Source of the DNA: an uncultured Gammaproteobacteria bacterium
GTDB taxonomy: Bacteria > Patescibacteriota > Microgenomatia > Daviesbacterales > UBA10151
Assembly (NCBI GenBank): GCA_964640215.1
Contig: CAZXEW010000030.1
Location: 17,920-81,919, forward strand
Reading direction: 5' to 3'
DNA: 64,000 bases
The notes under the pieces were generated by a model, which made no database searches, was not told where the DNA came from, and saw only the letters and a program-made list of their open reading frames with translations. Positions 1 through 64,000 of this stretch are shown one piece after another (positions within the stretch are counted from its first letter, which is position 1; every line of letters begins with the position of its first letter). Position numbers and translations under genes: made by a program.

Positions 1-2
1 CT

Positions 3-524
3 TTGCTTGAGGCCGGTCAGCTGTTGAAAAATGACCAATATTTAAAAATTGGCTTAGCATCGCTTAATTTTTTGATAAAAAATTCTAAATATCAGTCAAT
101 GCCGTCTGTAGTGGGTAATCGGGGTTGGTGGGAAAAAGGACGACCAAAAGCATTGTATGATCAGCAGCCAATTGATGTATCTTATACCGTTCTGGCACTG
201 CTTAGTGCCTATCGAATTTTTGGTGAGAAGTTTTATCTTGATCAGGCTTTATTTTTTTACAGTTGGTTTCATGGTAATAACAGCCAGGGAGTAAGAATGG
301 TTGATGGGACCGGAGCCTGTTTTGATGGCCTGGGGCAAAATGGGGTAAATACAAATTGCGGAGGAGAATCCAGTGTAGTTTATTTGATGGCTGGTTTAGA
401 GTTAAAACGACTGTTAACTAATGTCAAAAGCAATTTGCGGGCAGAAATCCAATCTTTGGCAAATGGAGGTATTTTGCCACAAAAAAACCCGCACGTAGCG
501 GGTTTTCTTGAATTACTAACTTAA
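3..524 (+). CDS. hypothetical protein, 5'-truncated at window edge; possibly C-terminal part of an (alpha/alpha)6 six-hairpin glycosidase-like protein
   Basis: Open frame running in from the window start to the stop at 522-524. Weak family resemblance only (GGESSVVYLMAGLEL, NRGWWEKGRP); no catalytic motif identified. Confidence 0.3.
   Translation: MLEAGQLLKNDQYLKIGLASLNFLIKNSKYQSMPSVVGNRGWWEKGRPKALYDQQPIDVSYTVLALLSAYRIFGEKFYLDQALFFYSWFHGNNSQGVRMVDGTGACFDGLGQNGVNTNCGGESSVVYLMAGLELKRLLTNVKSNLRAEIQSLANGGILPQKNPHVAGFLELLT
486..509 (+). terminator. putative intrinsic terminator hairpin (CCCGC-acgta-GCGGG) followed by TTTTCTT
   Basis: aaaaaaaCCCGCacgtaGCGGGttttctt lies 15 nt before the stop of the 3..524 ORF. 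The upstream A-run would also allow minus-strand function. Confidence 0.35.
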
Positions 525-626
525 CAGCTAGCTTGGTATTTATATCACTCTCGCTTTTTTCCGTCAACGGCATCAAACTATGACTAATTGTATCGTGGTA
601 CAATTAGATTCAGACGACCTAGTTAC

Positions 627-690
627 TAAGGACTTAGGACCTAGTCGCTTTAATTGTTTTTAACTTAAGTCCTAACTCCTAAGTCCTAAC
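627..690. promoter_or_regulatory. inverted repeat AAGGACTTAGGA ... TCCTAAGTCCT plus direct repeat TAAGTCCTAAC x2 immediately upstream of the rpiB start
   Basis: Read directly: 627-644 taaggacttaggacctag and 664-690 cttaagtcctaactcctaagtcctaac. The rpiB ATG is at 695. Confidence 0.3.
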
Positions 691-694
691 AACT

Positions 695-1141
695 ATGATT
701 TATTTGGGTGCCGATCATCGAGGGTTTGAGTTGAAGGAGCGGCTGCGGAAGCGGTTGGTTGATGAGGGTTTTGAGGTGACGGATTTGGGAAATGATCATT
801 TTGAGCCAGGAGATGATTATGTTGATTTTGCCAAAAAAGTAGCTGATGCGGTGGCCCAGGAGCCCCAAAACCGTGGGGTGTTGCTGTGTGGATCAGGGGC
901 AGGCGTGGATATGGTGGCGAACAAGGTCGATGGGGTGCGGTCTGCATTGGTTGATGACTTAGAGCGGGCGAAACAGGCCAGAGAACATGAGGATGCTAAC
1001 GTCTTGAGCTTGCCGGCCGATAAGCTGGACGCCGAGGAGACCTATCGAATTGTTAAAGCCTTTTTAGAGACGCAGTTTTCGAATGATGCCCGCCACGAGC
1101 GGCGGTTAGAAAAGATGACAGAAGTTGAGAAAGAAAATTAA
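695..1141 (+). CDS. rpiB: ribose-5-phosphate isomerase B (RpiB/LacAB family)
   Basis: MIYLGADHRGFELKE...LLCGSGAGVDMVANK, the characteristic RpiB N-terminal and active-site region. 148 aa is typical for the family. The stop overlaps the rpe start (TAATG). Confidence 0.85.
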   Translation: MIYLGADHRGFELKERLRKRLVDEGFEVTDLGNDHFEPGDDYVDFAKKVADAVAQEPQNRGVLLCGSGAGVDMVANKVDGVRSALVDDLERAKQAREHEDANVLSLPADKLDAEETYRIVKAFLETQFSNDARHERRLEKMTEVEKEN

Positions 1142-1806
1142 TGGTTCAAATCGTACCCGGAATTTTGGCGACAACTGAGTCTGAGTATCGGCAAATGGCC
1201 GGGCAGCTGGATAAAGCGGGCGCCCTCGAGGGTGGGTGGGTCCAGATTGATTTGATGGATGGAGATTTTGTGGCGAATAAGTCGGTTTCTGCTGAGGTGG
1301 TGAAAAAATACCCATTAAATTTGCAGGTCGAAGTTCAGTTAATGGTGGTTGATCCAGCGGGGTGGATTGAAGCTTTGAGTGGTGTTGGGGTGAAGCGATT
1401 CGTGGCTCCGATTGAAACCGATGAGGCAGGTTTAGACGAATTTTTTTCGAGATGTAAAGTTAAAGATATTGAAGTTGGGCTGTCAATTAATCCAGAAACA
1501 CCAGTAGAAAAAATTGAAGAATATTTAGACATTTTGGATGCGGTGTTGATAATGTCGGTTGAGCCGGGCTTTGGGGGGCAGGAGTTTATTGATGGATCGA
1601 TCGAAAAGGTCAAGGCGTTGGCTCGACTTCGGGGGACAAACGGGTTTATGATAGAAGTGGATGGAGGCATTACACTCCAGCATGTACCCGAGCTAATAAA
1701 GGCTGGTGCAGATAATTTAGTGATTGGTGCCGGACGGTTACTGGAAGGAGATTTAGATGAAAATCTTGAGCAATTTTGGGAAGCGACCCAACAGATCGCC
1801 AGCTGA
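1141..1806 (+). CDS. rpe: ribulose-phosphate 3-epimerase
   Basis: VQIDLMDGDFV, MSVEPGFGGQEF and VDGGI motifs. 221 aa. Translationally coupled to rpiB. Confidence 0.85.
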   Translation: MVQIVPGILATTESEYRQMAGQLDKAGALEGGWVQIDLMDGDFVANKSVSAEVVKKYPLNLQVEVQLMVVDPAGWIEALSGVGVKRFVAPIETDEAGLDEFFSRCKVKDIEVGLSINPETPVEKIEEYLDILDAVLIMSVEPGFGGQEFIDGSIEKVKALARLRGTNGFMIEVDGGITLQHVPELIKAGADNLVIGAGRLLEGDLDENLEQFWEATQQIAS

Positions 1807-2425
1807 GAGAAAAGTGTCCGCCATCTCGACGGTGGCGATATTTGGCTACTCCGATACCAAAGAGGATCAACGTCTCTATAAAAGCGTGGTTGAGGTGACC
1901 AAAGGTCTGGCGGAGGCCGGTTATACGGTGGTGGATGGGGGCGGGCCGGGAGTGATGCGGGCGGCGACAGTGGGAGCCAAGATGGGCGGCGGAAAAGTGA
2001 TCGCGGTGACGATGAAGCCAAAGGACATTCCCTATTTTGAAGGTCGGGATCCGGAGAATCTGTTTGATGAGGAGATTAAGACTGACAATTATGTCGAACG
2101 GACACTGGCGATGTTGAGGGAAGGACAGGTCTACGTGGTGTTCAACGGTGGGACAGGGACGATTTCGGAGTTTGGAATGGCCTGGGGGTTGGCCAGGCTT
2201 TATTTTGGCCATCATAAACCGCTGATTTTGTATGGTAAGTTTTGGAAGAAAATTATTAGGGCGTTTCGGGAAAATATGCTGCTGCGGCCTGAGGAGTTTA
2301 AAGTCTATCGAATTGTTGACTCGCCTGATGAGGTGTTGGATGCGATTGAGGATTTCCAAAAAGAGATTGACCGAGGTGAACACACCCACCACCTGGCTGC
2401 CACCAGGGGGGATTTTTCGATCTAG
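1757..2425 (+). CDS. LOG family protein (cytokinin riboside 5'-monophosphate phosphoribohydrolase-like, TIGR00730)
   Basis: GGGPGVM and NGGTGTISE (PGGxGTxxE) motifs. The ATG at 1757 overlaps rpe by 50 nt; an alternative GTG start near 1812 (VSAISTVAIFGYS) is plausible. Confidence 0.7.
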   Translation: MKILSNFGKRPNRSPAERKVSAISTVAIFGYSDTKEDQRLYKSVVEVTKGLAEAGYTVVDGGGPGVMRAATVGAKMGGGKVIAVTMKPKDIPYFEGRDPENLFDEEIKTDNYVERTLAMLREGQVYVVFNGGTGTISEFGMAWGLARLYFGHHKPLILYGKFWKKIIRAFRENMLLRPEEFKVYRIVDSPDEVLDAIEDFQKEIDRGEHTHHLAATRGDFSI

Positions 2426-2573
2426 AAAGGACAGGTGTCAAGTTAGTACGCCTCGAAGATATATTGTGTTCTAACAGTTGGCTGATTGTAGTTACAATGT
2501 TTAGCTATAGCTTATTCTTGTAACCAGGAGATAGATCTTGGATTTTGTTTATTAGAAGGCTTAAGATAGAGGT

Positions 2574-3461
2574 ATGTATCTGTCTGATGAAGAGATTGAG
2601 CAGTTGGAGTTGACGGCTAATACGATCCGCCAGAATATTATTAGGATGCTGGTGGAGGCGGGGTCGGGGCATTCGGCCGGGCCGCTGGGGATGGCTGATG
2701 TCTTTACGGCGATGTTTTTCCATGTTTTGAATATTGATCCATCGAGGGTGGATTGGGAGGAGCGGGATCGGTTTGTACTCTCTTGCGGGCATATTTGTCC
2801 GGTGATGTATGCGACGATGGCCCGTCGCGGTTTTTTCCCGGTTGAGGAGTTGAGAAGTTTGCGAAAATTAGGGACGCGGTTGCAGGGGCATCCACATCGG
2901 GAGTCGTTGCCGGGGCTTGAAACGACTTCGGGGCCGCTTGGCTCAGGGTTGTCACAGGCAAGTGGGATGGCCTTGGTGGCCAAGATGGATCAGCTGATGT
3001 GGCGAGTCTACGTGGTGATGTCGGATGGTGAGCACGATGAGGGTAATACCTGGGAGGCAGTGATGCTGGCGGCTAAGTATAAGTTGCATAATCTGACGGC
3101 GATTTTGGACCGGAATAACATCCAGATTGATGGTTTTACTGAAGATGTGATGCCGCTGGATTCGCTTAAGGCCAAATACGAGGCGTTTGGCTGGTCGGTG
3201 ATCGAGATTGACGGGCATAATATTCGCGAAATAATCGAGGCTTGTGAGAGGGCTAAAACGATTGTCGAGGGTCCGACCCTGATCTTGGCGCACACGATCC
3301 CCGGCAAGGGCGTTGATTTTATGGAAGGCGATTTTCACTGGCACGGCTCGCCGCCGGGGACTCAAGACGTGGCGGGCGATCCACCCAAAGCTGAACAGGC
3401 CCAAATTGCCTTGAAAGAGTTGAGAACGTTAAGGGGGAAGATTAGGAGTGAACATGAATAA
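2574..3461 (+). CDS. tkt: transketolase, N-terminal (TPP-binding) subunit of a split transketolase
   Basis: GSGHSAGPLG TPP-binding motif and a DGEHDEGNTWEA region. ~295 aa matches the split-Tkt N subunit. Confidence 0.85.
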   Translation: MYLSDEEIEQLELTANTIRQNIIRMLVEAGSGHSAGPLGMADVFTAMFFHVLNIDPSRVDWEERDRFVLSCGHICPVMYATMARRGFFPVEELRSLRKLGTRLQGHPHRESLPGLETTSGPLGSGLSQASGMALVAKMDQLMWRVYVVMSDGEHDEGNTWEAVMLAAKYKLHNLTAILDRNNIQIDGFTEDVMPLDSLKAKYEAFGWSVIEIDGHNIREIIEACERAKTIVEGPTLILAHTIPGKGVDFMEGDFHWHGSPPGTQDVAGDPPKAEQAQIALKELRTLRGKIRSEHE

Positions 3462-3759
3462 CGAGAGTATATCATCTCCAAATCGTATAGTTATTTGGCT
3501 AGCAGGGCATCCGGCGATTTTTGCTTTAGTGTTTTTATTTCTCGGGTTGGCCGATGCTTTTTTAGCATTTAAAGGTTTCGGTAGAGCTAGTAATCTTTTT
3601 TTAGGTAGGTGGTACGTAGTACCGAAAAAAGCAACTAAGGAAGATCGAATAGGTTTAAGATTTTTTGCTTTCTTGGAGCTAATTATACCGGTGTTGTTAT
3701 TAATTGGTTTTTTGCAAGATAGATATACAAAGGGATCACTATTGGATATTTTTAAATGA
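3448..3759 (+). CDS. hypothetical small membrane protein (2-3 predicted TM helices)
   Basis: ORF with hydrophobic stretches AIFALVFLFLGLADAFLAF and LELIIPVLLLIGF. Overlaps the tkt N-subunit end by 14 nt. No family recognised. Confidence 0.4.
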   Translation: MNMNNESISSPNRIVIWLAGHPAIFALVFLFLGLADAFLAFKGFGRASNLFLGRWYVVPKKATKEDRIGLRFFAFLELIIPVLLLIGFLQDRYTKGSLLDIFK

Positions 3760-3812
3760 TTAACACCAAAGCTAATTTAAATCCTAAATTGTTTGAGGAT
3801 GGTGTGGAATTT
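3756..3812 (+). repeat. diverged direct copy (~50/55 nt identical) of the 5' end of the transketolase C-subunit gene (4806-4862)
   Basis: atgattaacaccaaagctaatttaaatcctaaattgtttgaggatggtgtgga versus 4806 atgattaatgacaaagctaatttgaatcctaagttgtttgaggagggtgtgga. It encodes MINTKANLNPKLFEDGVE versus MINDKANLNPKLFEEGVE. The 60-aa ORF 3756..3938 diverges after this point and is probably a relic. Confidence 0.6.
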
Positions 3813-3935
3813 TGGTCAAAAAAAATCCGCTTTGGAGCGGATCTCTTTGCGGATATACACGCCGATGCGATTATAGTACCCAGCCCGCGTATTGCTATAT
3901 TAGCAAATTGGCTGTTTGGAAACAAGGAGAAAATA

Positions 3936-4375
3936 TGAGTAGATTAATAGTACTATTTTTGATTTTGTTTTTTGGGGGAGCAATGTTGTTTTTTCTGGTG
4001 ACGAGTGTAATCAAGCCGTATAGCGTGGCTGGCGGAGATGCCGGTCCTTATATGCAGGGGGATATCGTTTTTTCGGCCTCGAAAGATCTTTATTTAATGT
4101 TTGGTCGGTTGAAAGTTGGGGATGTGGTGGTTTATGGACGCCCGCAATTTGATCAAGTTAGTGGGGCCTATATTGGAGATCTTGAATCAATTAGCCAGAT
4201 TATGGCAATGCCTGGACAAAATTTAGAGCCGGATAATCAGGCATTTTATTTTGATAACAAGCCGGTCGGTCAAGTAGTGCCTGGATATTTTTATCTGGTT
4301 CGTTTTGCCAGTGATAAGCGATGGGCAGTTCCGGAGTCAAAAATTAGCCATGTAGTCTGGTTTCCGCAAAAATGA
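3936..4375 (+). CDS. signal peptidase I (S26)-like membrane protein lacking the catalytic Ser/Lys (putative pseudo-peptidase)
   Basis: Good SD (aaggagaaaatATG at 3936) and an N-terminal TM helix. S26 landmarks are conserved: GDIVF, KVGDVVVY, VPGYFYLVRFASDKRWAVP (compare GDNRDNSxDSRYWG). The SGSM serine position reads GGDA and the catalytic Lys position reads YIGD. The longer ORF-track start at 3812 is probably not used. Confidence 0.5.
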
Positions 4376-4803
4376 TAACGACCCTGAATAGACTAAGTTT
4401 GCTAGAGATCGCAAATACCATTGCAGCCTACGTTCTACCTGTTTTTTCGTACACGTACGGTCTTTATTGTGTAGTTATTGGTATAAGAAATGATAATTTT
4501 GCCAGAGTTATATTTGGAACGATCGCTATTTTTGCCGGTTTAATAGTTGGAGCTTTGGAGGTTCGATTGGCCAACGGTATTTCCTATAATGGTCAGGGCG
4601 GGGTTTGGGAGAAAATGTTGTTTTTATCCGCGCTTGGGATAATTTTTGTTCTATTTGCTATATTTTGTTTTGATCCCCAAAAGCAAATAACCAATACTAA
4701 TTCAGTCTCGGGTACAAGGATATTTCGAATAATGTTACTGATACTAGGACTGGTTTTAATTTCATTGTCAGTATTTTTATTTTATTTTAGAGGGGTTATG
4801 TAA
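4372..4803 (+). CDS. hypothetical polytopic membrane protein (4 predicted TM helices)
   Basis: ORF coupled to the upstream gene (ATGA overlap). Hydrophobic segments throughout. No family recognised. Confidence 0.45.
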   Translation: MITTLNRLSLLEIANTIAAYVLPVFSYTYGLYCVVIGIRNDNFARVIFGTIAIFAGLIVGALEVRLANGISYNGQGGVWEKMLFLSALGIIFVLFAIFCFDPQKQITNTNSVSGTRIFRIMLLILGLVLISLSVFLFYFRGVM

Positions 4804-4805
4804 AT

Positions 4806-5828
4806 ATGATTAATGACAAAGCTAATTTGAATCCTAAGTTGTTTGAGGAGGGTGTGGAGATGAAGCCTTCGCGGGATGGGTTTGGGGAGGGGTTGGTGTT
4901 GGCGGGGGAAGAAGACAAAAATGTAGTGGCGCTATGTGCGGATTTGACGGAGTCGACGCGGATGGAGGCGTTTAAGCAGAAATTTCCGGAACGATTTATA
5001 GAAGTGGGGGTGGCTGAGCAGAATCTGGTGACAGTTGGATCTGGGATGGCGGCGGCTGGAAAGATACCGTTTGTTAGTTCGTACGCCACATTTTCGCCGG
5101 GGCGGAATTGGGAGCAGATTCGAACAACGATTTGTTACAACAACCAGCCGGTCAAGATTGTCGGTTCTCACGCCGGTATTTCAGTCGGGCCGGATGGGGC
5201 GACGCACCAAGCGTTGGAGGATATGGCCTTGATGCGGGCGTTGCCCAATATGGTGGTGATTTGTCCGGCCGATGCCATTGAGGCGCGTAAAGCCACCCAG
5301 GCGATTGCCCGGACAAAAAAACCGACCTATTTGCGTTTGTCGCGCGATAAAGTGCCGGTAATAACAACCGAACAAACTCCCTTTGAAATAGGTAGGGCGG
5401 AAGTACTCTTTTCATCACTATCGGATACAGGGTTGAACCCTAAAGCCGATAGTGTAGCCATTATTGCCTGTGGACAGATGGTGTACAGGGCGCTGCAAGC
5501 GGCGAAAGAGTTAGGGGAGCAAAAGATTGGGGTCAGGGTGATTAACTGTCATACCATCAAGCCGTTGGATAAAGAGACGATTTTAAAGGCCGCCCAGGAG
5601 TGTGGGGCGATCGTGACAGTTGAGGAGCATCAGGTGAACGGTGGACTCGGTGGAGCGGTGGCGGAATTGGTCTCTCAACATTGCCCGGTGCCGACTAAGA
5701 TTATAGGTATTGACGATCATTTTGGCGAATCAGGGAATCCTCAGGAATTGCTAAAAAAGTTCGGCTTAACCAAGGAGGCGATTGTTAAGGGCGTTTTGCA
5801 GGTCCTGAGGATGAAACCTAATAATTAA
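4806..5828 (+). CDS. tkt: transketolase, C-terminal (pyrimidine-binding plus C-terminal domain) subunit
   Basis: GFGEGLVLAGEEDKNVVALCADL, FIEVGVAEQNLV and GSHAGISVGPDGATHQALEDMALMRALPNM are typical of the Tkt C-terminal half. Confidence 0.85.
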   Translation: MINDKANLNPKLFEEGVEMKPSRDGFGEGLVLAGEEDKNVVALCADLTESTRMEAFKQKFPERFIEVGVAEQNLVTVGSGMAAAGKIPFVSSYATFSPGRNWEQIRTTICYNNQPVKIVGSHAGISVGPDGATHQALEDMALMRALPNMVVICPADAIEARKATQAIARTKKPTYLRLSRDKVPVITTEQTPFEIGRAEVLFSSLSDTGLNPKADSVAIIACGQMVYRALQAAKELGEQKIGVRVINCHTIKPLDKETILKAAQECGAIVTVEEHQVNGGLGGAVAELVSQHCPVPTKIIGIDDHFGESGNPQELLKKFGLTKEAIVKGVLQVLRMKPNN

Positions 5829-6178
5829 GAAACGACACTGTGTTGAGTTGGGGAATTTAAAACAAGATAATTGACCAAAGGGTCTGAAGGGTGTGGCTGG
5901 GCCAGGTTTGTTAAATATAAAGCTACTTCAAGGGTGGGGTTAGAAAACCAGTCTTCAGAAACCTTGCCTAGCTGTTTAGAAGAGTTGAATAAGCGTCTTT
6001 TGAGCTGTTTTCTAGCTTCGCTTTGGATGTCATAGAGTGTGGCTGAGTCAGGTGTTGGCTGGTATCTGTGGACCCATTCAGTTATGAAAGTTCCAAGAAA
6101 TTTAGTGTCAAATGGTAAAGGATCGACTGTAATCTTGTGTCTTTGGTCGGGGTTAATTTTAACATCGCTGGTGGTCAC
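5825..6178 (-). CDS. hypothetical protein
   Basis: 117-aa ORF whose start overlaps the stop of the upstream minus-strand ORF (ATGA at 6175-6178). No recognisable motifs. Confidence 0.35.
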   Translation of the reverse strand: MTTSDVKINPDQRHKITVDPLPFDTKFLGTFITEWVHRYQPTPDSATLYDIQSEARKQLKRRLFNSSKQLGKVSEDWFSNPTLEVALYLTNLAQPHPSDPLVNYLVLNSPTQHSVVS

Positions 6179-6837
6179 AAATCTGATACAGGTTTTAGTA
6201 AAAAGCGGTGGGAATGTTGTTTACTAGTGCTGAGACTTTTTAGGACAGCAGGTAGATACGACTGGGTATCTCTACGATTAGAGATGATCCCAACTATTTC
6301 CGCAATTGTAGGATAATCGCCGGTGGTATCAACGGTTAATCCGTGTGGTGTAGATATATTAAGCAAGGAGGCTTGACCAAAAGGGTTTATTACAATCGGA
6401 GATTTGGGATAGAGAAGTTGCCAATAATCGAGTGCATCAACTGATCCCAGAAATACTTGATTGGTAGGTACTCCTCTGCTTCTAATTAACGCTTCTGCTA
6501 AGTCAGATATTACCTTGCGAACAAAAAAGCGATTTAATGATTGGAATTGGGCTGATGTCATGGGAAGTGAGACATAGTTGGTATATTCCTGATAGGTGTT
6601 GATGAACTGAGTGGTTCGAGGATACTGATTGAAAAATCGAACCGGATCTGAAAAATCTAATTGAGGTAGCTGATTGCCGGGAGGGAAATTAGGTGCCTGT
6701 TCCACCATTATTTGCAACGTCTCGGCCTCTATAAAGTCGGTGTGGTCTCCAATCAGATTTTGGTCAAAGCTGTTCTTTAATCTGTCTAGTTCAAGGTGCA
6801 TGGTCTGTATTATAATTATAGCTGAGGTATAATTCAA
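6175..6837 (-). CDS. hypothetical protein
   Basis: 220-aa ORF with coding-like composition, the first gene of a two-gene minus-strand pair. No recognisable motifs. Confidence 0.4.
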   Translation of the reverse strand: MNYTSAIIIIQTMHLELDRLKNSFDQNLIGDHTDFIEAETLQIMVEQAPNFPPGNQLPQLDFSDPVRFFNQYPRTTQFINTYQEYTNYVSLPMTSAQFQSLNRFFVRKVISDLAEALIRSRGVPTNQVFLGSVDALDYWQLLYPKSPIVINPFGQASLLNISTPHGLTVDTTGDYPTIAEIVGIISNRRDTQSYLPAVLKSLSTSKQHSHRFLLKPVSDL

Positions 6838-6930
6838 TAATTATAGGTTAGGTGTCCAAGCGATTAGTTGTTTAGATTTTTTGTAATGGTTGACAGAAAG
6901 ATTGAAATCGGTCAGAATGGATTTTGTACT

Positions 6931-7725
6931 ATGGCTGAAACTCCACATGTTGAATATCGGCAAGGTTTTATGTCGACGCCGGCGGCGATTTTGGTCGGAT
7001 CGATTTTGATTTCGGTATCGATTTTGCTGAGTAGTGGGATTATCCGAATTAAGGGTGTGACGCCGAATTCTCCGGTTTTGGGAGAGGCGACGACTGGAAG
7101 CGGTGCGGTCGCGCAGGCATCTGCGGCACCAGCGGCGGCTGAGAATGCAGGTCCAGTGAAAGTATCATTGGCAGATAGTCCGGTATTGGGCGACAAAAAA
7201 GCCAAGTTAACAATGGTTGAGTTTTCGGATTATGAATGTCCGTTCTGTAAGCGTTACTATACTGATACCTACAGCCAGTTGAAGAAAGATTATGTTGATA
7301 CCGGCAAGATGAAGATAGTTTTTCGCAACTTGCCGCTGTCATTTCACCAAAATGCCCATAAAGAAGCTCAGGCAGCTCTTTGTGCCAGGGATCAAGGCGG
7401 GGACACGGTTTACTGGAAATATCACGACGAGATGTTTACGCGAACCACCTCAAATGGAACTGGTTTAAGTTTGGATCAGTTGCCGGTGATTGCCAAGGAA
7501 ATCGGTCTCAATGGGGATACTTTGAAAAGCTGCATCGATTCAGGCAAGTATGTTCAAAAGGTTGACAAAGATTTGGCCGATGCCGGGACTTATGGTGCGA
7601 CTGGAACGCCTAGCTTTTTTATCGGCAAAGATAACGGTGACGAGAGTATGACAGGGACTATTGTGGTGGGTGCTCAACCGTTTAGTGCTTTTAAGGCGCT
7701 GATTGATCAGCAATTGGCCCTGTAA
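6931..7725 (+). CDS. DsbA/BdbD-like thiol:disulfide oxidoreductase (thioredoxin fold), membrane-anchored
   Basis: CPFC active-site motif inside VEFSDYECPFCKRYY, a C-terminal GATGTPSFFIG motif (DsbA cis-Pro loop region), and an N-terminal TM helix. The start is chosen at the in-frame Met before the TM; 6970 or the ORF-track start at 6868 are alternatives. Confidence 0.65.
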   Translation: MAETPHVEYRQGFMSTPAAILVGSILISVSILLSSGIIRIKGVTPNSPVLGEATTGSGAVAQASAAPAAAENAGPVKVSLADSPVLGDKKAKLTMVEFSDYECPFCKRYYTDTYSQLKKDYVDTGKMKIVFRNLPLSFHQNAHKEAQAALCARDQGGDTVYWKYHDEMFTRTTSNGTGLSLDQLPVIAKEIGLNGDTLKSCIDSGKYVQKVDKDLADAGTYGATGTPSFFIGKDNGDESMTGTIVVGAQPFSAFKALIDQQLAL

Positions 7726-7786
7726 TTAGGTGTCAATACTAGATTAAACTCTTCCGACAGTTCCATTTTTAGGCTACACTGTAAAT

Positions 7787-8764
7787 ATGTTTGATTTGAT
7801 TTCGGTTGGCGACTCGGTAATAGATTTATTTGTACCGCTGATTGATGCGGAAACCCGGAGTGAGGATGGGCAGCGAAAATTGATACTAAGGAGTGGGGAT
7901 AAAGTGCCGGTTGGGCCATCGACGTCACTAATTGGGGGAAATGCGGCCAATAACGCTGTTGGATCGACACGGCTGAAGTTGAATAGCGCCATTTACACTA
8001 ATGTTGGGGATGATGAGGATGGGCAGCGGATTGCCGATAATTTCCGGAGCGAGGGGGTTGACTGCCGGTATTTGGTCAAAAATAAAGAGATGTTGTCGAA
8101 TCACCATGTCGTGCTTGATTTTAAGGGTGAGCGGACGATTTTGGTTCACCATCAGCCCTGGAAGTTAGAGTTGCCGGAATTAGAGCGGACAAAATGGGTC
8201 TATTTGACCTCGCTGTCGCCCTCGTTTGTGGATACTAATTTTATCGAACAGCTGATCAACTATCTCGAACGGACGCGCTCGAAGCTATTGTATAATCCGG
8301 GGACTTTCCAGATTAAGCAGGGGGTTAAGAAAAATCCGCGATTGTTGTCTTTGACAGAGGTTTTTATTGTTAATAAGGAAGAAGCCAAACTGGTGTTGGG
8401 TTTTGAAGAGGGTGAGAAAAAAGAGATGAAAGAGCTGCTGACAGGATTGCATGATCTGGGGCCGCGGCAGGTAGTTGTAACAGACGGTGAGAACGGCTCG
8501 TGGGGGTTTGACGGGGAAAATTTTTTTGAACTAGGTTTGTTTCCAGCTAATTTAGTCGAGATGACCGGGGCCGGTGATGCATATGCCACCGGGGTGTTGG
8601 CTGGATTATTACACGGGAAGAGTTTAGACTCTGCCATGCGCTGGGGTGCGGCAAATGCGGCTGGAGTAGTAGAGCAGGTTGGTCCACAGGCGGGGTTGCT
8701 GACTTATGACCAGATGCAAGAGCGATTGAAAGCTAATTCGAAGATTGTAGCCAAAAAGATTTAG
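7787..8764 (+). CDS. PfkB-family carbohydrate kinase (ribokinase-like)
   Basis: GAGDAYATGVLAGL PfkB signature 2 plus an N-terminal GGNAANNAVG region. The ribokinase role is only suggested by context (rpiB, rpe, tkt nearby). Confidence 0.8.
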   Translation: MFDLISVGDSVIDLFVPLIDAETRSEDGQRKLILRSGDKVPVGPSTSLIGGNAANNAVGSTRLKLNSAIYTNVGDDEDGQRIADNFRSEGVDCRYLVKNKEMLSNHHVVLDFKGERTILVHHQPWKLELPELERTKWVYLTSLSPSFVDTNFIEQLINYLERTRSKLLYNPGTFQIKQGVKKNPRLLSLTEVFIVNKEEAKLVLGFEEGEKKEMKELLTGLHDLGPRQVVVTDGENGSWGFDGENFFELGLFPANLVEMTGAGDAYATGVLAGLLHGKSLDSAMRWGAANAAGVVEQVGPQAGLLTYDQMQERLKANSKIVAKKI

Positions 8765-9457
8765 AATTAGGGTCCGTAGAATTAGGGTCCGACCCTTAGG
8801 TTTCAAGGGTCAATTCCCCTAAGGCTTCTTCAGTATTTTCTAGATAGTCTTCAACAAAATTTTCATACGAAAGGCAGTCTCTTAGATAGATATTGTGCGC
8901 AGTTTTGAAAAATGACAAAATAAAATCAGGTTTCACCCAATCAGCTTTAGCTAAAGATAGATAGTAACGATAGCTTGAAAAATCATATGTTTTAGGGTCG
9001 GACCCTGGATAAGGGTTAAGATGGATATAACGTGACAGGTGTAACAGGTAGATATCTTCCAGAATTATTGTTGCTTTATATTTTCCTTGAAATAACGTGC
9101 CTACCCGGTTGTATTTGAGATTGAAGAAAGTTGCATATTTAGTGCAGACGGCACGCATAAGCTTTGTTATCCCATCCTTAGTGATTTGATGTAGCATTAA
9201 ATGGAAATGATTTGGCATTAAGCAAAAGGCAAGTAAATTTACCTCTTGAGCTAGAGATTTAGGGTCCGACCCTAATGTTGGGTCAAGGTAATGTTTCAAA
9301 TAACTTAGGAAGATGGTGTAATCTTGCCTATCAAGAAAGATAATACGTTTTTCTACGCCTCGATTGTAAACATGGTAATAACTATTTTCGGAGAATTGTC
9401 TGATAGTGTTTTTTGCTGGCATTTGTTTTTTTGTTATCGGCTTTAGGGTCCGACCCC
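8765..9457. repeat. cluster of five copies of a 13-nt REP-like palindrome AGGGTC(C/G)GACCCT: 8765-8778 (imperfect), 8784-8796, 8994-9006, 9261-9273, 9445-9457
   Basis: Palindromes read directly. Two copies flank the RAYT gene on each side and two lie inside its CDS, each encoding G-S-D-P. Confidence 0.6.
8796..9422 (-). CDS. REP-associated tyrosine transposase (RAYT; IS200/IS605 TnpA-like HUH Y1 transposase)
   Basis: YHVYNRG N-terminal motif, HFHLML HUH motif, and a catalytic Tyr region QGKYKA. 208 aa. Flanked by REP palindromes. Confidence 0.75.
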   Translation of the reverse strand: MPAKNTIRQFSENSYYHVYNRGVEKRIIFLDRQDYTIFLSYLKHYLDPTLGSDPKSLAQEVNLLAFCLMPNHFHLMLHQITKDGITKLMRAVCTKYATFFNLKYNRVGTLFQGKYKATIILEDIYLLHLSRYIHLNPYPGSDPKTYDFSSYRYYLSLAKADWVKPDFILSFFKTAHNIYLRDCLSYENFVEDYLENTEEALGELTLET

Positions 9458-9525
9458 AGGCAGGAGTGCATGTGCGTAGTTTAGCAGTAATGGTGAGTTT
9501 GTCAAATTGTGATATTATCTACTGG

Positions 9526-10389
9526 ATGAGTGCACGGGAGTGGTTGGAGAAAGCTAAAAGGGAGAAATTTGCGATTGGGGCCTTTAATGTGGCCAATTTG
9601 GAGACGTTTAAGGCGGTGGCGCAGGCGGCGGCGAATAAAAAATCGCCGGTGATAATTGAGAGCTCGCCGGGGGAGACGGAATGGATGGGGGCGGAAAATG
9701 TGGTTGATTTGGCGCGCAATTATTCGTTAGAATGCGGGGTGCCGATTTTGGTCAATTTGGATCATTCGTTGGAGGTCAAAGATTGTTTGAGTGCGATCGA
9801 GGCGGGTTATGATCTGATTCATTTTGATGGCTCGAAGTTGCCAATTGTGGAAAATATCCGTTTAACCAAACAGGTGGCCGAAGCGGCGCATGCTAAGGGT
9901 TTGACGGCCGAGGGGGAGCTTGATCATATCGGTGGATCGTCCGAGGTTCATGCCGGGGCGGCAGCTGATGAAGCCAGCAAAGTACCAATGACTGAACCAG
10001 AAAACGCTAAGAGGTTTGTTGAGGAGACGGGGGTGGATATATTCGCGGCTTTTGTGGGAAATGTCCATGGATTATATACCGGTGGAATGAAAAAATTGGA
10101 TGTGGAGCGGGTTAAGGCGATTGCCGAGGCGACGGGGGTGTTTTTGTCGCTGCACGGATCCTCGGGCATACCCGAGGATCAGGTTAAGGCCGCGATTCAA
10201 AACGGAATCGTCAAGGTAAACCTGAACTCTGAAGTTCGCCAGGCTTTTAAGGATGAGTTAGAAAAAATTCTCCAACAAAATCCGGATGAGTATGCGATGT
10301 ATAAAGCCCTCCCTCCGGTGGTTGATGCAATCCGCCAATTAGTAGAACACAAAATCGACCTTTTCGGATCAGCCGGGAAAGCAGTTTAA
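9526..10389 (+). CDS. fba: class II fructose-bisphosphate aldolase
   Basis: NLDHS, HFDGS, GNVHG and LHGSSG motifs of class II FBP/tagatose-BP aldolases. The start is placed at MSAREWLEKAK; the ORF-track start at 9406 lies over the REP/RAYT region. Confidence 0.85.
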   Translation: MSAREWLEKAKREKFAIGAFNVANLETFKAVAQAAANKKSPVIIESSPGETEWMGAENVVDLARNYSLECGVPILVNLDHSLEVKDCLSAIEAGYDLIHFDGSKLPIVENIRLTKQVAEAAHAKGLTAEGELDHIGGSSEVHAGAAADEASKVPMTEPENAKRFVEETGVDIFAAFVGNVHGLYTGGMKKLDVERVKAIAEATGVFLSLHGSSGIPEDQVKAAIQNGIVKVNLNSEVRQAFKDELEKILQQNPDEYAMYKALPPVVDAIRQLVEHKIDLFGSAGKAV

Positions 10390-10523
10390 CTAAAGCTGAG
10401 GCAGGATTTCGGTGATAGCTTGGTCAATTGTTTTGACAGTAACTCCGCTTTGTTTGATCATCTCCAGCTCGGCTGGGAAAACCGTCTAAGCTATTTTGTT
10501 TGGTTTATCAGCTAAGAAGAAAC

Positions 10524-10541
10524 TCCGACGTACGTCGGAGA
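10524..10541 (-). terminator. perfect 18-nt hairpin CTCCGACGTACGTCGGAG between convergent genes, with a T-run on the minus strand
   Basis: The palindrome reads directly. The minus strand continues TTTCTTCTT after the stem, immediately downstream of the GT2 fusion gene end at 10561. Confidence 0.5.
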
Positions 10542-10560
10542 GCTTCATTGATGGGTAATA

Positions 10561-13479
10561 TTACTTGGTGCTTATTAAAGTAGATTTTGAGGAAACAGAA
10601 TAAAGATCTTGTCCATTTTCAGACAAATCGTTTTTACCAACATAATTTTTCGTGCCTTTAAAAGTCTTTGTATAAATACCAAAATCCCAGTTGTTCTTAA
10701 TTATATTATTTGCGACCTTATTACTTGAGGCATCATCAACAAAATAAACACCAACTTTGTTATTTGTAATATTGTTGTCATTGATCTGGTTCGAATCTGT
10801 TTTTACATAAACTGCAGTTTGGTTTTGGCTAAAAATATTATTTGAAACAGTATTGTTATCTGCTTGGCCGTAAAGATATACTCCATATTGCTTATTTTTA
10901 CTAAACTCATTGAGAGTAATTTGGTTTTTTTGGGATCTGGTGTTGGCTCTGAAGCCCCTCTGATTCCCGTATATTTTATTATTCTTAACTATATTATTGC
11001 TTGAGTCATAGAAGGCAATACCGTCTTTATTACCATAAACGGTATTATTTTCGACGATATTACTATTTGAATCCCGATCCAACATTATTCCGTGGAGTTT
11101 ATTGTTGTAAGAGAGGTTATTTCTAATAATATTATTAACACATCTTTTAGAGAAAATTATTCCGTGGTTGCCATTGTTGCGAGAAATATTATTCTCAACT
11201 AAAAATCCATTTGAATCATCGTGTGGATCCAGTCCATATTGGATGTTTTCATAAAACTCATTACCTGCCCAAACCATACCAACCGCACCGTATGTATATG
11301 CTCCGAAGTAATTATGGTGGAATTTTGAATTTTTAACCTCTCCTGTTACAAAATACTTACCGGCTGTTCCATCTGGTAATTTCCAGGAAACTCCATAAGA
11401 TGAACCATCCAAACTTGAATGAGGATCAAATCCTAAGTAACCCAAATCAGAATTTAGAATATCCATTCTTGAGCTATATTTGGCCATAATAAAACTTCTG
11501 CCATCTTTGTCATTCTTATCATAGTCATTTTTAGTCGTGTCCCAAGAAGATATTCTGACCCCATCAATGTGGACATTTCCGCCCCATGTTCGAATAGATA
11601 CAAAGTTCCCAGGCTCACTCTTAAGTTTTAACCATTCAACCTCATCCTTACTTAAGTATAAAGAGACTCCTTTTTCAATCTTAAGGTTGGCTTTGAGTAG
11701 CCACTCTTTAGGTTTGGTTTGTTCAATTTTGTCATTTCCTAATTTTGTCTGTAAATCGGCCAGTTTTATTGGGTTACCTCTGCCAAAAACATGAATTGTG
11801 TTATCTTCCTTATCATAGATAATCTCAAGCTTTGTGACTTTCTTAATTGTGTATGAGTTGGTATGAGGAGACTCTAAGCTAAATTGTTGATAAGGGATGC
11901 TGAGGATTGTTCCTGGCTCAATTCTGTTCCAATTAGGTAAGATATTTAAGTTTGCTTCAACTATATCTTGAACATCTGTATCAAAAGCAACCGCAATTCC
12001 AGATAGGATATCTCCCTGCTTAACAACATATTTTTTTATTAACAAACCATTATCATTAATATAAGTTTTAGAGTCTAAATCACTAACTTGCTCTAATTTA
12101 ATATTGCTGTCTAAAACTATATTCTCAGCCTGTATTTTAGTATCTACCAGATTTTGAGCAAGCTGTCTATTCGGTTCCGGAAAAGTGAGGCCCGTTTTCT
12201 GGGAATAAACAAGTCCAGTCAGAACAAAAAGCAGTATTGCAGACATAGCATATGCTGGAACATAACTTAAAAATTTAAATTGAGGTAACCTGCTTTTATC
12301 CCATCGGGTAATCCAACTTTGAGTATTTAAAGTAAACAGAGCATATATTTTCAAAATTGCTGAAACAAATGTATACAATACATAAAAAGGTAAAATAGTT
12401 ACATGAGCGGGTCTTCTTTGTAAATGAGGGTAAATTTTAATAGCTCTTGAAATAAACCACCAAATGAAAATTAAACCTGCTCCTAAATATAGACTTAAGT
12501 AAAGAGATATTAAAAAGTAGATCGGGCTTAAAATCATGGCAAAGGCTTGAACAACTTTGTCAATTTGGTAAAACGCTAGAGCTGGATGTCTAAATGGCCA
12601 GCCTTGAAAAATTGCTCTTAAGTCTGCCCTTAAACTATTTCTAGTCCATCTGAGCCTTTGTTTCAAGTAGGATTTCAAATCAGTCATTCCCGGGGTATAT
12701 ACTCTGGCATTCTTTTGATAGGCAACCTTCCAACCACTAGCTAAAACTAAATAGGTTAATCTCTTGTCGTCTCCCGCGATAACTGGCTTACCCATAAAAG
12801 TCTCATTCACCAGCTCATCACACATTGGTAAAACAACACTTCTTCGATAAAATGCTGTTCTTCCAGATAAACAAACTAGAGCATCTCCAGCTGCAGCTAA
12901 AAAAGTAAATTCCTCGCAGTATCTTAAATCCAATTGAATATCAAACAATTTTTGAGCTAAGGTATGGGTTTGTAGCACGTTCTGTCTAGTTGTGACTCCG
13001 GCAACTTTAGGGTCAATAAACGGAGGTAGTGAGTTTTTCAGAACTGTTTCTGCCCAGAGAGTGTCTGAATCAACTAAAGCCACCAGCTCTCCCTTAGCAA
13101 TTTTAATTCCGTCAGCCAAAGCTGCTCTTTTACCAGGTTTTTTAGTAATAATTAGTTGTGTGTGAGAATAAGTTCTAGAAAATTTTCTAAAGATCTCTAT
13201 CGATTGTTTATCAGTGTAGTCAATTACAGCAATAATCTCAAAAGGAGCATTTTCTGCCCAAGAAAAAAGAGCTGCTTTAAATATACTTGGGTCTTCGTTA
13301 TAAACTGGCGTAATAATAGAAACAGACGCTTTGAAGTTATTCTTTTTAACTTTGTAAAATGATCCAATAACTTTTTTAACAACCCAAGTAAGCCAACGCC
13401 AAACTCCAATAATTCCGATTGGTAAATAAAATAGTATTATGGATAAGTAATGTTGGATGTAGGACAGTGTATTTTCCAT
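10561..13479 (-). CDS. membrane GT2 processive synthase of the HAS/NodC/chitin-synthase type, fused to a LysM domain and a C-terminal right-handed parallel beta-helix (PbH1) domain
   Basis: N-terminal TM helix. GT-A motifs: VDSDTLW (DxD), AGDDKRLT (GDDRxLT of HAS/NodC/CHS), QRLRWTRNS (QxxRW). Multiple TM helices follow the GT domain. A LysM domain (YVVKQGDILSGIAVAFDTDVQDIVEANL) is followed by ~12 NNxIxxN/GIxx beta-helix repeats. Confidence 0.8.
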   Translation of the reverse strand: MENTLSYIQHYLSIILFYLPIGIIGVWRWLTWVVKKVIGSFYKVKKNNFKASVSIITPVYNEDPSIFKAALFSWAENAPFEIIAVIDYTDKQSIEIFRKFSRTYSHTQLIITKKPGKRAALADGIKIAKGELVALVDSDTLWAETVLKNSLPPFIDPKVAGVTTRQNVLQTHTLAQKLFDIQLDLRYCEEFTFLAAAGDALVCLSGRTAFYRRSVVLPMCDELVNETFMGKPVIAGDDKRLTYLVLASGWKVAYQKNARVYTPGMTDLKSYLKQRLRWTRNSLRADLRAIFQGWPFRHPALAFYQIDKVVQAFAMILSPIYFLISLYLSLYLGAGLIFIWWFISRAIKIYPHLQRRPAHVTILPFYVLYTFVSAILKIYALFTLNTQSWITRWDKSRLPQFKFLSYVPAYAMSAILLFVLTGLVYSQKTGLTFPEPNRQLAQNLVDTKIQAENIVLDSNIKLEQVSDLDSKTYINDNGLLIKKYVVKQGDILSGIAVAFDTDVQDIVEANLNILPNWNRIEPGTILSIPYQQFSLESPHTNSYTIKKVTKLEIIYDKEDNTIHVFGRGNPIKLADLQTKLGNDKIEQTKPKEWLLKANLKIEKGVSLYLSKDEVEWLKLKSEPGNFVSIRTWGGNVHIDGVRISSWDTTKNDYDKNDKDGRSFIMAKYSSRMDILNSDLGYLGFDPHSSLDGSSYGVSWKLPDGTAGKYFVTGEVKNSKFHHNYFGAYTYGAVGMVWAGNEFYENIQYGLDPHDDSNGFLVENNISRNNGNHGIIFSKRCVNNIIRNNLSYNNKLHGIMLDRDSNSNIVENNTVYGNKDGIAFYDSSNNIVKNNKIYGNQRGFRANTRSQKNQITLNEFSKNKQYGVYLYGQADNNTVSNNIFSQNQTAVYVKTDSNQINDNNITNNKVGVYFVDDASSNKVANNIIKNNWDFGIYTKTFKGTKNYVGKNDLSENGQDLYSVSSKSTLISTK

Positions 13480-13496
13480 AAGCGTAAAAACTTAAA

Positions 13497-14414
13497 TTAA
13501 AGAGGTAAACCTGTTGTGAAAGATGAGTGAATTTTTCTAGAAGGAGTTTTGGTGTTTTTAAAGGTATTATTTACTTCTATTGTTGTCTCAAGTAGATTTG
13601 CTTCTAAACCTTTCTTTTGCGCCCAGGCTAAGAATGCCTGAGTGTCTTTTGGTAAACAAGCACCAGAGAAAGGACCAAAATCTCGGGTACCATATTTAGG
13701 GTTCCAAATACCCTCGCAGCTTTTAGTTGTAAGCTCAAACATATGGTCTGAATCAACCTTTATAGCTTTAGCAATTGTTCTCATTTCGTTAAAGAAGGTA
13801 ATCTTGAAGGCGTTAAAAAGATTATGAACGTATTTTTGCATCTCAGCTTCTATTAGGGGAACCCTGTAAATTGGACAGTTGAATTTCTGATACACTTTTT
13901 CAAGTAAGTCGCCAGATCTTTTATCAAATTCTCCAATAACAACTACCCAAGGATTTGCAAAATCTTCGACTGAGGATACTTCTCTTAAGTATTCTGGATT
14001 CATACAAACTCCAAAATCTATACCTACTTTTTTACCGGAGTATTTTTCAAGGATTTTAACAATGCTTTCGGTTGTTCCTGGAGGTACAGTACTTCTAACC
14101 ACAGCTAAGTGGTATTTTGGCATTTTTACAAGTCTTTTGCCCAAGTCTTTAGCAGCAAGTTTTATATAATCTAACTGGATTTCACCGTTAAGAGTAGGGG
14201 TTGGAACAGTAAATATAGATATATCGGTATTATTTGGTATATCAGAATCACTTGCCAGGTTGGCTATAAAACCCTGATCTTTAAGTTTCTCAATAATGTT
14301 TTGATTTACATCAATAAAGTTTATATCAAAACCCTTGGAGATAAATCCTTTTCCTGTAGCCTGGCCAACTACACCGGAACCAATGATTGATAATTTAAGT
14401 TTCTTATTTCTCAT
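13497..14414 (-). CDS. UDP-glucose/GDP-mannose 6-dehydrogenase family protein, lacking the C-terminal UDP-binding domain
   Basis: IGSGVVGQATG Rossmann motif and the catalytic-Cys motif GACLPKD (GGxCxxKD). Only 305 aa, and the stop lies 18 nt upstream of the GT2 gene. Confidence 0.7.
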   Translation of the reverse strand: MRNKKLKLSIIGSGVVGQATGKGFISKGFDINFIDVNQNIIEKLKDQGFIANLASDSDIPNNTDISIFTVPTPTLNGEIQLDYIKLAAKDLGKRLVKMPKYHLAVVRSTVPPGTTESIVKILEKYSGKKVGIDFGVCMNPEYLREVSSVEDFANPWVVVIGEFDKRSGDLLEKVYQKFNCPIYRVPLIEAEMQKYVHNLFNAFKITFFNEMRTIAKAIKVDSDHMFELTTKSCEGIWNPKYGTRDFGPFSGACLPKDTQAFLAWAQKKGLEANLLETTIEVNNTFKNTKTPSRKIHSSFTTGLPL

Positions 14415-14558
14415 TTTATTTTCTAATTTTCTATGAGCTAACTAATACAGACATATATTAAAGATTTGAGCCTAAAATATATCCAGTAGTAATTATTACA
14501 AGCTATTCTACTATAACACCAATAGTTTGTCAAGGATTAATTATAGGATACTCTTTGA

Positions 14559-15842
14559 TTAGAGTATGATCTTGCTGAGGTAGATTGGGAAGTTTAGTTC
14601 TTTAGTGGAAAAAAGAATTAAGCTGTTTTGGGTTTTAGATTGAGATAAAATATTGGGAAAAAAGGAGTCCTTCGCAATTTGAAGTTTTTCTGAGAAGGAC
14701 GCTTCAGCTTCTTTTTTAACGACTAAGTAGGATGTGCCTTCATGTGGATTATCCTCAGGAAATTCAGATTCTTTATCTGTCTCAAGCCAGGTAATAAATA
14801 AACTATTATCTATACTTACCCCTATCTGAGGAAAGAATTGAAAAGTTGCGGATTCTGACACAATTTCTGATTTTGACCAATCTTTGCCATCAAATTTTGC
14901 GTACCTAACTTGTGTTTTTCTATTACTTAGGCTAAATTCTCTCCAAGTAAGGTGTAGCCTATTTTTTGAGTCTAGTGTGACAGATAAGTGTCTGTTGTCT
15001 TGGGAGGAATTAGAAATATTTTTCCACTCAGACCAGCTGCCCCCTTCGTTTAAAGATATTGAATACCAAATTTGAGAATTATTGAGATTTTGTTTGGAGT
15101 ACATAAAAACATAAAGCAGTCCATTTTTATCCTGAATAATTGTTGGCCTGGATTGAGATCCTGATGATAAATTTATATCTTTCCAACCGGACCAATCTTT
15201 CCCATCCTTTGATTTGGAAAACTTTATCAGCTGATTATTGCTATCTTTATCTTTTCCCTCCCAGACTACAAATAAGTTATCATCCCCACCTACCAAAATA
15301 TTAGGGTGTTCCTGCCAGAGAGTTTGGTTTTTGTACCCTTCTACATAGGAAATATTAACGGCTTTCGACCAAGTTTCCCCCCCATCCTGAGAGCCAGAAT
15401 ATTTGATCTGTCGATCCCCGTCCGGGTTATTTGAATCTGCACCATACCAAATGAGATGTAGGTTATCCCTGGAATCTATAGCAATAGAGGGTACTCTTTG
15501 GCTAGCTTTATTATCAACAATGGAGACATTCTTTATAAAATCTACTTTATAGGACACGTCCCCATCTTTTTTTAATTTGGCGACAAAAATTTCATAATAA
15601 TTATTTGCTTTTTTTCTGTAAGCTACAAAAATATTCCCTTTAGAGTCAGAAACCAGTTTTTTTTGCCCACTAAAACCTAGTGCTTTATAGTCTTCTGAGA
15701 CATCGACTAAGATATTATTTATCATAAAATCTTTAGTTTCTTTCATACTTACATCCGTAGATACTTGTTTTTGAGCTGTTTTAAAAGATATCAATATAGC
15801 AGTCAGAACAACAATAATTAGTATTGGGATAATTTTTAGCAT
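14559..15842 (-). CDS. BNR/Asp-box repeat (sialidase-like beta-propeller) protein, N-terminally membrane-anchored
   Basis: Asp-box repeats SQDGGETWS, SKDGKDWS, NEGGSWSEW, DGKDWSKS. N-terminal TM helix. Confidence 0.6.
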   Translation of the reverse strand: MLKIIPILIIVVLTAILISFKTAQKQVSTDVSMKETKDFMINNILVDVSEDYKALGFSGQKKLVSDSKGNIFVAYRKKANNYYEIFVAKLKKDGDVSYKVDFIKNVSIVDNKASQRVPSIAIDSRDNLHLIWYGADSNNPDGDRQIKYSGSQDGGETWSKAVNISYVEGYKNQTLWQEHPNILVGGDDNLFVVWEGKDKDSNNQLIKFSKSKDGKDWSGWKDINLSSGSQSRPTIIQDKNGLLYVFMYSKQNLNNSQIWYSISLNEGGSWSEWKNISNSSQDNRHLSVTLDSKNRLHLTWREFSLSNRKTQVRYAKFDGKDWSKSEIVSESATFQFFPQIGVSIDNSLFITWLETDKESEFPEDNPHEGTSYLVVKKEAEASFSEKLQIAKDSFFPNILSQSKTQNSLILFSTKELNFPIYLSKIIL

Positions 15843-15956
15843 GTCGTGATTAGTGTAATAGTATCACCAAAATACCTGTTGAGATACGATCAAAGATAAA
15901 GTGGGGTATTTAGTGTTTGGCTGAATTGGTCGGATTGTTTTAGAGGAAAGTTAAAT

Positions 15957-17618
15957 TTACGATCCATGTTTGACGTCGGGGTGGGGCTTGGCGAGATGTT
16001 GGTAGGAGTAATCGAGGGTGGCGTCGACCTTTTTGTGAGGATTGAAGATGTCGTTTGGGTCGAAGATGTGTTTGACTCTTTTAAATAGTTGATAAACTTT
16101 TTGGCCGTACATTTGTTCTAAATAAGCGCCCCGGACCAAGCCGTCGTTGTGTTCGCCGGACATCGAGCCGTGATATTCAAAGACTAGACTATAAACTTTT
16201 TGGGCAATTTCCGGTAAGATTTGGCGGATTTTCGGATTGGCAAAATCGATTAGCGGAATAATGTGGAAATTGCCGTTACCGGCGTGGCCGGCGATAGTAT
16301 AGATCATCATTTTCTGATACTGGCTGAGGATTTTTTTGAGCTTGGGTAGAAAAGCTGGCAGGTCTTGGTGGCGGACGACGAGGTCGTCAATGAACGGGGC
16401 TGTTCGTTTGTGGGTGGCGTGGTGGCGAAGCAGATTAAAACTTTCCCGGCGGATGGTCCAGTATTTTTTGGACTCTGCTTCGCTTTGGGTGATGTGGGTT
16501 TTGAGATGGAACGGTTTAAGATCTGACTGAGCTTCCAGTAGTTTTTGGTTGACCTCCTCCATCGAATCGCCGGTAAATTCGGCCAGCAAAATTAGTTTCG
16601 GCAGGCCGCCGGTCAGAGACATCCACATCTCGGGAATAAATTGCCAAGCGAGTTTAAGCATACTAGTAGGGTTGATGACTTTGAAAATATCACCGATGAA
16701 GCGGGTGGCAACTTTGAGTGTCTGATCGTCGAAGGATTCCAGGCTTTCGGGCTGATGAGTCAGAAGCTGATTGATGATTTCGGCTAAATTGTTGAGATCT
16801 TTAAGGAAAATAACCAACAAGTTGGAATAGGGTTTGGGTTTGACCAGAGCAAACTCTATTTCCGTGACGATACCCAGAGTGCCTTGTGAGCCAACAATCA
16901 GTTTGTTTAAATCGAAAGTTTGGCCGTCCCAGACGTTCCAAAGCGAGTAGCCGGTTGAATTTTTAGTGACGTTCGGTTTGGCGGATTTTATCAGGTCGTA
17001 GTTGGTAGTGATTAGGTCGTAGAGCTGTTTGTAAAGCCGGCCTTCGAAATCTGGCTGAGAGAGCTTAGAGCTTAGAGCTTGAGAGGTTAGTGGTGTAATA
17101 GTGTATTCGTGGCCATCGGACAAAACAACTTTGAGGCGTTTGACGTAACGCTGCGTTTGGCCGTAGGAGAGGGTTTTTTCACCGGCCGAGTTGTTGCCGA
17201 CCATCCCGCCGACCGTGTTTATTTCGCGCGAGGCGGTATAACAGGGTAGAAGCAGTCCTTTTTTGAGGGTTTGTTTCTCAAAGTCGCGATAATAAACACC
17301 GGGTTGGGTGACGACACTATCAACTTTGACCTCCCCCATTTGGTTGAAGTGTTTGGTCATATCGAGAATAATCGAGTCGTTGATGGCGCCGCCGGACATG
17401 CAGGTACCGCCGCTGCGGGCGGTTAGAGAGAGGTTTTGATCCGGATGCTCGTTGACGAATTTGACCAGAGACTGGATATCTTTGGTGTTGGCCGGATAAA
17501 CGACGGCTTGGGGTTTAATTTCGAAAATTGAGGCATCCTGGCTGTAGGCAGTTAAGGTTTCATCGTCGGTTTTGACCTCGCCTTTGATCGCTTTTTTGAT
17601 ATCTGAAATTGTATCCAT
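15957..17618 (-). CDS. FAD-linked oxidase (GlcD/D-lactate dehydrogenase-like, PCMH-type FAD-binding)
   Basis: RSGGTCMSGG (RGGGTxxxGG motif) in an N-terminal FAD-binding domain. 553 aa with a C-terminal oxidase domain. Confidence 0.75.
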   Translation of the reverse strand: MDTISDIKKAIKGEVKTDDETLTAYSQDASIFEIKPQAVVYPANTKDIQSLVKFVNEHPDQNLSLTARSGGTCMSGGAINDSIILDMTKHFNQMGEVKVDSVVTQPGVYYRDFEKQTLKKGLLLPCYTASREINTVGGMVGNNSAGEKTLSYGQTQRYVKRLKVVLSDGHEYTITPLTSQALSSKLSQPDFEGRLYKQLYDLITTNYDLIKSAKPNVTKNSTGYSLWNVWDGQTFDLNKLIVGSQGTLGIVTEIEFALVKPKPYSNLLVIFLKDLNNLAEIINQLLTHQPESLESFDDQTLKVATRFIGDIFKVINPTSMLKLAWQFIPEMWMSLTGGLPKLILLAEFTGDSMEEVNQKLLEAQSDLKPFHLKTHITQSEAESKKYWTIRRESFNLLRHHATHKRTAPFIDDLVVRHQDLPAFLPKLKKILSQYQKMMIYTIAGHAGNGNFHIIPLIDFANPKIRQILPEIAQKVYSLVFEYHGSMSGEHNDGLVRGAYLEQMYGQKVYQLFKRVKHIFDPNDIFNPHKKVDATLDYSYQHLAKPHPDVKHGS

Positions 17619-17649
17619 TACTCTAGCTTAAGGGAGATGTGGGTTGGCG

Positions 17650-18183
17650 TCAATGACGGGACTTTTTTAGTAATGACGGTAAAAACCGATCCAGACCGAA
17701 GTAGCCGGCAGTCCGCCAGGCTAGTAACAGTAAAAATTGGAGTAGTAAAAGGACTGGATTCGTGCTGAGAGTTCCGGCCAGCAGGTAATTCATATTCATG
17801 AAGGCTCCGAAGAATGCAGCCACCGGGGTAAACGCTCCCAGGATGAGTCCAATTCCGACAGCTATTTCTCCGTAGGTAACAAGGTAGGAAAATATGGTGG
17901 AATTAGGCAGAACAAAATTTTTTAAGAACTCAGCGTACCAGAGAGAGACATCGGGATGGGCTCCGCCGGTCTTGGCTAAAGCGCCTTTGACAAAGCCTTG
18001 GATGGCAGTGCCGGCGGCGTTGCCGGTCCAGGCAGCGCTTTGGGATTTTTCAAAGCCGGCCACCAGCCATTGCCAGCCGACATAAAGGCGGATTACCAGC
18101 CAGACGACAGCCAGCCGGTGGTCACCAAACAGGAAGCTAAGTAGTCTGGGTTGCGAATTTTGACTGTCGCTGGAGTTGGCCAT
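17650..18183 (-). CDS. DoxX family membrane protein
   Basis: 4-TM protein with the DoxX-like region WLVIRLYVGWQWLVAGFEK. Confidence 0.6.
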   Translation of the reverse strand: MANSSDSQNSQPRLLSFLFGDHRLAVVWLVIRLYVGWQWLVAGFEKSQSAAWTGNAAGTAIQGFVKGALAKTGGAHPDVSLWYAEFLKNFVLPNSTIFSYLVTYGEIAVGIGLILGAFTPVAAFFGAFMNMNYLLAGTLSTNPVLLLLQFLLLLAWRTAGYFGLDRFLPSLLKKSRH

Positions 18184-18232
18184 CTATATTTATGATACAT
18201 CCAGAACTGTCAACAGTAAATATCTAGTTTAC

Positions 18233-18799
18233 TTAACCTAGGTGGGGTTTGAGGTATTTTTTGAAGAAGAAATAGATCAAGTTGGTAAGAATGCCGAAGG
18301 TGAAGATGAGCAGAAGAAGGGTTGGTGAGGTCAGGCTTTTTTCGATGTCGGAGATGACCCGCAAAGGGTTGAAGAGCGCGTACCAGGATTGGGTCCGTTG
18401 GACTTTGCCGAGAGTGACGCCGAGGGCGATCAGGAAGTTGAAAAAAATGATCAGCAAGTTAAGATTTTGTCGGCTGATTTTGAAGAGTTTATTAAGATGA
18501 CGTTCCATCGGGTAAAGAGCATATAGATAGGTGGTGATGCCGATGATGATTACTCCAATATACTGAATAAGTAGAAATAGTTTAGTCTGGGAATCGGCCA
18601 GCCAGAATTGGTCAGGCAGGTACTGTAGGTCGGTCAATAGATAAATGGTGTTGGGGATGAAGAGAACCCAGAGGACAAAAAAGATCAGTTTAAATGGTTT
18701 TTCGGGAGTTTTGATGGTCAAATAACAAGTCAAATTCCCCAGCAGGGCCAATGCGACGTTGACAATAATCCAATCCAGGTTGTTTGAGAGGACAGACAT
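18233..18799 (-). CDS. hypothetical polytopic membrane protein (possibly DUF1361-like, RTQSWY motif)
   Basis: Hydrophobic throughout. Weak resemblance to the RxNSWD motif. Confidence 0.4.
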   Translation of the reverse strand: MSVLSNNLDWIIVNVALALLGNLTCYLTIKTPEKPFKLIFFVLWVLFIPNTIYLLTDLQYLPDQFWLADSQTKLFLLIQYIGVIIIGITTYLYALYPMERHLNKLFKISRQNLNLLIIFFNFLIALGVTLGKVQRTQSWYALFNPLRVISDIEKSLTSPTLLLLIFTFGILTNLIYFFFKKYLKPHLG

Positions 18800-18860
18800 A
18801 AAGGTAATTTAAGTAATTTTAACAGATTGAGTTTTTAAATTTGCGGAAGTTGGGTATGAT

Positions 18861-20375
18861 ATGGGGATGAAATGGCTGTTGGGGATATTTATTTTGGCAC
18901 TGATGGTCCGGTTTTTCTACTTTCCAGGAAATATCTATTTTGGTTTTGATCAGGCCAGAGATGCTTTTTCGATCCGGGAGATTTTGGATGGACATTTAAA
19001 GTTAGTTGGTCCCTCGACCTCGACTGAAGGATTAAATCATGGACCGCTGTTTTATTATTTGTACGCGCCATTTTACTTGATTGGTCAGGGTGATCCGATG
19101 TGGATGGCAGGATTTGTCCGTGTGGCCAATGCTATGGCTGCAGTGTTGGTTTTTATGATTGCTTCAATATTATTTAACAAAAAAACCGGGTTGATCGCGG
19201 CGTTGCTGTTTGCCGTTTCGTTTGAGCAAACCCAATGGGCACTTTATACGGGTAATCCGTCTTTGGGCGTTTTGTCGGTGCTGTTGATGTACCTGGGACT
19301 AGCAATGTTAATTTTTAGGCGTCAACCGTATGGTTTGATGTTGGCGCTGGTTGGGTATGGCTTATCAATCAACTTCGAATTTGCTAATTTGCATTTGTTA
19401 ATTCCATTGGTATTGTCTCTAGCATTTTATCGGAAAAAAATTTGGCCGATCGGAAAAAAATATTTATTGGCTGCGGTGATTGGATTTGGTCTGTCGATTT
19501 CGACCTTTATCATTACTGATTTAAAATTTGGCTTTCAGACTACTAAAAATATTCTGCTGCTTGTGCGTTTGCGACAAGGTGGCGAAATGCCGAATTATTT
19601 GGGAAATCTTTATTATATTTCGTTGAGGTTTGTGCATGACAATTTAATGAGTTTTGAGGGGTTGAGTAGTGTGGTGGTGTTTGGATTATTGGCGATTTTT
19701 TTATATTTCATGTTGAGGTTTAAAACAGATCGAAGACAATTGATTTTTTTATTGATTTGGTTTAGCGGTGGATGGGTAGCATACCTTCGAAATTTTTCGA
19801 ATTTGCCTCTTTATTATTACAGCGCGGCAGCTAGTGTTAGTTTGCTGATTTTTGCAGCTATGTTGATTGAGAAAATATCTTTGAAAAATAGACTAATGGC
19901 TTCGTTGCTAGTGCTGATTATTCTTTGGTCGAATTTAAGCCTGATCGGTCAGTTTAACTGGCAAGGTACGATTCCGGAGCTGTACGTTCAGTCAGGAATG
20001 CTGTTAAAGGATGAAAAACAGGTGATCGACTATACTTACATTATGGCCGAAGGTCAGCCGTTTGCAGTCAACTCACTGAGTATGCCTTTTAATATCAATA
20101 CCACCTGGAGTTATTTATATGAGTGGTACGGGCAAAAGCGCTATGGGTATTTACCTATCTGGGGAGCAGACGTGGCGGTGGGTTTCCCGGGGAATTTAAA
20201 GGTGATTAGTGCCAGGTCTACGTTGCCGGAAAAACGATTTTCGATTATCGAGCCGACCCGGGGGGTGGCGGGTTGGTTTATAGAGGATTTTTTCACCAAC
20301 GAAAATTATTTTACTAAAGTGGTCGAGCAAAAAAAGTTTGGTAAGCTGATGGTTCAGTTGAGAGAGCCAATTTAG
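18861..20375 (+). CDS. GT-C fold membrane glycosyltransferase (ArnT/PMT family-39/83-like)
   Basis: ~12 predicted TM helices, an N-terminal loop motif FDQARDAF in the DE/Dx position typical of GT-C enzymes, and a long C-terminal periplasmic domain. Confidence 0.5.
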   Translation: MGMKWLLGIFILALMVRFFYFPGNIYFGFDQARDAFSIREILDGHLKLVGPSTSTEGLNHGPLFYYLYAPFYLIGQGDPMWMAGFVRVANAMAAVLVFMIASILFNKKTGLIAALLFAVSFEQTQWALYTGNPSLGVLSVLLMYLGLAMLIFRRQPYGLMLALVGYGLSINFEFANLHLLIPLVLSLAFYRKKIWPIGKKYLLAAVIGFGLSISTFIITDLKFGFQTTKNILLLVRLRQGGEMPNYLGNLYYISLRFVHDNLMSFEGLSSVVVFGLLAIFLYFMLRFKTDRRQLIFLLIWFSGGWVAYLRNFSNLPLYYYSAAASVSLLIFAAMLIEKISLKNRLMASLLVLIILWSNLSLIGQFNWQGTIPELYVQSGMLLKDEKQVIDYTYIMAEGQPFAVNSLSMPFNINTTWSYLYEWYGQKRYGYLPIWGADVAVGFPGNLKVISARSTLPEKRFSIIEPTRGVAGWFIEDFFTNENYFTKVVEQKKFGKLMVQLREPI

Positions 20376-20395
20376 CGTGGTATAATATTGCCATT

Positions 20396-21043
20396 ATGGA
20401 GGCTAGTCCTCGCAGCAGCGATTTTTTTTACTCGGTTGTTTGGTCGGATGAACGCGTAGAGGGAACATTATTCCCATTGGGGGTTTATAGCTTTTCGAGT
20501 TTGAAACATTGTGAAAGAGTTGGTTTGTTGGCTCTGAATTATGCGATGGAGTTGGGATGGAGTGATCAGGATTGTCGAATAATCGGTTTGGCAGGGGCAG
20601 TGCACGATGTCGGGAAGGCGGATATATCTTTAGCAGTATTGCACAAACCGGATGGATTAACCCTAGCTGAGCGTGAACATATGAAAACACACGTTTGGAA
20701 GGGCTACCAACGGGTGTTAGAATCCTTTGAAGGAGTTCCCGAAGTACCGCGGTTACTAGGTGGACACCATAGATTACAAATTATAGATCCTTATCCACTA
20801 AGAGGTTTTGAGCGAGGGATGGTTATAAGAGAAACAGGTCGCAACAGTTTGGGGGGAGCTGTCAATTATTTTAATAAATTGTCGGTGTTAGTGGCAGCTG
20901 ACATGAGAGTCGCATTAGAGGAGGATCGAGGCTATAGACCGCCTGTTGATTCGAAATTAATTCCGGAGATGATTAGAAGAAATTTTAAGGGTAACTTGAC
21001 TCTTTTAGATCGACTCGATCCATTAGTGCCGCTGGCTGCTTAG
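20396..21043 (+). CDS. HD-GYP-like HD-domain phosphohydrolase (degenerate GYP)
   Basis: HCERV ... AGAVHDVGK ... EREHMKTHVWKG ... GGHHRLQ. The spacing matches the HD-GYP family, but GYP reads DPYP. Confidence 0.5.
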   Translation: MEASPRSSDFFYSVVWSDERVEGTLFPLGVYSFSSLKHCERVGLLALNYAMELGWSDQDCRIIGLAGAVHDVGKADISLAVLHKPDGLTLAEREHMKTHVWKGYQRVLESFEGVPEVPRLLGGHHRLQIIDPYPLRGFERGMVIRETGRNSLGGAVNYFNKLSVLVAADMRVALEEDRGYRPPVDSKLIPEMIRRNFKGNLTLLDRLDPLVPLAA

Positions 21044-21762
21044 TTGACGACAACCCGGGTGCCGGGGTTTTCGGGAGAAGCCCGGAGAGCGTTTTGGTTG
21101 GCAGCTAAGACCGGGCCGGTCCATTCGAAGAGTTGGGCGACTTGGCCAAGTGGAGAGTTGACACAGCCATGGGACATCGGATGCCCAAAGTTGTTATGCC
21201 AATAGGCGCCGTGAATAGCAAATCCCTGATAAAAGAACATGTTGCTGGGTACGTTGGGTAAATTGTAGTAAGTCCCAAGGTCTTTTGAACCTCCAATCAT
21301 GCTTTGATGGCGGGTCTTGTACCAGATGTTGAAGGTGCCCTTGGGGGTGGGATACCAGAGGCCTGATGAGATCGGAAATTCCATGACGACTTTGTTGCCT
21401 TCATAAGCGCGCAGTTTTTGTTCGCTTAAAGATACTTGGATCCATTTTTCTTCACCGGAGGAGTTAGTAGTACCGAGGACGTTGGCAGTGGGGTCGTAAT
21501 CGTTGGTTTGAGCCAGCGAAGTTTTAGGGTAATCGACAGTTTGTCCCTCAAAGATAGCAATGGTTGAGCTTTCATCAAAAGCCCCGTTTTGGTTAAGTAT
21601 ATTGCTGGCATTGCAGCAGGAGGTGGTGGTATCTCCCGAGATGTGAAGATTGTAGGCGACGAAACGGCGGACTGGCAACAAAGAGGCGACGAAAACCACG
21701 AGTAATATGATAACCAACAGGGGCAGAAACCGGGACATATTCTCATTGTCAGTCATGCTCAA
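21040..21762 (-). CDS. L,D-transpeptidase (YkuD domain) with N-terminal membrane anchor
   Basis: HGAYWHNNFGHPMSHGCVNS contains the catalytic His/Cys motif. N-terminal TM helix. Confidence 0.75.
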   Translation of the reverse strand: MSMTDNENMSRFLPLLVIILLVVFVASLLPVRRFVAYNLHISGDTTTSCCNASNILNQNGAFDESSTIAIFEGQTVDYPKTSLAQTNDYDPTANVLGTTNSSGEEKWIQVSLSEQKLRAYEGNKVVMEFPISSGLWYPTPKGTFNIWYKTRHQSMIGGSKDLGTYYNLPNVPSNMFFYQGFAIHGAYWHNNFGHPMSHGCVNSPLGQVAQLFEWTGPVLAANQNALRASPENPGTRVVVN

Positions 21763-21831
21763 ATTTTAGTCAAGGGGAGAATTAATCCCTCGTTGTGTCC
21801 TCCAGAAAGCGTTCGCTAGGTAATTACTTTG

Positions 21832-21854
21832 TCATTCCCGCGGAGGCGGGAATC
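21832..21854. repeat. hairpin repeat element copy (GTCATTCCCGCGGAGGCGGGAAT)
   Basis: Member of the dispersed ATTCCCGC-N3-GCGGGAATGAC family. Intergenic. Confidence 0.6.
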
Positions 21855-22040
21855 TATGTCTTTGGATTCGCTCACTCATGAATCCTCGAAACCAGGTTTT
21901 AGGTGGTGTTTACATATCTTGGAATCAGAATTTCGGATACAATGTTTCTGGAAAACCCAACTTCGGGATTAATTTTCCCTCTGGGAAATTTCTGAATTTC
22001 TAATTGCTAATTTCTAATGAAATTTAATCAGCTAGCTCTT

Positions 22041-22583
22041 TTATGCCTCGAGGATTACAAATTGCATATTTTCTTTAGCAAAGACAGTGGGTTTTTGGGG
22101 GAAATAACTTTGGGAAGGCATAGTTTCTTCTGTATCACCTGCCCAAGAGAGAAAAAACATATATGATCGACCAGTCCGATTAAGCTCGACGGCATCATAA
22201 TCACTGACTCCTTTGAGTGTCCTAGCGTTTAGCATCATCACAGCGGTATATCGATCGACTTGTTCTTGTGATAGATTATTCAAATAGATACTGATTTCAA
22301 TTGGTAGAGTGGTTAGTTTTGGAGCTAATATACTGCTATGAGCTTCAAACTCAACATTAAATGGGCCAGCCGGCGTACTGACACCATCGAAATCCTCCAG
22401 AAACTGTTCAGCCGAAGGGTGGGTAAAGAGTAGCTTACCTGGGCCAACGCCAATTATATCGAGGAGAGCTGTTTGTTCAGGTAGTGCCAGTCCTGTAGGA
22501 GAAGTGTCAATACTAGGGGGAATAGGAAACGGTACGCCAACCCTGACTGGAGTAGGTGTGATTTCAGCGGATTCAAGAGACAT
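22041..22583 (-). CDS. hypothetical protein
   Basis: 180-aa ORF with coding-like composition. No motifs recognised. Confidence 0.4.
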   Translation of the reverse strand: MSLESAEITPTPVRVGVPFPIPPSIDTSPTGLALPEQTALLDIIGVGPGKLLFTHPSAEQFLEDFDGVSTPAGPFNVEFEAHSSILAPKLTTLPIEISIYLNNLSQEQVDRYTAVMMLNARTLKGVSDYDAVELNRTGRSYMFFLSWAGDTEETMPSQSYFPQKPTVFAKENMQFVILEA

Positions 22584-22774
22584 ATCTTGGGTACAATATA
22601 TGGTATCCAGGATGATGTCAAGTAGATAGAGAGTGATTGACTGCAGAAGAATTAATATCGAAGTCAGGTTTTTTAAAACTAAAGTGTAGTCAGTTGAGAT
22701 AGAGTCAGTATGGAACTAGGCAATCAGAGATGGTACTGACGTAACTTGAGTGAGGGTGGGACAAACCAGAGTAG

Positions 22775-22817
22775 ATTCCCGACTTCTCGGGAATGACAAA
22801 GGGGAAACGGGAATGAC
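22775..22817. repeat. hairpin repeat element copy (ATTCCCGACTTCTCGGGAATGAC plus a second GGGAATGAC unit)
   Basis: Read directly. Intergenic. Confidence 0.6.
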
Positions 22818-22881
22818 CCCAACCAAACAGCGCGAACGTTTTTTAACAAAATCTGACGAGGTGTTAGTTCTTCTGAGTCTT

Positions 22882-22934
22882 GAGATCCTTCGCTAGGACG
22901 CTCAGGATGACAAAAGGGAATGGTCAGGATGACA
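22882..22934. repeat. variant repeat element (GAGATCCTTCGCTAGGACGCTCAGGATGACA ... GGTCAGGATGACA)
   Basis: Related to the copy at 58848-58878 (GAGATCCTTCGCTAAGACGCTTCAGGATGACA). Confidence 0.5.
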
Positions 22935-23046
22935 ATTTGAGACTAGCGAGGGGTGACACGAAGGAAGGGCTCCCGCTCGCGCGGACTGTAAAGGAGCACG
23001 TGCGGGAGGGAATTCGGGGCAGGACCCGGAGCCGATTTTGTGGGCA

Positions 23047-23055
23047 TGGTATAAT
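23047..23055 (+). promoter_or_regulatory. extended -10 element TGGTATAAT 12 nt upstream of the dac ATG (leaderless or short-leader mRNA)
   Basis: catggtataatttttgggcgcagATG. Confidence 0.35.
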
Positions 23056-23067
23056 TTTTGGGCGCAG

Positions 23068-23991
23068 ATGGATAAATTGTGGCTGAGTGTGTTGATGGTT
23101 GGGGTGTTGGCGGGGGGAGTTTTGGCGGTTTGGCGGAGTTTACCAGGGCCGAAGCCGCTGGTTAATCCGGTGTTGGGTGTTAGCGTGATGGGTGTGGCCG
23201 AGAATATTTGGTCGCCGAAGGAGGCCTCGGCCAGTGGGGGTGGACCGGAGGTGGATGCCAGGGCGGCTTTTTTTGTGGAGACGAAGACTGGTAAGATAAT
23301 GTATCAGAAAAATGCTCATTTTCGGATGCCGATAGCCTCGCTGACGAAGATTATGACGGTGATTGTAGCGATGGAGCATCGGCAGCTGAGTGATATGATG
23401 GCGGTGTCTGAGGCGGCGGCAAATATGGAACCGGATCGAATGACGCTGAAAGCGGGGGAGCAGCTGTCGCTTGAGGAGCTGCTTGATGGGATTTTTTTAG
23501 TGTCGGGTAATGATGCCTCCGAGGTGTTGGCAGAAGGTGTAACTGGACGGCGGGAGGAGTTTATTAATTTGATGAATTCAAAAGCAGCCTCACTCGGGAT
23601 GAATGATACCCGATTTATAAATCCATCGGGCCTTGAAGAGGAGGGAAAGGTGCAGTATTCAAGCGCTTATGATGTGGCATTGATGTCTCGATATGCAATC
23701 TCGCGTTGGCCATATTTGGTGGAAATATCGGCCCAGCCCCATATTTTTTTACCGGCCACTGCCACACACCAGGATTATGATTTGTATTCGGGAATAAGTT
23801 TATTGACGACGTACCCGGGAGTGGTTGGTTTTAAAACTGGTTTTACTGAGCCAGCGGGTTTGACCTTAGTGACGCTGGCCCGCCGTGGTAATGCGGAAGT
23901 GTTAGGGGTGATTCTGAATTCAGATGATCGTCGGGAGATGGCCAAAAAGTTGTTGGATTACTCATTTGAGGAGTGGGGGTTTATTGAATGA
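23068..23991 (+). CDS. D-alanyl-D-alanine carboxypeptidase (serine-type, S11/PBP5 family)
   Basis: SxxK (ASLTKIMT), SxN (SGNDAS) and KTG (FKTGFT) motifs. N-terminal signal/TM. The start is taken at MDKLW (23068); the ORF-track start at 23038 is unlikely. Confidence 0.75.
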   Translation: MDKLWLSVLMVGVLAGGVLAVWRSLPGPKPLVNPVLGVSVMGVAENIWSPKEASASGGGPEVDARAAFFVETKTGKIMYQKNAHFRMPIASLTKIMTVIVAMEHRQLSDMMAVSEAAANMEPDRMTLKAGEQLSLEELLDGIFLVSGNDASEVLAEGVTGRREEFINLMNSKAASLGMNDTRFINPSGLEEEGKVQYSSAYDVALMSRYAISRWPYLVEISAQPHIFLPATATHQDYDLYSGISLLTTYPGVVGFKTGFTEPAGLTLVTLARRGNAEVLGVILNSDDRREMAKKLLDYSFEEWGFIE

Positions 23992-24545
23992 TTGTTATTA
24001 TCTATCTGTTTGCCATTTTGAGTTTGGTGTTGGCATTTGTGACCTTGGCGTTTGTAGTGATGGGTTTTTTAGGGCAGTGGTATGGGGCGCCGTTTGTGCC
24101 GACGAGCAGTGAGCGTTTGCGGGCGGTTTTGGCCCGGGCAGATTTGAAAAAAGGTCAGATGTTAGTAGAGCTGGGGAGCGGGGATGGCAGAGTGATTCGA
24201 GAGGCGGCCGAAAAGTATGGGGTGAAGGGAGTCGGTTTTGAGATTCATCCGATGCTGGTTGGTTATTCGAGGCTGAGAGCGGTTATGAAACGGCTGAAAA
24301 ATATCAAATATAGGCGCGGCAATTTTTACAAAGCGGATATTTCTAAAGCGGATGTGATCTTTATGTTTTTACTGCCGAAAACTCTCAAAAAGCTACGGAC
24401 TAAATTGACTGAAGAGTCGAAAAAAGGAGCTTTGATTATATCGCATGGTTTTAAGATCGAAGGTTTTGATAGATATTTAATTGATCTGATGGATGACAAT
24501 TATTATCCGACGTATTTTTATCGGTTAAAAGGGGGGGGTGATTAG
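23988..24545 (+). CDS. class I SAM-dependent methyltransferase-like protein with N-terminal TM helix
   Basis: VELGSGDGRV glycine-rich SAM-binding motif. Translationally coupled (ATGA) to dac. Confidence 0.5.
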   Translation: MIVIIYLFAILSLVLAFVTLAFVVMGFLGQWYGAPFVPTSSERLRAVLARADLKKGQMLVELGSGDGRVIREAAEKYGVKGVGFEIHPMLVGYSRLRAVMKRLKNIKYRRGNFYKADISKADVIFMFLLPKTLKKLRTKLTEESKKGALIISHGFKIEGFDRYLIDLMDDNYYPTYFYRLKGGGD

Positions 24546-24570
24546 AGAGAGAATCTGGTAGAATGTTAGT

Positions 24571-24735
24571 ATGTCAAGAAAGTCGCTAGTGATGCTGGGA
24601 ATGGTGGTTGGGTCGACCGCGGGTGGGTGGTTGCCGATGATGTTTGGGGTAGGAGCTTTTTCGCTAACGGCAATTATTACTACAGCTGTTGGGGGTTTAC
24701 TAGGGGTGTGGATTGCTTTTAAGCTGACTAACTGA
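24571..24735 (+). CDS. small hydrophobic protein (54 aa, 2 TM)
   Basis: MSRKSLVMLGMVVGSTAGGWLPMMFGVGAFSLTAIITTAVGGLLGVWIAFKLTN. Below the ORF-track length cutoff. Preceded by tagaat. Confidence 0.35.
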   Translation: MSRKSLVMLGMVVGSTAGGWLPMMFGVGAFSLTAIITTAVGGLLGVWIAFKLTN

Positions 24736-24984
24736 ACTGGCAGATTGGGGTTTGAGGCTGGCTGAGGCGCTGGAGGATGAAGGTGTGAGAGTGGAAACCG
24801 GGATGATCTGAACTCCGATTTTGGGTTGCTGTTTAGGTAAGTAATGGCCGACGAGTCCGATACTTAGAGCCAGAAAAAATACAATTAAACTAACAACTTT
24901 GAGGATGTGGGTGGTTCCGGATAGACGTGGTATGTTTTTATGATGACTGATTGAGTGTAGATAAAGCAAATAAAGTAGTATGGC

Positions 24985-25410
24985 TTAGAAACGGAAGGGA
25001 ATACCTATATTAGTGAATTTGAGTCTAGCTATGCGATTTACCTCTTCAGGATTTTCTAGATCGCGATAGGACTGACCATCAGGATTTTCAAAGCCAATAA
25101 TCCAAGGGTCTTCGATGGTTTGTAAAGTTTTCGGATCAAATGGAGCTACACGGATGACTGCACGGCCGCTTGATCCTAAGGCATACGAGACCAAAGTACT
25201 TAATAAATAAACGCCGATTTGTCGCCTAATTTCTCTAACGGTTTTGATTTGTTCTTGACTAGATTCTGCTAACAGAGGTAGTGGAATGAAATTATCGGCA
25301 AGATTTGGAAAAAGTGGAGGAAAATCCCCGGTTGTTTGCTGTTCTTGGCGCGTCAGGAAGTGTCGGATTTCTGCGTAATTTAATGAAAGTGCTTCGAATT
25401 TATGCTCCAT
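24985..25410 (-). CDS. hypothetical protein, divergently transcribed from small membrane protein A1
   Basis: 141-aa ORF. No motifs recognised. Confidence 0.4.
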   Translation of the reverse strand: MEHKFEALSLNYAEIRHFLTRQEQQTTGDFPPLFPNLADNFIPLPLLAESSQEQIKTVREIRRQIGVYLLSTLVSYALGSSGRAVIRVAPFDPKTLQTIEDPWIIGFENPDGQSYRDLENPEEVNRIARLKFTNIGIPFRF

Positions 25411-25497
25411 AGCTGTATTATAGTTAATCGCGACCCGAATATCAAACTATAGGATGGAAGTATTTGTTAGTAAGTTGTTTTTTAGTCATGATATACT

Positions 25498-25767
25498 ATG
25501 TTTATGCCTAAGATTTCGAAAAGAATGGTGGGTATTTTAGCACTAAGCGTATTAGTGTGGTTTGTCAGTGGTTTTATCCAGGTGTTTTTGGGTTGGTCGG
25601 AGAGTTTTATGGGGTATAGGGGGTGTAACTTGACTGGTTTTCCGATCGCGTTATGTATTTTGGGCAATGACGGCTTGGTTTGGGCGGTGTCGATTGCCAA
25701 TATTTTGATCTGGTTCGTGGTGTTGCAGTTTTTGGGGAAGTATGTAGGTGAAAAAAATAGAAACTGA
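25498..25767 (+). CDS. small 2-TM membrane protein, paralogue A1 (conserved GCxLTGxPIAxCI loop)
   Basis: Paralogous to 27243..27509 (GCNLTGFPIALCI versus [13 protein letters not shown]). TGATATACTAT extended -10 just upstream. Confidence 0.5.
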   Translation: MFMPKISKRMVGILALSVLVWFVSGFIQVFLGWSESFMGYRGCNLTGFPIALCILGNDGLVWAVSIANILIWFVVLQFLGKYVGEKNRN

Positions 25768-25774
25768 ATTTAAG

Positions 25775-26449
25775 TTATATTTCTAAATATAACCGATCAA
25801 GTAATGATTGAATGGCAGCTTCACAGTAACCTACGTCTTGGAGTGACAAGGGGGGTTTAGTATATTTGATTGATGACTCAGGTAATCTGAAATATGGCCC
25901 TAATGCATCAAAATTAGCAGGTAATGGGTAGGCTTTAATGCAGTTTCCGCGAGAGTCAAAAAAGTAGTGGGTATAAAAATCATTTCTTCTTTCAGGATAT
26001 GCAGCGATAAGTTGTCTGGCAGCATCTAGATACTGTGGATCACCCAGAACTCCCAAGTGTAAAGAATTAACCGAGTTGAAATGGAGTGCATGAGCCCAAA
26101 GAGACTCCCGAGGATCTTCATGGACAAAAGTGACTGATCCTCCGCCGATTTCAGTTGGTATCTGTGCGTCTCGGATGCTGGCCACTAAGCGGGTACCCTG
26201 TCTATCGATCGTTGCGTTGGTAAATAACGGGATAGAATCCCGGCCATTATGGTTATTCAATCTCAGCTGATAGGAAATCTCATTGATAATTAGTGGGAAT
26301 TTACGTGAGATTGATAGAGTTCGACGACTGAATTCATTCGCTTCTAATAACCTCTGTGGCTTTGGGGTATCTGGTAATCCGAGTATTCTTAATACTTCAT
26401 TGATAGCATCTTCGGAATTGAAAGGTTCCTGCTCGGGTGATGTAGGCAT
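25775..26449 (-). CDS. hypothetical cytoplasmic protein, paralogue B1
   Basis: ~30% identical to 26514..27176. Shared blocks: PEQ..NSE.AI, IGxGS..F..ED.R, PER..F..YFD..GNC.KA..LPA.F. No known family recognised. Confidence 0.5.
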   Translation of the reverse strand: MPTSPEQEPFNSEDAINEVLRILGLPDTPKPQRLLEANEFSRRTLSISRKFPLIINEISYQLRLNNHNGRDSIPLFTNATIDRQGTRLVASIRDAQIPTEIGGGSVTFVHEDPRESLWAHALHFNSVNSLHLGVLGDPQYLDAARQLIAAYPERRNDFYTHYFFDSRGNCIKAYPLPANFDALGPYFRLPESSIKYTKPPLSLQDVGYCEAAIQSLLDRLYLEI

Positions 26450-26513
26450 AGAGAATATATTATATGGTTTTGGATTTTAGAGTCAAGATTAAATAGCTTC
26501 TGGAGATGTTTTA

Positions 26514-27176
26514 TTAATATAGGTGTTCAAATAATATGCGAGTGGCGGCTACACAAGTGTGCATGTCTTGGTTTGTCATTGCTGATCTGACCCATTTGAC
26601 TGCCATGTCAGGTATGATTAGAGAAGGCCGAGAGTCTTTGAATTCAGCAGGCAAGGAGAGGGCTTTGGCACAATTGCCGTCGTTATCAAAATAATAATAG
26701 CTGAAAAACTCATAATTTCTTTCAGGATCGTCATGAATATAGTTTAGGGCGTCGACTAGTGAATTTGGATCGTCTTGGATCCCCAGGCGCAACAAATGAT
26801 CTGATTTAATACCGAGAAATTGAGCCATATCAGATCGTCGATGGTCTTCATACATAAAGAGAATTGATCCTTCGCCAATCTGGGTAGGTAATCTAGTGTC
26901 AAGAATTGTTGCTTTTAGATGCCCTATTGTTTGATTGATGCGTAATCCTGGCAACAATGTCTCCTGCAGCTGAGGAGTATAATGCAGCCTTCCTATTTTT
27001 TTAAGAATTGAGTTGACTAGGTGATCATGAGAAGATGCAATCGCTCGAGCCGAACCTCTGGCTGCAGCCTGTAATCGTAACTCTTCTGATCGGGCGTCAT
27101 CTGATAAACTAAACCATCTTTCGGCTTCTGCGATTGCAGCCTCGGAATTTAGGGGTTGTTCAGGAACGAGAGACAT
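26514..27176 (-). CDS. hypothetical cytoplasmic protein, paralogue B2
   Basis: See B1. Divergent from A2 across a 66-bp shared promoter region. Confidence 0.5.
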   Translation of the reverse strand: MSLVPEQPLNSEAAIAEAERWFSLSDDARSEELRLQAAARGSARAIASSHDHLVNSILKKIGRLHYTPQLQETLLPGLRINQTIGHLKATILDTRLPTQIGEGSILFMYEDHRRSDMAQFLGIKSDHLLRLGIQDDPNSLVDALNYIHDDPERNYEFFSYYYFDNDGNCAKALSLPAEFKDSRPSLIIPDMAVKWVRSAMTNQDMHTCVAATRILFEHLY

Positions 27177-27242
27177 ACCGGATATATTATAGTATTTTGA
27201 TTTTTTTCGTCAAGGTTTTTAGATGGGTGATATACTATAGAC

Positions 27243-27509
27243 ATGTTGGGATTCACAAAATGGAGGTTTTTGGCGACGTTGGGGTTGAGTGTGGTGGTTT
27301 ATTTCCTCAGTGTACTAATTCAATTTTTAACTGGTTTTAATGTTAGTTACAGTTTTTTATCTGATACTGGGTGTCAACTTACGGGATACCCTATTGCGAA
27401 ATGTATATATAATAAATCGTTTTTATTTGTAGATTTGGTGAATATTGTAATTTGGTTTTGGGTGATTCATTTGGTGTGGGGTTTTGTGAGTCCGCGAAAG
27501 GTAAAGTGA
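27243..27509 (+). CDS. small 2-TM membrane protein, paralogue A2
   Basis: See A1. The 3' end overlaps the 3' end of the convergent lipase gene. Confidence 0.5.
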
Positions 27510-30487
27510 TCTGCGATAAATTGGTAGGGTGGTAGAGTTTGGAAAAAGTGAAATAGCTGTTGAAATAGCTGGGTAAGATTACGGTTTTCAGTTGGTGAAT
27601 GAGTTGGGGAGGGTTTGGGGGTAGGTTTTGGTGTTGAGGCAGGTGATGGTTTAGATGAGTGGGTCGGTCGTGGTGATTTTATGGGTTTTGGACTTGCGGA
27701 AGGCCTGAGAGCAGGACTTGGTTTCGGTGAGGGAGTAGGATATGGAGTAAATAACGGTAAGGGTGTGGGAGAAATAGTTGGTGTAGGTGTTGGGGTTGGT
27801 GAGGGGGTGGGTGATGACGTTGGAGATGGTGAAGAAGTTGGTGAAAGTGTCGCTTCTGGAGTTGGTGAGGGACTCGGTGATGAAGAGGGTTCTGCTGTAG
27901 GTGTCGGATCTGGGCTAGGGGTTGGTGTAGGTGAAGGAGTTGGTGATGGAGAAGAAGTTGGAGTTGGCGGCAAAACGATGTTGATAATTGTGGTTTGAGG
28001 CTGTTCTTGATTGCCGGCATTGTCGGTTGAGAAGAATTGGAGAGTGGTTTGGCCTGGTTTTGAGATGATGAATGGTTCGGTATAGATGTTGATTGCTTGA
28101 CCGTTATCCAAGCTATACTCGGTTTTGAGAATTCCTGAGCCGTTGTCGTTGCTGGCCAATTTGACAGTAACTGGTTCAGTATAGTTGTCTTGGTTATCGG
28201 TAGGCTGCTCGATTTGGAGATTAGTGATCGGAGGAGTTTGGTCAGTTCCGGCGATGGTTGAACTTGATGGAGTGTCAATTCCATTGACCGTGATGCTTTG
28301 AGGGGTGAGTGTAGCGGGGTCGATTGGAATCTCAACCGGTGAGCTGGTAGTGATTGGGATGTTTATGTAAGTGGTTGTTTGGGCGATTTGGTCATTAGCG
28401 TAATCTCGGATTTTGGGACTAACTTTGATGTTGGTTGTCGAGCTGATTTTAGCTTTGAGTTTAGGGGCCTTCTTTTTAGCAAAAGCGTGTTTGGTTTTGT
28501 CCTGGACGTTATAGAAAGTATCAGGGATATTGGTTTCGATCTCGCCACTACTGTTTAGACCGGTGTGATTACCGGCATCATCATAGAGGTCTAAATTGCC
28601 ATCATCGATGGTGATCTGTTTGCCTTCGAGGTCGATTTTTTGGCTTTTGATCTCGATCGGATAGCTGTCACCTTCGTTCAGAATAGTTTTGGCGGTTTTC
28701 ATACAGGCGCCGTTTTCATTGATCAAATCGTTGTGGATCTGCTCGGAATAGAAGATTTGAGCGCCAGCAGATAGATCAAGTGAGCCTTTTTTGAGAGAGG
28801 CGCTGTAAAGCGGAACGGTGTGGTCGCCGTTGATATAGGTCTCGTCTTTTTTGGGGAAAAGATTAATTGGCCAGGTGACAGCGTAGGTTTCTTTGATCTG
28901 GCCGATGGTTGGTTGGCCGGTTCCAACACATTGGTAGAGTTTGACTCCGTTGTTTTGGTTAAAAGTGGCGTCTAGGTTAATGTGAAACTGTTCAGCCAGG
29001 TTGAAGGCGGTCATGTTGGAATTTATATTTTTTAGGAGAACCTTAGTTTGGTAGTAATCAAGATCGCCGGTGGCGCCGTTGTTATCGACATCGCTCATAT
29101 CGCTGAATGGGAACGGTAGCTGAGGAGTGGAGTTGTCGTAGAAATCGAAGTACCTAGAAGCTGGTAATAGATCAAACATACTTGTAAAATTTTGAGATAA
29201 ATCCTTAACTTCGCTGTCTGGAATAATATTGAGGTTTAAAAACAGAAATTTAGACTTGATTGGATTACCATAGAGGAGGGTTTTTAATGCTAACGAGGTG
29301 CCTAAATGGGGTGTCCCGAGCTCGATTAGTTTATTAACTTTGGTGGCTCTGGTAGGATTGGAGGTGTAATTTCGGGCGACTAAACCGCCCATGGAGTGGG
29401 AGAGGATATTGACTTTGGGTTGGCCAGTTTTGAGTTTGGCTTGTTCGATCAGGGCATCCAAGTCCTCGACTGTTCCCCCAACGTCTTTTCGCCAATCGTA
29501 GGTGAAGACGAAATAATCCACCCCTTTGGTGTAGCCGTTGTGTTCAAAAAAAGCATCGATCCCGCCGTAACCTTGGGGGGTTGGCCAGCCGGTTAAGCCA
29601 ATATCCGCCTCAGAAGTGACCCCGTCTGATTTTAGCTTCAAAACATCAAAATAATCATCGTTGCCGAGCTGAACAGCCTCGTTTTCATTAACCCAGATTT
29701 TTTCGCCGCTCAGGTAAGTATGTGAGTAGGTGCCGCTATGGCCATTATCGCCCGAGTAGTTAATATCTTGGTTGGCCTTCAGCTCTGAACCGCCAAGTCC
29801 GGGAATAAAGACGACCGGAAATTTTTGTTTACTAAGTGAGGTGACTACGACATTGTCGAAACGGACGATCGAAGTACCGATATCTCCTGTCCAGTAGGAT
29901 AGGGATAATCCGCCGGTTTTGACTTGTGTTCCTGTATCGTCCAAATCAAAAGCCAGGGTTGAGTCAATCCACATTTGGAGGTGTTCGTTGACTATTTCGA
30001 GCTTGAGGTGATAATTTTGGTTTTTTTTGAGCGGGATGGCGTGAGTGTCGACGAGAGTAGAATGGACACCGTTTTCGACTTTAGCTAGGATAACCTCGGG
30101 GGTGTTGTAGGTATTAGCACCGTCATTGAAGCGCATAGTAACCTCGTAGGTGTTGTTGGGGTCTTTTCGGCGGAAACCAATGCCGGCATCGACTCCCCCG
30201 TCCATCCGAATATCCAGTTCGGCTCGGTAGTTGTCCCAGGGTTGGTCTTTGTTGATGCGCCCGGTGTTAAGCCGGCCGGTTTTGAAGCCGAGTAGGCGCT
30301 GTTCTGAGTCGATTGACCAGTTGCCTGATTCAATGGTCCAATTATTGAGATTAGTGGTGAAATTATCGGAAAAAAGAGTGGATCCGGTTTGGTAATTTTC
30401 GGTGGCAAAGGCATTTTTGGGCCAAAGAAAAGCGAAGAGGAGGAGGATTGTCAGAAAACTAGTAAAGACTTTTAATGATCTAGCCAC
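27467..30487 (-). CDS. secreted multidomain protein: LamG/DUF1080-like lectin domain, LCAT/lipase-like alpha/beta hydrolase, Ig-like domains and a C-terminal P/S/T-rich region
   Basis: Signal peptide [39 protein letters not shown] ... [14 protein letters not shown] (GxSxG nucleophile elbow). ~150 aa of PTPSP low complexity near the C-terminus. Confidence 0.65.
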
Positions 30488-30543
30488 TTTTTAGGCAGTG
30501 GCTTACGTAACTGTTAAGTTGGGCGAATTATGGGCTCTTTTTA

Positions 30544-31137
30544 TCAAAAAAGCAATGGTGAGTCTGAGATTGGTGGGTTGACTGGTTTGGGGGTAAGACC
30601 GAGGGGTGGCAGCCAGGGTTTATATTGGCAATTTGATCGTGGGGTGCACAGAGGTAGGGTACAAACCCAGATTGGATCATTGGAGGTGAGGTGAAGGATT
30701 GGTGGGTGTTCGGACGAAATTTCGAGACGGCGACCGCCGCCTCGACTTCTAACAGCTTGGATCTGCGGGGCGATGAATATAGGGTTAAGTGAGTCGGCTC
30801 CGGCAATATTAATGCTTGCGAGCATTTGGAAGCGTTGCTCCGGGTTACTGGGATGAAAACTGGCTGATAATAAGCGATATGCACCGGGTTGTGCCAGATA
30901 AGCATTTTCCAATTGAATTTTTAGGCTAAGGATTAGTTCGAGCGTCATCTGTCGTTGTGTCATTTCCGTGCGAGGGTAGCCGATCCGGCGGGACTGTGCA
31001 ATGTGGCGAAAGGGTTGAGGCATGCGATCTATTTTTGCTGACCAGCCTCGGAGTATAGCCAAGTCAGACTCAGCTAATGCAGACAAAACTTGGTACTGTG
31101 TTGTTAGATCTGGAATATCGATGTGTTCAACGCTCAC
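30544..31137 (-). CDS. hypothetical protein
   Basis: 197-aa ORF whose start overlaps the S51 fragment ORF. No motifs recognised; possibly spurious. Confidence 0.3.
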   Translation of the reverse strand: MSVEHIDIPDLTTQYQVLSALAESDLAILRGWSAKIDRMPQPFRHIAQSRRIGYPRTEMTQRQMTLELILSLKIQLENAYLAQPGAYRLLSASFHPSNPEQRFQMLASINIAGADSLNPIFIAPQIQAVRSRGGGRRLEISSEHPPILHLTSNDPIWVCTLPLCTPRSNCQYKPWLPPLGLTPKPVNPPISDSPLLF

Positions 31138-31492
31138 TGGTATATTTTAACAACTTCCCCATAAAAATGGGGAGTTTGGTTAAAGAAAATGCCGCTTTGG
31201 TCATTGCAAGTGTAGATTGTGTGGGTGGTTTGGGCGGCGTAGGTGCGTATTGCGGGAGATCCGCAGGGGTGAAGTGAGGTGAAAATTCAAAGTTGACAAA
31301 GTTGAGGGCGGTTAGGTCTTTGAGACCGATATCGTTGGGATCGGCGAAGGGTAGGGTAGCGACGGCGATGTTGGGAGTAAAAACGATCGTACCGGCGCTG
31401 ACGCCGATGATCAGGCCGCCGTGATCGAGATGGGTTTTGAGGATTCGGCCAAATCGGCGATGGTTAATGTAGTTGAGAAACTCATTGGTCAA
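31127..31492 (-). pseudogene. peptidase S51 (PepE/cyanophycinase-like) fragment lacking the N-terminal ~90 aa
   Basis: HLDHGGLIIGVSAGTIVF (GxSAG nucleophile) and FSPHF (His region). There is no room for the N-terminal half before the divergent ppi gene at 31668. Confidence 0.35.
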
Positions 31493-31667
31493 ATGACTTA
31501 TATTCGGCCTCGGTTTGGTGAAACCAGCTTCTGGCTGCGTCCTGAGGTGAGGAAGAAATATAGGCTATGTTGTGGTCATGGGCGCTGATTTCTGAGGCTA
31601 TTCTAGTTATTATCCAAAATGTTTAAAGAAAGTTGCAGATTGAAGTATTTTTGGGTATAAAGGGGGC

Positions 31668-32348
31668 GTGAATCAGAAGTCGTTTAGTATTATTTTTTTG
31701 ATTGTTTTGGGGATTGCGGTGGCGGTGGTGGTGATATCGAGGCTGAGCGAGGGAGTCAATAGATCGTCGGCTAGCCCGACGCCGGTGCCGAGAATTGATA
31801 GTTTATTTCAACAGAGGGTTGAGTCTTCAGCGCAGGTTTCTCTAGCCACTGCAAGTCCTCAGGTTAGACAGACCAAGCAGTATCCTCACTTTCCGGGGAT
31901 TTATTTGCCGGAGCAGCTTAAGAATAAAAAAATCGTGATTTCAACGGCCAAGGGGAATATTGAATTTGAGATTTATCCGGAAGCGACCAAAGCGGCCTCG
32001 AATTTTATCTATTTGGCTCAGGATAAGTTTTATAATGGTTTAACTTTTCATCGAGTGGAGCCCTTTTTTGTGATCCAAGGTGGTGATCCGAAGAGGGATG
32101 GGTCCGGCGGGCCGGGTTATGTGTTCGAAGATGAAATGGTCAAGCGCGCCTATTCTAAAGGGATTGTAGCCATGGCCAATGCCGGGTCGAATACCAATGG
32201 TTCGCAGTTTTTTATTATGCTATCCGACCACCCGGAGTTACCGCCTAAGTACACCATCTTTGGCAAAGTTATTGCCGGACTTGACGTTGTGGATAAAATC
32301 CAAGCCGGAGACGTCATGCAGTCGGTTTCTGTGGCGAATTTGAAGTGA
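31668..32348 (+). CDS. ppiB: peptidyl-prolyl cis-trans isomerase, cyclophilin type, N-terminally membrane-anchored
   Basis: FHRVEPFFVIQGGDP, MANAGSNTNGSQFFI and TIFGKV are cyclophilin hallmarks. Confidence 0.8.
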   Translation: MNQKSFSIIFLIVLGIAVAVVVISRLSEGVNRSSASPTPVPRIDSLFQQRVESSAQVSLATASPQVRQTKQYPHFPGIYLPEQLKNKKIVISTAKGNIEFEIYPEATKAASNFIYLAQDKFYNGLTFHRVEPFFVIQGGDPKRDGSGGPGYVFEDEMVKRAYSKGIVAMANAGSNTNGSQFFIMLSDHPELPPKYTIFGKVIAGLDVVDKIQAGDVMQSVSVANLK

Positions 32349-32462
32349 AAGTTGAGTTGACATACCGATTCTCGATTGGGTAAAAAGCGCTATATCTTGT
32401 ATATTGACAGAAGTTGGAAACGGTATGGTATGTTAGATATGTTGAAGAGAAAAAGACTTGGG

Positions 32463-32478
32463 ATACAAGATGTTGTAT
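32463..32478 (+). promoter_or_regulatory. candidate NrdR-box-like palindrome ATACAAGATGTTGTAT overlapping the nrdR RBS
   Basis: 6-4-6 inverted repeat read directly. The NrdR box consensus is a 16-bp AT-rich palindrome (acaCwAtATaTwGtgt). A TTGACA (32403-32408) with TGGTATGTT lies upstream. Confidence 0.3.
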
Positions 32479-32483
32479 AAGCT

Positions 32484-32951
32484 ATGAAGTGCTGCTACTG
32501 CGCAAGTGTACTTAGCAAAGTTATTGACAAGCGAGAGGTTCAATCAACAGGGGAAATAAGGCGGCGGCGGGAGTGTTTGAAATGCCATAAACGGTATACG
32601 ACCTATGAGCGGGTGGCGGGTTTGGAGTTGATGGTGATCAAAAGGGATGGTCGCAAGGAGGCCTTTAGCCGGGATAAAATTCGCAGTGGGTTGGAGAGGG
32701 CATTGGAGAAGCGGCCCGGGATCGGTCAGGTGGGTGAGATCGTCGAGCGGATTGAGGCGAAGCTGAGAAGCAAAGGTGAAAAGATGGTAGCCTCGAAAGT
32801 GATCGGTCAGGCGGTGCTGATTGAGCTGCGAAAGATAGATAAAGTGGCTTATTTGCGGTTTGCGTCGGTTTATCGCTCCTTTCAGACGATGGGAGATTTT
32901 TCGAAGGAGCTGGAGTCGCTGGATAAGGTTCATCATAGCGAACATATATGA
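32484..32951 (+). CDS. nrdR: transcriptional repressor NrdR (zinc ribbon plus ATP-cone)
   Basis: MKCCYCAS...RRRRECLKCHKRYTTYER zinc ribbon followed by an ATP-cone. Overlaps the nrdJ start. Confidence 0.85.
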   Translation: MKCCYCASVLSKVIDKREVQSTGEIRRRRECLKCHKRYTTYERVAGLELMVIKRDGRKEAFSRDKIRSGLERALEKRPGIGQVGEIVERIEAKLRSKGEKMVASKVIGQAVLIELRKIDKVAYLRFASVYRSFQTMGDFSKELESLDKVHHSEHI

Positions 32952-35900
32952 AAAAAATTCAAAAACAGCGAGCAGTCTATCAACAAATTAGCCCGGTGAC
33001 CCGGTCGGTTCAGGACAGCGGTGAGATCCGTCCCCGTGTAGACAAGCAGATATTAGGTAAAAAATTTACGCCATGGTTTACTCCTGAGGTGTCGAGTCCG
33101 ACTCAATTGGAAGGTGTCAGACAGAAGGTTTTTTTGGACCGCTACGCCAACAAAGATGAGAAAGGTCAGCCGATTGAGCAAACGCCCGAGGAGATGTGGA
33201 CTAGGGTAGCCAACGGCATCGCTGAGATGGAGAAGACTCCAAAGTTAAAGCGCTATTGGGCGGAGCAATTTTATAAAGCGATGGAAGGGTTTAAGTTTGT
33301 ACCTGGCGGCAGGATTCTGTCTGGTGCCGGGACGGGTTATCAGGTGACGTTTTTTAATTGTTATGTTATCCCCTCCCCTGAGGATTCGCGCCGGGGGATT
33401 ATGGAAAATATTATGCACACAGTCGAGATTCAATCCCGGGCCGGTGGGGTGGGGGTCAATCTATCGTCGCTACGTCCAAACGGGGCCCGGGTTCGTAAGG
33501 TCAATGGGACATCGTCCGGTCCGGTCAATTGGGCGGCGCTATATTCAACAGCTAATCATGATGTGATCCAACACGGGGGTTCGAGGCGGGGGGCGTTAAT
33601 GCTGATGCTGCATGACTGGCATCCGGATTTGGTGGAGTTTATCCATGTTAAAGAAGATCTGTCAAAGATCCCCGGGGCTAATTTGTCGATTTGCGTCTCG
33701 GATAAATTTATGAAGGCGGTTAAAGAGGATGGGGAGTGGACGACCCGGTTTCCAGATCACTCAGATCCGGAGTATGACGAGCTGTGGGATGGCGATATCG
33801 AAGCTTGGGAGGCGAAGGGTAAACCGGTTATGATTTTTGCAACCTATAAAGCCCGGGATCTCTGGCGGCAAATTTGTACGGCGGCCTGGCAGTCAGCTGA
33901 GCCTGGCTTGCATTTTCTGGAGCGGTCAAATAAGCAATCAAACACTTTTTATTTTGAGAAACTTTTGAGCACAAATCCGTGCTTGACAGGAGATACCTGG
34001 GTTCATACCAATGATGGGCCTAAGCAAGTTAGCGATTTAATTGGGACCGAGTTTTTGGCTAGGATTAACGGTCAAAATTATTTATCGGGTCCAGGAGGCT
34101 TCTTTAAAACGGGAACAAAGCAGGTTATCAGGCTCCAAACTGTTGAAGGTTATCATCTGAGGTTAACCCGGAATCACTTGATTAAACGAGTACTTCCGAC
34201 GGCTTCTAGGCAGATAGAGACGGAGTGGTGCGAGGCAGGACAACTCAAGATAGGCGATCAAATTTTGCTTCACGATCATCGAGCGAATCCCTATTGGACT
34301 GGAGAATACAATGATAAGGAAGGATATTTAATGGGGCTGCTGGTTGGTGATGGTACTTTGAAGACTGATAAAGCCGTTTTGTCGGTCTGGGGTGGCGAAA
34401 ATGTTCATAACTTGGCTTATATTCCGGGGGTCCATGAAGTGATGCAGTTTGCCCTGCAAAATGCCTTTTCAGTTCCTCATCGGCGCGATTTTACGGGTTG
34501 GATGGCCATTCCAGGGCGTAACGAACATCGGTTGGCATTAGGATATATCAAACACTTAGCTCACCAACTGGGGATGTTTCCGGGTCGAAAAACAATTACA
34601 CCGGAGGTCGAAAAGACTTCGAGCGATTTTTACCGCGGTTTTTTGAAGGGATTGTTTGATGCTGATGGTTCGGTGCAAGGATTGGATGGTCGCATTTCGG
34701 TTCGGTTAGCTCAATCAGATTTGGGTTTTCTGGAAGCAGTTCAGCGGATGTTACTGCGTCTTGGAATTTTTTCCCACATCTACAAAAATAGACGAAAAGC
34801 TGGTTTGAAACTGCTCCCGGATGGTAAAGGTGGGTATAAAGAATATGCCACTCGGGCCCAGCACGAACTTTCGATCACTAAGGATAATGTGGAAGTTTTT
34901 AACGATTTGATCGGTTTTGCTAACAGTAAGAAAGCAACTGATTTAGCGAATAAGATAAGAGCCCATAGCAAGAGAGGTTTTTACAGTGAAAGGTTTGTGG
35001 TCAGGGTTGAAAGTTTAGAAACTGAAGCTAAAACTGAGGTTTTTGATGTTAAGATTCCGGGTGTAAACTATTTTGATGCCAACGGAATAGTGGCCCATAA
35101 TTGTGGGGAGCAGCCGTTGGGGGCTTGGGCGGTTTGTAATTTGGGGGCGATGAATCTGGCCGCCTATGTCAAGGATGGACAGTTTGATTACACGGGTTTG
35201 GATGCTGATGTGCGGGTGGCGATGCGGTTTATGGATAATGTGGTTAATGCTAATTATTATTTCTACGATATTAATGAAGAGAAAGCCAAAGAGATTCGCC
35301 GGACTGGAATAGGGACGATGGGGTTGGGGGACGCACTGATTAAGATGCAGATGCCGTATGGTTCAGCGGAGAGTTTGGCGGAGATTGAGAAGATTTACAA
35401 AACAATTAGGGACGCGGCCTATGAGACTTCAGCGGATTTAGCAACTGAGAAAGGTCCGTTTCCGATGTTTGTGGCTGAAAAGTTTGCCAAAGGTCATTTT
35501 ATTCGTCAATTGTCACCCTCACTCCAAGCTAAGATTGCTAAGCAGGGGATCAGAAATGCGGTGATACTGACACAGGCGCCGACTGGAACGACCTCGCTGG
35601 TGTCAGGCGTGTCTTCGGGGATTGAGCCGGTTTATGATTTTGCGATGATTAGAAAAGACCGGATCGGGGAGCATGTAATTTATCATCCCCTGTATCAAAA
35701 ATGGATGGAAGAAAATCCGGGGGCGAGTCAGAAACCGGACTATTTTGTGTCAGCCAACGACCTGACGCCAGATGAGCATGTTCAAGTTCAAGCCTTGATT
35801 CAAAAATATACTGACTCGTCGATTTCAAAAACTGTCAACGCGCCGAACAACCACACGATTGAGGATGTCGAAAAATTGTATATGGATGCTTACGATCTGG

Positions 35901-36568
35901 GGTGCAAGGGTGTGACTTATATGCGGGATGGTTCGCGTCTGGGGGTGCTAAGTCATATTGAAGAGAAAAAAGAAGCTGAGCCGGAGGTAGCTGCGCAGCC
36001 GGTGATCATGCATCGGCCGATGATGTTGGCCGGCCGAACTTATAAGGTTGAGACTCCGATGGGCGAGGCATTTATGACTATTAACCGGGACGATCAGAAC
36101 AACCCTTACGAGGTGTTTGTTAATATTGCCAAAGGCGGGATGCATACCAGTGCTGACGCTGAAGCGATCGGCCGGTTGATCTCGATGAATTTGCGCTACT
36201 CAAAGGGCAGTCGAATTGATACGGCCAGGCGGATTGTGTCCCAGCTGCGGGGGATCGGTGGTTCGCACAGTGTCGGGTTTGGTAAAGACCGGGTGATGAG
36301 TTTGGCGGACGCGGTGGCGAAAGTGCTGGCTGAAGAGATTGATTTAGCGACGGGTCAAGGTCAAACACCCGAGCCGGAGATGATGTCACTTCCATTGACT
36401 GTCGAGAGTCCGGCGGTCGATGAGGCAGTGTCTGCGCCCGCTGTTGAATTTAAAAATGGCTTGGCCAAGCACAACCATGCTGATCTTTGTCCGGAATGCG
36501 GCGGGGCCAGCCTGGTTCGGGAAGAGGGTTGCTCGAAATGCTACTCCTGCGGATATTCTAAGTGCTAA
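32948..36568 (+). CDS. nrdJ: ribonucleoside-diphosphate/triphosphate reductase, class II (adenosylcobalamin-dependent), containing an intein
   Basis: Catalytic block NP|CGEQPLGAWAVCNL split by an insertion. C-terminal zinc ribbon CPECGG...CSKCYSCGYSKC. 1206 aa including a 374-aa intein. Confidence 0.9.
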   Translation: MKKIQKQRAVYQQISPVTRSVQDSGEIRPRVDKQILGKKFTPWFTPEVSSPTQLEGVRQKVFLDRYANKDEKGQPIEQTPEEMWTRVANGIAEMEKTPKLKRYWAEQFYKAMEGFKFVPGGRILSGAGTGYQVTFFNCYVIPSPEDSRRGIMENIMHTVEIQSRAGGVGVNLSSLRPNGARVRKVNGTSSGPVNWAALYSTANHDVIQHGGSRRGALMLMLHDWHPDLVEFIHVKEDLSKIPGANLSICVSDKFMKAVKEDGEWTTRFPDHSDPEYDELWDGDIEAWEAKGKPVMIFATYKARDLWRQICTAAWQSAEPGLHFLERSNKQSNTFYFEKLLSTNPCLTGDTWVHTNDGPKQVSDLIGTEFLARINGQNYLSGPGGFFKTGTKQVIRLQTVEGYHLRLTRNHLIKRVLPTASRQIETEWCEAGQLKIGDQILLHDHRANPYWTGEYNDKEGYLMGLLVGDGTLKTDKAVLSVWGGENVHNLAYIPGVHEVMQFALQNAFSVPHRRDFTGWMAIPGRNEHRLALGYIKHLAHQLGMFPGRKTITPEVEKTSSDFYRGFLKGLFDADGSVQGLDGRISVRLAQSDLGFLEAVQRMLLRLGIFSHIYKNRRKAGLKLLPDGKGGYKEYATRAQHELSITKDNVEVFNDLIGFANSKKATDLANKIRAHSKRGFYSERFVVRVESLETEAKTEVFDVKIPGVNYFDANGIVAHNCGEQPLGAWAVCNLGAMNLAAYVKDGQFDYTGLDADVRVAMRFMDNVVNANYYFYDINEEKAKEIRRTGIGTMGLGDALIKMQMPYGSAESLAEIEKIYKTIRDAAYETSADLATEKGPFPMFVAEKFAKGHFIRQLSPSLQAKIAKQGIRNAVILTQAPTGTTSLVSGVSSGIEPVYDFAMIRKDRIGEHVIYHPLYQKWMEENPGASQKPDYFVSANDLTPDEHVQVQALIQKYTDSSISKTVNAPNNHTIEDVEKLYMDAYDLGCKGVTYMRDGSRLGVLSHIEEKKEAEPEVAAQPVIMHRPMMLAGRTYKVETPMGEAFMTINRDDQNNPYEVFVNIAKGGMHTSADAEAIGRLISMNLRYSKGSRIDTARRIVSQLRGIGGSHSVGFGKDRVMSLADAVAKVLAEEIDLATGQGQTPEPEMMSLPLTVESPAVDEAVSAPAVEFKNGLAKHNHADLCPECGGASLVREEGCSKCYSCGYSKC
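33980..35101 (+). mobile_element. intein (374 aa) with LAGLIDADG homing-endonuclease domain inserted in the NrdJ active-site motif
   Basis: Starts with Cys (CLTGDTWVHT), ends with HN followed by the +1 Cys of the CGEQ motif. Two LAGLIDADG motifs: LMGLLVGDGT and LKGLFDADGSV. Confidence 0.8.
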
Positions 36569-36587
36569 CGAGCTATTAATCATTAGG

Positions 36588-36596
36588 TGATATAAT
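36588..36596 (+). promoter_or_regulatory. extended -10 TGATATAAT 7 nt upstream of the mntA ATG (leaderless transcript)
   Basis: ggtgatataatatttccATG. Confidence 0.4.
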
Positions 36597-36602
36597 ATTT
36601 CC

Positions 36603-36890
36603 ATGAAAAATAGGATTGATCAGATTAAGGCTAAGGCATTGCCTATTCTTCAACAAGCAGGAGTAACTCGTTCTGCTATTTTTGGGTCGGTGGCTAGAGG
36701 TGAGGCGAAAGCTGAAAGTGATATTGATATTTTAGTAGATTTTCCGAGGGGTAAGGGTTTATTTGATTTTGTGGGGTTGAAACTTGATTTAGAGGAGGCC
36801 TTAGGTCGGAAAGTCGATTTAGTCCAGTATGGTACTATCAAACCGGCGATTCGAGAATATGTCCTCCGTGATCAAATTCAGATATTATGA
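36603..36890 (+). CDS. mntA: minimal nucleotidyltransferase (MntA-like antitoxin of an NTase/HEPN type VII TA pair)
   Basis: GSVARGEAKAESDIDILVDF (GS...DxD NTase motif). 95 aa. Confidence 0.75.
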   Translation: MKNRIDQIKAKALPILQQAGVTRSAIFGSVARGEAKAESDIDILVDFPRGKGLFDFVGLKLDLEEALGRKVDLVQYGTIKPAIREYVLRDQIQIL

Positions 36891-37237
36891 AGCGGACGAT
36901 AAAGCTATATTTAGATGATATCTTAGAAAGCATTGAGCTTATTCAAAAATACACTGTTAGCCTAACGGAAGAAGAATTTGGTGATAACGTCGCAGTTCAA
37001 GATGCGGTGCTTAGGAGGTTGGAGATAATTGGTGAAGCTAGTAACCACCTACCAGAGGATGTTAGACAGGAATATTCGAATGTCCCCTGGAAAAAGGTCG
37101 TTGGTATGCGTAATCTAATCAGTCACGAATACTTTGCTGCTGACATTGAGGTTGTTTGGGATACTGTAAAAATAGATTTGCCCAAGCTAAAAATAGCCGT
37201 GGAGAGATCAACGCTAGCCAAGGTATCCGAAAACTAA
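36887..37237 (+). CDS. hepT: HepT-like HEPN toxin (DUF86)
   Basis: MRNLISHEY (Rx4-6H HEPN motif). Overlaps the mntA stop. Confidence 0.75.
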   Translation: MKRTIKLYLDDILESIELIQKYTVSLTEEEFGDNVAVQDAVLRRLEIIGEASNHLPEDVRQEYSNVPWKKVVGMRNLISHEYFAADIEVVWDTVKIDLPKLKIAVERSTLAKVSEN

Positions 37238-37248
37238 TAGCTTGTAGG

Positions 37249-37303
37249 CCGCGAAGACGGTTGCGAAAAATGCTGCAGTTGCGGATATTCTAGGTGCTAA
37301 GGA
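37249..37303 (+). repeat. ~55-bp imperfect direct repeat of the nrdJ 3' end (36519-36572)
   Basis: gaagacggttgcgaaaaatgctgcagttgcggatattctaggtgctaaggag versus nrdJ gaagagggttgctcgaaatgctactcctgcggatattctaagtgctaacgag. It would encode EDGCEKCCSCGYSRC* against NrdJ EEGCSKCYSCGYSKC*. Confidence 0.65.
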
Positions 37304-37665
37304 GAAGTGTTGGGGTGTGTTTGTTGGTAGGCTTCAAGGTCAGAGGGGTGAATAAAGTAACCCGGGCCAATACGCACTGCTGGCATCAGACCATTTATTA
37401 CGTTTCGCCAAACAGTCTGTCTTGAAATACCAAGTATTGACCCAGCCTGACCTAGTATAAGCAAATTTTCTCCTGATGATTCGAGTGAGGCATCTGGAAT
37501 TCGTAGACGTTTTCCTAGAGTTGTACGGGCGATATCTATTGTAAGGTCGTCTGCAAGGGCAAGTAGATCAGTTATTGATAATTTTTTAAGATAATCGAAT
37601 TTAGGTTTGCCTAGCGTATCCTGAATTCGTCTGATAATGGATGCATCTGTTTCAGGATTGACCAT
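37297..37665 (-). CDS. DNA-binding protein with C-terminal excisionase/MerR-type HTH (HTH_17)
   Basis: LGISRQTVWRNVINGLMPAVRIGPGYFIHPSDLEAY. Confidence 0.5.
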   Translation of the reverse strand: MVNPETDASIIRRIQDTLGKPKFDYLKKLSITDLLALADDLTIDIARTTLGKRLRIPDASLESSGENLLILGQAGSILGISRQTVWRNVINGLMPAVRIGPGYFIHPSDLEAYQQTHPNTSP

Positions 37666-37753
37666 AGAAGGATTATATGTCGAATGTGAATACTGTCAAT
37701 TGGTACTATATATAGTAGCTTGCTAAGCACGGCACACTAGCTATACTACTATC

Positions 37754-38332
37754 ATGGCTGAAAAACGGGTGGTGAATAGGGGGTTTAAAAGGAAGTATTT
37801 CGAGTCGGATAAGGGGTTGGTGATTGTTTATACCGGTGAAGGGAAGGGGAAGACCACGGCGGCGCTGGGGTTGGCTTTGCGCTCGGCCGGGTATAAAAAA
37901 CGGGTGTTGATTGTTCAATTTGGCAAGACTTGGTTTACCGGCGAGATCGAGGGGGTTAAAAAATTAGCGCCGTACGTCAAGCTGATCCAAGGGGGGTTGG
38001 GGTTTGTCAAAATTTTTGATGATAATTCAACTACTCTGGAACACGTCGAGATGGCTAATAAGACCTTTGAGCTGGTCTACGATGAGCTGACATCTGGTAA
38101 ATGGGATGTAGTGGTCGCCGACGAGATTGTCGGGGCGATTGCGGCCAAGTTGTTGAAATTTGAACAAGTCGCAAAATTGATTAAAGATAAACCCTACCGG
38201 GTGGATTTGGTCTTGACCGGTCATTACGCCAGCAAAAATTTGCTGGAACTGGCTGATACAGCCACTGAAATGGTCCAAATTAAGCATGTTTATCAAAAAG
38301 GTATCCTGGCCAAGCCGGGGGTGGATTACTAA
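37754..38332 (+). CDS. btuR: cob(I)yrinic acid a,c-diamide / cob(I)alamin adenosyltransferase (BtuR/CobA/CobO family)
   Basis: VIVYTGEGKGKTTAALGLALR P-loop typical of CobA/BtuR. ~190 aa. Confidence 0.8.
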   Translation: MAEKRVVNRGFKRKYFESDKGLVIVYTGEGKGKTTAALGLALRSAGYKKRVLIVQFGKTWFTGEIEGVKKLAPYVKLIQGGLGFVKIFDDNSTTLEHVEMANKTFELVYDELTSGKWDVVVADEIVGAIAAKLLKFEQVAKLIKDKPYRVDLVLTGHYASKNLLELADTATEMVQIKHVYQKGILAKPGVDY

Positions 38333-38346
38333 TACTATCGGTTTTA

Positions 38347-38359
38347 GGGTTGAACCCTT
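38347..38359. repeat. REP-like 13-nt palindrome AGGGTTGAACCCT downstream of btuR (possible terminator hairpin)
   Basis: Same 6-1-6 architecture as the RAYT-associated AGGGTCCGACCCT. Confidence 0.35.
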
Positions 38360-38573
38360 AATCTTATAGTTTAATGGACCTTTTAAACCAGATGATTTTG
38401 AAGTTGAGGCTGTGGAATTTTTCGGTTTAGACGAGGTTCAGAAGATGATTGATAGTGGTGAAACTTTCGCATCTGAGACGTTGTTTGTTCTGGGGAAGTA
38501 TTTTTGGTTAAAGATGTCGAGCGGATAAATGAAGCAAGGGTAGATTATTAAACCTGAAGAACTTTCAACGATA

Positions 38574-39257
38574 GTGAAGCCAACGTTCGGTTCAATCAGA
38601 GCCGAAGATTTTCGGTTCAAACGGGAATTACCAGCAGATCAGCTCCTGTTGATGTATCGGGATTTTGAGCGGGAATGCATCGATAAACAAGCTACGACTA
38701 TTGCTAGACGAGAGTATAAGAGCCTACCGTTTATTAGAGCAGGTTGGGAGTGGTCGGTTTTTCGACTGGATGATTGGTCAGTGGTAAAAATCCCAGCTGG
38801 GATTTTTACGGAGGTGGCGGACGAGCGATATCTAGAGAATAGTCGAGAGGCTTATTTGCAATTAGGACGCTTTTTTCCAGCAGCATTTATCGCTAAAAGT
38901 CAGTTTCGACGCGAAGATGACTTGAGTATCATCGAGCAGGAATATATCGAAGGACCCTGGGCGATAGAGGTAGTATACGATGAGATTGATTTTCAGTTAA
39001 AGGGTCGGTTAGTTGAATTTTTAAGCGCGGCTAAGCAGATGGTAATGGAGTTGCATTGGAATCCGGATTTTCATCTAAACCCGTCGCCGGCAGGATTTAA
39101 GTTACGTAATACAATGTTGCAAATTTCGACAGGTTTACCAAAACTGATCGATTTTACATCGTTGATTGATACCTATCGAATATTTCCTCAGATGACCGAG
39201 CGGGTGGTGCAACATCAGATTCAGAGGATTGATGAAGTATTAGCCCGGTTAAAATGA
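38574..39257 (+). CDS. hypothetical protein
   Basis: 227-aa ORF. No motifs recognised. Confidence 0.4.
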   Translation: MKPTFGSIRAEDFRFKRELPADQLLLMYRDFERECIDKQATTIARREYKSLPFIRAGWEWSVFRLDDWSVVKIPAGIFTEVADERYLENSREAYLQLGRFFPAAFIAKSQFRREDDLSIIEQEYIEGPWAIEVVYDEIDFQLKGRLVEFLSAAKQMVMELHWNPDFHLNPSPAGFKLRNTMLQISTGLPKLIDFTSLIDTYRIFPQMTERVVQHQIQRIDEVLARLK

Positions 39258-39299
39258 CCTATAATTGATTGTGATCCCGATATTTGTTATTATAGACTC

Positions 39300-40124
39300 A
39301 TGAAATTGCTGTTTGATGTCGGTGGAACAAATATACGGTTAGGGGTTTCTGAGACTGGCGAGAAGATAGATCAGCAGACGATTTTCCCGAATCCGGAAAA
39401 ATTTGAAGATGCTTTGGTTAGGATGTGGGATGAGTCTCGAAAATTAGTTGGTCAACAACCGATCGAGATGGTGGTTGCAGGACTTGCCGCCCCGGTATCT
39501 AAAGATCGTTCACACATATTAAATGGAGGTAATATACCAGCGTGGTTTGACCGGCGTTTGTTAGATGAAATTGGCCGAAAATTTGAAACAGAGAAGGTTT
39601 ATTTAGAAAACGATGCCAAGATGGCTGCCTTGGGGGAGGCGGGATATGGAGCTGCGAAAGGATATGATTATGCGGCTTATTTAACTATTAGTACTGGAGT
39701 TGGGGGTGCGATTGTGCGGGGTGGTCGAGAAGTTCGTGGTTTTGAGCCTGCATATCAGATTGTGGCTTACGACAGGCCGTTGGATCCAATCGAAAATAGA
39801 CATGGATTAGGTGATCAACTGGATGGTTGGAAGATTGCGCAGCGGTATGGGTTGAAAGCAGAACACATCGAAGATCCGCGGGTCTGGAAAGAGATAACTC
39901 GTTGGAGCGGAGTACTGGTTCGGAACACCATCGTTAACCACGATCCTGATATTATCGTAATTGGTGGGTCATTAACCAAAAGTTTGAATTTAGAAGAGAT
40001 AGTCGCGGTGGCTAAGGAGCCGCCTCAAGCATATCCAGAGTTGCCACCAATAGTTTATGCGTCTTTGGGGGATTATGGTGGGTTGTATGGGGCATTGCAG
40101 CTCTCGAATCTGGTTGATAGTTAA
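39300..40124 (+). CDS. ROK family sugar kinase (glucokinase-like)
   Basis: LLFDVGGTNIRLGV N-terminal ATPase motif, ENDAKMAALGE, ISTGVGGAIV. Confidence 0.75.
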   Translation: MKLLFDVGGTNIRLGVSETGEKIDQQTIFPNPEKFEDALVRMWDESRKLVGQQPIEMVVAGLAAPVSKDRSHILNGGNIPAWFDRRLLDEIGRKFETEKVYLENDAKMAALGEAGYGAAKGYDYAAYLTISTGVGGAIVRGGREVRGFEPAYQIVAYDRPLDPIENRHGLGDQLDGWKIAQRYGLKAEHIEDPRVWKEITRWSGVLVRNTIVNHDPDIIVIGGSLTKSLNLEEIVAVAKEPPQAYPELPPIVYASLGDYGGLYGALQLSNLVDS

Positions 40125-40370
40125 GACGGGATTCTGGAGGTGCAGGCTTCCCAGAATGACAGGGTTAGAAGATTGCCACTCCGACGGTTGCTGGATCGTA
40201 ATGACGTGGTAGTGTTTAGCGGTAGTCGGTCAGCGGTAAGCTGATTTGGAGGGTTGACAGGAGTTAGCACTCGTGATAATATTCTGCTAATTATTAAGCG
40301 AAACTCTGAGAATAAAGGTAACTTCTCGACTTCGCTTAGAAGAAAATATAGAGGCTCGGAGAATATATAG

Positions 40371-40413
40371 ATTCCCGCCTTCGCGGGAATGACGAAAATA
40401 AAATGGGAATGAC
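40371..40413. repeat. hairpin repeat element copy (ATTCCCGCCTTCGCGGGAATGAC plus a second GGGAATGAC) ending 2 nt before the lon ATG
   Basis: Read directly. Degenerate relatives at 40130-40200. Confidence 0.6.
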
Positions 40414-40415
40414 GA

Positions 40416-42824
40416 ATGAATATGCCGATTGACGTAATATCACATCCCCTGAAACTCAAAAGCGTGCTGCCGGTTGGACCGCTGCGCGGGACGGTTATTT
40501 ATCCGGGAGCCAATGTGCCGATTATCTGCGGGCGGGCCAAATCGCGCTCTGCCTTGGATGCGGCTTTTGCGACCGATCGGTTGATCGTCTTTGTGACCCA
40601 GAAAAATGAACGGTTGGATGAGCCGACGGTCAAAGATTTGTTTCAGGTCGGGACGGTCTGTCTGATCAAGCGGGTGGTTAGAGTCGAAAACGAGTATCAA
40701 GTTCAGGCTGAGGGTTTGGTGCGGGTCTTTTTGAAAAATTATACCCAGTTGGAGCCTTTCTTTGAGGCCGAAATTGATGAAATCCCGGAGCTGTTTGAGA
40801 AAAATGAAGAGACCGAGGCGCTGAGCCGGACGGTCCGAGAGCAGCTCAAACGCTATTTAGAGCTAAGCGGCAATCCGTGGATTGATCCGACCACTCTTCA
40901 AAACTGGTCGATGTTGTCGTTTAACGACGATCCGAATCAGCTGGTCAATACGATCTGCCAGGCGATTGATTTTAAGACCATTGATAAGCAGCAAATTTTG
41001 GAAACGATCTCGGCGGTCGAGCGGTTACGGAGGGTGTCGGAGCTGCTGGCCAAGGAGCTGAGGATTTTAGAGATTTCCCAGAAAATTTCCTCACATACTC
41101 AGGAGCGGGTGTCGCGAATGACTAAAGAGGCGATTTTGCGTGAGCAGATGCGTTCGATCGAGGAGGAGTTGGGGGAGAATAATGAGAATCAGGAAATTCG
41201 CGAATTTGAATTGAAGATCCGTAAGGCGACCATGCCTAAAGAGGTTCGGGAGAAGGCCATCAAAGAGCTATCGCGGCTGGCCAAGATGTCGACCTATAAC
41301 CCGGAGGCAGGTTATATCCGCAATTATTTGGAATGGCTGACTGATTTGCCCTGGAAGGTGTCTGGCAAGACCAAAGTCGATATGAGATCAGCTGAAAAGA
41401 TTTTGGATGAAGATCATTATGGGCTGAAAAAGGTCAAGGAGCGGATTTTGGAATATTTGGCGGTCTATAAATTGTCGGGCAAAATTAAGGGTCCGATTTT
41501 GTGTTTTGCCGGACCTCCGGGAGTAGGTAAGACGTCGATTGGTAAATCAATTGCCCGCTCTCTTGGGCGAAAATTTGTCAAAGTATCTTTAGGTGGAATA
41601 CGGGATGAGGCGGAGATTCGGGGTCATCGACGAACTTATGTTGGCTCGATGCCGGGGCGAATCGTCCAATCGATCAAGCAGGCCGGGGTGACCAATCCGG
41701 TGTTTATGCTGGATGAGATTGATAAAGTTGGGGCAGACTACCGTGGTGATCCGTCGGCGGCTTTGCTGGAGGCGTTGGATCCGGAGCAAAATAACCAGTT
41801 TTCTGACCATTATTTGGAGGTGCCGTTTGATCTGTCGAATGTGATGTTTATTACGACTGCTAATGTGCTTGATACGATTCCACCGGCCCTGCGGGATCGG
41901 TTAGAGGTGATCCGCTACGCGGGCTACACCCAGGATGAGAAGTTTCATATCGCCAAGAAATATTTGATTCCTAAAACTGTCGAGTCGAGCGGGTTGAAGC
42001 CTAATCAGATCGAGTTTGAAGATAAAGCGGTTGAAAAGATCATTGATAGTTATACTCGTGAGGCTGGAGTGCGCAGTTTGGAGCGGGAGATTGCGGGAGT
42101 GGTCCGAAAAGTGGTCCGTAAGATCGCTGATGGAGATGTCAAAAAGACCTTTGTAGTGACCAGCGAAGAGATTGAAAAGCTGCTGGGGCCGATTAAGTTC
42201 TTTCCGCAGCTGGCTGAGATTGAAGATATGGTTGGTGCGACTACGGGGTTGGCTTGGACTGAAGCTGGTGGGGATATTTTGTTTATCGAAGTGTCGTTGA
42301 TGCCAGGTCGAGGCCAAATTGTGCTGACCGGGCAGCTTGGAGATGTGATGAAGGAGTCGGCACAGGCGGCGATGTCGTATGTCCGCTCAAACTGGCACAA
42401 GATCGGTCTGCCGGAGCGGTTTTTCCATAAAGTTGATGTCCATGTCCATGTGCCGGACGGCGCGACTCCCAAAGATGGCCCATCAGCCGGGAGTGCGTTG
42501 ACCACGGCGATTGTGTCGGCTTTTACTAAGGTGCCGGTTCGAAAAGACGTGGCGATGACCGGTGAGGTGACACTGAGAGGTCGGGTGTTGGAGATCGGGG
42601 GTTTGAAGGAAAAAGTGATAGCGGCTCACCGGGCTGGAGTCAAAACCGTGATTGCTCCTGAAAATAATCGAAAAGACCTGGAGGATATTCCAGATTACGT
42701 TCGAAACGAGATGAATTTTGTGTTTGTCAAACACATGGATGATGTTTTGGCCGTCGCCCTGTCACGCCCACCGGTTGCCGGCAGCCTCAAACACCGCCCT
42801 CTCCCCGCTCCGGCGTTTGCCTAG
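40416..42824 (+). CDS. lon: ATP-dependent protease La (Lon)
   Basis: Lon N-domain, Walker A GPPGVGKTS, and a protease domain with PKDGPSAG around the catalytic Ser. Confidence 0.9.
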   Translation: MNMPIDVISHPLKLKSVLPVGPLRGTVIYPGANVPIICGRAKSRSALDAAFATDRLIVFVTQKNERLDEPTVKDLFQVGTVCLIKRVVRVENEYQVQAEGLVRVFLKNYTQLEPFFEAEIDEIPELFEKNEETEALSRTVREQLKRYLELSGNPWIDPTTLQNWSMLSFNDDPNQLVNTICQAIDFKTIDKQQILETISAVERLRRVSELLAKELRILEISQKISSHTQERVSRMTKEAILREQMRSIEEELGENNENQEIREFELKIRKATMPKEVREKAIKELSRLAKMSTYNPEAGYIRNYLEWLTDLPWKVSGKTKVDMRSAEKILDEDHYGLKKVKERILEYLAVYKLSGKIKGPILCFAGPPGVGKTSIGKSIARSLGRKFVKVSLGGIRDEAEIRGHRRTYVGSMPGRIVQSIKQAGVTNPVFMLDEIDKVGADYRGDPSAALLEALDPEQNNQFSDHYLEVPFDLSNVMFITTANVLDTIPPALRDRLEVIRYAGYTQDEKFHIAKKYLIPKTVESSGLKPNQIEFEDKAVEKIIDSYTREAGVRSLEREIAGVVRKVVRKIADGDVKKTFVVTSEEIEKLLGPIKFFPQLAEIEDMVGATTGLAWTEAGGDILFIEVSLMPGRGQIVLTGQLGDVMKESAQAAMSYVRSNWHKIGLPERFFHKVDVHVHVPDGATPKDGPSAGSALTTAIVSAFTKVPVRKDVAMTGEVTLRGRVLEIGGLKEKVIAAHRAGVKTVIAPENNRKDLEDIPDYVRNEMNFVFVKHMDDVLAVALSRPPVAGSLKHRPLPAPAFA

Positions 42825-42834
42825 GTTAATGCAG

Positions 42835-43365
42835 TCAGCGAAACATTGCACGGTTAGCTATTTCGTCTAGCATGTCACGCATATCTAATTCATCCTCATC
42901 TATGATTGGTCCTATTTCGCGAGTTAATAATTGAAAAAATCGATTTTCAACTGAGTCTGATTTAGGAGTGTAGTGGATTTTAAGATAGTCAAGTTCGGCC
43001 AAATGTCGTTTTTTCCGTCTGTTATCTGGAGCAAAGCTGCTGATGTCAAGTAAGTGTCGTAGGTCGGGGTAATATATTTCTGGTTCGCTGAAACCAAAGA
43101 TAAACTGGCCGACTTTTGTGGTTGCTGCCCAAGCTTGGCTAAAATATTCTTGGGTAGTTCGGTTGTGGCGACTAATTGCAACTTGGCGTTGGTGCTCAAA
43201 AAGGGTTGCTAAGTCAGAATCTGTTTTTGCATCAAAAACATAGTCGGGGTTAAAGTGGCGATAGCCGTAAAAGTCCTCCATGTACGGAATGATGTACTTT
43301 GGAGTTGATTTTGTTATACGTTCAAGATGATGACTCATTAGGAGGATTTTAGACCTGATGGTCAT
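42835..43365 (-). CDS. hypothetical protein
   Basis: 176-aa ORF. No motifs recognised. Confidence 0.4.
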   Translation of the reverse strand: MTIRSKILLMSHHLERITKSTPKYIIPYMEDFYGYRHFNPDYVFDAKTDSDLATLFEHQRQVAISRHNRTTQEYFSQAWAATTKVGQFIFGFSEPEIYYPDLRHLLDISSFAPDNRRKKRHLAELDYLKIHYTPKSDSVENRFFQLLTREIGPIIDEDELDMRDMLDEIANRAMFR

Positions 43366-43445
43366 AAAAAATCAAGTATATGTTAATTGGCTTGACACTG
43401 GTGGTATTATATCTGTATAAAAAGTAAAAAAAAAGGGAGTGTTTT

Positions 43446-43802
43446 ATGAGCTTAAATATACAGCAGAAGTATCATCTACCCTCAGAAATAGAGGTAGCAA
43501 TCAGTCGTAGTAAAAATGAATATTATGCGAAATTGACTGATTACCCTGGATGTTTCACTGTGGCCGACAGTTGGTTGGAATTAATTCAAAATATTACTGA
43601 TGCTGTTTTAACCTATTTTGAAGTTCCCAGAGAAGAGGCCCAGAATTGTAACATTTATTATTTACCGACTATGCCGGAATTGGTGGATTTTGAGAGTAGG
43701 GTGAGCCAGCCATCTTCGGATTCTCGAATTAGTGCGAAGTTTTTGTACCTTTACCATTCTGCCCAGAACGGTTCTTATGCCAAGCATTCCCGTATTCGGT
43801 AG
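43446..43802 (+). CDS. hicB: HicB-like antitoxin (UPF0150 fold)
   Basis: YYAKLTDYPGCFTVADSWLELIQNITDAV resembles the HicB N-terminal domain (xxxPGCxxxGxTxEEA pattern). Confidence 0.5.
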   Translation: MSLNIQQKYHLPSEIEVAISRSKNEYYAKLTDYPGCFTVADSWLELIQNITDAVLTYFEVPREEAQNCNIYYLPTMPELVDFESRVSQPSSDSRISAKFLYLYHSAQNGSYAKHSRIR

Positions 43803-44076
43803 AAAACAAGCAGAGAAGGGGTTGAAGATTTTAGGATTTGAGATATACGAGGATAGGGGTAAAGGTGGACATGGGTTAGCTAAACACCCGACCAGAAAGC
43901 CAGATCCGCTACGACAAATTGCGAATATAACCATCCCTCATACAAAAAATAAAGCTTTTGATGATCCTAATTTACGAAGTGATTTCGTCAAGGAAGTGAT
44001 GGCTTTTGGTTTTACAAAGGAGCAAGTTATAGCTGCGTTAACTGGTAAAAAGGGCAGCATTCTTAATGCGGCTTGA
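43777..44076 (+). CDS. hicA: HicA-like mRNA interferase toxin (YcfA family) with C-terminal extension
   Basis: KGLKILGFEIYEDRGKGGHGLAKHP ... ITIPHTKNKAF matches the HicA dsRBD-like motif (GSHxxxxHP ... PxHxxKxL). The start is taken at internal MPSIPVF; the ORF-track start at 43732 overlaps hicB more. Confidence 0.5.
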   Translation: MPSIPVFGRKQAEKGLKILGFEIYEDRGKGGHGLAKHPTRKPDPLRQIANITIPHTKNKAFDDPNLRSDFVKEVMAFGFTKEQVIAALTGKKGSILNAA

Positions 44077-44220
44077 CTCGTGAGGCTATTTTTAGTAAAT
44101 TTAACCAATTATAAGGACCTGCGTCGAGCTTCGGTGAGGGATAATTATACCTCGCTCTAGCAGAACCTTGCCTTTTTAATTTAAAAGCAGCTATCATAGT
44201 TTAAAGGGGAAATTAAAAAC

Positions 44221-44727
44221 GTGAACATTAAGAACTTACCTAGAGGGAAAAAATATCCGGAAGAGTTTAATTTGGTGGTGGAGATGCCGAAAAAGTCGCA
44301 CAATAAGTACGAGTATGATGAGGAGCTCGATATTATCAAAATCGATCGGGTATTTTATTCGGCGATGGCGCTGCCGCTGGATTATGGCTTTATTCCGCAA
44401 ACCCGATCAGAGGACGGGGATCATTTGGATGGAATCGTGCTGCTGGATGATCCGGCTTATCCTGGCATAATGGTGCCTTGCCGACCGGTTGGGGTGCTGT
44501 ATATGGTTGATTCCGGTGAAAAAGATGAAAAAATTATCGCCGTGCCAGTTGATGATCCGAGATATAAACATGTTACCGAGCTTGATCAATTGGGGGAGCA
44601 CTTGCAGAAAGAGCTGACTCATTATTTTGAAAACTACAAAACTTTACAAGGCAAAAAGGTCGAGGTAACAGGCTGGGGAAATCGCGAACAAGCTCTTAAA
44701 GTAATGAACGAATCGGTTGAAAAATAA
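44221..44727 (+). CDS. ppa: inorganic pyrophosphatase (family I)
   Basis: VVEMPKKSHNKYEYD, DGDHLDGIVLLDD, KIIAVPVDDPRY. Confidence 0.85.
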   Translation: MNIKNLPRGKKYPEEFNLVVEMPKKSHNKYEYDEELDIIKIDRVFYSAMALPLDYGFIPQTRSEDGDHLDGIVLLDDPAYPGIMVPCRPVGVLYMVDSGEKDEKIIAVPVDDPRYKHVTELDQLGEHLQKELTHYFENYKTLQGKKVEVTGWGNREQALKVMNESVEK

Positions 44728-45478
44728 TCCCGAGTTGCCTCAAATAATCCAAGAAAACATTTCTCCGACCGCGGTGGTTTCACAGGTCGATGAGTTAGTT
44801 TGGCGAATAGACAGTAATTCAGAGCCTCAAAGTTATGAGGGTAAAACTCTATCAGCTAAAGCTGAGAAGAAACCGCGACCATCAGGTCGCGGAGCTTCAT
44901 TAATCGTTAGCGGTCCGTCTGGGGTGGGAAAGGATACTGTTGTGAACTTGCTTGACTGGGCGAAGTTTACCCGGGTTCGGACAGCCACGACTAGGCAGAG
45001 GCGAGAAGGTGAGGGTGAGGATGATTATTATTGGTTGAGCCGGGAGGAGTTTGAGGACTTGGAAGGACGAGGGGAGTTCATTGAAACGAATCAATATGCA
45101 GAAAATTGGTATGGAACTTGGCGGGTCAAGGTGGAAGAGGTGATGGGTGGGGGGAAGATACCGGTTTTCAGGATTGATCCCAGAGGAGCCAGACATCTCA
45201 AAGAATTACAGCAGGAGGGAGAGAGGTTATTTCAAGGGACTAGGTTGGTCTATTTCTTTGTGGTGACTGAAAGTGAGGAAGAGTTGAGGGAGCGATTGGT
45301 TGGTCGGGGTTTGAGGGGGGCTGTTGATGAAAATTTGGAAAAACGGCTTGATATTATGAAGGAAGATTTAAGTTTAATGAAATACGCGGATTTTGTGGTG
45401 ATGAATGAATTTGGGAAAGAGGCAGAGGCGGCAGCGGAAATAGAGAAACAGGTGTTAGATTTGGCTCAAGAACGATAG
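44717..45478 (+). CDS. gmk: guanylate kinase with ~65-aa N-terminal extension
   Basis: SGPSGVGKDT P-loop. TTRQRREGE..GEDDYYWLSREEFE. Confidence 0.8.
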   Translation: MKNNPELPQIIQENISPTAVVSQVDELVWRIDSNSEPQSYEGKTLSAKAEKKPRPSGRGASLIVSGPSGVGKDTVVNLLDWAKFTRVRTATTRQRREGEGEDDYYWLSREEFEDLEGRGEFIETNQYAENWYGTWRVKVEEVMGGGKIPVFRIDPRGARHLKELQQEGERLFQGTRLVYFFVVTESEEELRERLVGRGLRGAVDENLEKRLDIMKEDLSLMKYADFVVMNEFGKEAEAAAEIEKQVLDLAQER

Positions 45479-45672
45479 GGTGTCTTTGGATTTTGGAGTT
45501 TTTGTTCGTGTTCGAGGACATTGGTGGCGACGCGGTCGAGTTTTTGACCAACTTTTGCCAGATCTTCTTTTGTGGCTAATGTTTCGAATACGGGGAAAAG
45601 TACTTCTTTCATAACATCGACGATGATATCTCTGATATCTTCTTTGTCCTGAGTCGTTAACATTGTCGGCAT
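45466..45672 (-). CDS. hypothetical small protein
   Basis: 68-aa ORF with weak similarity to 59945..60238. Confidence 0.3.
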   Translation of the reverse strand: MPTMLTTQDKEDIRDIIVDVMKEVLFPVFETLATKEDLAKVGQKLDRVATNVLEHEQKLQNPKTPYRS

Positions 45673-45704
45673 ATTCTAGTCTTCTGGTTTTGGGTAGTCA
45701 ATAG

Positions 45705-46181
45705 TTAAATAGAAGTGGCTGGAGGCGTCGGATTGGGGTTGGGAGAGCCGGCTTGTTTACCGGCGAGAGCATTTTGGATTTCATTAACAATCTGCCCAGG
45801 AGTATAGGAGGCTTTGATTAGATAGCCTTGGGCCCCAAGTTCGAAGCCTTCTTTGATAACGGCATCCTGGCCGAGGTTGGTTAGAAGTAGAATCGGCATT
45901 TGGGAGTTGGGATTTTTGGCGCGCCACTCCTTGAGGAGCTCGAGGCCGTTAATCCCAGGCAACATGATATCGAGCAGTAGTAAATCGAAGGTTTGGCTGT
46001 TGAGTTGCTGGAGACCGGTGGTACCATCATGGGCAATTTGGACGGCGAAGCCGGCGCCGGTGAGTTGCCTGGAATAAAGATCAGCGATGAATGTCTCATC
46101 TTCGACCAACAAGATTTTCTTAGGTTGAGCGGTTGGCGGTTGAGTTGGTGGTGAAGGGGGTTGTGGGTCCATTACCTTCAA
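45705..46181 (-). CDS. response regulator receiver-domain protein (stand-alone CheY-like)
   Basis: KKILLVEDE ... DLLLLDIMLPGINGLELL ... receiver motifs. Pro-rich N-terminal tail. Confidence 0.8.
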   Translation of the reverse strand: MKVMDPQPPSPPTQPPTAQPKKILLVEDETFIADLYSRQLTGAGFAVQIAHDGTTGLQQLNSQTFDLLLLDIMLPGINGLELLKEWRAKNPNSQMPILLLTNLGQDAVIKEGFELGAQGYLIKASYTPGQIVNEIQNALAGKQAGSPNPNPTPPATSI

Positions 46182-46183
46182 GG

Positions 46184-47662
46184 TTATTCGCTTTTGTGCT
46201 GAAAGTCAATCCTTTGTAAGTTGGATGGAAGGGGTTGTTGTTGGACTATTGGCAGTGAAAAGTAGAAAGTGGAGCCCTGGTTGAGAGTGGATTCGACCCA
46301 GATGCGGCCGTGGTGCAAGTCGATGATCGATTTGGCAAGGTAGAGGCCAAGGCCGGTGCCTTTGGAGTTGCTGGAGGTGTCGAGGGCGCCTTGGACACGG
46401 AAAAATTTAGTAAAAAGGTGGGCGAGCGCTTCCTGTGGGATGCCGACACCGGTATCTTTGACAAAAGTGACGATTTCCTTGTTGTCTGTTTTGGCTCCAA
46501 CCGTGATGTTACCACCTTCTTTGGTGTAATTGATGGCATTTCCGATAATATTATTTAAAACTTCGGCGATTCTGATTGGGTCAGCTAAAACTTGGGGTAG
46601 TGGGAAGGTGGTGGTGTCGAGAGTCAGAGAGATATTCTTTTGGGCAGCCTGGAGGCGATTATCTTCAACCATTTTGGTCAGGAGAGTTTGCCAATCGACA
46701 TGTTGAGTAGTGATAGAGAAGGCATTGCGCTCGACTTTAGAGACATTGAGGAGGTTTTCGATCAGCGAGTTGAGTTGTTTGGCACTAATCATAATCCGAT
46801 CCAAAAATTCGGTCTGGACTTTGTTGAATGTAGCTTTATTTTCATCCATAAAAACCGACAAATAACCGATGATGCTGGTTAGGGGTGTTCGGAGTTCGTG
46901 GGAAGCCATTGAAACGAAATCAATTTGGATGCCTTGGAGAGCTTTTTCCTTACTGACGTCGTGTAGAATCAGCAGGCATTTGAGGTTGTTGGCTGTTTGA
47001 CTGACGATCTGAGAGGTTTGGACTTTGACAGAATTTTGGAGGTTGTTTTTGCCGACAATTGTTAGGGTTTCGGGTAGGGTGTTTTGAGAGAGGTGGTTGG
47101 GGTTGCAGAGCATTGCCAGATCAACTTTTATCCCATCTTTTTCGTTAAAACGGACGAAATTATCAAGGGCTTTGTATTCGAGTTCTTGGTTGGTGTAGCC
47201 GGTCAGTTTTTGAGCGGTGGAGTTTTGGATCACGACTTGATTGTTGAAATCAAGGGCGATAACTCCGTCAGAGACGGCGTTGATAATCGAGGCCATTTTG
47301 AGTTTTTCCGAGTCGAGTGAAAGCTGATATTGGGTGAGGCGGCCGGAAGAAGTTTTGAGATGAGTGGAGAAATCAGTAATAATTTGGGCCAATTGGCCGA
47401 TTTCATCCGAGGTTTTGACGGTGAGCGGGTTTTGAAAATTGCCTTGGAGGAAAAGATTAGCGGTAATCAGAATTTTATTTAGTGGGTGAAGCAGCACGAA
47501 AATTGCGGCGATAAGGACCGAAAAAACGACCAGTGAGATGAGAGCAAGAAGTATTTTATCGCTGAGGAAAAAAACAGAGCTGATTTGGATGACAGCGGCC
47601 AAAATGATGATGACCGAGAATTTAGTAACGAGCGGAAATTTGGGTTTGGTTGTTGGTGGCAT
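46184..47662 (-). CDS. sensor histidine kinase (TM, HAMP, PAS, HisKA, HATPase_c)
   Basis: H-box HELRTPLTSIIGY and G2 box GTGLGLYLAKS. Confidence 0.8.
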   Translation of the reverse strand: MPPTTKPKFPLVTKFSVIIILAAVIQISSVFFLSDKILLALISLVVFSVLIAAIFVLLHPLNKILITANLFLQGNFQNPLTVKTSDEIGQLAQIITDFSTHLKTSSGRLTQYQLSLDSEKLKMASIINAVSDGVIALDFNNQVVIQNSTAQKLTGYTNQELEYKALDNFVRFNEKDGIKVDLAMLCNPNHLSQNTLPETLTIVGKNNLQNSVKVQTSQIVSQTANNLKCLLILHDVSKEKALQGIQIDFVSMASHELRTPLTSIIGYLSVFMDENKATFNKVQTEFLDRIMISAKQLNSLIENLLNVSKVERNAFSITTQHVDWQTLLTKMVEDNRLQAAQKNISLTLDTTTFPLPQVLADPIRIAEVLNNIIGNAINYTKEGGNITVGAKTDNKEIVTFVKDTGVGIPQEALAHLFTKFFRVQGALDTSSNSKGTGLGLYLAKSIIDLHHGRIWVESTLNQGSTFYFSLPIVQQQPLPSNLQRIDFQHKSE

Positions 47663-47875
47663 TAGTCATTTTCCATCGTAACAGCCAAGTTGGTTCTTGA
47701 CAAGGTTGGGGAAGATGTCTAGACTAGAATTCCAGAGGCATGAACTGCTGGAGATTTATTAGAATCAAAAAAACGATAAAAAAAGTAAATATGTGTTGTC
47801 GTTTTGAGCCGAGAGGCTCTATTTTTTTGGGAAAAAATTGTCATCCCCGATCCAATCGGGGATCCAGTTGGATAG

Positions 47876-47932
47876 ATTCCCGCCTCCGCGGGAATGACAA
47901 AGGGAGCGAGGATGATAATGGGAGGAATGACA
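47876..47932. repeat. hairpin repeat element copy (ATTCCCGCCTCCGCGGGAATGAC plus GGATGATAATGGGAGGAATGAC), preceded by a second hairpin TCATCCCCGATCCAATCGGGGATCC
   Basis: Read directly. Sits in the promoter region of the AsnA-like gene. Confidence 0.6.
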
Positions 47933-47955
47933 GGATTAGAAAGGAGGTGATAAAG

Positions 47956-49044
47956 ATGAAAAAACTGAAGCTAAAGGTTCAAAATCAACCAATAAGCTTG
48001 GATTACAATCAGCATTTCAGCAATGTGGTGCTGGTTAACCAGAGTCTGAATTTGGGTGCTCAGAGTAGTTTTCGGGCGCGGGGAAGAGTGTATGTTGACG
48101 TGCCGGAGATTGTGGGGATTACTGGGGCGTGCGAGAATGTCGATACGCTATTTAAGGTTGGGAGCCGGGTCGGTCGAGCGTTGTTTTTTACTCAAACTGG
48201 GCAGTTGGCTTTGGAACAGGCTCTGCAGTCTTTCTCGGCGGTCAATACGGTGATCCATTCGGGTCGGGATGAGGAGCAAGAGGACGGGCGGCACTTGCGG
48301 CAATTTAGGTTGACCGAAGAGGAGTTTGACTCTGAAAGTGTCGGAATGGCGCGAGAGGATTACGATGAAGAGGTAATGTATGAGGCGCTTTTAACGAGTA
48401 TCCAGACTATGGTCCAGGCGATGATTAAGCAAGTACTGGCAGACTGTGGGAGTTTGCTGAAAAAGAGCTACGGACGCGATTTAAAACGGTTGGAGGAGGC
48501 GGCCAAAATAGATTTTTTGAGGATTAGCTATGAAGGGGCGGTTAAGTTGCTTAACGCTAATGGCTATCCGAAGGTGCGGTTTGGGGATGATCTAAAGGCG
48601 GAGCATGAGGCCAAAGTGGTTGAGTTGTTAAATGGTCGAGGCGCAGAGAGGCCGGTATTTATCATGAAGTATCCCAAGCAGATCAAGTTCTTTAATATGA
48701 AAGTGGCGGGTAGTGATGAGCAGGTCTGCTTGTCAGCGGATTTGATTTTTCCATACGCAGGTGAGGGGGTAGGGTCGGCGGTTCGGGAGCATGATTTTGG
48801 GCGGTTGAATGAGCGGTTGGTTGGCTCGACGATGTATGCGCTTCATCTGAAGCGAGGCGGGAAATATGAGGATTTTGGCTGGTATTTAAAGATTATTGAA
48901 AGTGGTGCCACCAATCCGCATGCCGGTTTTGGGATCGGCAACGAGCGGGTGATGCAGTACATTTTTGGCGAGTCGGACATTCGTAACGTTTCGACCTTCT
49001 CTTTGTTAAACTCGCAGACAGGAGATTGGGGAGAGAGGGGTTAA
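47956..49044 (+). CDS. aspartate--ammonia ligase (AsnA)-like / class II aaRS-like catalytic-core protein
   Basis: Strong SD aaggaggtgataaagATG. C-terminal GFGIGNERVMQYIF (class II motif-3-like, compare AsnA GGGIGQSRL). N-terminal QPISLDYNQHFS resembles AsnA QISFVKSHFS. The ORF-track 5' extension (47740) covers the repeat elements and is not coding. Confidence 0.5.
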   Translation: MKKLKLKVQNQPISLDYNQHFSNVVLVNQSLNLGAQSSFRARGRVYVDVPEIVGITGACENVDTLFKVGSRVGRALFFTQTGQLALEQALQSFSAVNTVIHSGRDEEQEDGRHLRQFRLTEEEFDSESVGMAREDYDEEVMYEALLTSIQTMVQAMIKQVLADCGSLLKKSYGRDLKRLEEAAKIDFLRISYEGAVKLLNANGYPKVRFGDDLKAEHEAKVVELLNGRGAERPVFIMKYPKQIKFFNMKVAGSDEQVCLSADLIFPYAGEGVGSAVREHDFGRLNERLVGSTMYALHLKRGGKYEDFGWYLKIIESGATNPHAGFGIGNERVMQYIFGESDIRNVSTFSLLNSQTGDWGERG

Positions 49045-49658
49045 GGGAGCATTGAGAGGATGGATTGGGTGACATCTGGTAAAGAGGTACAGCTGGTGGT
49101 ATTGTCGACAGGACCGGAGAAGTGACCCATTTGGTGTTTGGTGATTAGCTTGGCGCCAAGTTTTTGTTTGAGAATATCGCCGTATTTGAGGGGGACGTAG
49201 GGATCGTCATCAGATTGAATCGCCACAAAGTGGTGGGCTTTGGTTTTTATTTTTCGCCGAGGCGGGAAAGAAACTGCGTCTGTTGAGACGCGTAGTTTCA
49301 CTTTTTCGAAATCGATGGGAGTCTCAAAAAAGTTGGATAATTCAGGAAAACCTAAATCATCGGTAAATCCGGCCACGAAAACGACTCCGCCGATTTTTTG
49401 ATTTGCTCCGAGTGTTTCCAGGAAGCGCATTATTGTGATGCAGCCTGAGCTGTGACCTATTAAAAATAGATTTTGGTCAGGTTGACCGATTGTTTCCTGA
49501 AGTTTTGGTAGCCAAAGAGAGAGTTTGGGCAAGTTCGTTTCCGGCATTTCTGGGATGAGGACTTTAAAGCCCTTTTCTTCAAGCTCTTTTTTAGTCTGCG
49601 GATACCAGCAATAGTCGGGGTAACCATCCCAACAATGGACAATAACTGCCCGTTTCAT
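49041..49658 (-). CDS. alpha/beta serine hydrolase of the YdeN/RBBP9 family
   Basis: MKRAVIVHCWDG start and FLIGHSSGC nucleophile elbow. ~200 aa. Confidence 0.55.
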   Translation of the reverse strand: MKRAVIVHCWDGYPDYCWYPQTKKELEEKGFKVLIPEMPETNLPKLSLWLPKLQETIGQPDQNLFLIGHSSGCITIMRFLETLGANQKIGGVVFVAGFTDDLGFPELSNFFETPIDFEKVKLRVSTDAVSFPPRRKIKTKAHHFVAIQSDDDPYVPLKYGDILKQKLGAKLITKHQMGHFSGPVDNTTSCTSLPDVTQSILSMLP

Positions 49659-49716
49659 GGTGATATTTTAAACCATTTACCGATTGGTGTATACTCTGCA
49701 CAGGAATTAATTTTAC

Positions 49717-50229
49717 ATGGCAGAAAGCTTGTTTGATGAAGTCGAAGATCGGATTGTAACAGCATTCGATATCGACGATAAGCCACACCTATTGCCGTTG
49801 AAGTCGTTTCGATTAAGAGTGTCAGTTTATGGAATTTTGCAGGAGGGAGATAAGGTTTTTGTCCAAAGGCATCCCAATATTGAACAATATAGTTTACCCG
49901 GAGGGGGTATTGGCTTGGGTGAGGGTTTGGAAGTGGCGTTAAAGCGCGAATATCTGGAGGAAACCGGCATAAAAATAAAACCGGTCAGAATCTTTGCAGC
50001 TATAGAAGATTTTATCACCTACGGAATGGAGAATGCTTTTGGGATTTTGGTCATATACTTAGTTGAGAAAGCGGACAATGCAGTGAGGCCAATTGCCTCG
50101 ACAGAGGATTCGGCTGAAGCTAAGTTTGTGCCTATTGAAGAGTTGTTAAACGGAAAGATCCGGCGGGTTTTTAGAAGTATTATTAGGGAATTGACTCTTA
50201 GCAAAAGTAATAAAAAGAATGAAAAATAA
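49717..50229 (+). CDS. NUDIX hydrolase
   Basis: Nudix box LPGGGIGLGEGLEVALKREYLEETGI. Confidence 0.7.
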   Translation: MAESLFDEVEDRIVTAFDIDDKPHLLPLKSFRLRVSVYGILQEGDKVFVQRHPNIEQYSLPGGGIGLGEGLEVALKREYLEETGIKIKPVRIFAAIEDFITYGMENAFGILVIYLVEKADNAVRPIASTEDSAEAKFVPIEELLNGKIRRVFRSIIRELTLSKSNKKNEK

Positions 50230-50887
50230 AGTTGTTTTAATTACCGGTTCGAGCATTGGGATTGGGAGGGAGATGGCGTATGTGTTTGCTAAAGAAGGGG
50301 CGAAAGTGATTGTTACATATTATAAGGATCGGATGGAGGCGGAAAAGGTGGTGAAGAGGTGTCGGGAGTTGGGGGCCAGTGATGTTTTGCTGCTGCACTT
50401 GGATGTGATGGATGATAAAAGTATTGTCGATGCGGTGGAGAGGACTATTGAAAAGTTTGGAAAGATCTCGGTGCTGGTAAATAACGCCGGGGTGTCGCAT
50501 TGGATGAGTTTTGCCGACCAAAGTTTTGAGGACATTGAGGTGGAGGTGCGGACCAATCTGGAGGGTTTGATAAAGATGACTCGCCAGAGCATCGAGCATA
50601 TCGAGGATGCGATCATTAATGTGGCCAGCATTTTGGGTTTTCTGGTGGAAGAAAAAGAGACGGTTTATTGTGCTACCAAGTGGGGGGTGCGGGGGTTTAC
50701 GAAGGCTTTGGCTCTTGAATACCCAGACAAGAAAATTTATGTCGTAAACCCGGCCGGAACAGCTACCCAGATGAATGATTTTCTCGGTACACCCCCCGAA
50801 AAGGTGGCGGAAATAGTTTTAAAACTAGTCAAAGGTGATTATGATTTGGAATCAGGAGCTGATGTGAATGTTTTGGACTATATTTAA
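50219..50887 (+). CDS. short-chain dehydrogenase/reductase (SDR)
   Basis: VVLITGSSIGIGREMA (TGxxxGxG) and NNAG motifs. Confidence 0.75.
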   Translation: MKNKVVLITGSSIGIGREMAYVFAKEGAKVIVTYYKDRMEAEKVVKRCRELGASDVLLLHLDVMDDKSIVDAVERTIEKFGKISVLVNNAGVSHWMSFADQSFEDIEVEVRTNLEGLIKMTRQSIEHIEDAIINVASILGFLVEEKETVYCATKWGVRGFTKALALEYPDKKIYVVNPAGTATQMNDFLGTPPEKVAEIVLKLVKGDYDLESGADVNVLDYI

Positions 50888-51098
50888 AGTTTCGTTGGCC
50901 AAGTTTTTACTTCGATGGAAAGAGTAGTTCGGGAGCATCATCAGTTAAAGCAGCGAATAATCTTGGATGGCAGCACTTGGGGTTAAAACCCGAAGTGGCA
51001 AAGATTCTCCCATTAACTTCTATGAGAGTACCCCCGGATGTTGTATAATAATTCGTCTTAATTTTGCAAGCTATTGTCTAATGTAAAAAAAAGTAAAG

Positions 51099-52538
51099 AT
51101 GTCAATCTCAATTGAAGAAAAAGAACGTGATCGGGTAGAAAGATATGAACCTTTCAGGCGCATTCTTAAAGACGGTGAGACGAGGTTGGGGATACCTCCT
51201 GAAAGATGGTGGCGCTCGAGCGTGATGTTTCTGGAACATACTCAAAAAAAGCTAGGTAGATCACCGGCTGATTATCCGATGCCTATTCAGGAATTCTTCG
51301 GGACGTACGGTACCAAGGTGTTAGAGGTCCTGAAATGTGAAGCTAAAAGTGGTGATACCGACCATGATTTAGCGGCTCGAGCTGTTATGGTGATGCATAA
51401 AATATCAGATGTTTTGATGGCTGATGAGACTATTGACCATGAACAAAGGACAATTAGTCATCTGAGTCTTGAAGAAATTTGCACCAGGTCTGCCCGGTTT
51501 AAATTAGTTGAGACTCATGGGGCAGCAACGAATTGTCGGTTTTTAAGTATCATGTCAGATAAACGAAACAGTTGGCATAATTATCCGTTGCCCAGGACCA
51601 ATAAGGTGCTGCATAAAGGGGGAGTCGGTCGGACCATTTTAAAAATATTGGCCGGAGCCAATCCAAACACCATCGAGTCTGAGTTACCACCGAATGATTT
51701 TGATTATTTAGTTATTAAAGACAGCGAAGGCTTTAGGGATGCCAGAGAGTTAGGTGCTGATCCTGATGGTATTGAAGCTGTTGATGGCTTTGATTTACAA
51801 GAATTAATGAATAACCGCGATCTTGATATTAACAACGCATTTATCGGTCGTGACGGAATTTATTTTGCGACTGATGCCTTTGAAGCAGCCAGAACAGGTA
51901 AGATTGCAATTGTCTCAACTAAGCGGGGAATCTATGGGTCGGAAGTGTTTTATCATGATGGTGACCGAATTTTGAAAAATCGCGGTATTATGCGGCTGTT
52001 GAAAACAGTAGCCGAAAGTAAAGCGTTATCTTTTGATTTTCTACCAGTCAATCGTCAGGTAAATTTGGGAATCTACTGGTTAGTTTTAGCAAAACGGTTT
52101 GAGAGAAAGGATCAATTTCCGGTTATCATGGATCGGTTGTTTGTTTTAGGGTCCCAGATTGGCCAGGTGCCTGAAGGTGCCAGTAGTGTGATTGATGTTC
52201 TTGAAGCGGTACATACCAGGTATCCGTTTTACGATATTGATGGTGCGCCGCTTGATGGGGTTGGTGTTGCCAGGTGGTTGGGCAAAAAATTAATGAGACA
52301 GATTGATAAAAAGTACCGGGATGTCATGGATATTCCATCAATGATGCCATTGATTAGACAGCCTGGTGATACTGTTCCATACGAAGTTAACTTAGACGGT
52401 TATATAGCCGACTCACGCCGCCTGGAAGACATGAAGAAAGAGTGGGTCAATTTTATTGAACGGTGTCGACGCCGGACTGCCGATCATGTTAAAAGTTTAC
52501 AGGGTGAGGAGTACGTAGATGATGATCCGGAGGAGTAA
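51099..52538 (+). CDS. hypothetical protein with possible nucleotidyltransferase-like motif
   Basis: 479-aa ORF. LHKGGVGRTILKILAGANPNTIESELPPNDFDYLVI could be a G[GS]-x(n)-DxD NTase core. Nothing else recognised. Confidence 0.4.
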   Translation: MSISIEEKERDRVERYEPFRRILKDGETRLGIPPERWWRSSVMFLEHTQKKLGRSPADYPMPIQEFFGTYGTKVLEVLKCEAKSGDTDHDLAARAVMVMHKISDVLMADETIDHEQRTISHLSLEEICTRSARFKLVETHGAATNCRFLSIMSDKRNSWHNYPLPRTNKVLHKGGVGRTILKILAGANPNTIESELPPNDFDYLVIKDSEGFRDARELGADPDGIEAVDGFDLQELMNNRDLDINNAFIGRDGIYFATDAFEAARTGKIAIVSTKRGIYGSEVFYHDGDRILKNRGIMRLLKTVAESKALSFDFLPVNRQVNLGIYWLVLAKRFERKDQFPVIMDRLFVLGSQIGQVPEGASSVIDVLEAVHTRYPFYDIDGAPLDGVGVARWLGKKLMRQIDKKYRDVMDIPSMMPLIRQPGDTVPYEVNLDGYIADSRRLEDMKKEWVNFIERCRRRTADHVKSLQGEEYVDDDPEE

Positions 52539-52589
52539 TTAGATCTAACCCGCTTTTCAAAGCGAGATTTAATTTGTATACTCGAAAAG

Positions 52590-53225
52590 GTGCCAAGTGA
52601 AAGTTTAGCTAGTCTTGATCCCGAAACTGCTGATGCGCGTGGTGAAGCGTCGGTTGAGCATATCCGAACGATCTACTCTAATCGGCGGATATTTCCATTT
52701 ATTCAGCAAATCACGACGATAGCCCGATTTAGCGAACTTGATGGTCAAGGTGTAGATATTGTGGCAGATCTTGAATCAAATCATCCGCTGACTCAATCAC
52801 TGGATTCGTCAATTCTATATATTCAGTCAAAATCAATGGATCTTAATGTGATTAATTTCCTAAAGGCACGTCGGGCAAATGGACAACTAGAACAACCCGC
52901 TCGGCAGCCTTTAGTGGCCATTAATGGTCAAAGACCTGAAGTCGATGTTATTGGTGATACTTATACGCAGCTGTTGCTGTATATGGGATTATTGCATAAC
53001 TGTTATGAACTACAATTTCCAAATCTTTGGCAACCTGAAATTGAAGGCTTACTGGATACCTGTGGTGATGAAGCGAAGCAGATTACGCTTGATCAGCTAA
53101 ATCAGGGGATATTTCGGAGAAATAGAGGGGTAAATAGAGAGCTGGCGGCAATTGATCCCTATTTTTTTAGCCGCCGCGACGAAACACTGCAAAGATTGAC
53201 CAGGATTTTACCTACTTACCAATGA
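52590..53225 (+). CDS. hypothetical protein
   Basis: 211-aa ORF. No motifs. Confidence 0.35.
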   Translation: MPSESLASLDPETADARGEASVEHIRTIYSNRRIFPFIQQITTIARFSELDGQGVDIVADLESNHPLTQSLDSSILYIQSKSMDLNVINFLKARRANGQLEQPARQPLVAINGQRPEVDVIGDTYTQLLLYMGLLHNCYELQFPNLWQPEIEGLLDTCGDEAKQITLDQLNQGIFRRNRGVNRELAAIDPYFFSRRDETLQRLTRILPTYQ

Positions 53226-53252
53226 GATTTAGAGAGATGATATGCTTTACTT

Positions 53253-53540
53253 ATGAGTGAGACAAGTGAAGAAGTACCGCAGAATATTATTGATGAGTAT
53301 GGGGATACGATTGACCAAAATCCAAGAAGAAAGTCCTGGATTCGCGATCAGCTTGACGGAGCATTAGCGATGTTCAATTGGGCAGTTGAAAATATTAGAC
53401 GAGGTAACCATTTGCCTGTTAAACCAGGTCAAGTCACTCGAAATTTAGATGATTTAAGAAGCAAGCTTCAGAATGCGGAAGAAATAACAGTTGGAAAAAA
53501 GGGAGAAATACTTCCAAAGCCCCAAAATTCTGTAGAATAA
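53253..53540 (+). CDS. hypothetical small protein
   Basis: 95-aa ORF ending 20 nt before the tRNA-Glu 3' end. Confidence 0.35.
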   Translation: MSETSEEVPQNIIDEYGDTIDQNPRRKSWIRDQLDGALAMFNWAVENIRRGNHLPVKPGQVTRNLDDLRSKLQNAEEITVGKKGEILPKPQNSVE

Positions 53541-53559
53541 CCAGGAATAATCCTGAGCT

Positions 53560-53636
53560 TGGCACCGCTAGCGGGATTCGAACCCGCGATTTGTTGAATG
53601 AGAATCAACTGTCCTAGGCCTCTAGACGATAGCGGC
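53560..53636 (-). tRNA. tRNA-Glu (anticodon CTC), CCA encoded
   Basis: The reverse complement gives GCCGCTATCGTCTAGAGGCCTAGGACAGTTGATTCTCATTCAACAAATCGCGGGTTCGAATCCCGCTAGCGGTGCCA. There is a 7-bp acceptor stem (G1-U72 wobble). The D-arm GTCTAGAGGCCTAGGAC matches E. coli tRNA-Glu. The anticodon stem is GTTGA/TCAAC with loop TTCTCAT, and the T-arm is GCGGGTTCGAATCCCGC. Confidence 0.8.
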
Positions 53637-53638
53637 TC

Positions 53639-53820
53639 GTGTGCGAGCCAGCCGCGTTCGACGCGGCGGCTTATTAAGATGTCAAGGTTGCTACGTCTGC
53701 GAGTATTTCACTAACTATCTAGATCGTTGTCAGATAGTGCTCCATACTCTAATGACGTAGCTGCTCGCGTGCGAGCCAGCCGCGTTTGTGAAAACCACGT
53801 TTGACGTGGACGCGGCGGCG
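53639..53820. repeat. two direct copies of a GC-rich hairpin repeat (TCG(T/C)GTGCGAGCCAGCCGCGTT...ACGCGGCGGC) at 53639-53670 and 53765-53820, with an A/T-rich inverted repeat (CTATCTAGATCG...AGATAG) between them; 5' flank of tRNA-Glu
   Basis: Read directly. A third, reverse-orientation copy lies inside secA at 62272-62318. Confidence 0.55.
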
Positions 53821-53902
53821 TATCAGATTTTTTAAATCCTCATGCCTGTGGATTATACCAAATTGTCATCTCCTATCCAATTTAATCGGGTACAATGTAG
53901 GT

Positions 53903-55234
53903 ATGGGACGAATATTTGCGGGGTTTTGGTGGATGGGATTGTTTGGTTTGGCGGTCTGTTTTGGATTAATTTTTGGGATAAACGATATTTTAAAGCATGT
54001 CCCGCTTTTTCTAGTTTGGTTTGGATTGGCTTTTGTCTGTTGGGGAATGTTGATAATTGGTGTTTTGTATAGGCCGAAACCTGACTTAAAAATTCCCCTG
54101 CTAATAGTTAGTATAATAATAGTTTTGCTTTGGTTGATGCCAACGACTCTGTCGACTGATGTTTATACCTACCTGTGGGACGGGGAAACTCTGGTATCGG
54201 GGTTCAACCCCTATTTGCATAAACCTTCGGATGCGGTATTTGATGTCCGGCACTCGTCTGATTTGTATCAAAAGATATATTGGAAAGGTGAGTACACGGT
54301 TTATCCGCCGCTGGCTGAATTGGTATTTTCGATCGGGCATTATTTTTATCAATGGTTTGGGTTGGTGGGTGCCAAGATTTGGTTGAGTTTGCCAACGATC
54401 GTGTTAGCCGGGTTGTTATTTAAAGTGTTGGATCGTCGGTATTGGCTGGTTTTTGTGACCAATCCGTTACTTTTGTTTGAGTCGTTTAACGGCGGACATA
54501 TTGATGTTTGGATGATGTTGTTTGGTTGGTTGGCATATTGGTCTTACCTGCGAAAACACTACTACATATCGGCCGGCTGGTTGGGGTTGGCAACAGCGGT
54601 CAAAATAATTCCGATTGTATTTTTGCCGATTATTGCGATTGATTTAGTCAAGTCGAAAAGATGGAGGGACGGGGTCGTGTATAGTCTGTTAGTAGGTTTG
54701 ATACTGTTGGTATTTTACCTGCCGTTTATCAGTGTGTCGCTGTTTCCGGTTTTTCGTTACGTGACCTATTCAGATGTCAATGAATTTAATGCCAGTGTTT
54801 ATCGATACCTGCATTTTTTGGGTGGAATTTGGTCGGTGTTAACTCATCAAAATATTAAAATAATCTTGGCGGTCGGATTAATTTTGGGGGTAGTGGTGGT
54901 AGCAATGCGTAAGTTTTCGGTTAATAGTTTGGTTTTGGCAGGAATTATTTTTCTAATTCTGAATTCGGTAGTTTATCCTTGGTACCTGTTGTTTTTGTTG
55001 CCATTGATATTTTGGACAATTGAAAAATCGAGAGCGAATTATTGGTTTATCGAACTTTGGGTGGTGGAACTATTTTTGGCAATGACTTATTTCGACCAGA
55101 TTTCAACTAGCTTAATTTCTTATGAGCAAAAAAAGGAGATAGTTTATAAATTATCGATGATTGGTTATGGGGTGATTTTGCTGGTCGCTTGTGGACTGGT
55201 TTGGTATAACAGAAAAAATATGAGGTTGAAGTAG
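53903..55234 (+). CDS. polytopic integral membrane protein, possibly a GT-C/DUF2029-type glycosyltransferase
   Basis: ~12 TM helices. The start is placed at MGRIFAGFWWMGL (53903), not the ORF-track 53801. Confidence 0.45.
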   Translation: MGRIFAGFWWMGLFGLAVCFGLIFGINDILKHVPLFLVWFGLAFVCWGMLIIGVLYRPKPDLKIPLLIVSIIIVLLWLMPTTLSTDVYTYLWDGETLVSGFNPYLHKPSDAVFDVRHSSDLYQKIYWKGEYTVYPPLAELVFSIGHYFYQWFGLVGAKIWLSLPTIVLAGLLFKVLDRRYWLVFVTNPLLLFESFNGGHIDVWMMLFGWLAYWSYLRKHYYISAGWLGLATAVKIIPIVFLPIIAIDLVKSKRWRDGVVYSLLVGLILLVFYLPFISVSLFPVFRYVTYSDVNEFNASVYRYLHFLGGIWSVLTHQNIKIILAVGLILGVVVVAMRKFSVNSLVLAGIIFLILNSVVYPWYLLFLLPLIFWTIEKSRANYWFIELWVVELFLAMTYFDQISTSLISYEQKKEIVYKLSMIGYGVILLVACGLVWYNRKNMRLK

Positions 55235-55288
55235 GGTTATTTGATGCTGGATCTTTAAAAAAGGCGGTGGGTTAGCTATACTTTAGGC

Positions 55289-56803
55289 ATGGCATTAGAG
55301 GAGGTTAAGAAAGACCGGCTCAAAAAGCTGGCGAATATCAAGAATCTGGGGATTGATCCTTATCCGGCGAAAGCGGAGCGAAAGCAAGCGGTAGCGCAAG
55401 CCTTGGATTTGTTAGGTAAAAAAGTGACCGTGGTGGGACGTATTAGGTCTCTTAGACCGCATGGCAAAATTGCCTTTGCGGATTTGGAGGATGAGTCAGG
55501 GAAGATTCAGTTGCTGTTTACGGAGATGGGTTCCCGCCTACGCGGGAATGACAGCAGAGGGAGTGGGAATGACAAGGGGAGGAGTGGGAATGACAAGAAA
55601 GAATGGAATGGAGGCGGCGGGTTTGATTTTTTGAATAATTTGGATCTCGGGGATTTTTTGGAGGCATCGGGTGAGGTTATAAAAACTCAAGCAGGGCAAA
55701 CGACGGTTCAGGTCGATGATTTTAGGTTGTTGACGAAATCTTTGCGGCCGCTGCCGGTCGAGCATTTCGGGTTGAAGGATACGGAAGAAAGATTGCGTAA
55801 GCGTTATTTAGACCTGATTTTGAATCCGGAAGTTAAAGAAATGTTTCGGCTAAAAACCAAGTTTTGGGCCAGCCTGCGCAGCTTTTTGATCGAAAAAGGC
55901 TTTTTGGAGGTTGAGACGCCGGTGCTGCAGGCGATTCCGGGAGGAGCTGATGCCCGGCCGTTTGTGACTCATCACAACGCCCAGGATATGGACCTATATT
56001 TACGGATTTCTTTGGAGCTGCCGCTGAAACGGTTACTGGTTGGCGGTTTTGAGAAGGTCTTTGAGATCGGCCGGATTTTCCGAAACGAGGGGATTGATGA
56101 CGAGCATTTGCAGGATTATACTCAACTGGAGTTTTATTGGGCGTACGCTGATTACAACCAGCTGATGGATTTTGTTCAGGAGATGTATCAGCGGGTGATA
56201 TCGGAGACTTTTGGGAGATTAACCACCAGTTGGCATGGTCATGAGATAAATTGGGAAGGTGATTGGTCGAGGATGGATTATACCCAATTGCTTGACGAAT
56301 ACTGGAAGGTGAAAACCAGTGAAATGTCGGTCGATGATTTGTATGAATTGGCCAAAAAATTAGGGGTTAATGTTGAACCGAAGCTTGGAAAGTGGCGGTT
56401 GCTGGATTATCTTTATAAAAAAACGATCCGGCCGAAAATTATTCAACCGATGTTTGTGATTAATCATCCGGTCGAGGTTGAACCACTGGCTAAACGACTG
56501 GAATCGGATCTGACCAAGGTCCAAAGGATGCAGGTTTTGGCGACCGGTTCGGAGCTTGGTAAGGGTTTTTCAGAGTTGAATGACCCGATTGATCAAAAAG
56601 AGCGGTTTGTGGAGCAGGAAAAGCTGCGTAAAGGCGGCGATGAGGAGGCCCAGATGATGGATGAAGATTTTGTCGAAGCGCTGGAGTACGGGATGCCGCC
56701 GGCGGCTGGCTTTGGGATTTCGGAGAGACTGTTTTGGAGGTTGGTTGATAAAACCGCCCGGGAATGCGTCTTTTTCCCGACGATGAGGGCTGAGAAAGAA
56801 TGA
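55289..56803 (+). CDS. lysS: lysyl-tRNA synthetase (class II) carrying a ~30-aa in-frame repeat-encoded insertion in the N-terminal OB domain
   Basis: OB-fold anticodon-binding domain, motif 2 FRNEG, motif 3 AGFGISERL. The insertion MGSRLRGNDSRGSGNDKGRSGNDKKEWNGGGG is encoded by the repeat at 55531-55594. Confidence 0.9.
   Translation: MALEEVKKDRLKKLANIKNLGIDPYPAKAERKQAVAQALDLLGKKVTVVGRIRSLRPHGKIAFADLEDESGKIQLLFTEMGSRLRGNDSRGSGNDKGRSGNDKKEWNGGGGFDFLNNLDLGDFLEASGEVIKTQAGQTTVQVDDFRLLTKSLRPLPVEHFGLKDTEERLRKRYLDLILNPEVKEMFRLKTKFWASLRSFLIEKGFLEVETPVLQAIPGGADARPFVTHHNAQDMDLYLRISLELPLKRLLVGGFEKVFEIGRIFRNEGIDDEHLQDYTQLEFYWAYADYNQLMDFVQEMYQRVISETFGRLTTSWHGHEINWEGDWSRMDYTQLLDEYWKVKTSEMSVDDLYELAKKLGVNVEPKLGKWRLLDYLYKKTIRPKIIQPMFVINHPVEVEPLAKRLESDLTKVQRMQVLATGSELGKGFSELNDPIDQKERFVEQEKLRKGGDEEAQMMDEDFVEALEYGMPPAAGFGISERLFWRLVDKTARECVFFPTMRAEKE
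55531..55594. repeat. hairpin repeat element (TTCCCGCCTACGCGGGAATGAC plus two GGGAATGAC units) inserted in-frame in lysS
   Basis: Read directly. Reading frame preserved. Confidence 0.7.
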
Positions 56804-57384
56804 CCAGAGATGAAGCCTATGTTTTGCTTTGTCAGATGATCCAGAGCCCGAATTTGCGTAAACATGGATTGGCGGTGGAGGCGATAATGAGGGCTCTCGC
56901 ACGCGAATTAAGAATGAACAATGAACAATTAGGCAAAGAAGAATTTGATGAGGAGGAGTGGGCGATTGTCGGGCTTTTACATGACGCGGATTATGAGTTA
57001 GTTGCTAAAGATTTGTCGCAGCATACTTTGGTGACTGAGAAAAAGCTTCGAGAATTTGGGGCGTCGGAGCGAATAATTAACGGTGTCAAAGCCCACCATC
57101 CTGATCATGTAGCTGAGCGGAATAATTTGATGGGTAAGGCGGTTTACTGTGCGGATGAGTTGTCCGGGTTGATTACGGCGGTAGCTTTGGTCCAACCTGA
57201 CAAAAAGTTGGCTTCGGTAACCGTTAATTCAGTAATGAGAAAGTTTAAGGTTCCAGCATTTGCAGCGGGCGCGTTAAGGAACCAGATTGAAGACTGTGAA
57301 AAGGAACTCGGGATTCCGCTTGAAGAATTTGTTAAAATAGCGCTTGAAGCAATGCAGCGAATATCAGGGGAGTTGGGATTATAA
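56800..57384 (+). CDS. HD-domain (HDIG-type) phosphohydrolase
   Basis: H..AVEAIMRALA ... GLLHDADYE. Translationally coupled to lysS. Confidence 0.6.
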   Translation: MTRDEAYVLLCQMIQSPNLRKHGLAVEAIMRALARELRMNNEQLGKEEFDEEEWAIVGLLHDADYELVAKDLSQHTLVTEKKLREFGASERIINGVKAHHPDHVAERNNLMGKAVYCADELSGLITAVALVQPDKKLASVTVNSVMRKFKVPAFAAGALRNQIEDCEKELGIPLEEFVKIALEAMQRISGELGL

Positions 57385-57405
57385 TTGAAGGAAGTTCTCC
57401 ACTCC

Positions 57406-57500
57406 GGTCGAACAATAATTAGGATGGTCGAACAATAATTAGGATGGTCGAACAATAATTAGGATGGTCGAACAATAATTAGGATGGTCGAACAATATTT
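57406..57500. repeat. tandem repeat, 20-bp unit GGTCGAACAATAATTAGGAT x4.7, between the HD gene and serS
   Basis: Four perfect copies (57406, 57426, 57446, 57466) plus a partial fifth. No spacers. Confidence 0.85.
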
Positions 57501-57549
57501 TTTGAGCACCTCATTAATATTCTTCGAAGCCTAGTCGAGAAGTACAGAT

Positions 57550-58839
57550 ATGTTAGACATTAAATTTATTAGAGAAAATACAGATTTGGTTAGGAAGGCG
57601 GTTCGAGATAAGAACTCGAGTGTGGATTTGGATCAGTTGCTAAGGGTTGATGAGAAGAGACGAGTTTTGACCACTCAAGTCGAAGCTCTGCGTCAGCAGC
57701 GAAATGAAGCAGCGGCAAGTAAGGACGTTGAGCGAGGTAGATCGATAAAGGGAGAGTTGGGGAAACTAGAGGCGGATTTGGTCGTCGTCAGTAAGGATTA
57801 TTTTGAGTTGATGATTCAGGTGCCGAATATACCGCTGGCTGATGTGCCTATCGGTAAAGATGACAGCGAGAATGTGGTGGTCCGGAAATGGGGAGAGCCG
57901 AAAAAGTTTGATTTTGAGGTCAAAGATCATTTTGAGTTAGGTAAAGCGCTCGACTTAATTGATACGGAGACGGCGGCGGCGGTGACGGGGTCGCGATTTA
58001 CATATTTGAAAAATCAAGCGGTCGGGCTGCAATTTGCGCTGATTCAATATGCTTTTTCGATTTTGCAGGACCAGGCTATCTTAAAAGAGATTGCCGAGAA
58101 AGTAGCACCGGGTTTTAGTTCAAAAGTGTTTACTCCAGTTGTTCCGCCGGTGATGATCCGCCCGGAGGTCTATACAAAAATGGCCCGACTCGATCCGGAA
58201 CAGGCTGAGGAGCGCTACTATCTTCAAAAAGACGATATTTATTTGATTGGTAGTGCCGAGCACACATTAGGACCGATGCATATGGACCAGATTTTGGATG
58301 AGGAAGGGTTGCCGATTAGGTATGTCGGTTATTCAACCAGTTTTCGGAGAGAGGCTGGTTCGTATGGTCGCGATGTTAAGGGGATTTTGCGGATGCATCA
58401 GTTCGATAAAGTCGAAATGGAGTCGTTTTGTTTGCCGGAGAATTCAGCGCAGGAGCAGGAATTTTTTGTCGCAATCCAGGAGCATTTAATGCAGATGTTG
58501 AAGATTCCCTACCAAATCGTCAACGTCTGTACTGGTGATATGGGTGGACCGGATGCGCGTCATTTTGATGTGGAATGTTGGGTACCGGCCCAAAAGAAAT
58601 ACCGGGAGACGCATAGTGCGGATTTAGTGACTGACTATCAGGCTAGACGATTGGGAACTAAGTGTCGACGAAAAGATGGAAAGGTCGAGTTTATCCATAT
58701 GAATGATGCGACTGTTTTTGCGATTGGACGGACTTTAATTGCGATTATGGAAAATTATCAGCGGATGGATGGTTCGATTGAAGTGCCAGAGGTGTTGGTT
58801 CCATATACTGGTTTTACAGAGATTACCCCAAAAAATTAA
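57550..58839 (+). CDS. serS: seryl-tRNA synthetase
   Basis: N-terminal coiled-coil MLDIKFIRENTDLVRKAVRDK. Class II core with motifs 2 and 3. 429 aa. Confidence 0.9.
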   Translation: MLDIKFIRENTDLVRKAVRDKNSSVDLDQLLRVDEKRRVLTTQVEALRQQRNEAAASKDVERGRSIKGELGKLEADLVVVSKDYFELMIQVPNIPLADVPIGKDDSENVVVRKWGEPKKFDFEVKDHFELGKALDLIDTETAAAVTGSRFTYLKNQAVGLQFALIQYAFSILQDQAILKEIAEKVAPGFSSKVFTPVVPPVMIRPEVYTKMARLDPEQAEERYYLQKDDIYLIGSAEHTLGPMHMDQILDEEGLPIRYVGYSTSFRREAGSYGRDVKGILRMHQFDKVEMESFCLPENSAQEQEFFVAIQEHLMQMLKIPYQIVNVCTGDMGGPDARHFDVECWVPAQKKYRETHSADLVTDYQARRLGTKCRRKDGKVEFIHMNDATVFAIGRTLIAIMENYQRMDGSIEVPEVLVPYTGFTEITPKN

Positions 58840-58847
58840 TTAGTTTA

Positions 58848-58878
58848 GAGATCCTTCGCTAAGACGCTTCAGGATGAC
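58848..58878. repeat. variant repeat element GAGATCCTTCGCTAAGACGCTTCAGGATGACA downstream of serS
   Basis: Near-identical to 22882-22912. Confidence 0.5.
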
Positions 58879-58894
58879 ATGTTTAGCAGAAAAA

Positions 58895-59887
58895 TTATTT
58901 TGATTTGGGTGTTGGTGAGGCTGGTGATGCGGACGGTGAGCCAATAATGCTGCCTAAAGTGGCAGGGCCAGTGACTGATGAGCCGCTGGCAGTGGCCGGA
59001 GCGGGCGTAGGTTGAATTAGTAGTTTAGGAGGGTTGGTTAAGGGTGGTTGGGTAACGGCAGGGACAGAGGCAGGGGCGGTGGAGGCGCTGGTGTTACCTC
59101 GGCCGAAGAAAAAATATATCGAACCAGCCGCAACTAATAAGACGACGATAACAGCCCCAATTATCATTAGTAGTGTAACCTTGCTGGATTGAGTTCCTTT
59201 GGGTGGTTCTGAGGCTGGGGTAGGTGCGGGGGCAGCAGCGAATTGATTATTGGAGTTGTAGGTCGAAGGATTGTAGACAGAGGAGTTGTTTTGATTATCA
59301 GGCGAGAGGGCAGCGATGTGGGAGAGGTCAGTGGGGGCTGGTTCTGACATTTCCGGTGGAGCTGTGTTAGCAGGAGGCGGAGGAGAGTCGGTGGTTGGTG
59401 GTGCTGGAGGAGGTGTGGGGTCGGAAGTTGGGTTGTTTGGCCAGGGCGGAGTTGGTGGTGGAGTGAAAGGCGGGGAAGTGGGGGTTGGAAATGGTGAGGT
59501 GCCGATGGTGGAGGTGTTTGGGTCGAGGGTGGTGTTGATAGATTGTGGAGTTTGAGGAGGTGGAATTTGAAGAGGATCTACGGTTGGGGTTGGAAAAGGT
59601 GGATTGGTGGATGGTGGTATCGAATCGAACGGTTGGCTCGGCGGATCAGGTGCATGAGGTTGGATGGGAGGGGTTGGATATATAGATGGACCCGTTGGGT
59701 TGTTGAAATTCGGTGCAGGAGGATCGTTAGGGGGAGTTGGAGTGGGAGGCCATGGCAAAGTGGCACCAGGAATGCTAGCAGCGGTGGGATCGTTGGCTAG
59801 AGGTGTGGGTTGAGGTGGTGGGATAGCGGCGCCAGGGACGTTATTGTTTGGATCGCTAGGTGGATTTTGGTTGTTTTGATCGTCCAT
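58895..59887 (-). CDS. proline-rich low-complexity protein with C-terminal TM helix
   Basis: PPxP-rich throughout, one hydrophobic helix LLMIIGAVIVVLLVAAGSIYFFF. Gene status uncertain. Confidence 0.4.
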   Translation of the reverse strand: MDDQNNQNPPSDPNNNVPGAAIPPPQPTPLANDPTAASIPGATLPWPPTPTPPNDPPAPNFNNPTGPSIYPTPPIQPHAPDPPSQPFDSIPPSTNPPFPTPTVDPLQIPPPQTPQSINTTLDPNTSTIGTSPFPTPTSPPFTPPPTPPWPNNPTSDPTPPPAPPTTDSPPPPANTAPPEMSEPAPTDLSHIAALSPDNQNNSSVYNPSTYNSNNQFAAAPAPTPASEPPKGTQSSKVTLLMIIGAVIVVLLVAAGSIYFFFGRGNTSASTAPASVPAVTQPPLTNPPKLLIQPTPAPATASGSSVTGPATLGSIIGSPSASPASPTPKSK

Positions 59888-59944
59888 TTGGGCAGAACTA
59901 CTAGTTTCAAGTTTAAATTAGCCGAGAGTAGTTGTCAATGAGGT

Positions 59945-60238
59945 CTAAGCTTCTGAAATATGAGGAAGTTTGGCAAGTCCCAGGTGGTCTTTGATTTCGT
60001 CGATTTCGCGCTTGTTGCGTTCGTAGGTCAGGGAGATTTTGTCCCAGATCGCTCCGGTTTGCTGATGGATATCTTGAGCTTCTGCGGTAAGTGCGTCAAT
60101 TTTGTCAGTATGTTCTTCTAGGAATTTGGTATGCTCAGACAGAGTCTGTTTAATCGGCGCCAAAGCTTTATCTAAAGCAGTTTCGATTTCTTCTCGGATC
60201 AGAGTACGGAGTCTGTTGATTAAATCATCCTCATTCAT
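59945..60238 (-). CDS. hypothetical small coiled-coil protein
   Basis: 97-aa ORF with weak similarity to 45466..45672. Confidence 0.35.
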   Translation of the reverse strand: MNEDDLINRLRTLIREEIETALDKALAPIKQTLSEHTKFLEEHTDKIDALTAEAQDIHQQTGAIWDKISLTYERNKREIDEIKDHLGLAKLPHISEA

Positions 60239-60351
60239 GGCGTAATTTTACTCCAGGCTTAGGGTAAATACAATACCGAAGCTGGGCGTGCGTTGGTGGC
60301 GTCTCATTTTTGTGAGACATGCGTCTCAATCTGCGATATAATACAGCAACA

Positions 60352-63300
60352 ATGTTGAATATTTTTAATAATTTTCTAGACGCGAATAGGCGGGAGATCA
60401 ATCGGTTGAGTGCGATTGTGGTAAAGATAAATTCCTTTGACGGTAAAATAAAAAAACTGACCGATAAACAACTCAAAGAGAAAACGGCTGATTTTAAAAA
60501 GCGTCTGACAAAAGGTGAATCTCTGGTTGATTTGTTGCCAGAGTCATTCGCGGTGGTGAAAGAGGCCTTTCGGCGGACTCTCAAAATTGATTTATTTGAT
60601 GTCCAGATGATGGCGGCGATCGCGGTCCACTTGGGTAAGATTGCGGAGCAGAAGACGGGAGAGGGTAAGACTTTCTCAGTGGTGCCGGCGATTTATCTGA
60701 ATGCTTTGATCGAGCGGGGGGTGCATGTGGTGACTGTCAATGACTACTTGGCGAGGCGGGATTGCGGGTGGGTGGCGCCGGTGTTTGAGATGCTTGGTTT
60801 GAGGTGTGCGGCGATTATTCATGAAGAAGCGTTTATTTTTAATCCGAGACACAAAGCCGAAGGGATTGATGATCCGCGATTGAAACATCTTCATCCAGTG
60901 TCTCGAAAAGAGGCCTACGACGCGGATATTACCTATGGAACGAATAACGAGTTTGGCTTTGACTATTTGCGTGATAACATGGCTCATACCCTGGCGGATC
61001 AAAAACAACGGGGGCATTATTTTGCGATTGTTGACGAGGTTGACTCAATATTAATCGATGAAGCTAGGACACCGCTGATTATCTCCGCGCCAGCCCAGGA
61101 ACCGACGGATAAATATGTCCGGTTTGGTAAAGTGATTGATCAGTTGTCAGCAGCGACGGATTTTGTGGTTGATGAGAAGCTGCGGACAGCTCACTTGACC
61201 GAGCATGGGACGATCAAGATTGAGAAAATTTTGGGGGTGGAAAATTTGTATGAGAATGATTTTTCGACGCTGCATCATTTGGAAGAGGCTCTGAAAGCCC
61301 GGACGCTGTTTTCGAAAGATAAGGATTATGTGGTTCGAGACGACGAGGTGATTATTGTTGATGAGTTTACGGGGCGGTTGATGCCGGGAAGGCGGTATTC
61401 GGAAGGATTGCATCAGGCGATTGAGGCTAAGGAGGGTGTGACGATCCAGCAGGAGTCTAAGACGATGGCGACGGTTTCGTTTCAGAATTATTTTCGGATG
61501 TATGAAAAGCTAGCCGGGATGACCGGGACAGCGGCGACGGAGGCGGAGGAGTTTCATAAAATTTATAAGCTGGATGTGGTGATCGTGCCGACTAATATGC
61601 CGACCCAGCGCAAAGATCACCCGGATTCGATATTTAAAACAGTTTCAGCCAAATACACGGCGGTGGCGGAGGAGATTGGTAAAATTCATGAGAGCGGCCA
61701 GCCGGTGTTGGTAGGGACGACTTCGATTGAGAAAAATGAGTTTTTATCGGAGCTGCTGAAGCGCAAAAAGATCTCGCATGCCTTGCTGAATGCTAAAAAC
61801 CACCAACGTGAGGCGGAGATCATCGCTGATGCTGGGCAGAAGGGGTCGGTGACGGTGGCGACTAATCTAGCCGGACGAGGAGTGGATATTAAGTTGGCTA
61901 AAGGAGTGCCGGACTTGGGCGGATTGTATGTAATCGGAACCGAGCGACATGAATCGAGGCGGATTGATAATCAGCTGCGGGGGCGCTCAGGCAGGCAGGG
62001 TGATCCAGGGGCGAGTAAATTTTTCGTGTCGCTGGAAGATGATTTGATGCGGATTTTTGGTGGGGAGCAGGTGGCTAAGGTGATGAACTTTTTGAAGGTG
62101 CCGGAGGACACACCGATTGAGAACCCACTAGTGTCGCGGGCGCTGGAAGGGGCCCAGAAAAAAGTCGAGGGGCATAACTTTGATATGCGAAAACACACCG
62201 TTGAATATGACGATGTGATGAATCAGCAGCGCAAGATTATTTACGGGGTCCGCCAGCAGATTTTGGTGGCCGCGTCCACGTCGAACGTGGCTAGCGCAAA
62301 CGCGGCTGGCGCGGCGGCAAATGTGGGTTCATCTTCTGTCATTCCCGCGAAGGTCGAAGATCCCCGAACGGGGGCGGGAATCCATGGATCCCCGAACGGG
62401 GTCGGGGATGACAAAAATGTCGGCTTGAAAGACGACATTTTGGAGAAGGTCCGTAAAGAAGTTGATCAGATCGTCTCGGTTAATGCGCTGGAGGAGGTTA
62501 ATAAAGAGAAGATTATTGAGGAATTTTGCGCGATTATTCCGTTTGATGAGAACAGTCAAAAGGGGTTGGTCCAACAGTTGGGGCAGTTTAGTTCAGGAGA
62601 GCAGATTGGCGAATTTTTAGGGAAGTTGGCGATGGATCTATACGTCCAAAAGGAAAAACAAATGGGGACGGAGGCCGCTCGCCAAATCGAAACTTTTGTC
62701 TATTTGCAGACAATGGATGAGCTATGGATAGAGCATTTGGATACGGTTGATGATCTGCGGAGCGGGATTAATTTGCGGGCTTACGCGCAACGTGATCCGC
62801 TGGTCGAGTATAAGCGCGAGGCTTTTGATCTGTTTGATAAATTGATTCAGGCGATTGACAGTGCTGTAGTCCACCGGATTTACCGGGTGTCGATACCAAA
62901 TCAGCAGCCGATTATGGTCCAGCCAGTCCAGGAAATTCACCAAGAGGCTTTGGATGAAGATTTGTTGAAGGAGGAAGTTGGTCAGCTGATCAGTCCTTTA
63001 GATAGAGACTTGGAAAAATCGGATGCGAACGTACGGGTTGAACGCGATTCATCACCCGTAATTGCCGCTTCTTCTGTCATTCCCGCGGAGGCGGGAACCC
63101 AGTTAAGTCATCCTGAACTCGATTCAGGATCCGGTAATTCCAACACCCGAGTCACTATCGAGCGGGCCGGTGCTAATCCTATTGTTCAGGAAATCCGCGG
63201 CGACGGAGCCACCACCCGGACTCACGCCAAAATCGGCCGCAACGATCCCTGCTGGTGTGGGAGCGGAAAAAAATATAAAAAGTGCCACTATCCCAATTAA
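60352..63300 (+). CDS. secA: preprotein translocase ATPase SecA, with two repeat-encoded in-frame insertions
   Basis: Start placed at MLNIFNNF. DEAD-like motor DEVDSILIDEARTPLIIS. C-terminal zinc finger CWCGSGKKYKKCH. Extra segments VAASTSNVASANAAGAAANVGSSSVIPAKVEDPRTGAGIHGSPNGVGDDKNVG (62272-62412) and SSVIPAEAGT (63076-63097) are encoded by repeats. Confidence 0.9.
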   Translation: MLNIFNNFLDANRREINRLSAIVVKINSFDGKIKKLTDKQLKEKTADFKKRLTKGESLVDLLPESFAVVKEAFRRTLKIDLFDVQMMAAIAVHLGKIAEQKTGEGKTFSVVPAIYLNALIERGVHVVTVNDYLARRDCGWVAPVFEMLGLRCAAIIHEEAFIFNPRHKAEGIDDPRLKHLHPVSRKEAYDADITYGTNNEFGFDYLRDNMAHTLADQKQRGHYFAIVDEVDSILIDEARTPLIISAPAQEPTDKYVRFGKVIDQLSAATDFVVDEKLRTAHLTEHGTIKIEKILGVENLYENDFSTLHHLEEALKARTLFSKDKDYVVRDDEVIIVDEFTGRLMPGRRYSEGLHQAIEAKEGVTIQQESKTMATVSFQNYFRMYEKLAGMTGTAATEAEEFHKIYKLDVVIVPTNMPTQRKDHPDSIFKTVSAKYTAVAEEIGKIHESGQPVLVGTTSIEKNEFLSELLKRKKISHALLNAKNHQREAEIIADAGQKGSVTVATNLAGRGVDIKLAKGVPDLGGLYVIGTERHESRRIDNQLRGRSGRQGDPGASKFFVSLEDDLMRIFGGEQVAKVMNFLKVPEDTPIENPLVSRALEGAQKKVEGHNFDMRKHTVEYDDVMNQQRKIIYGVRQQILVAASTSNVASANAAGAAANVGSSSVIPAKVEDPRTGAGIHGSPNGVGDDKNVGLKDDILEKVRKEVDQIVSVNALEEVNKEKIIEEFCAIIPFDENSQKGLVQQLGQFSSGEQIGEFLGKLAMDLYVQKEKQMGTEAARQIETFVYLQTMDELWIEHLDTVDDLRSGINLRAYAQRDPLVEYKREAFDLFDKLIQAIDSAVVHRIYRVSIPNQQPIMVQPVQEIHQEALDEDLLKEEVGQLISPLDRDLEKSDANVRVERDSSPVIAASSVIPAEAGTQLSHPELDSGSGNSNTRVTIERAGANPIVQEIRGDGATTRTHAKIGRNDPCWCGSGKKYKKCHYPN
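62272..62412. repeat. two adjacent repeat elements inside secA: the GC-rich tRNA-flank family (62272-62318, reverse orientation) and the hairpin family (62338-62412, nested CCCCGAACGGGG hairpins)
   Basis: Read directly. Frame preserved across both. Confidence 0.7.
63076..63097. repeat. hairpin repeat core GTCATTCCCGCGGAGGCGGGAA inside the secA C-terminal linker
   Basis: Identical core to the copy at 21832-21854. Confidence 0.65.
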
Positions 63301-63412
63301 ATTAAATTGGGAGTGTACTTTTCTGCTTTGCAGTAAACGCTGTCACTACCCGAATTAGTGATCGCTTCTGCTAGGCAGTAAGAAGTGTAGTTATCTTATT
63401 TGTGAGTATAAA

Positions 63413-63913
63413 ATGACTGAAAGATTAGTAATTACCGCACCAGAGCAGCGGGAGGTAAATTAGCCGATTATTTTTTTAGCAGGGCCAATTCAAGGAGCAG
63501 AGGATTGGCAAGCTGAAGCCATTAGAATTATTTACGATTTCAATCCTAAAGCGGTAATCGCTTCGCCTCGAAGAAGATCGCTTTCTGAAGAGTTTAATTT
63601 TGATGAGCAGGTAGATTGGGAGACAAAATATTTAGAAAAAGCCGGCCAAAACGGGGTGATTATGTTTTGGTTAGCTAAAGAGGCCGAAGTTGTAGAAGGT
63701 CGAGAGTATGCACAAACAACCAGATGGGAATTGGCCACCTGGAAAGAAAGACATTTAACTAGGGGAGTAAAATTAGTTGTTGGTATTGAAGAAGGATTTT
63801 CTGGTGCAAGATATATAAGAAAAGTGTTAACAAATGAGTGTCCCAGCGTCCCATTGTTCAAAAGGCTTGAAGAAACGTGTTTGGCGGCTTTAGTTATGAA
63901 TGCCGGAAAATAG
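63413..63913 (+). pseudogene. nucleoside 2-deoxyribosyltransferase-like (Rossmann-like) gene interrupted by an in-frame TAG at 63461-63463
   Basis: Translates as MTERLVITAPEQREVN*PIIFLAGPIQGAEDWQAEAIRIIYDF.... The FLAGP motif near the N-terminus is typical of Ndt/LOG-like folds. The ORF track only sees the 85-aa tail from 63656. Confidence 0.4.
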
Positions 63914-64000
63914 GTTCATAATAATTATACTATTGATTGTTAATGTAGCTAAGTCTATCTGCTATACTAAAAAAGTCATGTTTCGTCTGCCTAAAACTTC

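Follow-up and report, generated by a model that had tools for sequence, protein, structure and literature searches.

The two genes of the split transketolase in this Daviesbacteria-like Microgenomates host (Patescibacteria) are separated by four small overlapping ORFs, one of which, ORF3, encodes a putatively membrane-anchored protein with the fold of S26 signal peptidases but without their Ser/Lys catalytic dyad. Because relatives keep the S26-like gene beside their own transketolase genes, it is a long-standing part of the operon rather than a recently acquired cassette. The best overall explanation, which we consider reasonably probable, is that the small genes are co-transcribed with the transketolase, that the dyad-less ORF3 would have a role similar to that of the streptococcal protein SipA, and that a repeat of the tktC 5' end found next to it would be a local scar.

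In the window (the whole stretch of 64,000 nucleotides analyzed here), the pentose-phosphate operon has the gene order rpiB-rpe-LOG-tktN...tktC. The tktN gene (2574-3461, plus strand) has a promoter-like site upstream (2471-2498) and encodes the N-terminal, thiamine-diphosphate-binding subunit (PF00456, E 1.5e-60), showing 60-77% identity with the proteins of Daviesbacteria and other Microgenomates MAGs. The tktC gene (4806-5828, plus strand) encodes the subunit with the pyrimidine-binding and C-terminal domains (PF02779, E 6e-44; PF02780, E 2.5e-31), with identities of up to 78% to Daviesbacteria TktC. These assignments confirm the split transketolase, and the 1344 nt measured between both genes on the same strand agree with the separation of about 1.3 kb described in a previous sequence-only reading of this DNA. 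That reading also stated that the N and C genes normally abut, which holds for 49 of the 76 relatives' loci compared, whereas the other 27 have a gap of more than 90 nt, in most cases occupied by small ORFs. Moreover, it counted two intervening membrane-protein genes and placed a repeat copy at the beginning of the segment, but there are four ORFs and the first of them, ORF1, precedes the repeat. Start and stop codons overlap in all four, and no plus-strand terminator or promoter-like site is found in 3448-4805, on which grounds ORF1-ORF4 are most likely co-transcribed and translated with the transketolase as one transcription unit. An independent contig of 1766 nt (L001) bears out the same arrangement around ORF2.

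The first and the last of these ORFs encode small membrane proteins. ORF1 (3454-3759, plus strand) corresponds to a two-transmembrane hairpin protein of 101 aa, with hydropathy peaks at residues 21-39 and 66-84 and a GC3 of 0.26; its first 8 nt overlap the end of tktN, and a strong AGGAG ribosome-binding site precedes it. No match to ORF1 is found in Pfam or NCBIfam, and only weak relatives were detected. Against a profile of the junction ORFs from three other loci (L004, L014, and L091), ORF1 ranks top of the 446 ORFs in the window, with an E of 6.7e-4 and 0.28 for the runner-up; this link is made by the small profile only, since BLASTP gives no match between ORF1 and the L004 ORF. A decayed first copy of the S26-like gene in the ORF1 region, as a tandem-duplication model would have it, was also considered and rejected, with no signal in any frame. 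ORF4 (4372-4803, plus strand), whose ATGA start overlaps the ORF3 stop, encodes an orphan membrane protein of 143 aa with three to four hydrophobic segments according to hydropathy. It retrieves only itself from 5.8 billion proteins, gives no above-noise Pfam match, and in a small database shows one marginal match (E about 1e-3), to the 109-aa ORF at the L091 junction. In many Patescibacteria the tktN/tktC junction repeatedly houses small membrane ORFs, among them a two-transmembrane family of 83 aa that is present in five loci.

ORF3 (3935-4375, plus strand, 146 aa) has a strong AAGGAG ribosome-binding site 7 nt upstream and a helix at residues 3-25 (hydropathy peak at 4-22), compatible with an N-terminal anchor. 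Its S26-like domain is predicted to lie outside the membrane, an orientation inferred from the charge distribution alone. The S26 homology proposed before is borne out by Pfam PF10502 (32.4 bits against a cut-off of 22.9), and the S26/S24 beta-barrel-like core fold is present; the same score of 32.4 bits for NCBIfam TIGR02227 is below its cut-off of 47. Judged from these profiles, ORF3 is a homologue of the S26 peptidases and not an equivalog. In a profile alignment to SpsB from Staphylococcus aureus, Asp35 aligns with the catalytic Ser, GGDA standing for SGSM, as the sequence-only reading had proposed. For the catalytic Lys, this reading was right in that the residue is gone, although the position is occupied by Ser87 and not by Gly, which together with Ala is found in the other 25 aligned members of the family. 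Compared with type I signal peptidases (LepB, SpsB, and SipS; MEROPS S26; PF10502, TIGR02227), ORF3 does not have the Ser, the Lys, the GDNxxxSxDSR box, or domain II. Given these absences and the sub-equivalog score, ORF3 is predicted not to be an active signal peptidase, and the alignment, in which the dyad is not retained, upholds the pseudo-peptidase reading. No canonical lepB was detected within the 64-kb window.

Single-sequence searches with ORF3 found nothing: there is no match in the PDB, and a word-indexed search of 5.8 billion proteins returned only ORF3 itself. The family was then recovered by an exhaustive HMMER search and is small, 29 clusters in a set of 1.84 billion representatives. 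A pentose-phosphate gene adjoins the S26-like gene in 10 of the 12 genomic contexts studied. In seven of these the gene is located between tktN and tktC (the window, L082, L083, L084-86, L090, L091, and L093), the homologues in the six other lineages being 23-35% identical to ORF3; in the remaining three it is directly upstream of tktC (L087), upstream of an unsplit, fused tkt of 623 aa (L092), or upstream of zwf (L094). The two contexts away from tkt are L088 and L089, and the family member of L088 comes after a sortase-like gene, the sole such case among the 12. A multi-gene layout comparable to that of the window is found in L091, with tktN, the 109-aa ORF, the S26-like gene, ORFs of 104 and 112 aa, and tktC. 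None of the relatives carrying the S26-like gene has the tktC 5' repeat. Carriers fall into two clades of a TktN neighbor-joining tree, and the presence of the gene is patchy, since it is found in 0 of 80 species-representative tkt loci, ORF4 is unique to its genome, and ORF1 has weak relatives.

The repeat itself is real. The genuine first 18 codons of tktC (4806-4859, plus strand) have an upstream relic copy at 3756-3809 on the same strand, spaced 1050 nt from it and identical in 47 of 54 nt, the two copies encoding MINDKANLNPKLFEEGVE and MINTKANLNPKLFEDGVE, respectively. The resident copy encodes an N-terminal extension of TktC, M(I/L)N..x..LNPKLFDxD(V/I)E, which is conserved in register in 64 relatives. 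The local-alignment score of the repeat is 76, whereas the same test on the loci of 79 relatives gives values of 41 or less over a background of about 20-31, so the repeat is not due to chance. Instead of the FDxD(V/I)E of relatives, the two copies have in common the lineage-specific FE(D/E)GVE; therefore, the second copy did not come from a distant donor. Also, because the repeat is 87% identical and its flanks are at random level (38% and 33%), a simple old duplication is insufficient unless gene conversion or selection also acted. L004 and L012 too have tktC 5' relics beside inserted material, broken off at codons 17 and 11, respectively. A metagenome DNA-pattern scan for the lineage-specific repeat gave 0 matches, and a scan for the WYP...NPKLF adjacency gave 64, none of them related. 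The signal for a tktN 3' relic ahead of ORF3 is marginal, its score of 32 being compared with a shuffle maximum of 33 in a region confounded by the ribosome-binding site.

The relic opens ORF2 (3756-3938, plus strand), a frame of 60 aa, read directly from the DNA, in which it is fused to a 42-aa tail. ORF2 overlaps ORF1 and ORF3 via ATGA start/stop codons, has no family match in Pfam or NCBIfam, and is probably a by-product reading frame. Its codons 19-41 contain a terminator-like hairpin on the minus strand (3818-3848; stem 3825-3830/3837-3842, followed by U7-8 at 3818-3824), with a minus-strand folding energy of -16.2 kcal/mol (z -4.6, unequalled by any of 200 shuffles) and a plus-strand z of only -1.4. 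The same codons are weakly similar, in register, to the TktC profile (P about 0.005), a post-hoc value in which the FG..L matches are encoded by the hairpin itself. This hairpin is likely a fossil of an earlier minus-strand gene. The locus L004 shares the layout of a relic followed by an antisense terminator, and in L006 a terminator lies 3' of an intact minus-strand tRNA-Glu.

Different scenarios could account for the repeat. One, along the lines of the sequence-only reading, is a recent foreign cassette of 1 kb, comprising the S26-like and a membrane gene, inserted in the tktC 5' end with the 54-nt repeats as its boundaries. The intervening 996 nt are indeed flanked exactly by the repeats, as is expected at both ends of a mobile insertion, the intervening ORFs have a lower GC3 (0.26-0.38) than tkt (0.57-0.62), tktN and tktC abut in most Daviesbacteria, and ORF3 groups apart from the L083 and L090 proteins, its nearest relatives by Tkt, in a star-like neighbor-joining tree of the family; a YIGD insert is common to ORF3 and these two proteins. 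However, the slot is filled by homologues without repeats in at least six other lineages, and further homologues lie upstream of tktC, tkt, or zwf, also without the repeat. The low GC3 is a property of the S26-like family, below that of tkt in all seven carrier loci measured, so it is no sign of import. No recombinase or transposase domain, inverted repeat, or phage or plasmid match is found for ORF1-ORF4 or at the ends of the segment they form; the nearest transposase-like gene (Y1_Tnp, 8796-9422) lies on the opposite strand, 4 kb off, and the homologues are tied to the tkt locus and not to other sites or mobile replicons. Usual target-site duplications are much shorter than 54 nt. A one-off insertion of this kind is thus unlikely, though the repeats do mark a rearrangement; relatives with the arrangement and no repeat had been named beforehand as evidence against it, and they exist, although only the S26-like gene is shared. 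Lateral exchange via recombination in the conserved tkt flanks might be another route. A better, though still doubtful, possibility is that the relic and the antisense terminator are the remains of an older minus-strand tRNA-Glu insertion into tktC at codon 17-18, with the tRNA later replaced or displaced by the segment from the S26-like gene to ORF4. The order in L004 is tktN, a two-transmembrane ORF, a relic up to codon 17, a minus-strand terminator, a tRNA remnant, and tktC, and in L006 it is tktN, a terminator, an intact tRNA-Glu(CUC), and tktC. The window matches this order up to the hairpin, with its two-transmembrane ORF, which fits the profile that includes the L004 ORF, and a relic up to codon 18. 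On the other hand, no tRNA remnant is detected in 3850-3934, which aligns to the tRNA-Glu of the window no better than shuffles do, the similarity between the hairpin regions of the window and L004 alone is not significant, and L004 belongs to a different TktN subclade. Moreover, each relic is closer to the tktC of its own genome than to the other relic, and therefore this scenario needs gene conversion or independent events. In it the repeat would be older than the present cargo and silent on how the S26-like gene arrived.

Other alternatives assign a function to the products of the segment. ORF2 could be a micro-protein that keeps the 18-residue TktC peptide and binds TktN or mimics TktC, for instance regulating the assembly of the split enzyme. 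It retains 16 of the 18 residues, with four synonymous and three non-synonymous base differences followed by sequence at random level, its frame is intact with the overlaps at both ends, and the peptide is strongly conserved in TktC across Patescibacteria. Nonetheless, only 54 nt offer too few substitutions for selection to be proven, ORF2 has neither a clear ribosome-binding site before it nor a homologue of its tail, and the L004 and L012 relics differ in length and continue into unrelated sequence, which makes such a function very unlikely. Least likely of all is that ORF3 would still be a protease by means of other residues, such as Asp35 and Ser87. An Asp and a Ser do occupy its two dyad positions, and in three members of the family the nucleophile position itself holds Ser; however, this position is variable among the 26 aligned members (Asn in 12, Asp in 7, Ser in 3, and Glu, Lys, Pro, or Ala in the others), and the Lys position has Ala in 14, Gly in 11, the Ser unique to ORF3, and Lys in none. 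Also, the equivalent Asp of SipA is dispensable and no peptidase activity was found for this protein (PMC4049620). Finally, the S26-like and the small membrane proteins could form a membrane module serving transketolase or its pathway, for example in the uptake of thiamine or of a pentose source, or in anchoring the enzyme. The 10 of 12 contexts beside tkt or zwf and the recurrence of small membrane ORFs at the junction favor it, and the contexts with unsplit tkt and zwf are two cases for which inheritance of position at the tktN/tktC junction alone does not account. Against it, ORF1, ORF3, and ORF4 match no transporter family, no TPP riboswitch or any other Rfam family is found in 2400-6000, the genes are absent from most relatives, and the S26-like domain is predicted outside the cell. 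We regard this module as improbable. Under the main interpretation too, the conserved tkt/zwf linkage is hard to account for mechanistically, because the domain would face outward and transketolase is cytoplasmic.

Among solved structures, the closest one to ORF3 is SipA (SipA/LepA; PDB codes: 4n31 and 4k8w), a non-catalytic S26 homologue from Streptococcus pyogenes, which has lost the dyad (Asp48 and Gly85) but not the peptide-binding cleft, and is required in pilus polymerization (PMC4049620). Both proteins have the S26 core fold with the dyad replaced, but sequence searches give no link between them, the SipA lineage belonging to Firmicutes and that of ORF3 to Patescibacteria. Also, the SipA gene is located in a pilus islet with a sortase and pilins, whereas ORF3 and most of its relatives lie within or beside transketolase genes, ORF3 having as neighbors tktN, tktC, and small membrane ORFs and no sortase/pilin cluster. 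ORF3 belongs to a small, fast-evolving family of the S26 fold with an N-terminal anchor, habitually encoded beside transketolase or another pentose-phosphate gene. By analogy with SipA, it would most likely work at the outer surface of the membrane as a module that binds peptides without catalysis, holding a segment of a secreted or surface protein instead of cutting it, and its link with transketolase would be one of co-expression and not of a shared reaction. The 54-nt repeat, in turn, would be a scar left where the first 18 tktC codons were locally rearranged, with an intact tktC start kept or supplied and the displaced copy remaining upstream. Recombination between the two repeats could precisely delete the intervening 1 kb, and the predicted deletion junction would read from the end of ORF1 through a single repeat copy into ATGAAGCCTTCG.

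At the level of the locus, the junction resembles variable loci that lie between conserved genes and are swapped through homologous recombination, such as the dexB-aliA capsule loci; a further comparison is offered by homology-facilitated illegitimate recombination. As in such loci, conserved tktN 3' and tktC 5' ends flank a slot whose content varies among lineages (27 of 76 loci), and tktC 5' relics are found beside the cargo in at least three loci. Unlike the dexB-aliA type, the slot separates two subunit genes of a single enzyme within an operon, and the comparison is one of gene layouts, no recombination event being seen. A broader and rather speculative extension, which we hold tentatively, is that the tktN/tktC junction, or the pentose-phosphate operon, of Patescibacteria would be a recombination-bounded slot that gains, swaps, and loses small membrane-protein genes, with duplicated tktC 5' ends allowing reversible excision. 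Its residents would include an undescribed cell-surface module of the dyad-less S26-like protein and two-transmembrane hairpin ORFs, with expression tied to the pentose-phosphate flux, e.g., from host-derived sugars or nucleosides.

In annotation, this locus carries the risk that ORF2 is taken for a gene, or the S26-like protein for an active signal peptidase. Non-catalytic signal-peptidase homologues are already known from Gram-positive pilus islets, and a family conserved in or beside the transketolase genes of the ultra-small Patescibacteria was not found in the literature searched. The locus illustrates how an essential enzyme operon of two genes can withstand insertion more than once, and which scars result. 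Patescibacteria live attached to hosts, and the majority of their membrane proteins are uncharacterized; if the linkage described here is functional, it would represent an unknown tie between the handling of surface proteins and central sugar metabolism.

The genes for the N- and C-terminal subunits of the split transketolase, tktN (2574-3461) and tktC (4806-5828), belong to a pentose-phosphate operon of the type usual for Microgenomates, together with rpiB (695-1141), rpe (1141-1806) and a LOG/SLOG-family gene (1757-2425). The closest matches of TktC, with up to 78% identity, come from Candidatus Daviesbacteria and other Microgenomates MAGs. Four plus-strand ORFs stand between the two subunit genes: ORF1 (3454-3759, 101 aa, two hydrophobic segments), ORF2 (3756-3938, 60 aa), the S26 signal-peptidase-like ORF3 (3935-4375, 146 aa) and ORF4 (4372-4803, 143 aa, three to four hydrophobic segments), the last being an orphan. 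ATGA overlaps join ORF1 to ORF2, ORF2 to ORF3 and ORF3 to ORF4, and the stop of ORF4 lies 2 nt from the tktC start. Strong AGGAG-type ribosome-binding sites can be read ahead of ORF1 and ORF3, no plus-strand terminator-like or promoter-like site was found within 3448-4805, and a promoter-like site is placed ahead of tktN at 2471-2498. This arrangement suggests that the six genes from tktN to tktC would form a single transcription unit. The order tktN-ORF1-ORF2-ORF3 recurs identically in a 1766-nt contig assembled independently from run ERR3478687.

ORF3 is an S26-fold protein that lacks the catalytic Ser/Lys dyad. It scores 32.4 bits against the Pfam S26 model, passing the cut-off of 22.9, and falls short of 47, the NCBIfam equivalog cut-off for signal peptidase I. 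When 1.84 billion cluster representatives were searched exhaustively with HMMER, only 29 relatives (E up to 0.001) with 23-35% identity to ORF3 emerged, and a profile of 26 of them matches Staphylococcus aureus SpsB (E 1.6e-6) and Escherichia coli LepB in the PDB. In this profile alignment, Asp35 of ORF3 is opposite the nucleophilic Ser of SpsB and Ser87 is opposite the general-base Lys. Among the 26 family sequences, the Ser column holds 12 Asn, 7 Asp, 3 Ser and single Glu, Lys, Pro and Ala residues, and the Lys column 14 Ala, 11 Gly and 1 Ser, with Lys in none. The proposal from the sequence-only reading that this gene encodes a pseudo-peptidase is thus confirmed, the residue at the Lys position being Ser and not Gly as had been read. 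The AlphaFold model obtained with the family alignment as input is confident (pLDDT 94, pTM 0.83) and predicts an N-terminal helix (residues 3-25) followed by a beta-rich domain; from this single anchor and the charge distribution, the S26-like domain would face outward. By analogy, ORF3 would probably act as a non-cutting peptide-binding module like SipA, an S26 homologue in which Asp48 and Gly85 replace the dyad, peptidase activity is absent, the peptide-binding cleft is retained, and on which pilus polymerisation depends (PMC4049620).

The genomic contexts of the window gene and eleven further family members were compared, and the S26-like gene adjoins pentose-phosphate genes in 10 of the 12. 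It lies between tktN and tktC in seven (the window, L083, L090, L084-86, L082, L091 and L093, L numbers being handles of relatives' loci), where L083 and L090 are Daviesbacteria-like, with Tkt about 75% identical, and L082 is from Woesebacteria. In L091 the layout resembles that of the window, with a 109-aa ORF, the S26-like gene, a 104-aa ORF and a 112-aa ORF between the subunit genes. Each of three more contexts places it directly upstream of a pathway gene: tktC in L087, an unsplit 623-aa transketolase in L092 (3001-5316) and glucose-6-phosphate dehydrogenase in L094 (2302-3552). The last two indicate a linkage to pentose-phosphate genes generally and not only to the split-gene junction. 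The remaining two, both on short contigs, do not adjoin tkt: L088 has the gene between a sortase-like C-terminus and ruvX, and L089 has it after a zeta-toxin gene and before the contig edge, with a possible minus-strand tRNA 3' end seen by eye only. The gene is absent from all 80 species-representative loci fetched with TktC, and in a neighbour-joining tree of TktN the carriers fall in two clades with non-carriers interspersed. The family tree itself is star-like and does not join ORF3 to its counterparts from L083 and L090; a YIG(D/N) insert is common to all three. Also, in each of the seven carrier loci for which GC3 was measured, the S26-like gene has a lower value than the tkt genes beside it, so the AT-rich insert of the window reflects a family trait and is not evidence of recent import.

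The junction itself is variable. In relatives' loci with both genes, tktN and tktC abut in 49 of 76 and are separated by more than 90 nt in 27, the gaps containing diverse small ORFs, many of them membrane proteins. The conserved TktN C-terminus, ending in SEHE and the stop codon (GAACATGAATAA or GAGCATGAGTAA; 3454-3461 in the window), has an ATG inside that serves as start for the next gene, whatever it is (ORF1 and L004, MNN...; L084 and L091, MNK...; L090, MSK...); the stop of tktN thus overlaps the start of ORF1 by 8 nt, and tktN supplies a ribosome-binding site from within. When the 446 ORFs of the window are ranked against a profile of the L004, L014 and L091 junction ORFs, ORF1 comes first (E 6.7e-4, with 0.28 for the runner-up), which makes it a probable member of a loose family of two-transmembrane hairpin proteins that reside at the junction. 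Other residents include an 83-89-aa two-transmembrane family (MRxxExxLKLxFLG...; pairwise E 1e-12 to 1e-43) in five Paceibacteria-type loci (L041, L042, L046, L062 and L068), a conserved 172-176-aa protein, NUDIX-like by its motifs alone, in L050 and L051, and, in L038 and L063, gene pairs that by eye resemble toxin-antitoxin systems.

The duplicated tktC 5' end is real and not due to chance. The direct repeats 3756-3809 and 4806-4859 are identical at 47 of 54 positions with a spacing of 1050 nt, and when the opening 120 nt of tktC are aligned locally with the 3.5 kb that precede it, the score is 76, against at most 41 in 79 other tkt loci and a background of about 20-31. The 18-codon TktC N-terminal extension, M(I/L)N..LNPKLFDxD(V/I)E, is kept in register in 64 relatives, so it truly belongs to TktC. 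Since the lineage-specific FE(D/E)GVE is common to both copies, they are each other's closest relatives. Past codon 18, nucleotide identity drops to 38% and then 33%; ORF2 codons 19-41 show in-register protein similarity to a TktC profile (P about 0.005), a post-hoc result in which the matching residues are hairpin-encoded.

The upstream copy, a tktC relic, breaks after codon 18, and that hairpin directly follows the break, inside ORF2, as a strong minus-strand terminator-like element (3818-3848; stem 3825-3830/3837-3842, U-run 3818-3824), with a fold z of -4.6 and 0 of 200 shuffles as stable, against a z of only -1.4 on the plus strand. Similar folds are obtained for the terminators of L004 and L006. 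L004, another Daviesbacteria locus, has the order tktN, two-transmembrane ORF, tktC relic broken after codon 17, minus-strand terminator, degraded minus-strand tRNA-Glu(CUC) (5747-6000) and tktC, and L006 carries between tktN and tktC an intact tRNA-Glu(CUC) (5842-5913, minus) with its own terminator; a shorter relic in L012 breaks at codon 11. The sole tRNA of the window is also a tRNA-Glu(CUC), at 53560-53636 (minus). The parallel of relic and antisense terminator suggests that those of the window are fossils of an earlier insertion bearing a minus-strand gene, although no trace of a tRNA could be detected in 3850-3934, and the similarity to L004 around the hairpin is not significant by itself.

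Relatives usually have genes for class I aldolase and then pfkB after tktC. The window departs from this order: over 5825-10389, its tktC is followed by two minus-strand ORFs of unknown identity (5825-6178 and 6175-6837), a DsbA-like thioredoxin gene (6868-7725), pfkB (7787-8764), an IS200/Y1-type transposase-like gene on the minus strand (8796-9422) and a gene for class II fructose-bisphosphate aldolase (9406-10389). A minus-strand island of low GC follows at 10561-15842 (GC 0.34-0.35, GC3 0.27-0.31; window mean GC 0.446), with a 972-aa protein that unites a GT2 glycosyltransferase with LysM and beta-helix/NosD repeats; the island also encodes a BNR/sialidase-like protein and contains a short ORF resembling UDP-glucose dehydrogenase. 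Farther on, at 32948-36568 (plus), an intein bearing a LAGLIDADG homing-endonuclease domain splits the 1206-aa ribonucleotide reductase large subunit, according to Pfam Intein_splicing, Hint and LAGLIDADG_3 matches inside Ribonuc_red_lgC.

The sequence-only reading had proposed an inserted cassette flanked by the repeat, and both its observation and its interpretation hold in part. The repeat stands, and the cassette is largely replaced by a conserved operon resident plus a local scar; the tktC 5' duplication is absent from all relatives' loci carrying the S26-like gene. The best reading of the repeat is a scar left by rearrangement at the one place in the region where breaks are tolerated, provided that an intact tktC start is kept, and it may derive from one-sided illegitimate recombination, local duplication or an older tRNA-bearing insertion. 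The two copies would permit precise deletion of the 1 kb between them.

Non-catalytic S26 homologues such as SipA are already known as a kind; no description of a Patescibacteria S26-like family fixed in or beside transketolase genes was found in the literature searched. A functional link of the protein to the pentose-phosphate pathway is the minority alternative for this placement, and against it neither a transporter domain nor a TPP riboswitch was found. On the conservative reading, the S26-like gene is kept with tkt, and once with zwf, for co-expression in a strongly transcribed operon of a small genome.

Follow-up and report, generated by a model that had tools for sequence, protein, structure and literature searches.

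Copies of its cognate palindrome lie in frame within a RAYT/TnpAREP-like gene of a probable CPR REPtron

Introduction

Why should a gene encoding a REP-associated transposase hold copies of its own repeat within its reading frame? RAYT/REP systems are widespread, and both the role of the RAYT and the matching of enzyme and repeat are still debated. In the E. coli REPtron, TnpAREP/RAYT is found with flanking REP/BIME (PMC2817692, Nunvar 2010; PMC3333891, Ton-Hoang 2012; Messing 2012, 4ER8; PMC8266576, Corneloup 2021). The locus analysed here lies in a stretch of 64,000 nucleotides of DNA (the window), in which a first-pass annotation had pointed out a RAYT gene with one 13-nt palindrome both around and inside it, and had called the in-frame copies unusual. 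The copies are there, but the arrangement is not without precedent, since REPs in frame within tnpAREP are already known from subclass 2.4 TnpAREP (Bertels group 4), as described by Quentin, Siguier, Chandler and Fichant (2018, PMC6006769).

Results

Palindrome copies at the RAYT locus

The palindrome clusters at the RAYT locus far above chance. The exact 13-mer AGGGTCSGACCCT was found at 8784-8796, 8994-9006 and 9261-9273, plus 3268-3280 in the 64-kb window, whereas its expected count from dinucleotide-preserving shuffles is 0.00. The consensus palindrome is (A)GGGTCSGACCC(T), in which the central base is free; TTAGGGTC has 8 occurrences where 1.66 would be expected, and GGGTYSRACCC likewise 8 where 0.10 would be expected. 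The features of the locus and the dispersed copies are listed in Table 1.

Table 1. Coordinates of the RAYT gene, its palindrome copies and related features in the window.
Feature	Position	Strand	Remarks
RAYT/TnpAREP-like Y1 HUH gene	8796-9422	(-)	208 aa; stop codon 8796-8798; from the ORF list
HUH motif N71-H72-F73-H74	9201-9212	(-)	from the translation
Putative catalytic Tyr132 in YIHLNP	9027-9029	(-)	residues 132-137; class 2 signature Y-x3-NP
5' palindrome copy	9435-9457	(-)	23 nt before ATG; perfect core GGGTCCGACCC 9446-9456, arm TATCGGCTTT 9435-9444
Site 1 internal copy, 17-nt perfect palindrome TTAGGGTCCGACCCTAA	9259-9275	(-)	13-mer 9261-9273; reads L-G-S-D-P-K
Site 2 internal copy	8994-9006	(-)	reads (P)-G-S-D-P-(K)
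3' palindrome copy	8784-8796	(-)	one-base overlap with TAA stop 8796-8798
15-nt perfect tandem duplication, TAGAATTAGGGTCCG twice	8762-8791	(.)	units 8762-8776 and 8777-8791; read from the sequence
Sigma-70-like promoter match TTGACA, 16 nt, TAAACT	9478-9505	(-)	consensus scan alone
Dispersed exact 13-mer in transketolase N-terminal subunit ORF	3268-3280	(+)	reads E-G-P-T-L
39-nt composite palindrome CACTATCGG-ATAC-AGGGTTGAACCCT-AAAG-CCGATAGTG	5416-5454	(+)	in frame in Transket_pyr ORF, ..T-G-L-N-P-K..
Intergenic variant TATCGG-TTTT-AGGGTTGAACCCT	38336-38358	(+)	14 nt past the stop of ORF 37754-38332
Variant core GGGTTCAACCC	54200-54210	(+)	in frame in ORF 53801-55234, G-F-N-P; TATCGG precedes

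The first-pass annotation had counted five full copies within 700 bp, a figure that we revise to three exact copies, one near-exact copy and one half copy. The copy said to lie 5' of the gene is present, yet its 13-mer at 9445-9457 is AGGGTCCGACCCC, with one mismatch, and it is the 11-nt core that is perfectly palindromic; its arm TATCGGCTTT is common to the dispersed copies. Two copies had been placed 3' of the gene, and the one at 8784-8796 stands, although it does not contain the stop codon as claimed but overlaps the TAA by a single base. The other is merely the half copy AGGGTCCG at 8769-8776, which arises from the 15-nt tandem duplication of TAGAATTAGGGTCCG; the PfkB-like ORF 7787-8764 has its stop codon within this duplication. 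The two copies inside the coding sequence proved to be exactly as annotated, in frame and encoding Gly-Ser-Asp-Pro, as LGSDPKSL and YPGSDPKTY in the ORF translation.

As read from the sequence, C-centred and G-centred copies complement each other perfectly. In this RAYT clade the palindrome comprises just 11-13 nt, or 17 nt at site 1, and its ssDNA hairpins are weak (-2.5 to -5.2 kcal/mol), with only one copy beating shuffles; the site 1 hairpin gave -5.2 kcal/mol at z = -4.5. This makes hairpin recognition less obvious than in those relatives whose stems measure 9-15 bp. The GT[AG]G foot is absent from the window, where the feet seen are TTAG, ATAG and CCAG. Several relatives display G[TC]A[GA] at the base of the stem, e.g. 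cgtagg and gcagg.

The gene product as a class 2 Y1 HUH enzyme

The assignment of the gene to the RAYT class was borne out by both profile and fold. The 208-aa protein scored 34.2 bits against PF01797 (Y1_Tnp, Pfam cut-off 23), and Foldseek searching with its AF2 model (pLDDT 85) matched 4ER8, 2A6O, 2XO6 and 2F4F with E values of 1e-4 to 1e-3. The nearest folds are those of the E. coli RAYT (4ER8) and of IS608/ISDra2 TnpA, and the top target-normalised TM-score is 0.65, to 4ER8. A sequence search of the PDB with the same protein gave no meaningful match, and the fold search alone succeeded. Among 50 homologues, N71 and H74 of the HUH motif are invariant and H72 almost so, as are Y132, H134, N136 and P137 without exception. 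Class 2 enzymes are defined by Y-x3-NP and class 1 enzymes by Y-x3-Q (PMC6006769, Table 1); the window protein is without the latter and carries the former. Its score against the NCBIfam equivalog NF047646 REP_Tyr_transpos (32.2 bits, below the cut-off of 80) makes it a distant member at best.

In the AF2 model, the site 1 copy falls in surface loop 47-60, between helix A and strand 2, and the site 2 copy in surface loop 136-149, directly behind the helix of the catalytic Tyr. The search for further RAYT genes that had been proposed found one copy only in the 64-kb window, and the ORF list holds no tnpB-like ORF next to it. The promoter match in Table 1, if real, would place the 5' palindrome inside the 5' UTR; the number of promoter-like sites in the consensus scan is not above that in shuffles. 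No terminator-like site was found, and no Rfam family matched in 8600-9650.

Frozen codons in close orthologues

Codons were compared in seven orthologues of 65-78% identity. Each of the 14 GSDP segments uses the codons GGG-TCS-GAC-CCT, which would be expected at 0.9% per site. Six of the eight GSDP codons are fixed in all seven orthologues and the remaining two vary at the palindrome's free centre only, whereas a single codon is common to all seven at 8 of the 86 other invariant positions (9%). The upstream copy was present at -12 to -34, and the downstream copy 0-17 nt past the stop, in 7/7 orthologues. The gene is vertically inherited: the order fba, Y1, pfkB is found in the window and at loci L165 and L167, the PfkB neighbour is also present at L161 and L168, and this neighbourhood is common to the window and orthologues of 67-71% identity.

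The first annotation of the palindrome as the cognate repeat of the RAYT is supported. GSDP segments in RAYTs from genomes without the palindrome would have contradicted that view; all seven GSDP relatives examined have it at their flanks, and distant relatives carry different peptides, each fitting the palindrome of its own locus. Among the best 120 protein matches, 101 have GSDP at one site or at both, which might be taken as the mark of a functional protein motif, with the palindrome as a by-product. This candidate is refuted by the palindromic codons in 14/14 cases, by the unrelated loop peptides of relatives and by the co-variation of loops with each locus's own core. Thousands of related genes likewise have different palindromes of their own in the coding sequence, so it is as DNA, and not for the sake of the protein, that the repeat is maintained. 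One-off insertion of a REP into tnpA, which had been offered as an origin, also fails, because the copies are orthologously placed in 7/7 orthologues with frozen synonymous sites and the internal copies fall in the same two loops family-wide. Together, a protein motif and a one-off recent insertion are scarcely credible as explanations.

Concerted change of internal and flanking copies across the family

The family numbers at least 7,900 protein matches, with homologues from Daviesbacteria, Levybacteria and Curtissbacteria. Our survey covered mostly distant relatives of 32-67% identity, to which close orthologues were added one by one. Flanking palindrome copies were found at 95 of 130 unique homologous loci. 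A locus's own flank core recurred inside its own coding sequence at 65 of these 95 loci (68%; 36 distinct cores), compared with 2% for the cores of other loci, while 27 of the 95 had flanking copies only and none internal. An NJ tree implies at least 24 changes of core among the 53 tips with a retained site 1 copy, and the presence of site 1 required 25 parsimony changes among 130 tips. These data show that internal and flanking copies evolve in concert at the nucleic-acid level across the family.

Internal copies are confined to two stretches, which precede HUH by 17-36 aa or follow the catalytic Tyr by 8-19 aa. With no more than 2 mismatches allowed over 15-17 nt, near-exact copies were detected at site 1 in 49/87 loci and at site 2 in 26/87, and in two control segments, one of them HUH-to-Y, in 0/87. 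Their distribution is bimodal, a copy being either near-perfect or absent. The HUH-to-Y spacing is 61 aa almost throughout, three loci having 62 aa. Loop lengths with versus without the internal palindrome are 71 vs 69 aa and 23 vs 21 aa, a small difference that is compatible with a simple insertion origin of the copies and equally with its absence, and the shortest site 2 loops (13 aa) are always without a copy. Internal stems match flanking ones in length, with a median of 10 bp for internal against 8-9 bp for flanking copies.

No orientation rule emerged for the upstream, site 1, site 2 and downstream copies, as every combination of same and flipped occurs; upstream and downstream copies have the same orientation in 29 cases and are flipped in 29. 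The peptides at the same loops in relatives include LQGSSLK, EVGLRK, QVRP and KDGPRRL, fitting their own flanking palindromes, and two paralogues of one MAG (L018 and L023) have different palindromes. Doublets inside the coding sequence were seen in L035, L089 and L090. The repeats of relatives are 21-33 nt stem-loops with bulges and in some of them form REPIN-like inverted pairs.

Dispersed copies outside the locus

Four related copies lie outside the RAYT locus in the 64-kb window, three of them intragenic. All four have an extended arm in common, and the extended repeat unit is TATCGG-N4-AGGGTYSRACCCT. In relatives, a locus's own core occurs outside the REPtron at 0.63 per 10 kb, compared with 0.048 for foreign cores. 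The copy at 3268-3280 brings no length change relative to its orthologue. We considered it as a chance coding match and rejected this, given one extra 13-mer in each of four orthologous loci (~0.003 expected from a base-composition estimate); the second, variant repeat family in the window also speaks against chance. The core of the copy at 5416-5454 is a compensatory variant (C:G to T:A), and the L161 orthologue has GGGTCCGACCC, read G-S-D-P-K, in the same loop.

Discussion

The locus resembles the E. coli REPtron in its Y1 HUH enzyme with Y-x3-NP, its single copy and vertical inheritance, its cognate palindrome on both sides, and the co-evolution of enzyme and repeat, with paralogues having repeats of their own. 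Unlike the E. coli REPtron, it has a perfect palindrome of 11-13 nt, extended to 17 nt at site 1, without a GTAG foot, a sparse and often intragenic dispersal (~0.6 per 10 kb in relatives), two copies in the enzyme ORF and a protein under the NCBIfam equivalog cut-off. With subclass 2.4, as the passages on it in PMC6006769 describe it, the locus shares cognate REPs in the RAYT frame that leave it undisrupted and sit at the variable periphery of the protein. The REPs of subclass 2.4 are long, with GT[AG]G or a 'double foot', and its enzymes bear NH[IFV]H / WQ / YIxNNP and occur mainly in Cyanobacteria and Bacteroidetes, unlike the NHFH / FQ (LFQGKY) / YIHLNP of CPR hosts seen here. The position of the copies differs as well, with none here between HUH and Y and two fixed sites outside the core. 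Those passages mention no codon-level or co-variation evidence.

Judged by the motifs in Table 1 of PMC6006769, not by its authors' HMMs, the window protein is like TnpAY1 of subclass 2.1 (Bertels group 1, the TIRYTs of Di Nocera 2013, PMC3733652), whose signature is NH[YF]H, FQ and Y[IV]HLNP together with SS in the tail; it has NHFH, FQ, YIHLNP and DFSSY, with S149 and S150 invariant, and likewise a C-terminal extension past the core. For subclass 2.1, however, that paper's account of its automatic and manual searches gives no REP-like sequences and at most TIRs with GGGGWSAS, whereas genes of the CPR clade have cognate palindromes around and inside them. Measured against that account, what is new is the co-varying internal palindromes in two loops of subclass-2.1-like CPR RAYTs; in-frame REPs themselves were already known from subclass 2.4. 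A further parallel is offered by intragenic REPs and Rickettsia palindromic elements (RPE), insertions of 20-80 aa spread over unrelated genes (PMC3733652 and its references). Like RPE, the window's palindromes lie in frame in permissive loops, including those of the two transketolase subunit genes and of one further ORF; unlike RPE, they add 0-6 aa, and the gene of the cognate enzyme is the most heavily and most consistently loaded.

We consider it probable that the locus is the REPtron of an ultra-small, Daviesbacteria-like CPR (Patescibacteria) bacterium, with copies maintained by a nucleic-acid-level process. Such a REPtron would pair a domesticated, single-copy, vertically inherited Y1/HUH RAYT/TnpAREP gene with a short palindrome recognised by its own enzyme, and would hold four gene-linked copies, one in the 5' leader, one at the stop codon and two in frame in surface loops that appear open to nearly any peptide. 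On this view the two in-frame copies are neither protein motifs nor a recent accident. Their identity to the flanking copies may be upheld by selection for recognition by the cognate enzyme or by short-patch conversion or template switching, and a change of palindrome in a lineage would then involve all copies together; the data are compatible with both selection and continual conversion. By analogy with E. coli TnpAREP and IS608, we infer that the enzyme binds the palindromes as ssDNA hairpins and cuts and rejoins adjacent to them. Were it to act there, the gene with its internal copies would itself be a substrate or binding target for the enzyme that it encodes. The role of these copies would most likely be cis feedback limiting expression, together with a permanent physical linkage of repeat and enzyme. 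Internal copies are missing in about a third of the flanked loci and their orientation is free, which argues against a strictly required, position-specific function.

These same irregularities lend some weight to a possible, though less likely, view in which the internal REPs are selfish passengers without function, residing where the nearest available gene tolerates in-frame palindromes, in two loops only, kept uniform by the usual REP copying or conversion and shielded from deletion by the RAYT ORF. Presence at site 1 is patchy over the 130 tips, flank-only loci are common, orientation and copy number vary up to doublets within the coding sequence, and the same repeats stand in frame in unrelated housekeeping genes; it is also the reading given for subclass 2.4 in the relevant passages of Quentin et al. 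(PMC6006769). Frozen synonymous sites at 65-78% identity and the near-perfect-or-absent pattern nevertheless call for an active maintaining force, and independent insertions could hardly have kept to the same two loops while the palindrome changed at least 24 times. Passengers differ from the REPtron that we favour in function only. At the opposite end, we regard as doubtful the view that the in-frame copies are a selected functional part of the RAYT-REP partnership rather than tolerated passengers. The loop copies would then be master copies that always co-segregate with the enzyme and whose deletion would kill it; they would also be the source from which flanking and dispersed copies are restored and homogenised, and the means by which the enzyme senses or limits itself. 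If true, this would amount to a built-in linkage device for the co-evolution of RAYT/REP specificity across thousands of CPR lineages. More speculatively, the loop peptides could help to recognise the palindrome, since it is the palindrome that encodes the loops.

Autoregulation by mRNA hairpins had been suggested in the first-pass annotation. Regulation at the RNA level, with mRNA hairpins or long-range 13-bp duplexes between copies setting translation initiation and mRNA stability as in IS200, seems equally unlikely. All four copies would be on one transcript, C- and G-centred copies could pair, in orthologues 12-34 nt separate the 5' copy from the ATG, and the promoter-like site would set this copy in the 5' UTR. 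The loop copies flip freely, though, the same repeats occur elsewhere on either strand and in intergenic pairs, no Rfam family matches and the clade's hairpins are weak; nor do coding-strand G-T vs A-C mismatches, in counts that are small, favour RNA pairing (6 vs 5 internal, 5 vs 9 upstream, 3 vs 6 downstream). Weak hairpins, and short, perfect, odd-centred, strand-symmetric cores with a free central base, would suit duplex operator sites for a dimeric protein, be it the RAYT or a host regulator. This is improbable, as the repeats of relatives are 21-33 nt bulged stem-loops in REPIN-like inverted pairs, the window variants differ by compensatory C:G to T:A changes as pairing predicts, and the solved Y1 enzymes (4ER8, 2A6O) bind ssDNA hairpins. 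The layout finally brings insertion sequences to mind. IS200 (IS200/IS605, class 1) has Y-x3-Q, occurs in multiple identical copies, is mobile and is often accompanied by tnpB; to our knowledge, in-frame end-hairpins within its tnpA have not been described. As in IS200, a Y1 transposase unit of ~0.7 kb is bracketed here by hairpins, one beside the translation start; in addition, the L081 cassette lies between duplicated ~70-nt 3' ends of a host gene and L069 apparently holds two tandem cassettes. Still, it is very improbable that the flanking palindromes are the end hairpins of an autonomous IS200-type element of ~700 bp and the internal ones incidental. The window gene is single-copy, has Y-x3-NP in place of Y-x3-Q, is without tnpB and keeps its chromosomal position in orthologues, and the internal copies would be left unexplained.

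For annotation, conserved peptides of the GSDP kind in RAYT proteins are not to be taken as protein motifs. For the biology of CPR/Patescibacteria, these results bring to light a very large RAYT-like family (at least 7,900 matches) with cognate palindromes, though its motif class is reported as REP-less in the account of subclass 2.1 cited above. The repeat is embedded at two fixed loops in the frame of its enzyme and has changed in concert with the flanks through dozens of changes, and in these compact genomes the same repeats stand in frame in housekeeping genes too. The 36 palindrome/enzyme pairs in 130 loci constitute a natural co-variation data set for the rules by which RAYTs recognise their repeats.

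Results

Direct sequence reading found three exact copies of the palindromic 13-mer AGGGTCSGACCCT at the RAYT locus and one distant from it (see table), against a chance expectation of 0.00 from dinucleotide-preserving shuffles of the window. A fourth local palindrome has one mismatch, in its last base, and its 11-nt core GGGTCSGACCC is perfectly palindromic. These four account for all but one of the five local copies listed by the first-pass annotation; of its 3′ copies the first is no more than a half copy, arising from a perfect 15-nt tandem duplication of TAGAATTAGGGTCCG (two units). Running from the PfkB-like ORF's stop codon, which it includes, to the middle of the 3′ palindrome, the duplication could be a slippage event or the footprint of cleavage in a hairpin loop. 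Translation of the two internal copies gives LGSDPKSL and YPGSDPKTY, confirming the in-frame reading, while the stop codon supposedly contained in the second 3′ copy shares a single base, of TAA, with it. Read along the RAYT coding strand, each of the four copies has the sequence GGGTCSGACCC-TAA. Folding of the window's own copies as ssDNA is weak (-2.5 to -5.2 kcal/mol), the 17-nt site-1 copy being the only one clearly better folded than shuffles. The GC-rich palindromes are conspicuous in an AT-rich gene (36.0% GC, versus 44.6% for the whole window).

Palindromes and associated features (window positions)
Feature	Position	Context
RAYT gene	8796-9422 (-)	208 aa
PfkB-like ORF	7787-8764	
Tandem duplication	8762-8791	half copy
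Exact 13-mer	8784-8796	3′ of RAYT gene
Exact 13-mer, site 2	8994-9006	after catalytic Tyr
Exact 13-mer, site 1	9261-9273	before HUH
One-mismatch copy	9445-9457	5′ of RAYT gene
TATCGG-N4-AGGGT	9435-9457	RAYT 5′ copy
Exact 13-mer	3268-3280	transketolase N-subunit ORF 2574-3461, other frame, read E-G-P-T-L
39-nt composite palindrome	5416-5454 (GGGTTSAACCC at 5430)	in frame in Transket_pyr ORF 4806-5828, read ..SDTGLNPKADS.. (G-L-N-P-K)
GGGTTSAACCC variant	38336-38358 (at 38347)	intergenic, directly past a stop codon
GGGTTSAACCC variant	54200-54210 (at 54200)	in frame (G-F-N-P) in ORF 53801-55234

The 208-aa product matches Pfam Y1_Tnp above the cut-off and scores 32 bits against the NCBIfam RAYT equivalog, for which the cut-off is 80. 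NHFH (71-74), LFQGKY, YIHLNP (132-137) and, in the tail, DFSSY are present, and the majority of these residues do not vary among 50 homologues. Its AlphaFold model (pLDDT 85) runs in the order beta1, helix A, loop 47-60, beta2, beta3 (HUH), helix, beta4, Tyr helix 123-135, loop 136-149 and C-terminal helices, and was matched by Foldseek to IS608 TnpA, E. coli RAYT (4ER8) and ISDra2 TnpA, with 4ER8 giving the top target-normalised TM-score (0.65). Given loops 47-60 and 136-149, both GSDP segments are loop-located in the model, one predicted to lie ahead of the HUH strands and the other directly behind the catalytic-Tyr helix.

GSDP occupies one or both equivalent places in 101 of the 120 best protein hits, which come from the CPR bacteria (Patescibacteria) Daviesbacteria, Levybacteria and Curtissbacteria; the surrounding residues vary, and in some hits GSDP occurs a third time, at the very N- or C-terminus. 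Codons were compared between the window gene and six fetched orthologues (7 genes, pairwise identity 65-78%). Each of the six has GGGTCSGACCC four times, once 12-34 nt upstream of the ATG, once at each internal site and once 0-17 nt past the stop, in non-coding DNA that is otherwise unrelated. All 14 GSDP segments are encoded by GGG-TCS-GAC-CCT, where codon usage in these genes predicts 0.9% per site. One codon is used in all seven genes at 6/8 GSDP codons versus 8/86 other invariant degenerate residues, and the remaining 2/8 show only TCC/TCG alternation, at the free centre of the palindrome. Judged from these codons, the constraint on the GSDP segments acts on DNA. The RAYT gene lies between class II aldolase and PfkB genes in the window and in two loci from other genomes (L165 and L167), and adjoins PfkB in L161 and L168; a second conserved neighbourhood, near ileS, is found in L163 and L166. 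These conserved neighbourhoods indicate a vertically inherited, single-copy gene rather than a recent insertion.

Two collection scans yielded 160 more distant loci (32-67% identity, almost all CPR MAGs), with 130 unique loci analysed. GGGTCSGACCC occurs in few of the 160; most have their own, different palindrome at the equivalent places, such as AGGTCNGACCT, GAAGTCNGACTTC, AAGGACCATCCTT, GAGGATTATCCTC, AACCCCAGGGGTT and GAGGCAAGGCCTC, usually as stem-loops of 21-33 nt with 9-15 bp stems and a foot that is often G[TC]A[GA]-like. A repeated palindrome flanks the gene in 95 of the 130 unique loci (36 distinct cores), and in 65 of these 95 (68%) the locus's own flank core recurs within its own CDS, compared with 2% for the core of another locus. 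Internal copies lie 17-36 aa ahead of HUH or 8-19 aa behind the catalytic Tyr, the HUH-to-Tyr spacing being nearly always 61 aa (62 in three loci). Near-exact copies (at most 2 mismatches to a 15-17 nt query) were present at site 1 in 49/87 loci, at site 2 in 26/87 and in two control segments in 0/87; matches farther downstream within the ORF are 3′ copies taken in by a longer ORF. Mismatches fall into two classes, giving a bimodal distribution of near-perfect and absent copies; copies are thus maintained or removed and do not simply decay. Internal copies have stems no shorter than those of flanking copies.

Mapped on an NJ tree of conserved columns, site-1 presence has phylogenetic signal (25 changes versus 41 in shuffles), and the 53 tips that retain a site-1 copy account for at least 24 changes of the core; two paralogues of one MAG (L018 and L023) carry different palindromes. 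The encoded peptides differ wholly between lineages (GSDP, LQGSSLK, EVGLRK, QVRP, KDGPRRL); what is conserved is the nucleic acid, and the protein is permissive. Loop lengths differ little with or without an internal copy, the shortest site-2 loops (YIHLNP-DDY..WPYSSY type) being the only ones always without. The relative orientation of copies follows no rule (upstream versus downstream, 29 same and 29 flipped). No excess of G-T over A-C mismatches was seen on the coding strand, and thus no sign that selection acts on the mRNA strand, although counts are small.

Some layouts were unusual. In L035, L089 and L090 two adjacent in-frame palindromes stand 17-18 nt apart at one site (site 1 and site 2), echoing doublets in the flanks. 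A RAYT pseudogene with stops and frameshifts (L160, 955-1595) still has intact flanking palindromes, AGCAGGGTTGCACCCTTTA, and L069 apparently holds two tandem whole cassettes, the same three palindrome contexts recurring ~925 nt downstream. In L081 (around 640-1500) the cassette lies between two diverged copies of a host membrane-protein gene's final ~70 nt, and its end repeats, GGGTCCGTCCC / GGGACGGACCC, form a true inverted pair instead of palindromes; this layout hints at a movable or capturable cassette.

Outside the gene, relatives carry their own core at 0.63 per 10 kb versus 0.048 for foreign cores, often as REPIN-like inverted pairs 15-26 nt apart (L064, L062, L054, L145). The window has four related copies beyond the RAYT locus. 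At the transketolase N-subunit copy the L161 orthologue reads E-K-P-T-V and has the same length; the 13-mer arose there by substitutions, a pattern suggestive of conversion and not of insertion. The other three have the compensatory variant GGGTTSAACCC, the cognate palindrome of another RAYT homologue (L100), so there may be a second RAYT outside the window. TATCGG-N4-AGGGT, found 4 times versus 0.14 expected, is common to the RAYT 5′ copy and the 39-nt composite palindrome. At the same loop of the Transket_pyr orthologue, around 14233 of L161, stands GGGTCCGACCC (G-S-D-P-K), the loop being 5-6 aa shorter there; this is an in-frame repeat at an orthologous housekeeping-gene site, and its stem differs between the two genomes by a compensatory change. 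One extra 13-mer within an unrelated gene is also present in each of three other orthologous loci; for all of these together, base composition gives an estimated expectation of ~0.003. The own-core excess, the window copies and these extra 13-mers together indicate a real but sparse repeat family, often intragenic in these compact genomes.

Discussion

At this locus a RAYT-class gene bears a cognate palindrome at either end and in each of two loops within the ORF. The gene is vertically inherited, all copies are kept identical by a force at the nucleic-acid level, and the copies of one locus evolve in concert. The palindromes within the CDS reported by the first-pass annotation are thus real and more general than it supposed, but one of its two suggested explanations, REP insertion into tnpA, fails: both internal sites are filled in all six fetched orthologues, and the frozen synonymous sites and conserved neighbourhoods contradict a one-off event. 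A protein motif is contradicted by the palindromic codon choice and by the co-variation of own core with own CDS, and an autonomous IS200-type element by the data, including the single RAYT-type gene in the window.

By analogy with 4ER8 and IS608 (PMC8266576), the enzyme would recognise the palindrome as a folded single strand, cutting and rejoining beside it. Two processes could lie behind the concerted change: the co-evolving enzyme may select for copies that it recognises, self-complementary copies may undergo short-patch conversion or template switching with one another, or both may act. Free flipping of the loop, too, would follow from template switching. The main rival, that the internal copies are purely selfish, tolerated passengers shielded by the ORF, we consider possible but less likely. 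It resembles the view in Quentin, Siguier, Chandler and Fichant 2018, a classification of Y1 proteins, where REPs within tnpAREP are regarded as tolerated in a peripheral region (PMC6006769). Our own reading is that the internal copies are probably genuine sites for the gene's product.

Since that classification reports in-gene REPs, the principle has already been described (PMC6006769), and intragenic REPs in other genes were known (Di Nocera 2013, PMC3733652). Unlike the case in Quentin et al. 2018, the genes here belong to CPR bacteria, their repeats lack GTAG and are short, perfect palindromes, and the two fixed sites lie outside the HUH-Y core (PMC6006769). The window protein matches the signature given there for subclass 2.1 (NH[YF]H / FQ / Y[IV]HLNP / SS), for which the same study records no REPs by automatic or manual search (PMC6006769) and the enrichment of flanking repeats reported by Bertels et al. 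2017 was only weak (PMC5581495). A full-text literature search returned no paper tying RAYTs or REPs to CPR/Patescibacteria or reporting such an arrangement. New in addition is the codon-level and co-variation evidence for long-term maintenance. Beyond specialists this is an ordinary instance of the RAYT/REP theme; for those working on mobile elements and HUH enzymes its value lies in the large set of natural co-variation that it offers and in the chance to test self-targeting directly by recoding. Most probably the internal copies would exert feedback in cis on expression and make the linkage between repeat and enzyme obligatory.

What the first reader, a model, noticed from the sequence alone, without database searches (positions are those of the whole stretch)
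10561..14414. HAS/NodC/chitin-synthase-type GT2 fused to LysM and a parallel beta-helix, preceded by a C-terminally truncated UDP-glucose dehydrogenase homologue
The 972-aa protein combines three parts. The first is a membrane-embedded processive GT2 with the diagnostic GDDKRLT and QRLRW motifs of hyaluronan, Nod-factor and chitin synthases. The second is a LysM domain. The third is ~12 PbH1 beta-helix repeats, a fold typical of polysaccharide lyases, hydrolases and C5-epimerases. Immediately upstream, and co-transcribed from the layout, is a UDP-glucose/GDP-mannose dehydrogenase homologue with the catalytic GACLPKD. It stops at 305 aa, so the canonical UDP-binding C-terminal domain is missing. 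The synthase-plus-UGDH pairing resembles the hasA-hasB logic (a glucuronate-containing polymer). A synthase covalently fused to a potential polymer-modifying or polymer-cleaving beta-helix is unusual. Nearby BNR-repeat, FAD-oxidase, DoxX and GT-C genes suggest an envelope-glycan locus.
Basis: partly seen in the sequence, partly recalled or inferred. Interest (0 to 1): 0.65.

Follow-up and report, generated by a model that had tools for sequence, protein, structure and literature searches.

The report
Alginate-type synthase–epimerase gene cassette
This candidate-phyla bacterium carries a horizontally acquired three-gene cassette that most likely makes an alginate-like acidic sugar polymer, and its parts (a short sugar dehydrogenase of the kind brown seaweeds use, and a membrane synthase fused to an alginate-type epimerase) form a widespread, apparently undescribed second version of alginate biosynthesis.

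Summary
In detail: both ORFs, all quoted motifs and the three domains of the 972-aa protein are at the stated coordinates.

The interpretation needs sharpening.
- **β-helix.** It is a close relative of the alginate C5-epimerase AlgG. The DPHD catalytic motif is invariant.
- **"Truncated UGDH".** It is not broken. It belongs to a large, conserved family of ~300-aa dehydrogenases under strong purifying selection, with all catalytic residues kept. AlgD (GDP-mannose dehydrogenase) is its best sequence match among solved structures. It has the same short layout as the biochemically active GDP-mannose dehydrogenases of brown algae.
- **Linkage.** Short dehydrogenase, HAS/NodC-like GT2(-LysM) and AlgG-like β-helix are linked in every related locus examined (Microgenomates, Saccharibacteria-like, Actinomycetota-like and Chloroflexota contigs). 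Synthase and epimerase are fused in some and split in others. PL7 alginate lyases usually sit alongside.
- **This window.** A BNR propeller replaces the lyase. The 5.5-kb cassette is a low-GC, skew-free island in a high-skew genome.

Best reading: a synthase-dependent, alginate-like polyuronate system for single-membrane cells. It resembles the brown-algal pathway more than the Pseudomonas one. No experiment exists and the polymer identity is inferred. I found no description in the searchable literature.

The parts
10400..15900 (.). Compositional island holding the three-gene cassette. GC is ~0.35 and GC skew ~0. The rest of the window has GC ~0.46 and + strand GC skew of +0.2 to +0.4.
   Evidence: By blastn, only window 10587-15698 matches the Daviesbacteria locus L001 (74-81% nt identity), with no homology outside it. 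That genome has cassette-like composition throughout.
14559..15842 (-). BNR / sialidase-like β-propeller protein of 427 aa with an N-terminal membrane anchor. It occupies the position that PL7 or Pel9A-like lyases hold in other lineages, so it is a putative polymer-trimming enzyme.
   Evidence: Pfam gives BNR_4 at 1.4e-8 and BNR_2 at 4.9e-7. There is no significant PDB sequence match. Its orthologue in L001/L002 is 67% identical and dN/dS is 0.147. The function is inferred from position only.
14505..14533 (-). Promoter-like site TTGACA-17-TAGAAT (11 of 12 matches) in the 144-nt gap upstream of the dehydrogenase gene.
   Evidence: This is a consensus match only.
13497..14414 (-). Short nucleotide-sugar 6-dehydrogenase of 305 aa, with the NAD-binding and central domains only. 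It is a putative GDP-mannose 6-dehydrogenase of the short, brown-alga type.
   Evidence: Domains are from Pfam. AlgD 1mfz is the best PDB sequence match at E 2.5e-46. All catalytic residues are invariant in the family: T109, E141, K194, N198, C253, K256, D257, with E145 nearly so. The short form is conserved in all 120 best homologues and in 117 of 150 50%-identity cluster representatives. dN/dS is 0.082. The AlphaFold model has pLDDT 86 and TM 0.82 to the N-terminal and central domains of a UGDH.
12100..13479 (-). Synthase part of the 972-aa fusion (aa 1-460): an N-terminal TM helix, a cytosolic GT-A domain, interface helices and channel TM helices. It is a processive GT2 of the HAS/NodC type.
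   Evidence: Pfam gives Glyco_tranf_2_3. NCBIfam NodC scores 124 bits, below its cut-off. The family profile matches CvHAS at E 6.7e-23 and XlHAS1 at 3.8e-21. Foldseek TM on the target is 0.62-0.64. Invariant residues are D137/D139, G236/D238/K239, Q274/R277/W278 and W389/T391/R392/W393.
11890..12036 (-). LysM domain (aa ~482-530), predicted to lie outside the membrane.
   Evidence: Pfam LysM scores 4e-10. The domain folds in the AlphaFold model.
10588..11847 (-). AlgG-like right-handed β-helix (aa ~545-964), a putative extracytoplasmic polyuronate C5-epimerase.
   Evidence: PDB AlgG 4ozy matches at E 8.6e-32 and the family profile at 7.7e-46. NCBIfam AlgG scores 130 bits, below its cut-off. 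Foldseek to 4nk6 gives E 8e-19 with TM 0.69 on the target. Y748, G749, H753, D754, D755, K778, R779, N788 and N793 are invariant.
10523..10540 (-). Terminator-like hairpin followed by a T-run, 20 nt downstream of the fusion gene's stop.
   Evidence: This is a consensus match only.

Best explanation
The cassette is a compact, synthase-dependent system for an alginate-like polyuronate in a cell with a single membrane.

**Proposed mechanism**
1. The 305-aa cytosolic enzyme is a short-form nucleotide-sugar 6-dehydrogenase. It most likely converts GDP-mannose to GDP-mannuronate. Its catalytic residues are shown; its substrate is inferred.
2. The N-terminal part of the 972-aa protein is a HAS/NodC-type processive GT2. 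It would polymerise the uronate on the cytosolic face and thread the chain through its own transmembrane channel. The fold and motifs are shown; the donor and product are inferred.
3. The last TM helix places the LysM domain and the AlgG-like β-helix outside the cell. There LysM would hold the enzyme at the peptidoglycan or on the glycan. The β-helix would abstract the C5 proton of uronate residues in the emerging chain, converting mannuronate to guluronate. The catalytic motifs are shown; the activity and the epimerase-versus-lyase outcome are inferred.
4. A membrane-anchored depolymerase would trim or release the polymer. In most lineages this is a PL7 alginate lyase, in some a Pel9A-like β-helix, and here a BNR β-propeller.

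**Origin.** The cassette was acquired horizontally from a low-GC Daviesbacteria-like donor.

**Relation to known systems.** In content it is closer to the brown-algal alginate pathway (short GMD, non-Alg8 GT2, ManC5-E) than to the Pseudomonas/Azotobacter alg operon.
For: **β-helix is AlgG-like.**
- Sequence E 8.6e-32, profile E 7.7e-46, structure E 8e-19.
- The family keeps YG-L-DPHD invariant. H753 aligns with the AlgG catalytic base.
- K778/R779 align at the position of the AlgG arginine that neutralises the carboxylate.
- This chemistry requires a uronic acid.

**Dehydrogenase.**
- AlgD is the best PDB sequence hit.
- The nearest full-length relatives (P0424, P0438) are 47-50% identical to AlgD and 38-40% identical to an archaeal UGDH.
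- The catalytic set T/E/E/K/N/C/K/D is conserved and dN/dS is 0.082.
- The short architecture, the GxGVVG motif and the Pro five residues before the catalytic Cys match what is reported for the active 315-320-aa brown-algal GMDs (PMC4782291).
- The best bacterial BLAST hit of brown-algal GMD is a Woesebacteria (Microgenomates) protein (PMC11468063).

**Linkage.**
- Short DH, GT2 and AlgG-like β-helix are adjacent in all 11 related loci that are long enough to judge. They are fused in Microgenomates and Chloroflexota, and split in Saccharibacteria-like and Actinomycetota-like contigs.
- More than 20 further DH/fusion pairs share the same contig (matching contig lengths).
- PL7 genes in six of these loci carry the alginate-lyase motifs RSELR, QIH and YFK(A/T)G.Y.Q, plus membrane anchors.

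**Topology.** The lysine/arginine distribution and the HAS-like order of helices put the C-terminal modules outside.

**Horizontal transfer.**
Against: - No member of this family has been studied experimentally.
- The GT2 is not Alg8-like. Its nearest characterised relatives (HAS, NodC) use UDP-GlcNAc or UDP-GlcA.
- LysM is a GlcNAc-glycan binder, which would suit a GlcNAc-containing polymer.
- The dehydrogenase is only marginally closer to AlgD than to a Pyrobaculum UGDH (39% vs 37% identity). Foldseek ranks the UGDH first.
- No GDP-mannose pathway gene lies in the cassette or anywhere in the 64-kb window.
- This window has no PL7, and the BNR protein's role is guessed from its position.
- AlgG-type active sites can also act as lyases.
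- Similarity to brown-algal GMD could not be computed here, because no algal sequence was reachable. That link rests on published statements.
Confidence: 0.6

Rival explanations
1. This is a glucuronate-based polymer system in the hasA/hasB or type-3-capsule style. The short dehydrogenase would make UDP-glucuronate, or UDP-GlcNAcA / UDP-ManNAcA. The HAS-like GT2 would make a hyaluronan-, glucuronan- or chitouronic-type chain. The β-helix would epimerise GlcA to IdoA at polymer level.
For: - The GT2 is closest to hyaluronan synthases and NodC, all UDP-sugar enzymes.
- LysM binds GlcNAc-containing glycans.
- The dehydrogenase is nearly as similar to an archaeal UGDH as to AlgD.
- From my own knowledge, unchecked: PL7 is reported to include some glucuronan lyases.
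Against: - The β-helix carries the full mannuronan-epimerase signature.
- The cassette PL7s have the canonical alginate-lyase motifs.
- The nearest full-length relatives of the dehydrogenase are AlgD-like.
- The only characterised short-form enzymes are described in the literature as GDP-mannose dehydrogenases (PMC4782291; strict substrate specificity recalled from Tenhaken 2011, paper not held).
- No β-helix GlcA C5-epimerase is known.
Confidence: 0.2
2. It is a polyuronate synthase as above, but the fused β-helix works mainly as a lyase or chain-length-setting enzyme rather than as an epimerase.
For: From established knowledge of the families: AlgG-type epimerases and lyases share the first chemical step, and bifunctional AlgE7-type enzymes exist. 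The window lacks a PL7, so a trimming activity has to come from somewhere.
Against: Most lineages carry separate PL7 or Pel9A-like lyases next to the same β-helix, which argues for a different, non-redundant role. The best matches are epimerases, not lyases.
Confidence: 0.1
3. It is a chitin or chito-oligosaccharide synthase (NodC-like) with a LysM chitin-binding module. The β-helix and the dehydrogenase would have unrelated functions.
For: NodC is the best NCBIfam match for the GT2, over its full length. LysM is present.
Against: The NodC score of 124 bits is far below the 550-bit cut-off. There is strict linkage, and even fusion, with a uronate-specific epimerase fold, a 6-dehydrogenase and alginate lyases across phyla. 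There is no Pfam Chitin_synth_2 hit.
Confidence: 0.05
4. The 305-aa gene is a decayed remnant of a UDP-glucose dehydrogenase (truncation, frameshift or pseudogene), and the pairing with the synthase is incidental.
For: It lacks the canonical C-terminal nucleotide-sugar-binding domain.
Against: - All 120 closest homologues and most 50%-identity cluster representatives end at the same point.
- dN/dS is 0.082.
- The catalytic residues are invariant.
- The 17-nt gap leaves no room for another ORF.
- The short form persists across four phylum-level groups, always next to the synthase.
Confidence: 0.01

Closest known systems
Pseudomonas/Azotobacter alginate system (AlgD, Alg8-Alg44, AlgG, AlgL, AlgK/E/X/I/J/F)
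   Same: The logic matches: a nucleotide-sugar 6-dehydrogenase of the GMD branch, a processive membrane GT2, a polymer-level β-helix C5-epimerase homologous to AlgG with its DPHD motif, and an associated lyase.
   Different: - The polymerase is HAS/NodC-like, not Alg8.
- There is no Alg44/PilZ c-di-GMP receptor, no outer-membrane export or acetylation proteins, and no algA.
- The dehydrogenase lacks the C-terminal domain.
- The epimerase is fused to the synthase (or is the next gene) and carries LysM.
- The lyase is PL7, Pel9A-like or a BNR propeller instead of PL5 AlgL.
- The hosts are single-membrane lineages.
Brown-algal alginate pathway (short GMD, unidentified GT2 mannuronan synthase, ManC5-E)
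   Same: The GMD is short, ~305-320 aa, with no C-terminal domain, GxGVVG, and Pro at -5 from the catalytic Cys (PMC4782291). The ManC5-E has DPHD. The synthase is expected to be a GT2 unrelated to Alg8 (PMC11468063). The published best bacterial hit of algal GMD is a Microgenomates protein (PMC11468063).
   Different: The host is bacterial and the genes are clustered or fused. Direct similarity to algal sequences was not computed here. Whether brown algae possess a homologue of this GT2 is unknown.
Class I hyaluronan synthases with hasB (UGDH), and NodC
   Same: The GT2 fold, the DxD / GDD(K/R)xLT / QxxRW / WxTR motifs and an integrated channel are shared. So is the pairing with a sugar 6-dehydrogenase gene.
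   Different: - There is one N-terminal TM helix and the last TM helix is missing, so the C-terminus faces outward.
- Identity to CvHAS is only ~19% in the structural alignment.
- The partner dehydrogenase is the short GMD-like type.
- HAS and NodC have no fused extracellular modules.
Azotobacter AlgE1-7 secreted modular mannuronan C5-epimerases
   Same: They share the β-helix A-module fold and the YG(F/I/L)DPH(D/E) motif (PDB 2pyg matches at profile E 8e-11).
   Different: The window domain is much closer to AlgG than to AlgE. It has no R-modules or Ca-binding repeats, and it is membrane-tethered rather than secreted.

Membership tests
Processive membrane GT2 of the HAS / NodC / chitin-synthase type | GT-A domain with the DxD, G(D/E)D(R/K)xLT and Q(R/Q)xRW motifs | tested here: met
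   D137-S-D139, G236-D-D-K-R-L-T242 and Q274-R-L-R-W278 are present. D137, D139, G236, D238, K239, Q274, R277 and W278 are invariant in 34 family members.
Processive membrane GT2 of the HAS / NodC / chitin-synthase type | Gating-loop W-G-T-R motif and a transmembrane channel formed by the enzyme itself | tested here: met
   W389-I-T391-R392-W393 is invariant. The AlphaFold model matches CvHAS and XlHAS1 across the TM region (TM 0.62-0.64 on the target, E 1e-16 to 1e-17). BcsA and Chs1 score more weakly.
Processive membrane GT2 of the HAS / NodC / chitin-synthase type | Orthology to a characterised member (NodC or PgaC equivalog score) | tested here: not met
   NodC scores 124 bits against a 550-bit cut-off. 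PgaC/IcaA scores 54 bits against 422. There is no Pfam Chitin_synth_2 hit.
Processive membrane GT2 of the HAS / NodC / chitin-synthase type | Product is hyaluronan, chitin or a chito-oligosaccharide | not testable with these tools
   This needs biochemistry.
Mannuronan C5-epimerase (AlgG / ManC5-E) | Right-handed parallel β-helix (CASH) homologous to AlgG | tested here: met
   phmmer gives 4ozy at E 8.6e-32 over aa 571-870. The profile gives E 7.7e-46. Foldseek to 4nk6 gives E 8.4e-19 with TM 0.69 on the target.
Mannuronan C5-epimerase (AlgG / ManC5-E) | DPHD catalytic motif, with the catalytic His and a basic residue at the carboxylate-neutralising position | tested here: met
   D751-P-H753-D754 is present, with H753 and D754 invariant. 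K778/R779 are invariant and align with the AlgG arginine in the 'IIISR' stretch. Assigning these roles to the AlgG residues rests on my knowledge of the AlgG literature.
Mannuronan C5-epimerase (AlgG / ManC5-E) | Second conserved motif, NNRSYEN in P. aeruginosa AlgG | tested here: met
   N787-N-L-S-Y-N-N793 is present. N788 and N793 are invariant and S790 is nearly so. The motif definition is recalled from memory, not checked against a paper.
Mannuronan C5-epimerase (AlgG / ManC5-E) | AlgG equivalog score | tested here: not met
   NF038177 scores 130 bits against a 700-bit cut-off. It is a homologue, not an orthologue.
Mannuronan C5-epimerase (AlgG / ManC5-E) | Converts β-D-mannuronate to α-L-guluronate in the polymer | not testable with these tools
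   This needs an NMR assay on polymannuronate.
Short-form GDP-mannose 6-dehydrogenase (brown-alga type) | About 305-320 aa with only the NAD-binding and central domains, and no C-terminal nucleotide-sugar domain | tested here: met
   The protein is 305 aa with PF03721 and PF00984 only. The same holds for all 120 best homologues. SjGMD1 and SjGMD2 are 320 and 315 aa (PMC4782291).
Short-form GDP-mannose 6-dehydrogenase (brown-alga type) | GxGxVG with Val in place of the bacterial Tyr, the GGxCLPKDV catalytic motif, and Pro five residues before the Cys | tested here: met
   G12-S-G-V-V-G17, S-G-A-C253-L-P-K-D-T and P248 (nearly invariant) are present. The comparison is with residues listed in PMC4782291. 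The last motif position is T rather than V.
Short-form GDP-mannose 6-dehydrogenase (brown-alga type) | Catalytic residues of the UGDH/GMD superfamily | tested here: met
   T109, E141, E145, K194, N198, C253, K256 and D257 align with AlgD T124, E157, E161, K210, N214, C268, K271 and D272.
Short-form GDP-mannose 6-dehydrogenase (brown-alga type) | Closer in sequence to brown-algal GMD than to other clades | not tested
   No algal sequence was reachable. afdb50 was unavailable, Tenhaken 2011 is not held, and the supplements contain no sequences. Indirect support: algal GMD's best bacterial hit is a Woesebacteria protein (PMC11468063).
Short-form GDP-mannose 6-dehydrogenase (brown-alga type) | Specific for GDP-mannose | not testable with these tools
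   AlgD is only slightly better than an archaeal UGDH as a match (39% vs 37% identity).
Pseudomonas-type alg operon | Alg8 polymerase with the Alg44 PilZ co-polymerase | tested here: not met
   The GT2 groups with HAS and NodC. No Alg8 or PilZ family appears among the Pfam or NCBIfam hits for the cassette or the window. This negative evidence is weak, because I did not verify that an Alg8 model is in the libraries.
Pseudomonas-type alg operon | Outer-membrane export and modification proteins (AlgK, AlgE, AlgX, AlgI/J/F) and AlgA | tested here: not met
   None appear in any of the cassettes examined or in the window.
   The synthase is HAS-like. The partner is a short enzyme of the GMD branch, and the fused and linked modules are alginate-type.

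The most novel reading that the evidence does not exclude
This cassette is the bacterial prototype of the non-Alg8 (brown-alga-type) alginate pathway. On this reading, Patescibacteria (Microgenomates, Saccharibacteria), some Actinomycetota and some Chloroflexota make genuine alginate with it. Its HAS/NodC-like GT2 would be the long-sought kind of mannuronan synthase, whose homologue, transferred together with the short GMD and ManC5-E, would be the unidentified brown-algal enzyme.
Probability: 0.3. Interest if true: 0.88.

Novelty: new variant of a known kind. Interest (0 to 1): 0.7.

Why it matters
- **Range of alginate producers.** In the literature I could read, bacterial alginate synthesis is described only for Pseudomonas and Azotobacter, and Actinomycetota are said not to be known to have a pathway (PMC11468063). 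A second, minimal, outer-membrane-free alginate-type machine would widen that range. It is found in hundreds of candidate-phyla genomes and in Actinomycetota-like and Chloroflexota contigs. It could bear on how episymbiotic ultra-small bacteria build a matrix or attach to hosts. It could also bear on the unexplained 'alginate-like exopolymers' of sludge and soils (that link is my own knowledge).
- **A synthase-epimerase fusion.** The fusion of synthase and epimerase is a natural experiment in coupling polymerisation to polymer-level modification.
- **How the short dehydrogenase works.** It shows that the nucleotide-binding C-terminal domain is dispensable in a very large enzyme clade. How these enzymes bind their substrate is unknown.
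- **The brown-algal synthase.** The mannuronan synthase of brown algae is still unidentified (PMC11468063). The GT2 that always travels with a brown-alga-type GMD and a ManC5-E is a concrete, testable candidate family.

Tried and rejected
1. **Frameshift or separate ORF for the dehydrogenase C-terminal domain.** Rejected. The gap is 17 nt, the short form is conserved, and no UDPG_MGDP_dh_C hit appears among 50 window ORFs scanned.
2. **PL7 or fn3 cassette partners elsewhere in the window.** tblastn found none.
3. **Flanking direct or inverted repeats, or a shared transposase marking the island ends.** Nothing convincing was found. The nearby Y1 transposases of the window and L001 are only 33% identical.
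4. **Genome-contig scan with the family alignment.** Only about 6 of 80 loci were true relatives. Those few were still informative.
5. **Direct comparison with brown-algal GMD.** Not possible. afdb50 was unavailable, Tenhaken 2011 is not held, and the supplements of two papers hold no sequences. A cluster look-up of ten short representatives returned no algal names.
7. **Literature searches for a description of the cassette or fusion** (candidate phyla radiation / Patescibacteria / Saccharibacteria / Actinobacteria, combined with alginate, epimerase, mannuronan or hyaluronan synthase). No paper describes it.
8. **The idea that FAD-oxidase, DoxX, DUF1361 and GT-C form one glycan locus with the cassette.** Rejected on composition and synteny. 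One observation remains open: the FAD-oxidase orthologue also follows the cassette in L088.

Full report
**1. Observation**

- The quoted motifs can be read in the translations. GDDKRLT is at aa 236-242 and QRLRW at 274-278. GACLPKD is at 251-257 of the smaller protein.
- For the 972-aa protein, Pfam gives Glyco_tranf_2_3 (aa 53-281, E 4e-31), LysM (aa 484-529, E 4e-10) and Beta_helix/NosD (E 9e-35 / 8e-27).
- For the 305-aa protein, Pfam gives the NAD-binding and central domains of the UDPG/GDP-mannose dehydrogenase family and nothing else.
- The genes are 17 nt apart.
- The strongest promoter-like site of the region lies upstream of the dehydrogenase gene, and a terminator-like hairpin follows the synthase gene.

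**2. The β-helix**

The C-terminal module is not a generic parallel β-helix.
- Its best solved relative by sequence is the periplasmic alginate C5-epimerase AlgG (4ozy, E 8.6e-32 over aa 571-870).
- A profile of 34 family members raises this to E 7.7e-46.
- NCBIfam's AlgG model is the top hit, at 130 bits. That is far below the orthologue cut-off, so it is a homologue and not an orthologue.
- An AlphaFold model (mean pLDDT 86.3) finds AlgG first in the PDB (E 8.4e-19, TM 0.69 on the target).
- In the family alignment A1, Y748, G749, H753, D754 and D755 of 'YGLDPHDD' are invariant. So are K778/R779, which align with the AlgG arginine in 'IIISR', and N788 and N793 in 'NNLSYNN'.
- From my knowledge of the AlgG literature, these correspond to the DPHD motif with its catalytic histidine, the carboxylate-neutralising arginine, and the NNRSYEN motif.

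This chemistry starts with abstraction of the C5 proton next to a carboxylate, so the substrate should be a polyuronate.

**3. The synthase**

- The N-terminal 460 residues carry invariant DxD, GDDK, QxxRW and W-x-T-R motifs.
- The family profile matches class I hyaluronan synthases over GT domain and membrane part together (CvHAS E 6.7e-23, XlHAS1 E 3.8e-21). Cellulose synthase scores about E 8e-4 and no chitin synthase is listed.
- Foldseek gives the same order: HAS, then BcsA, then Chs1.
- NodC is the best NCBIfam hit over its full length, but at 124 bits against a 550-bit cut-off.
- The lysine/arginine distribution and the order of helices give this topology: N-terminus outside, one TM helix, cytosolic GT domain, a TM hairpin (about 306-347), an interface helix (358-385), the cytosolic W-x-T-R loop, and a last TM helix (409-430).
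- After that come an acidic linker, LysM and the β-helix, all outside.
- Compared with CvHAS, the first and last TM helices are missing. That is what turns the C-terminus outward.

**4. The 'truncated' dehydrogenase**

- All 120 best homologues are 260-349 aa with the same two domains.
- In an exhaustive search of 50%-identity cluster representatives, 416 proteins score better than E 1e-30. Of the best 150, 117 are 350 aa or shorter, with identities down to about 34%.
- The family ends 10-60 variable residues after a conserved 'VN'.
- The catalytic set is invariant or nearly so: T109, E141, E145, K194, N198, C253, K256, D257. These equal AlgD T124, E157, E161, K210, N214, C268, K271, D272.
- Against the 83%-identical Daviesbacteria orthologue, dN/dS is 0.082. 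The fusion gives 0.069 and the BNR gene 0.147.
- The AlphaFold model (pLDDT 86.2) superposes on the N-terminal and central domains of UGDH/GMD structures with TM up to 0.82.

So this is a functional, ancient short form and not a decayed gene.

Which sugar does it act on?
- AlgD is the best PDB hit (E 2.5e-46).
- The nearest full-length relatives in the representative search are clearly AlgD-like (47-50% identity to AlgD, 38-40% to a Pyrobaculum UGDH).
- The window protein itself is only marginally closer to AlgD (39% vs 37%).

The literature supplies the missing piece.
- The GDP-mannose dehydrogenases of the brown alga Saccharina are 320 and 315 aa. They have GxGxVG near residue 14 and GGxCLPKDV near residue 260. 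They carry Val instead of the bacterial residue in the glycine motif and a Pro five residues before the cysteine. They have measured Km values for GDP-mannose (PMC4782291).
- The window protein and its family share the length, GSGVVG at 12-17, P248 and C253.
- From memory, the Ectocarpus enzyme (Tenhaken et al. 2011, JBC 286:16707) was described as lacking the C-terminal ~120 residues while remaining specific for GDP-mannose. The paper is not held, so I could not check this.
- A 2024 survey reports that the best bacterial BLAST hit of brown-algal GMD (40% identity) is a protein of Candidatus Woesebacteria, a Microgenomates lineage like the present one (PMC11468063).

**5. Context and distribution**

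- The 972-aa protein has more than 120 full-length homologues (48-87% identity) with the same architecture. They come from Daviesbacteria, Amesbacteria, Levybacteria, Roizmanbacteria and unnamed metagenome bins.

| Locus | Source | Gene order |
|---|---|---|
| window | this genome | BNR - short DH - fusion |
| L001/L002 | Daviesbacteria | BNR - short DH - fusion |
| L003/L004 | Amesbacteria | fn3 - fusion - short DH - PL7 |
| L006 | Levybacteria | fusion - short DH - PL7 |
| L005 | unnamed metagenome contig (574 kb) | fn3 - fusion - small ORF - short DH - second fusion - PL7 |
| L007 | Chloroflexota bin | short DH - fusion |
| L008 | Chloroflexota bin | unfused GT2, two ~1300-aa proteins with 2-3 AlgG-like modules each, and a short DH |
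| L009 | bin labelled Aeromicrobium | short DH - GT2-LysM - separate β-helix - PL7 x2 |
| L086 | 2-Mb contig with actinobacterial-looking neighbours | short DH - GT2-LysM - separate β-helix - PL7 x3 |
| L087 | 557-kb contig | Pel9A-like β-helix - short DH - GT2-LysM - β-helix |
| L088 | 1.35-Mb contig | Pel9A-like β-helix - short DH - GT2-LysM - β-helix |

- The split form, a GT2-LysM of ~534 aa, is itself a large family whose named members are mostly Saccharibacteria.
One pair has adjacent locus tags (A2866_05850 and A2866_05855).
- The fused and split forms are a Rosetta-stone argument that synthase and epimerase work together.
- All eight cassette PL7 proteins examined carry RSELR, QIH and YFK(A/T)G.Y.Q. 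Most have an N-terminal membrane anchor.
- These are the signature motifs of PL7 alginate lyases. That statement, and the association of QIH with G- or MG-active enzymes, come from my own knowledge.

**6. This window's version**

- There is no PL7 in the window.
- A membrane-anchored BNR / sialidase-like propeller (Pfam BNR_4 at 1.4e-8) sits where the lyase usually is. Its role is a guess.
- The three genes form a compositional island (10400-15900; GC ~0.35, skew ~0). The surrounding genome has GC ~0.46 and a + strand GC skew of +0.2 to +0.4 regardless of gene orientation.
- Only these three genes match the Daviesbacteria locus at the DNA level (74-81% identity). The flanks differ, and that genome has the cassette's composition throughout.
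- In the Amesbacteria locus the cassette is also lower in GC than its flanks.
- The cassette therefore moves horizontally. I found no bounding repeats.
- The FAD oxidase, DoxX, DUF1361 and GT-C genes have host composition and are not part of the unit.

**7. Mechanism proposed**

1. In the cytosol, the short dehydrogenase oxidises a nucleotide-hexose, most likely GDP-mannose, to the uronate.
2. The GT2 polymerises it and translocates the chain.
3. Outside, the tethered AlgG-like domain epimerises some residues as the chain emerges, while LysM fixes the enzyme to the wall or the glycan.
4. A membrane-anchored depolymerase trims the polymer.

What is shown: the domain identities, the conserved catalytic residues, the topology logic, the gene linkage, the purifying selection and the horizontal transfer. 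What is inferred: the substrate, the product, the epimerase-versus-lyase outcome, and the roles of BNR and LysM.

**8. Comparison with known systems**

- It works like the alginate systems but is not a member of the Pseudomonas-type operon. It has no Alg8, Alg44 or outer-membrane parts, and its lyase family differs.
- It resembles the brown-algal pathway in its short GMD, its ManC5-E and a non-Alg8 GT2 whose identity in algae is still open (PMC11468063, PMC8307928).
- The hasA-hasB analogy holds only at the level of 'synthase plus 6-dehydrogenase'.

**9. Caveats**

- There are no experimental data for any member.
- The GT2's nearest characterised relatives use UDP-sugars, and LysM suggests GlcNAc recognition.
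- The preference for AlgD over UGDH is small.
- No GDP-mannose pathway genes are nearby.
- The algal link was not computed here.
- Bin labels such as 'Aeromicrobium' and 'Nevskiaceae' may be unreliable.

I give 0.6 to the alginate-like reading, 0.2 to a glucuronate-based variant, and the rest to minor rivals. The pseudogene reading is excluded.

**10. Novelty**

Nine literature searches found no description of the cassette or the fusion. Public annotations read 'right-handed parallel beta-helix repeat-containing protein', 'glycosyltransferase' or 'hyaluronan synthase'. I rate it a new variant of a known kind, with interest 0.7.

Noticed in passing
window 1-64000 except 10400-15900: The + strand GC skew is extremely strong and uniform (+0.2 to +0.4) regardless of gene orientation. 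For example, the minus-strand genes at 25775-31492 still show +0.22 to +0.35. This is far above what is usual for bacteria, and the cassette island alone lacks it.
   Followed up: partly
window 15957-17618 (-) and L088 13271-14920: The FAD-linked oxidase next to the cassette has host-like composition. It is 53% identical to the FAD oxidase that directly follows the split cassette in an unrelated 1.35-Mb contig. This may be chance adjacency or an accessory gene.
   Followed up: partly
L008 12593-16489 and 16744-20685 (-): A Chloroflexota bin carries an unfused copy of the GT2 next to two ~1300-aa proteins. Each has 2-3 AlgG-like β-helix modules, reminiscent of the modular secreted AlgE epimerases of Azotobacter.
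   Followed up: partly
L087 7790-8884 and L088 7789-8922: In two split-cassette loci, a Pel9A-like (pectate-lyase-type) β-helix protein precedes the short dehydrogenase, in place of PL7. The depolymerase partner of the cassette therefore varies: PL7, Pel9A-like or BNR.
   Followed up: no
L003 7192-8007 and L005 7213-8004: A ~265-aa fn3-domain protein immediately precedes the fusion gene and overlaps its start. L003 also has a second fn3 protein and a sortase downstream. These may be wall-anchored accessory proteins of the cassette.
   Followed up: no
window 32948-36568 (+): The ribonucleotide reductase large subunit (1206 aa) is interrupted by an intein with a LAGLIDADG homing endonuclease, at about aa 385-718.
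   Followed up: no
window 2574-3461 and 4806-5828 (+): Transketolase is split into N-terminal and pyrimidine-binding/C-terminal genes. A signal peptidase S26 gene and a 143-aa ORF lie between them.
   Followed up: no
window 8778-9422: A RayT/IS200-like Y1 transposase gene (8796-9422, -) has low GC (0.36) and overlaps the longest ORF call of the aldolase gene. A 25-nt sequence containing the palindrome GGGTCCGACCC occurs twice (8778-8802 and 9255-9279).
   Followed up: partly
window 27467-30487 (-): A 1006-aa protein combines a 3-keto-disaccharide-hydrolase-like domain with an LCAT/PGAP1-like lipase domain.
   Followed up: no
L005 8001-10922 and 12491-15427: Some genomes carry two paralogous synthase-epimerase fusions in one cassette, one with a recognisable LysM and one without. 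They share a single short dehydrogenase and one PL7.
   Followed up: no
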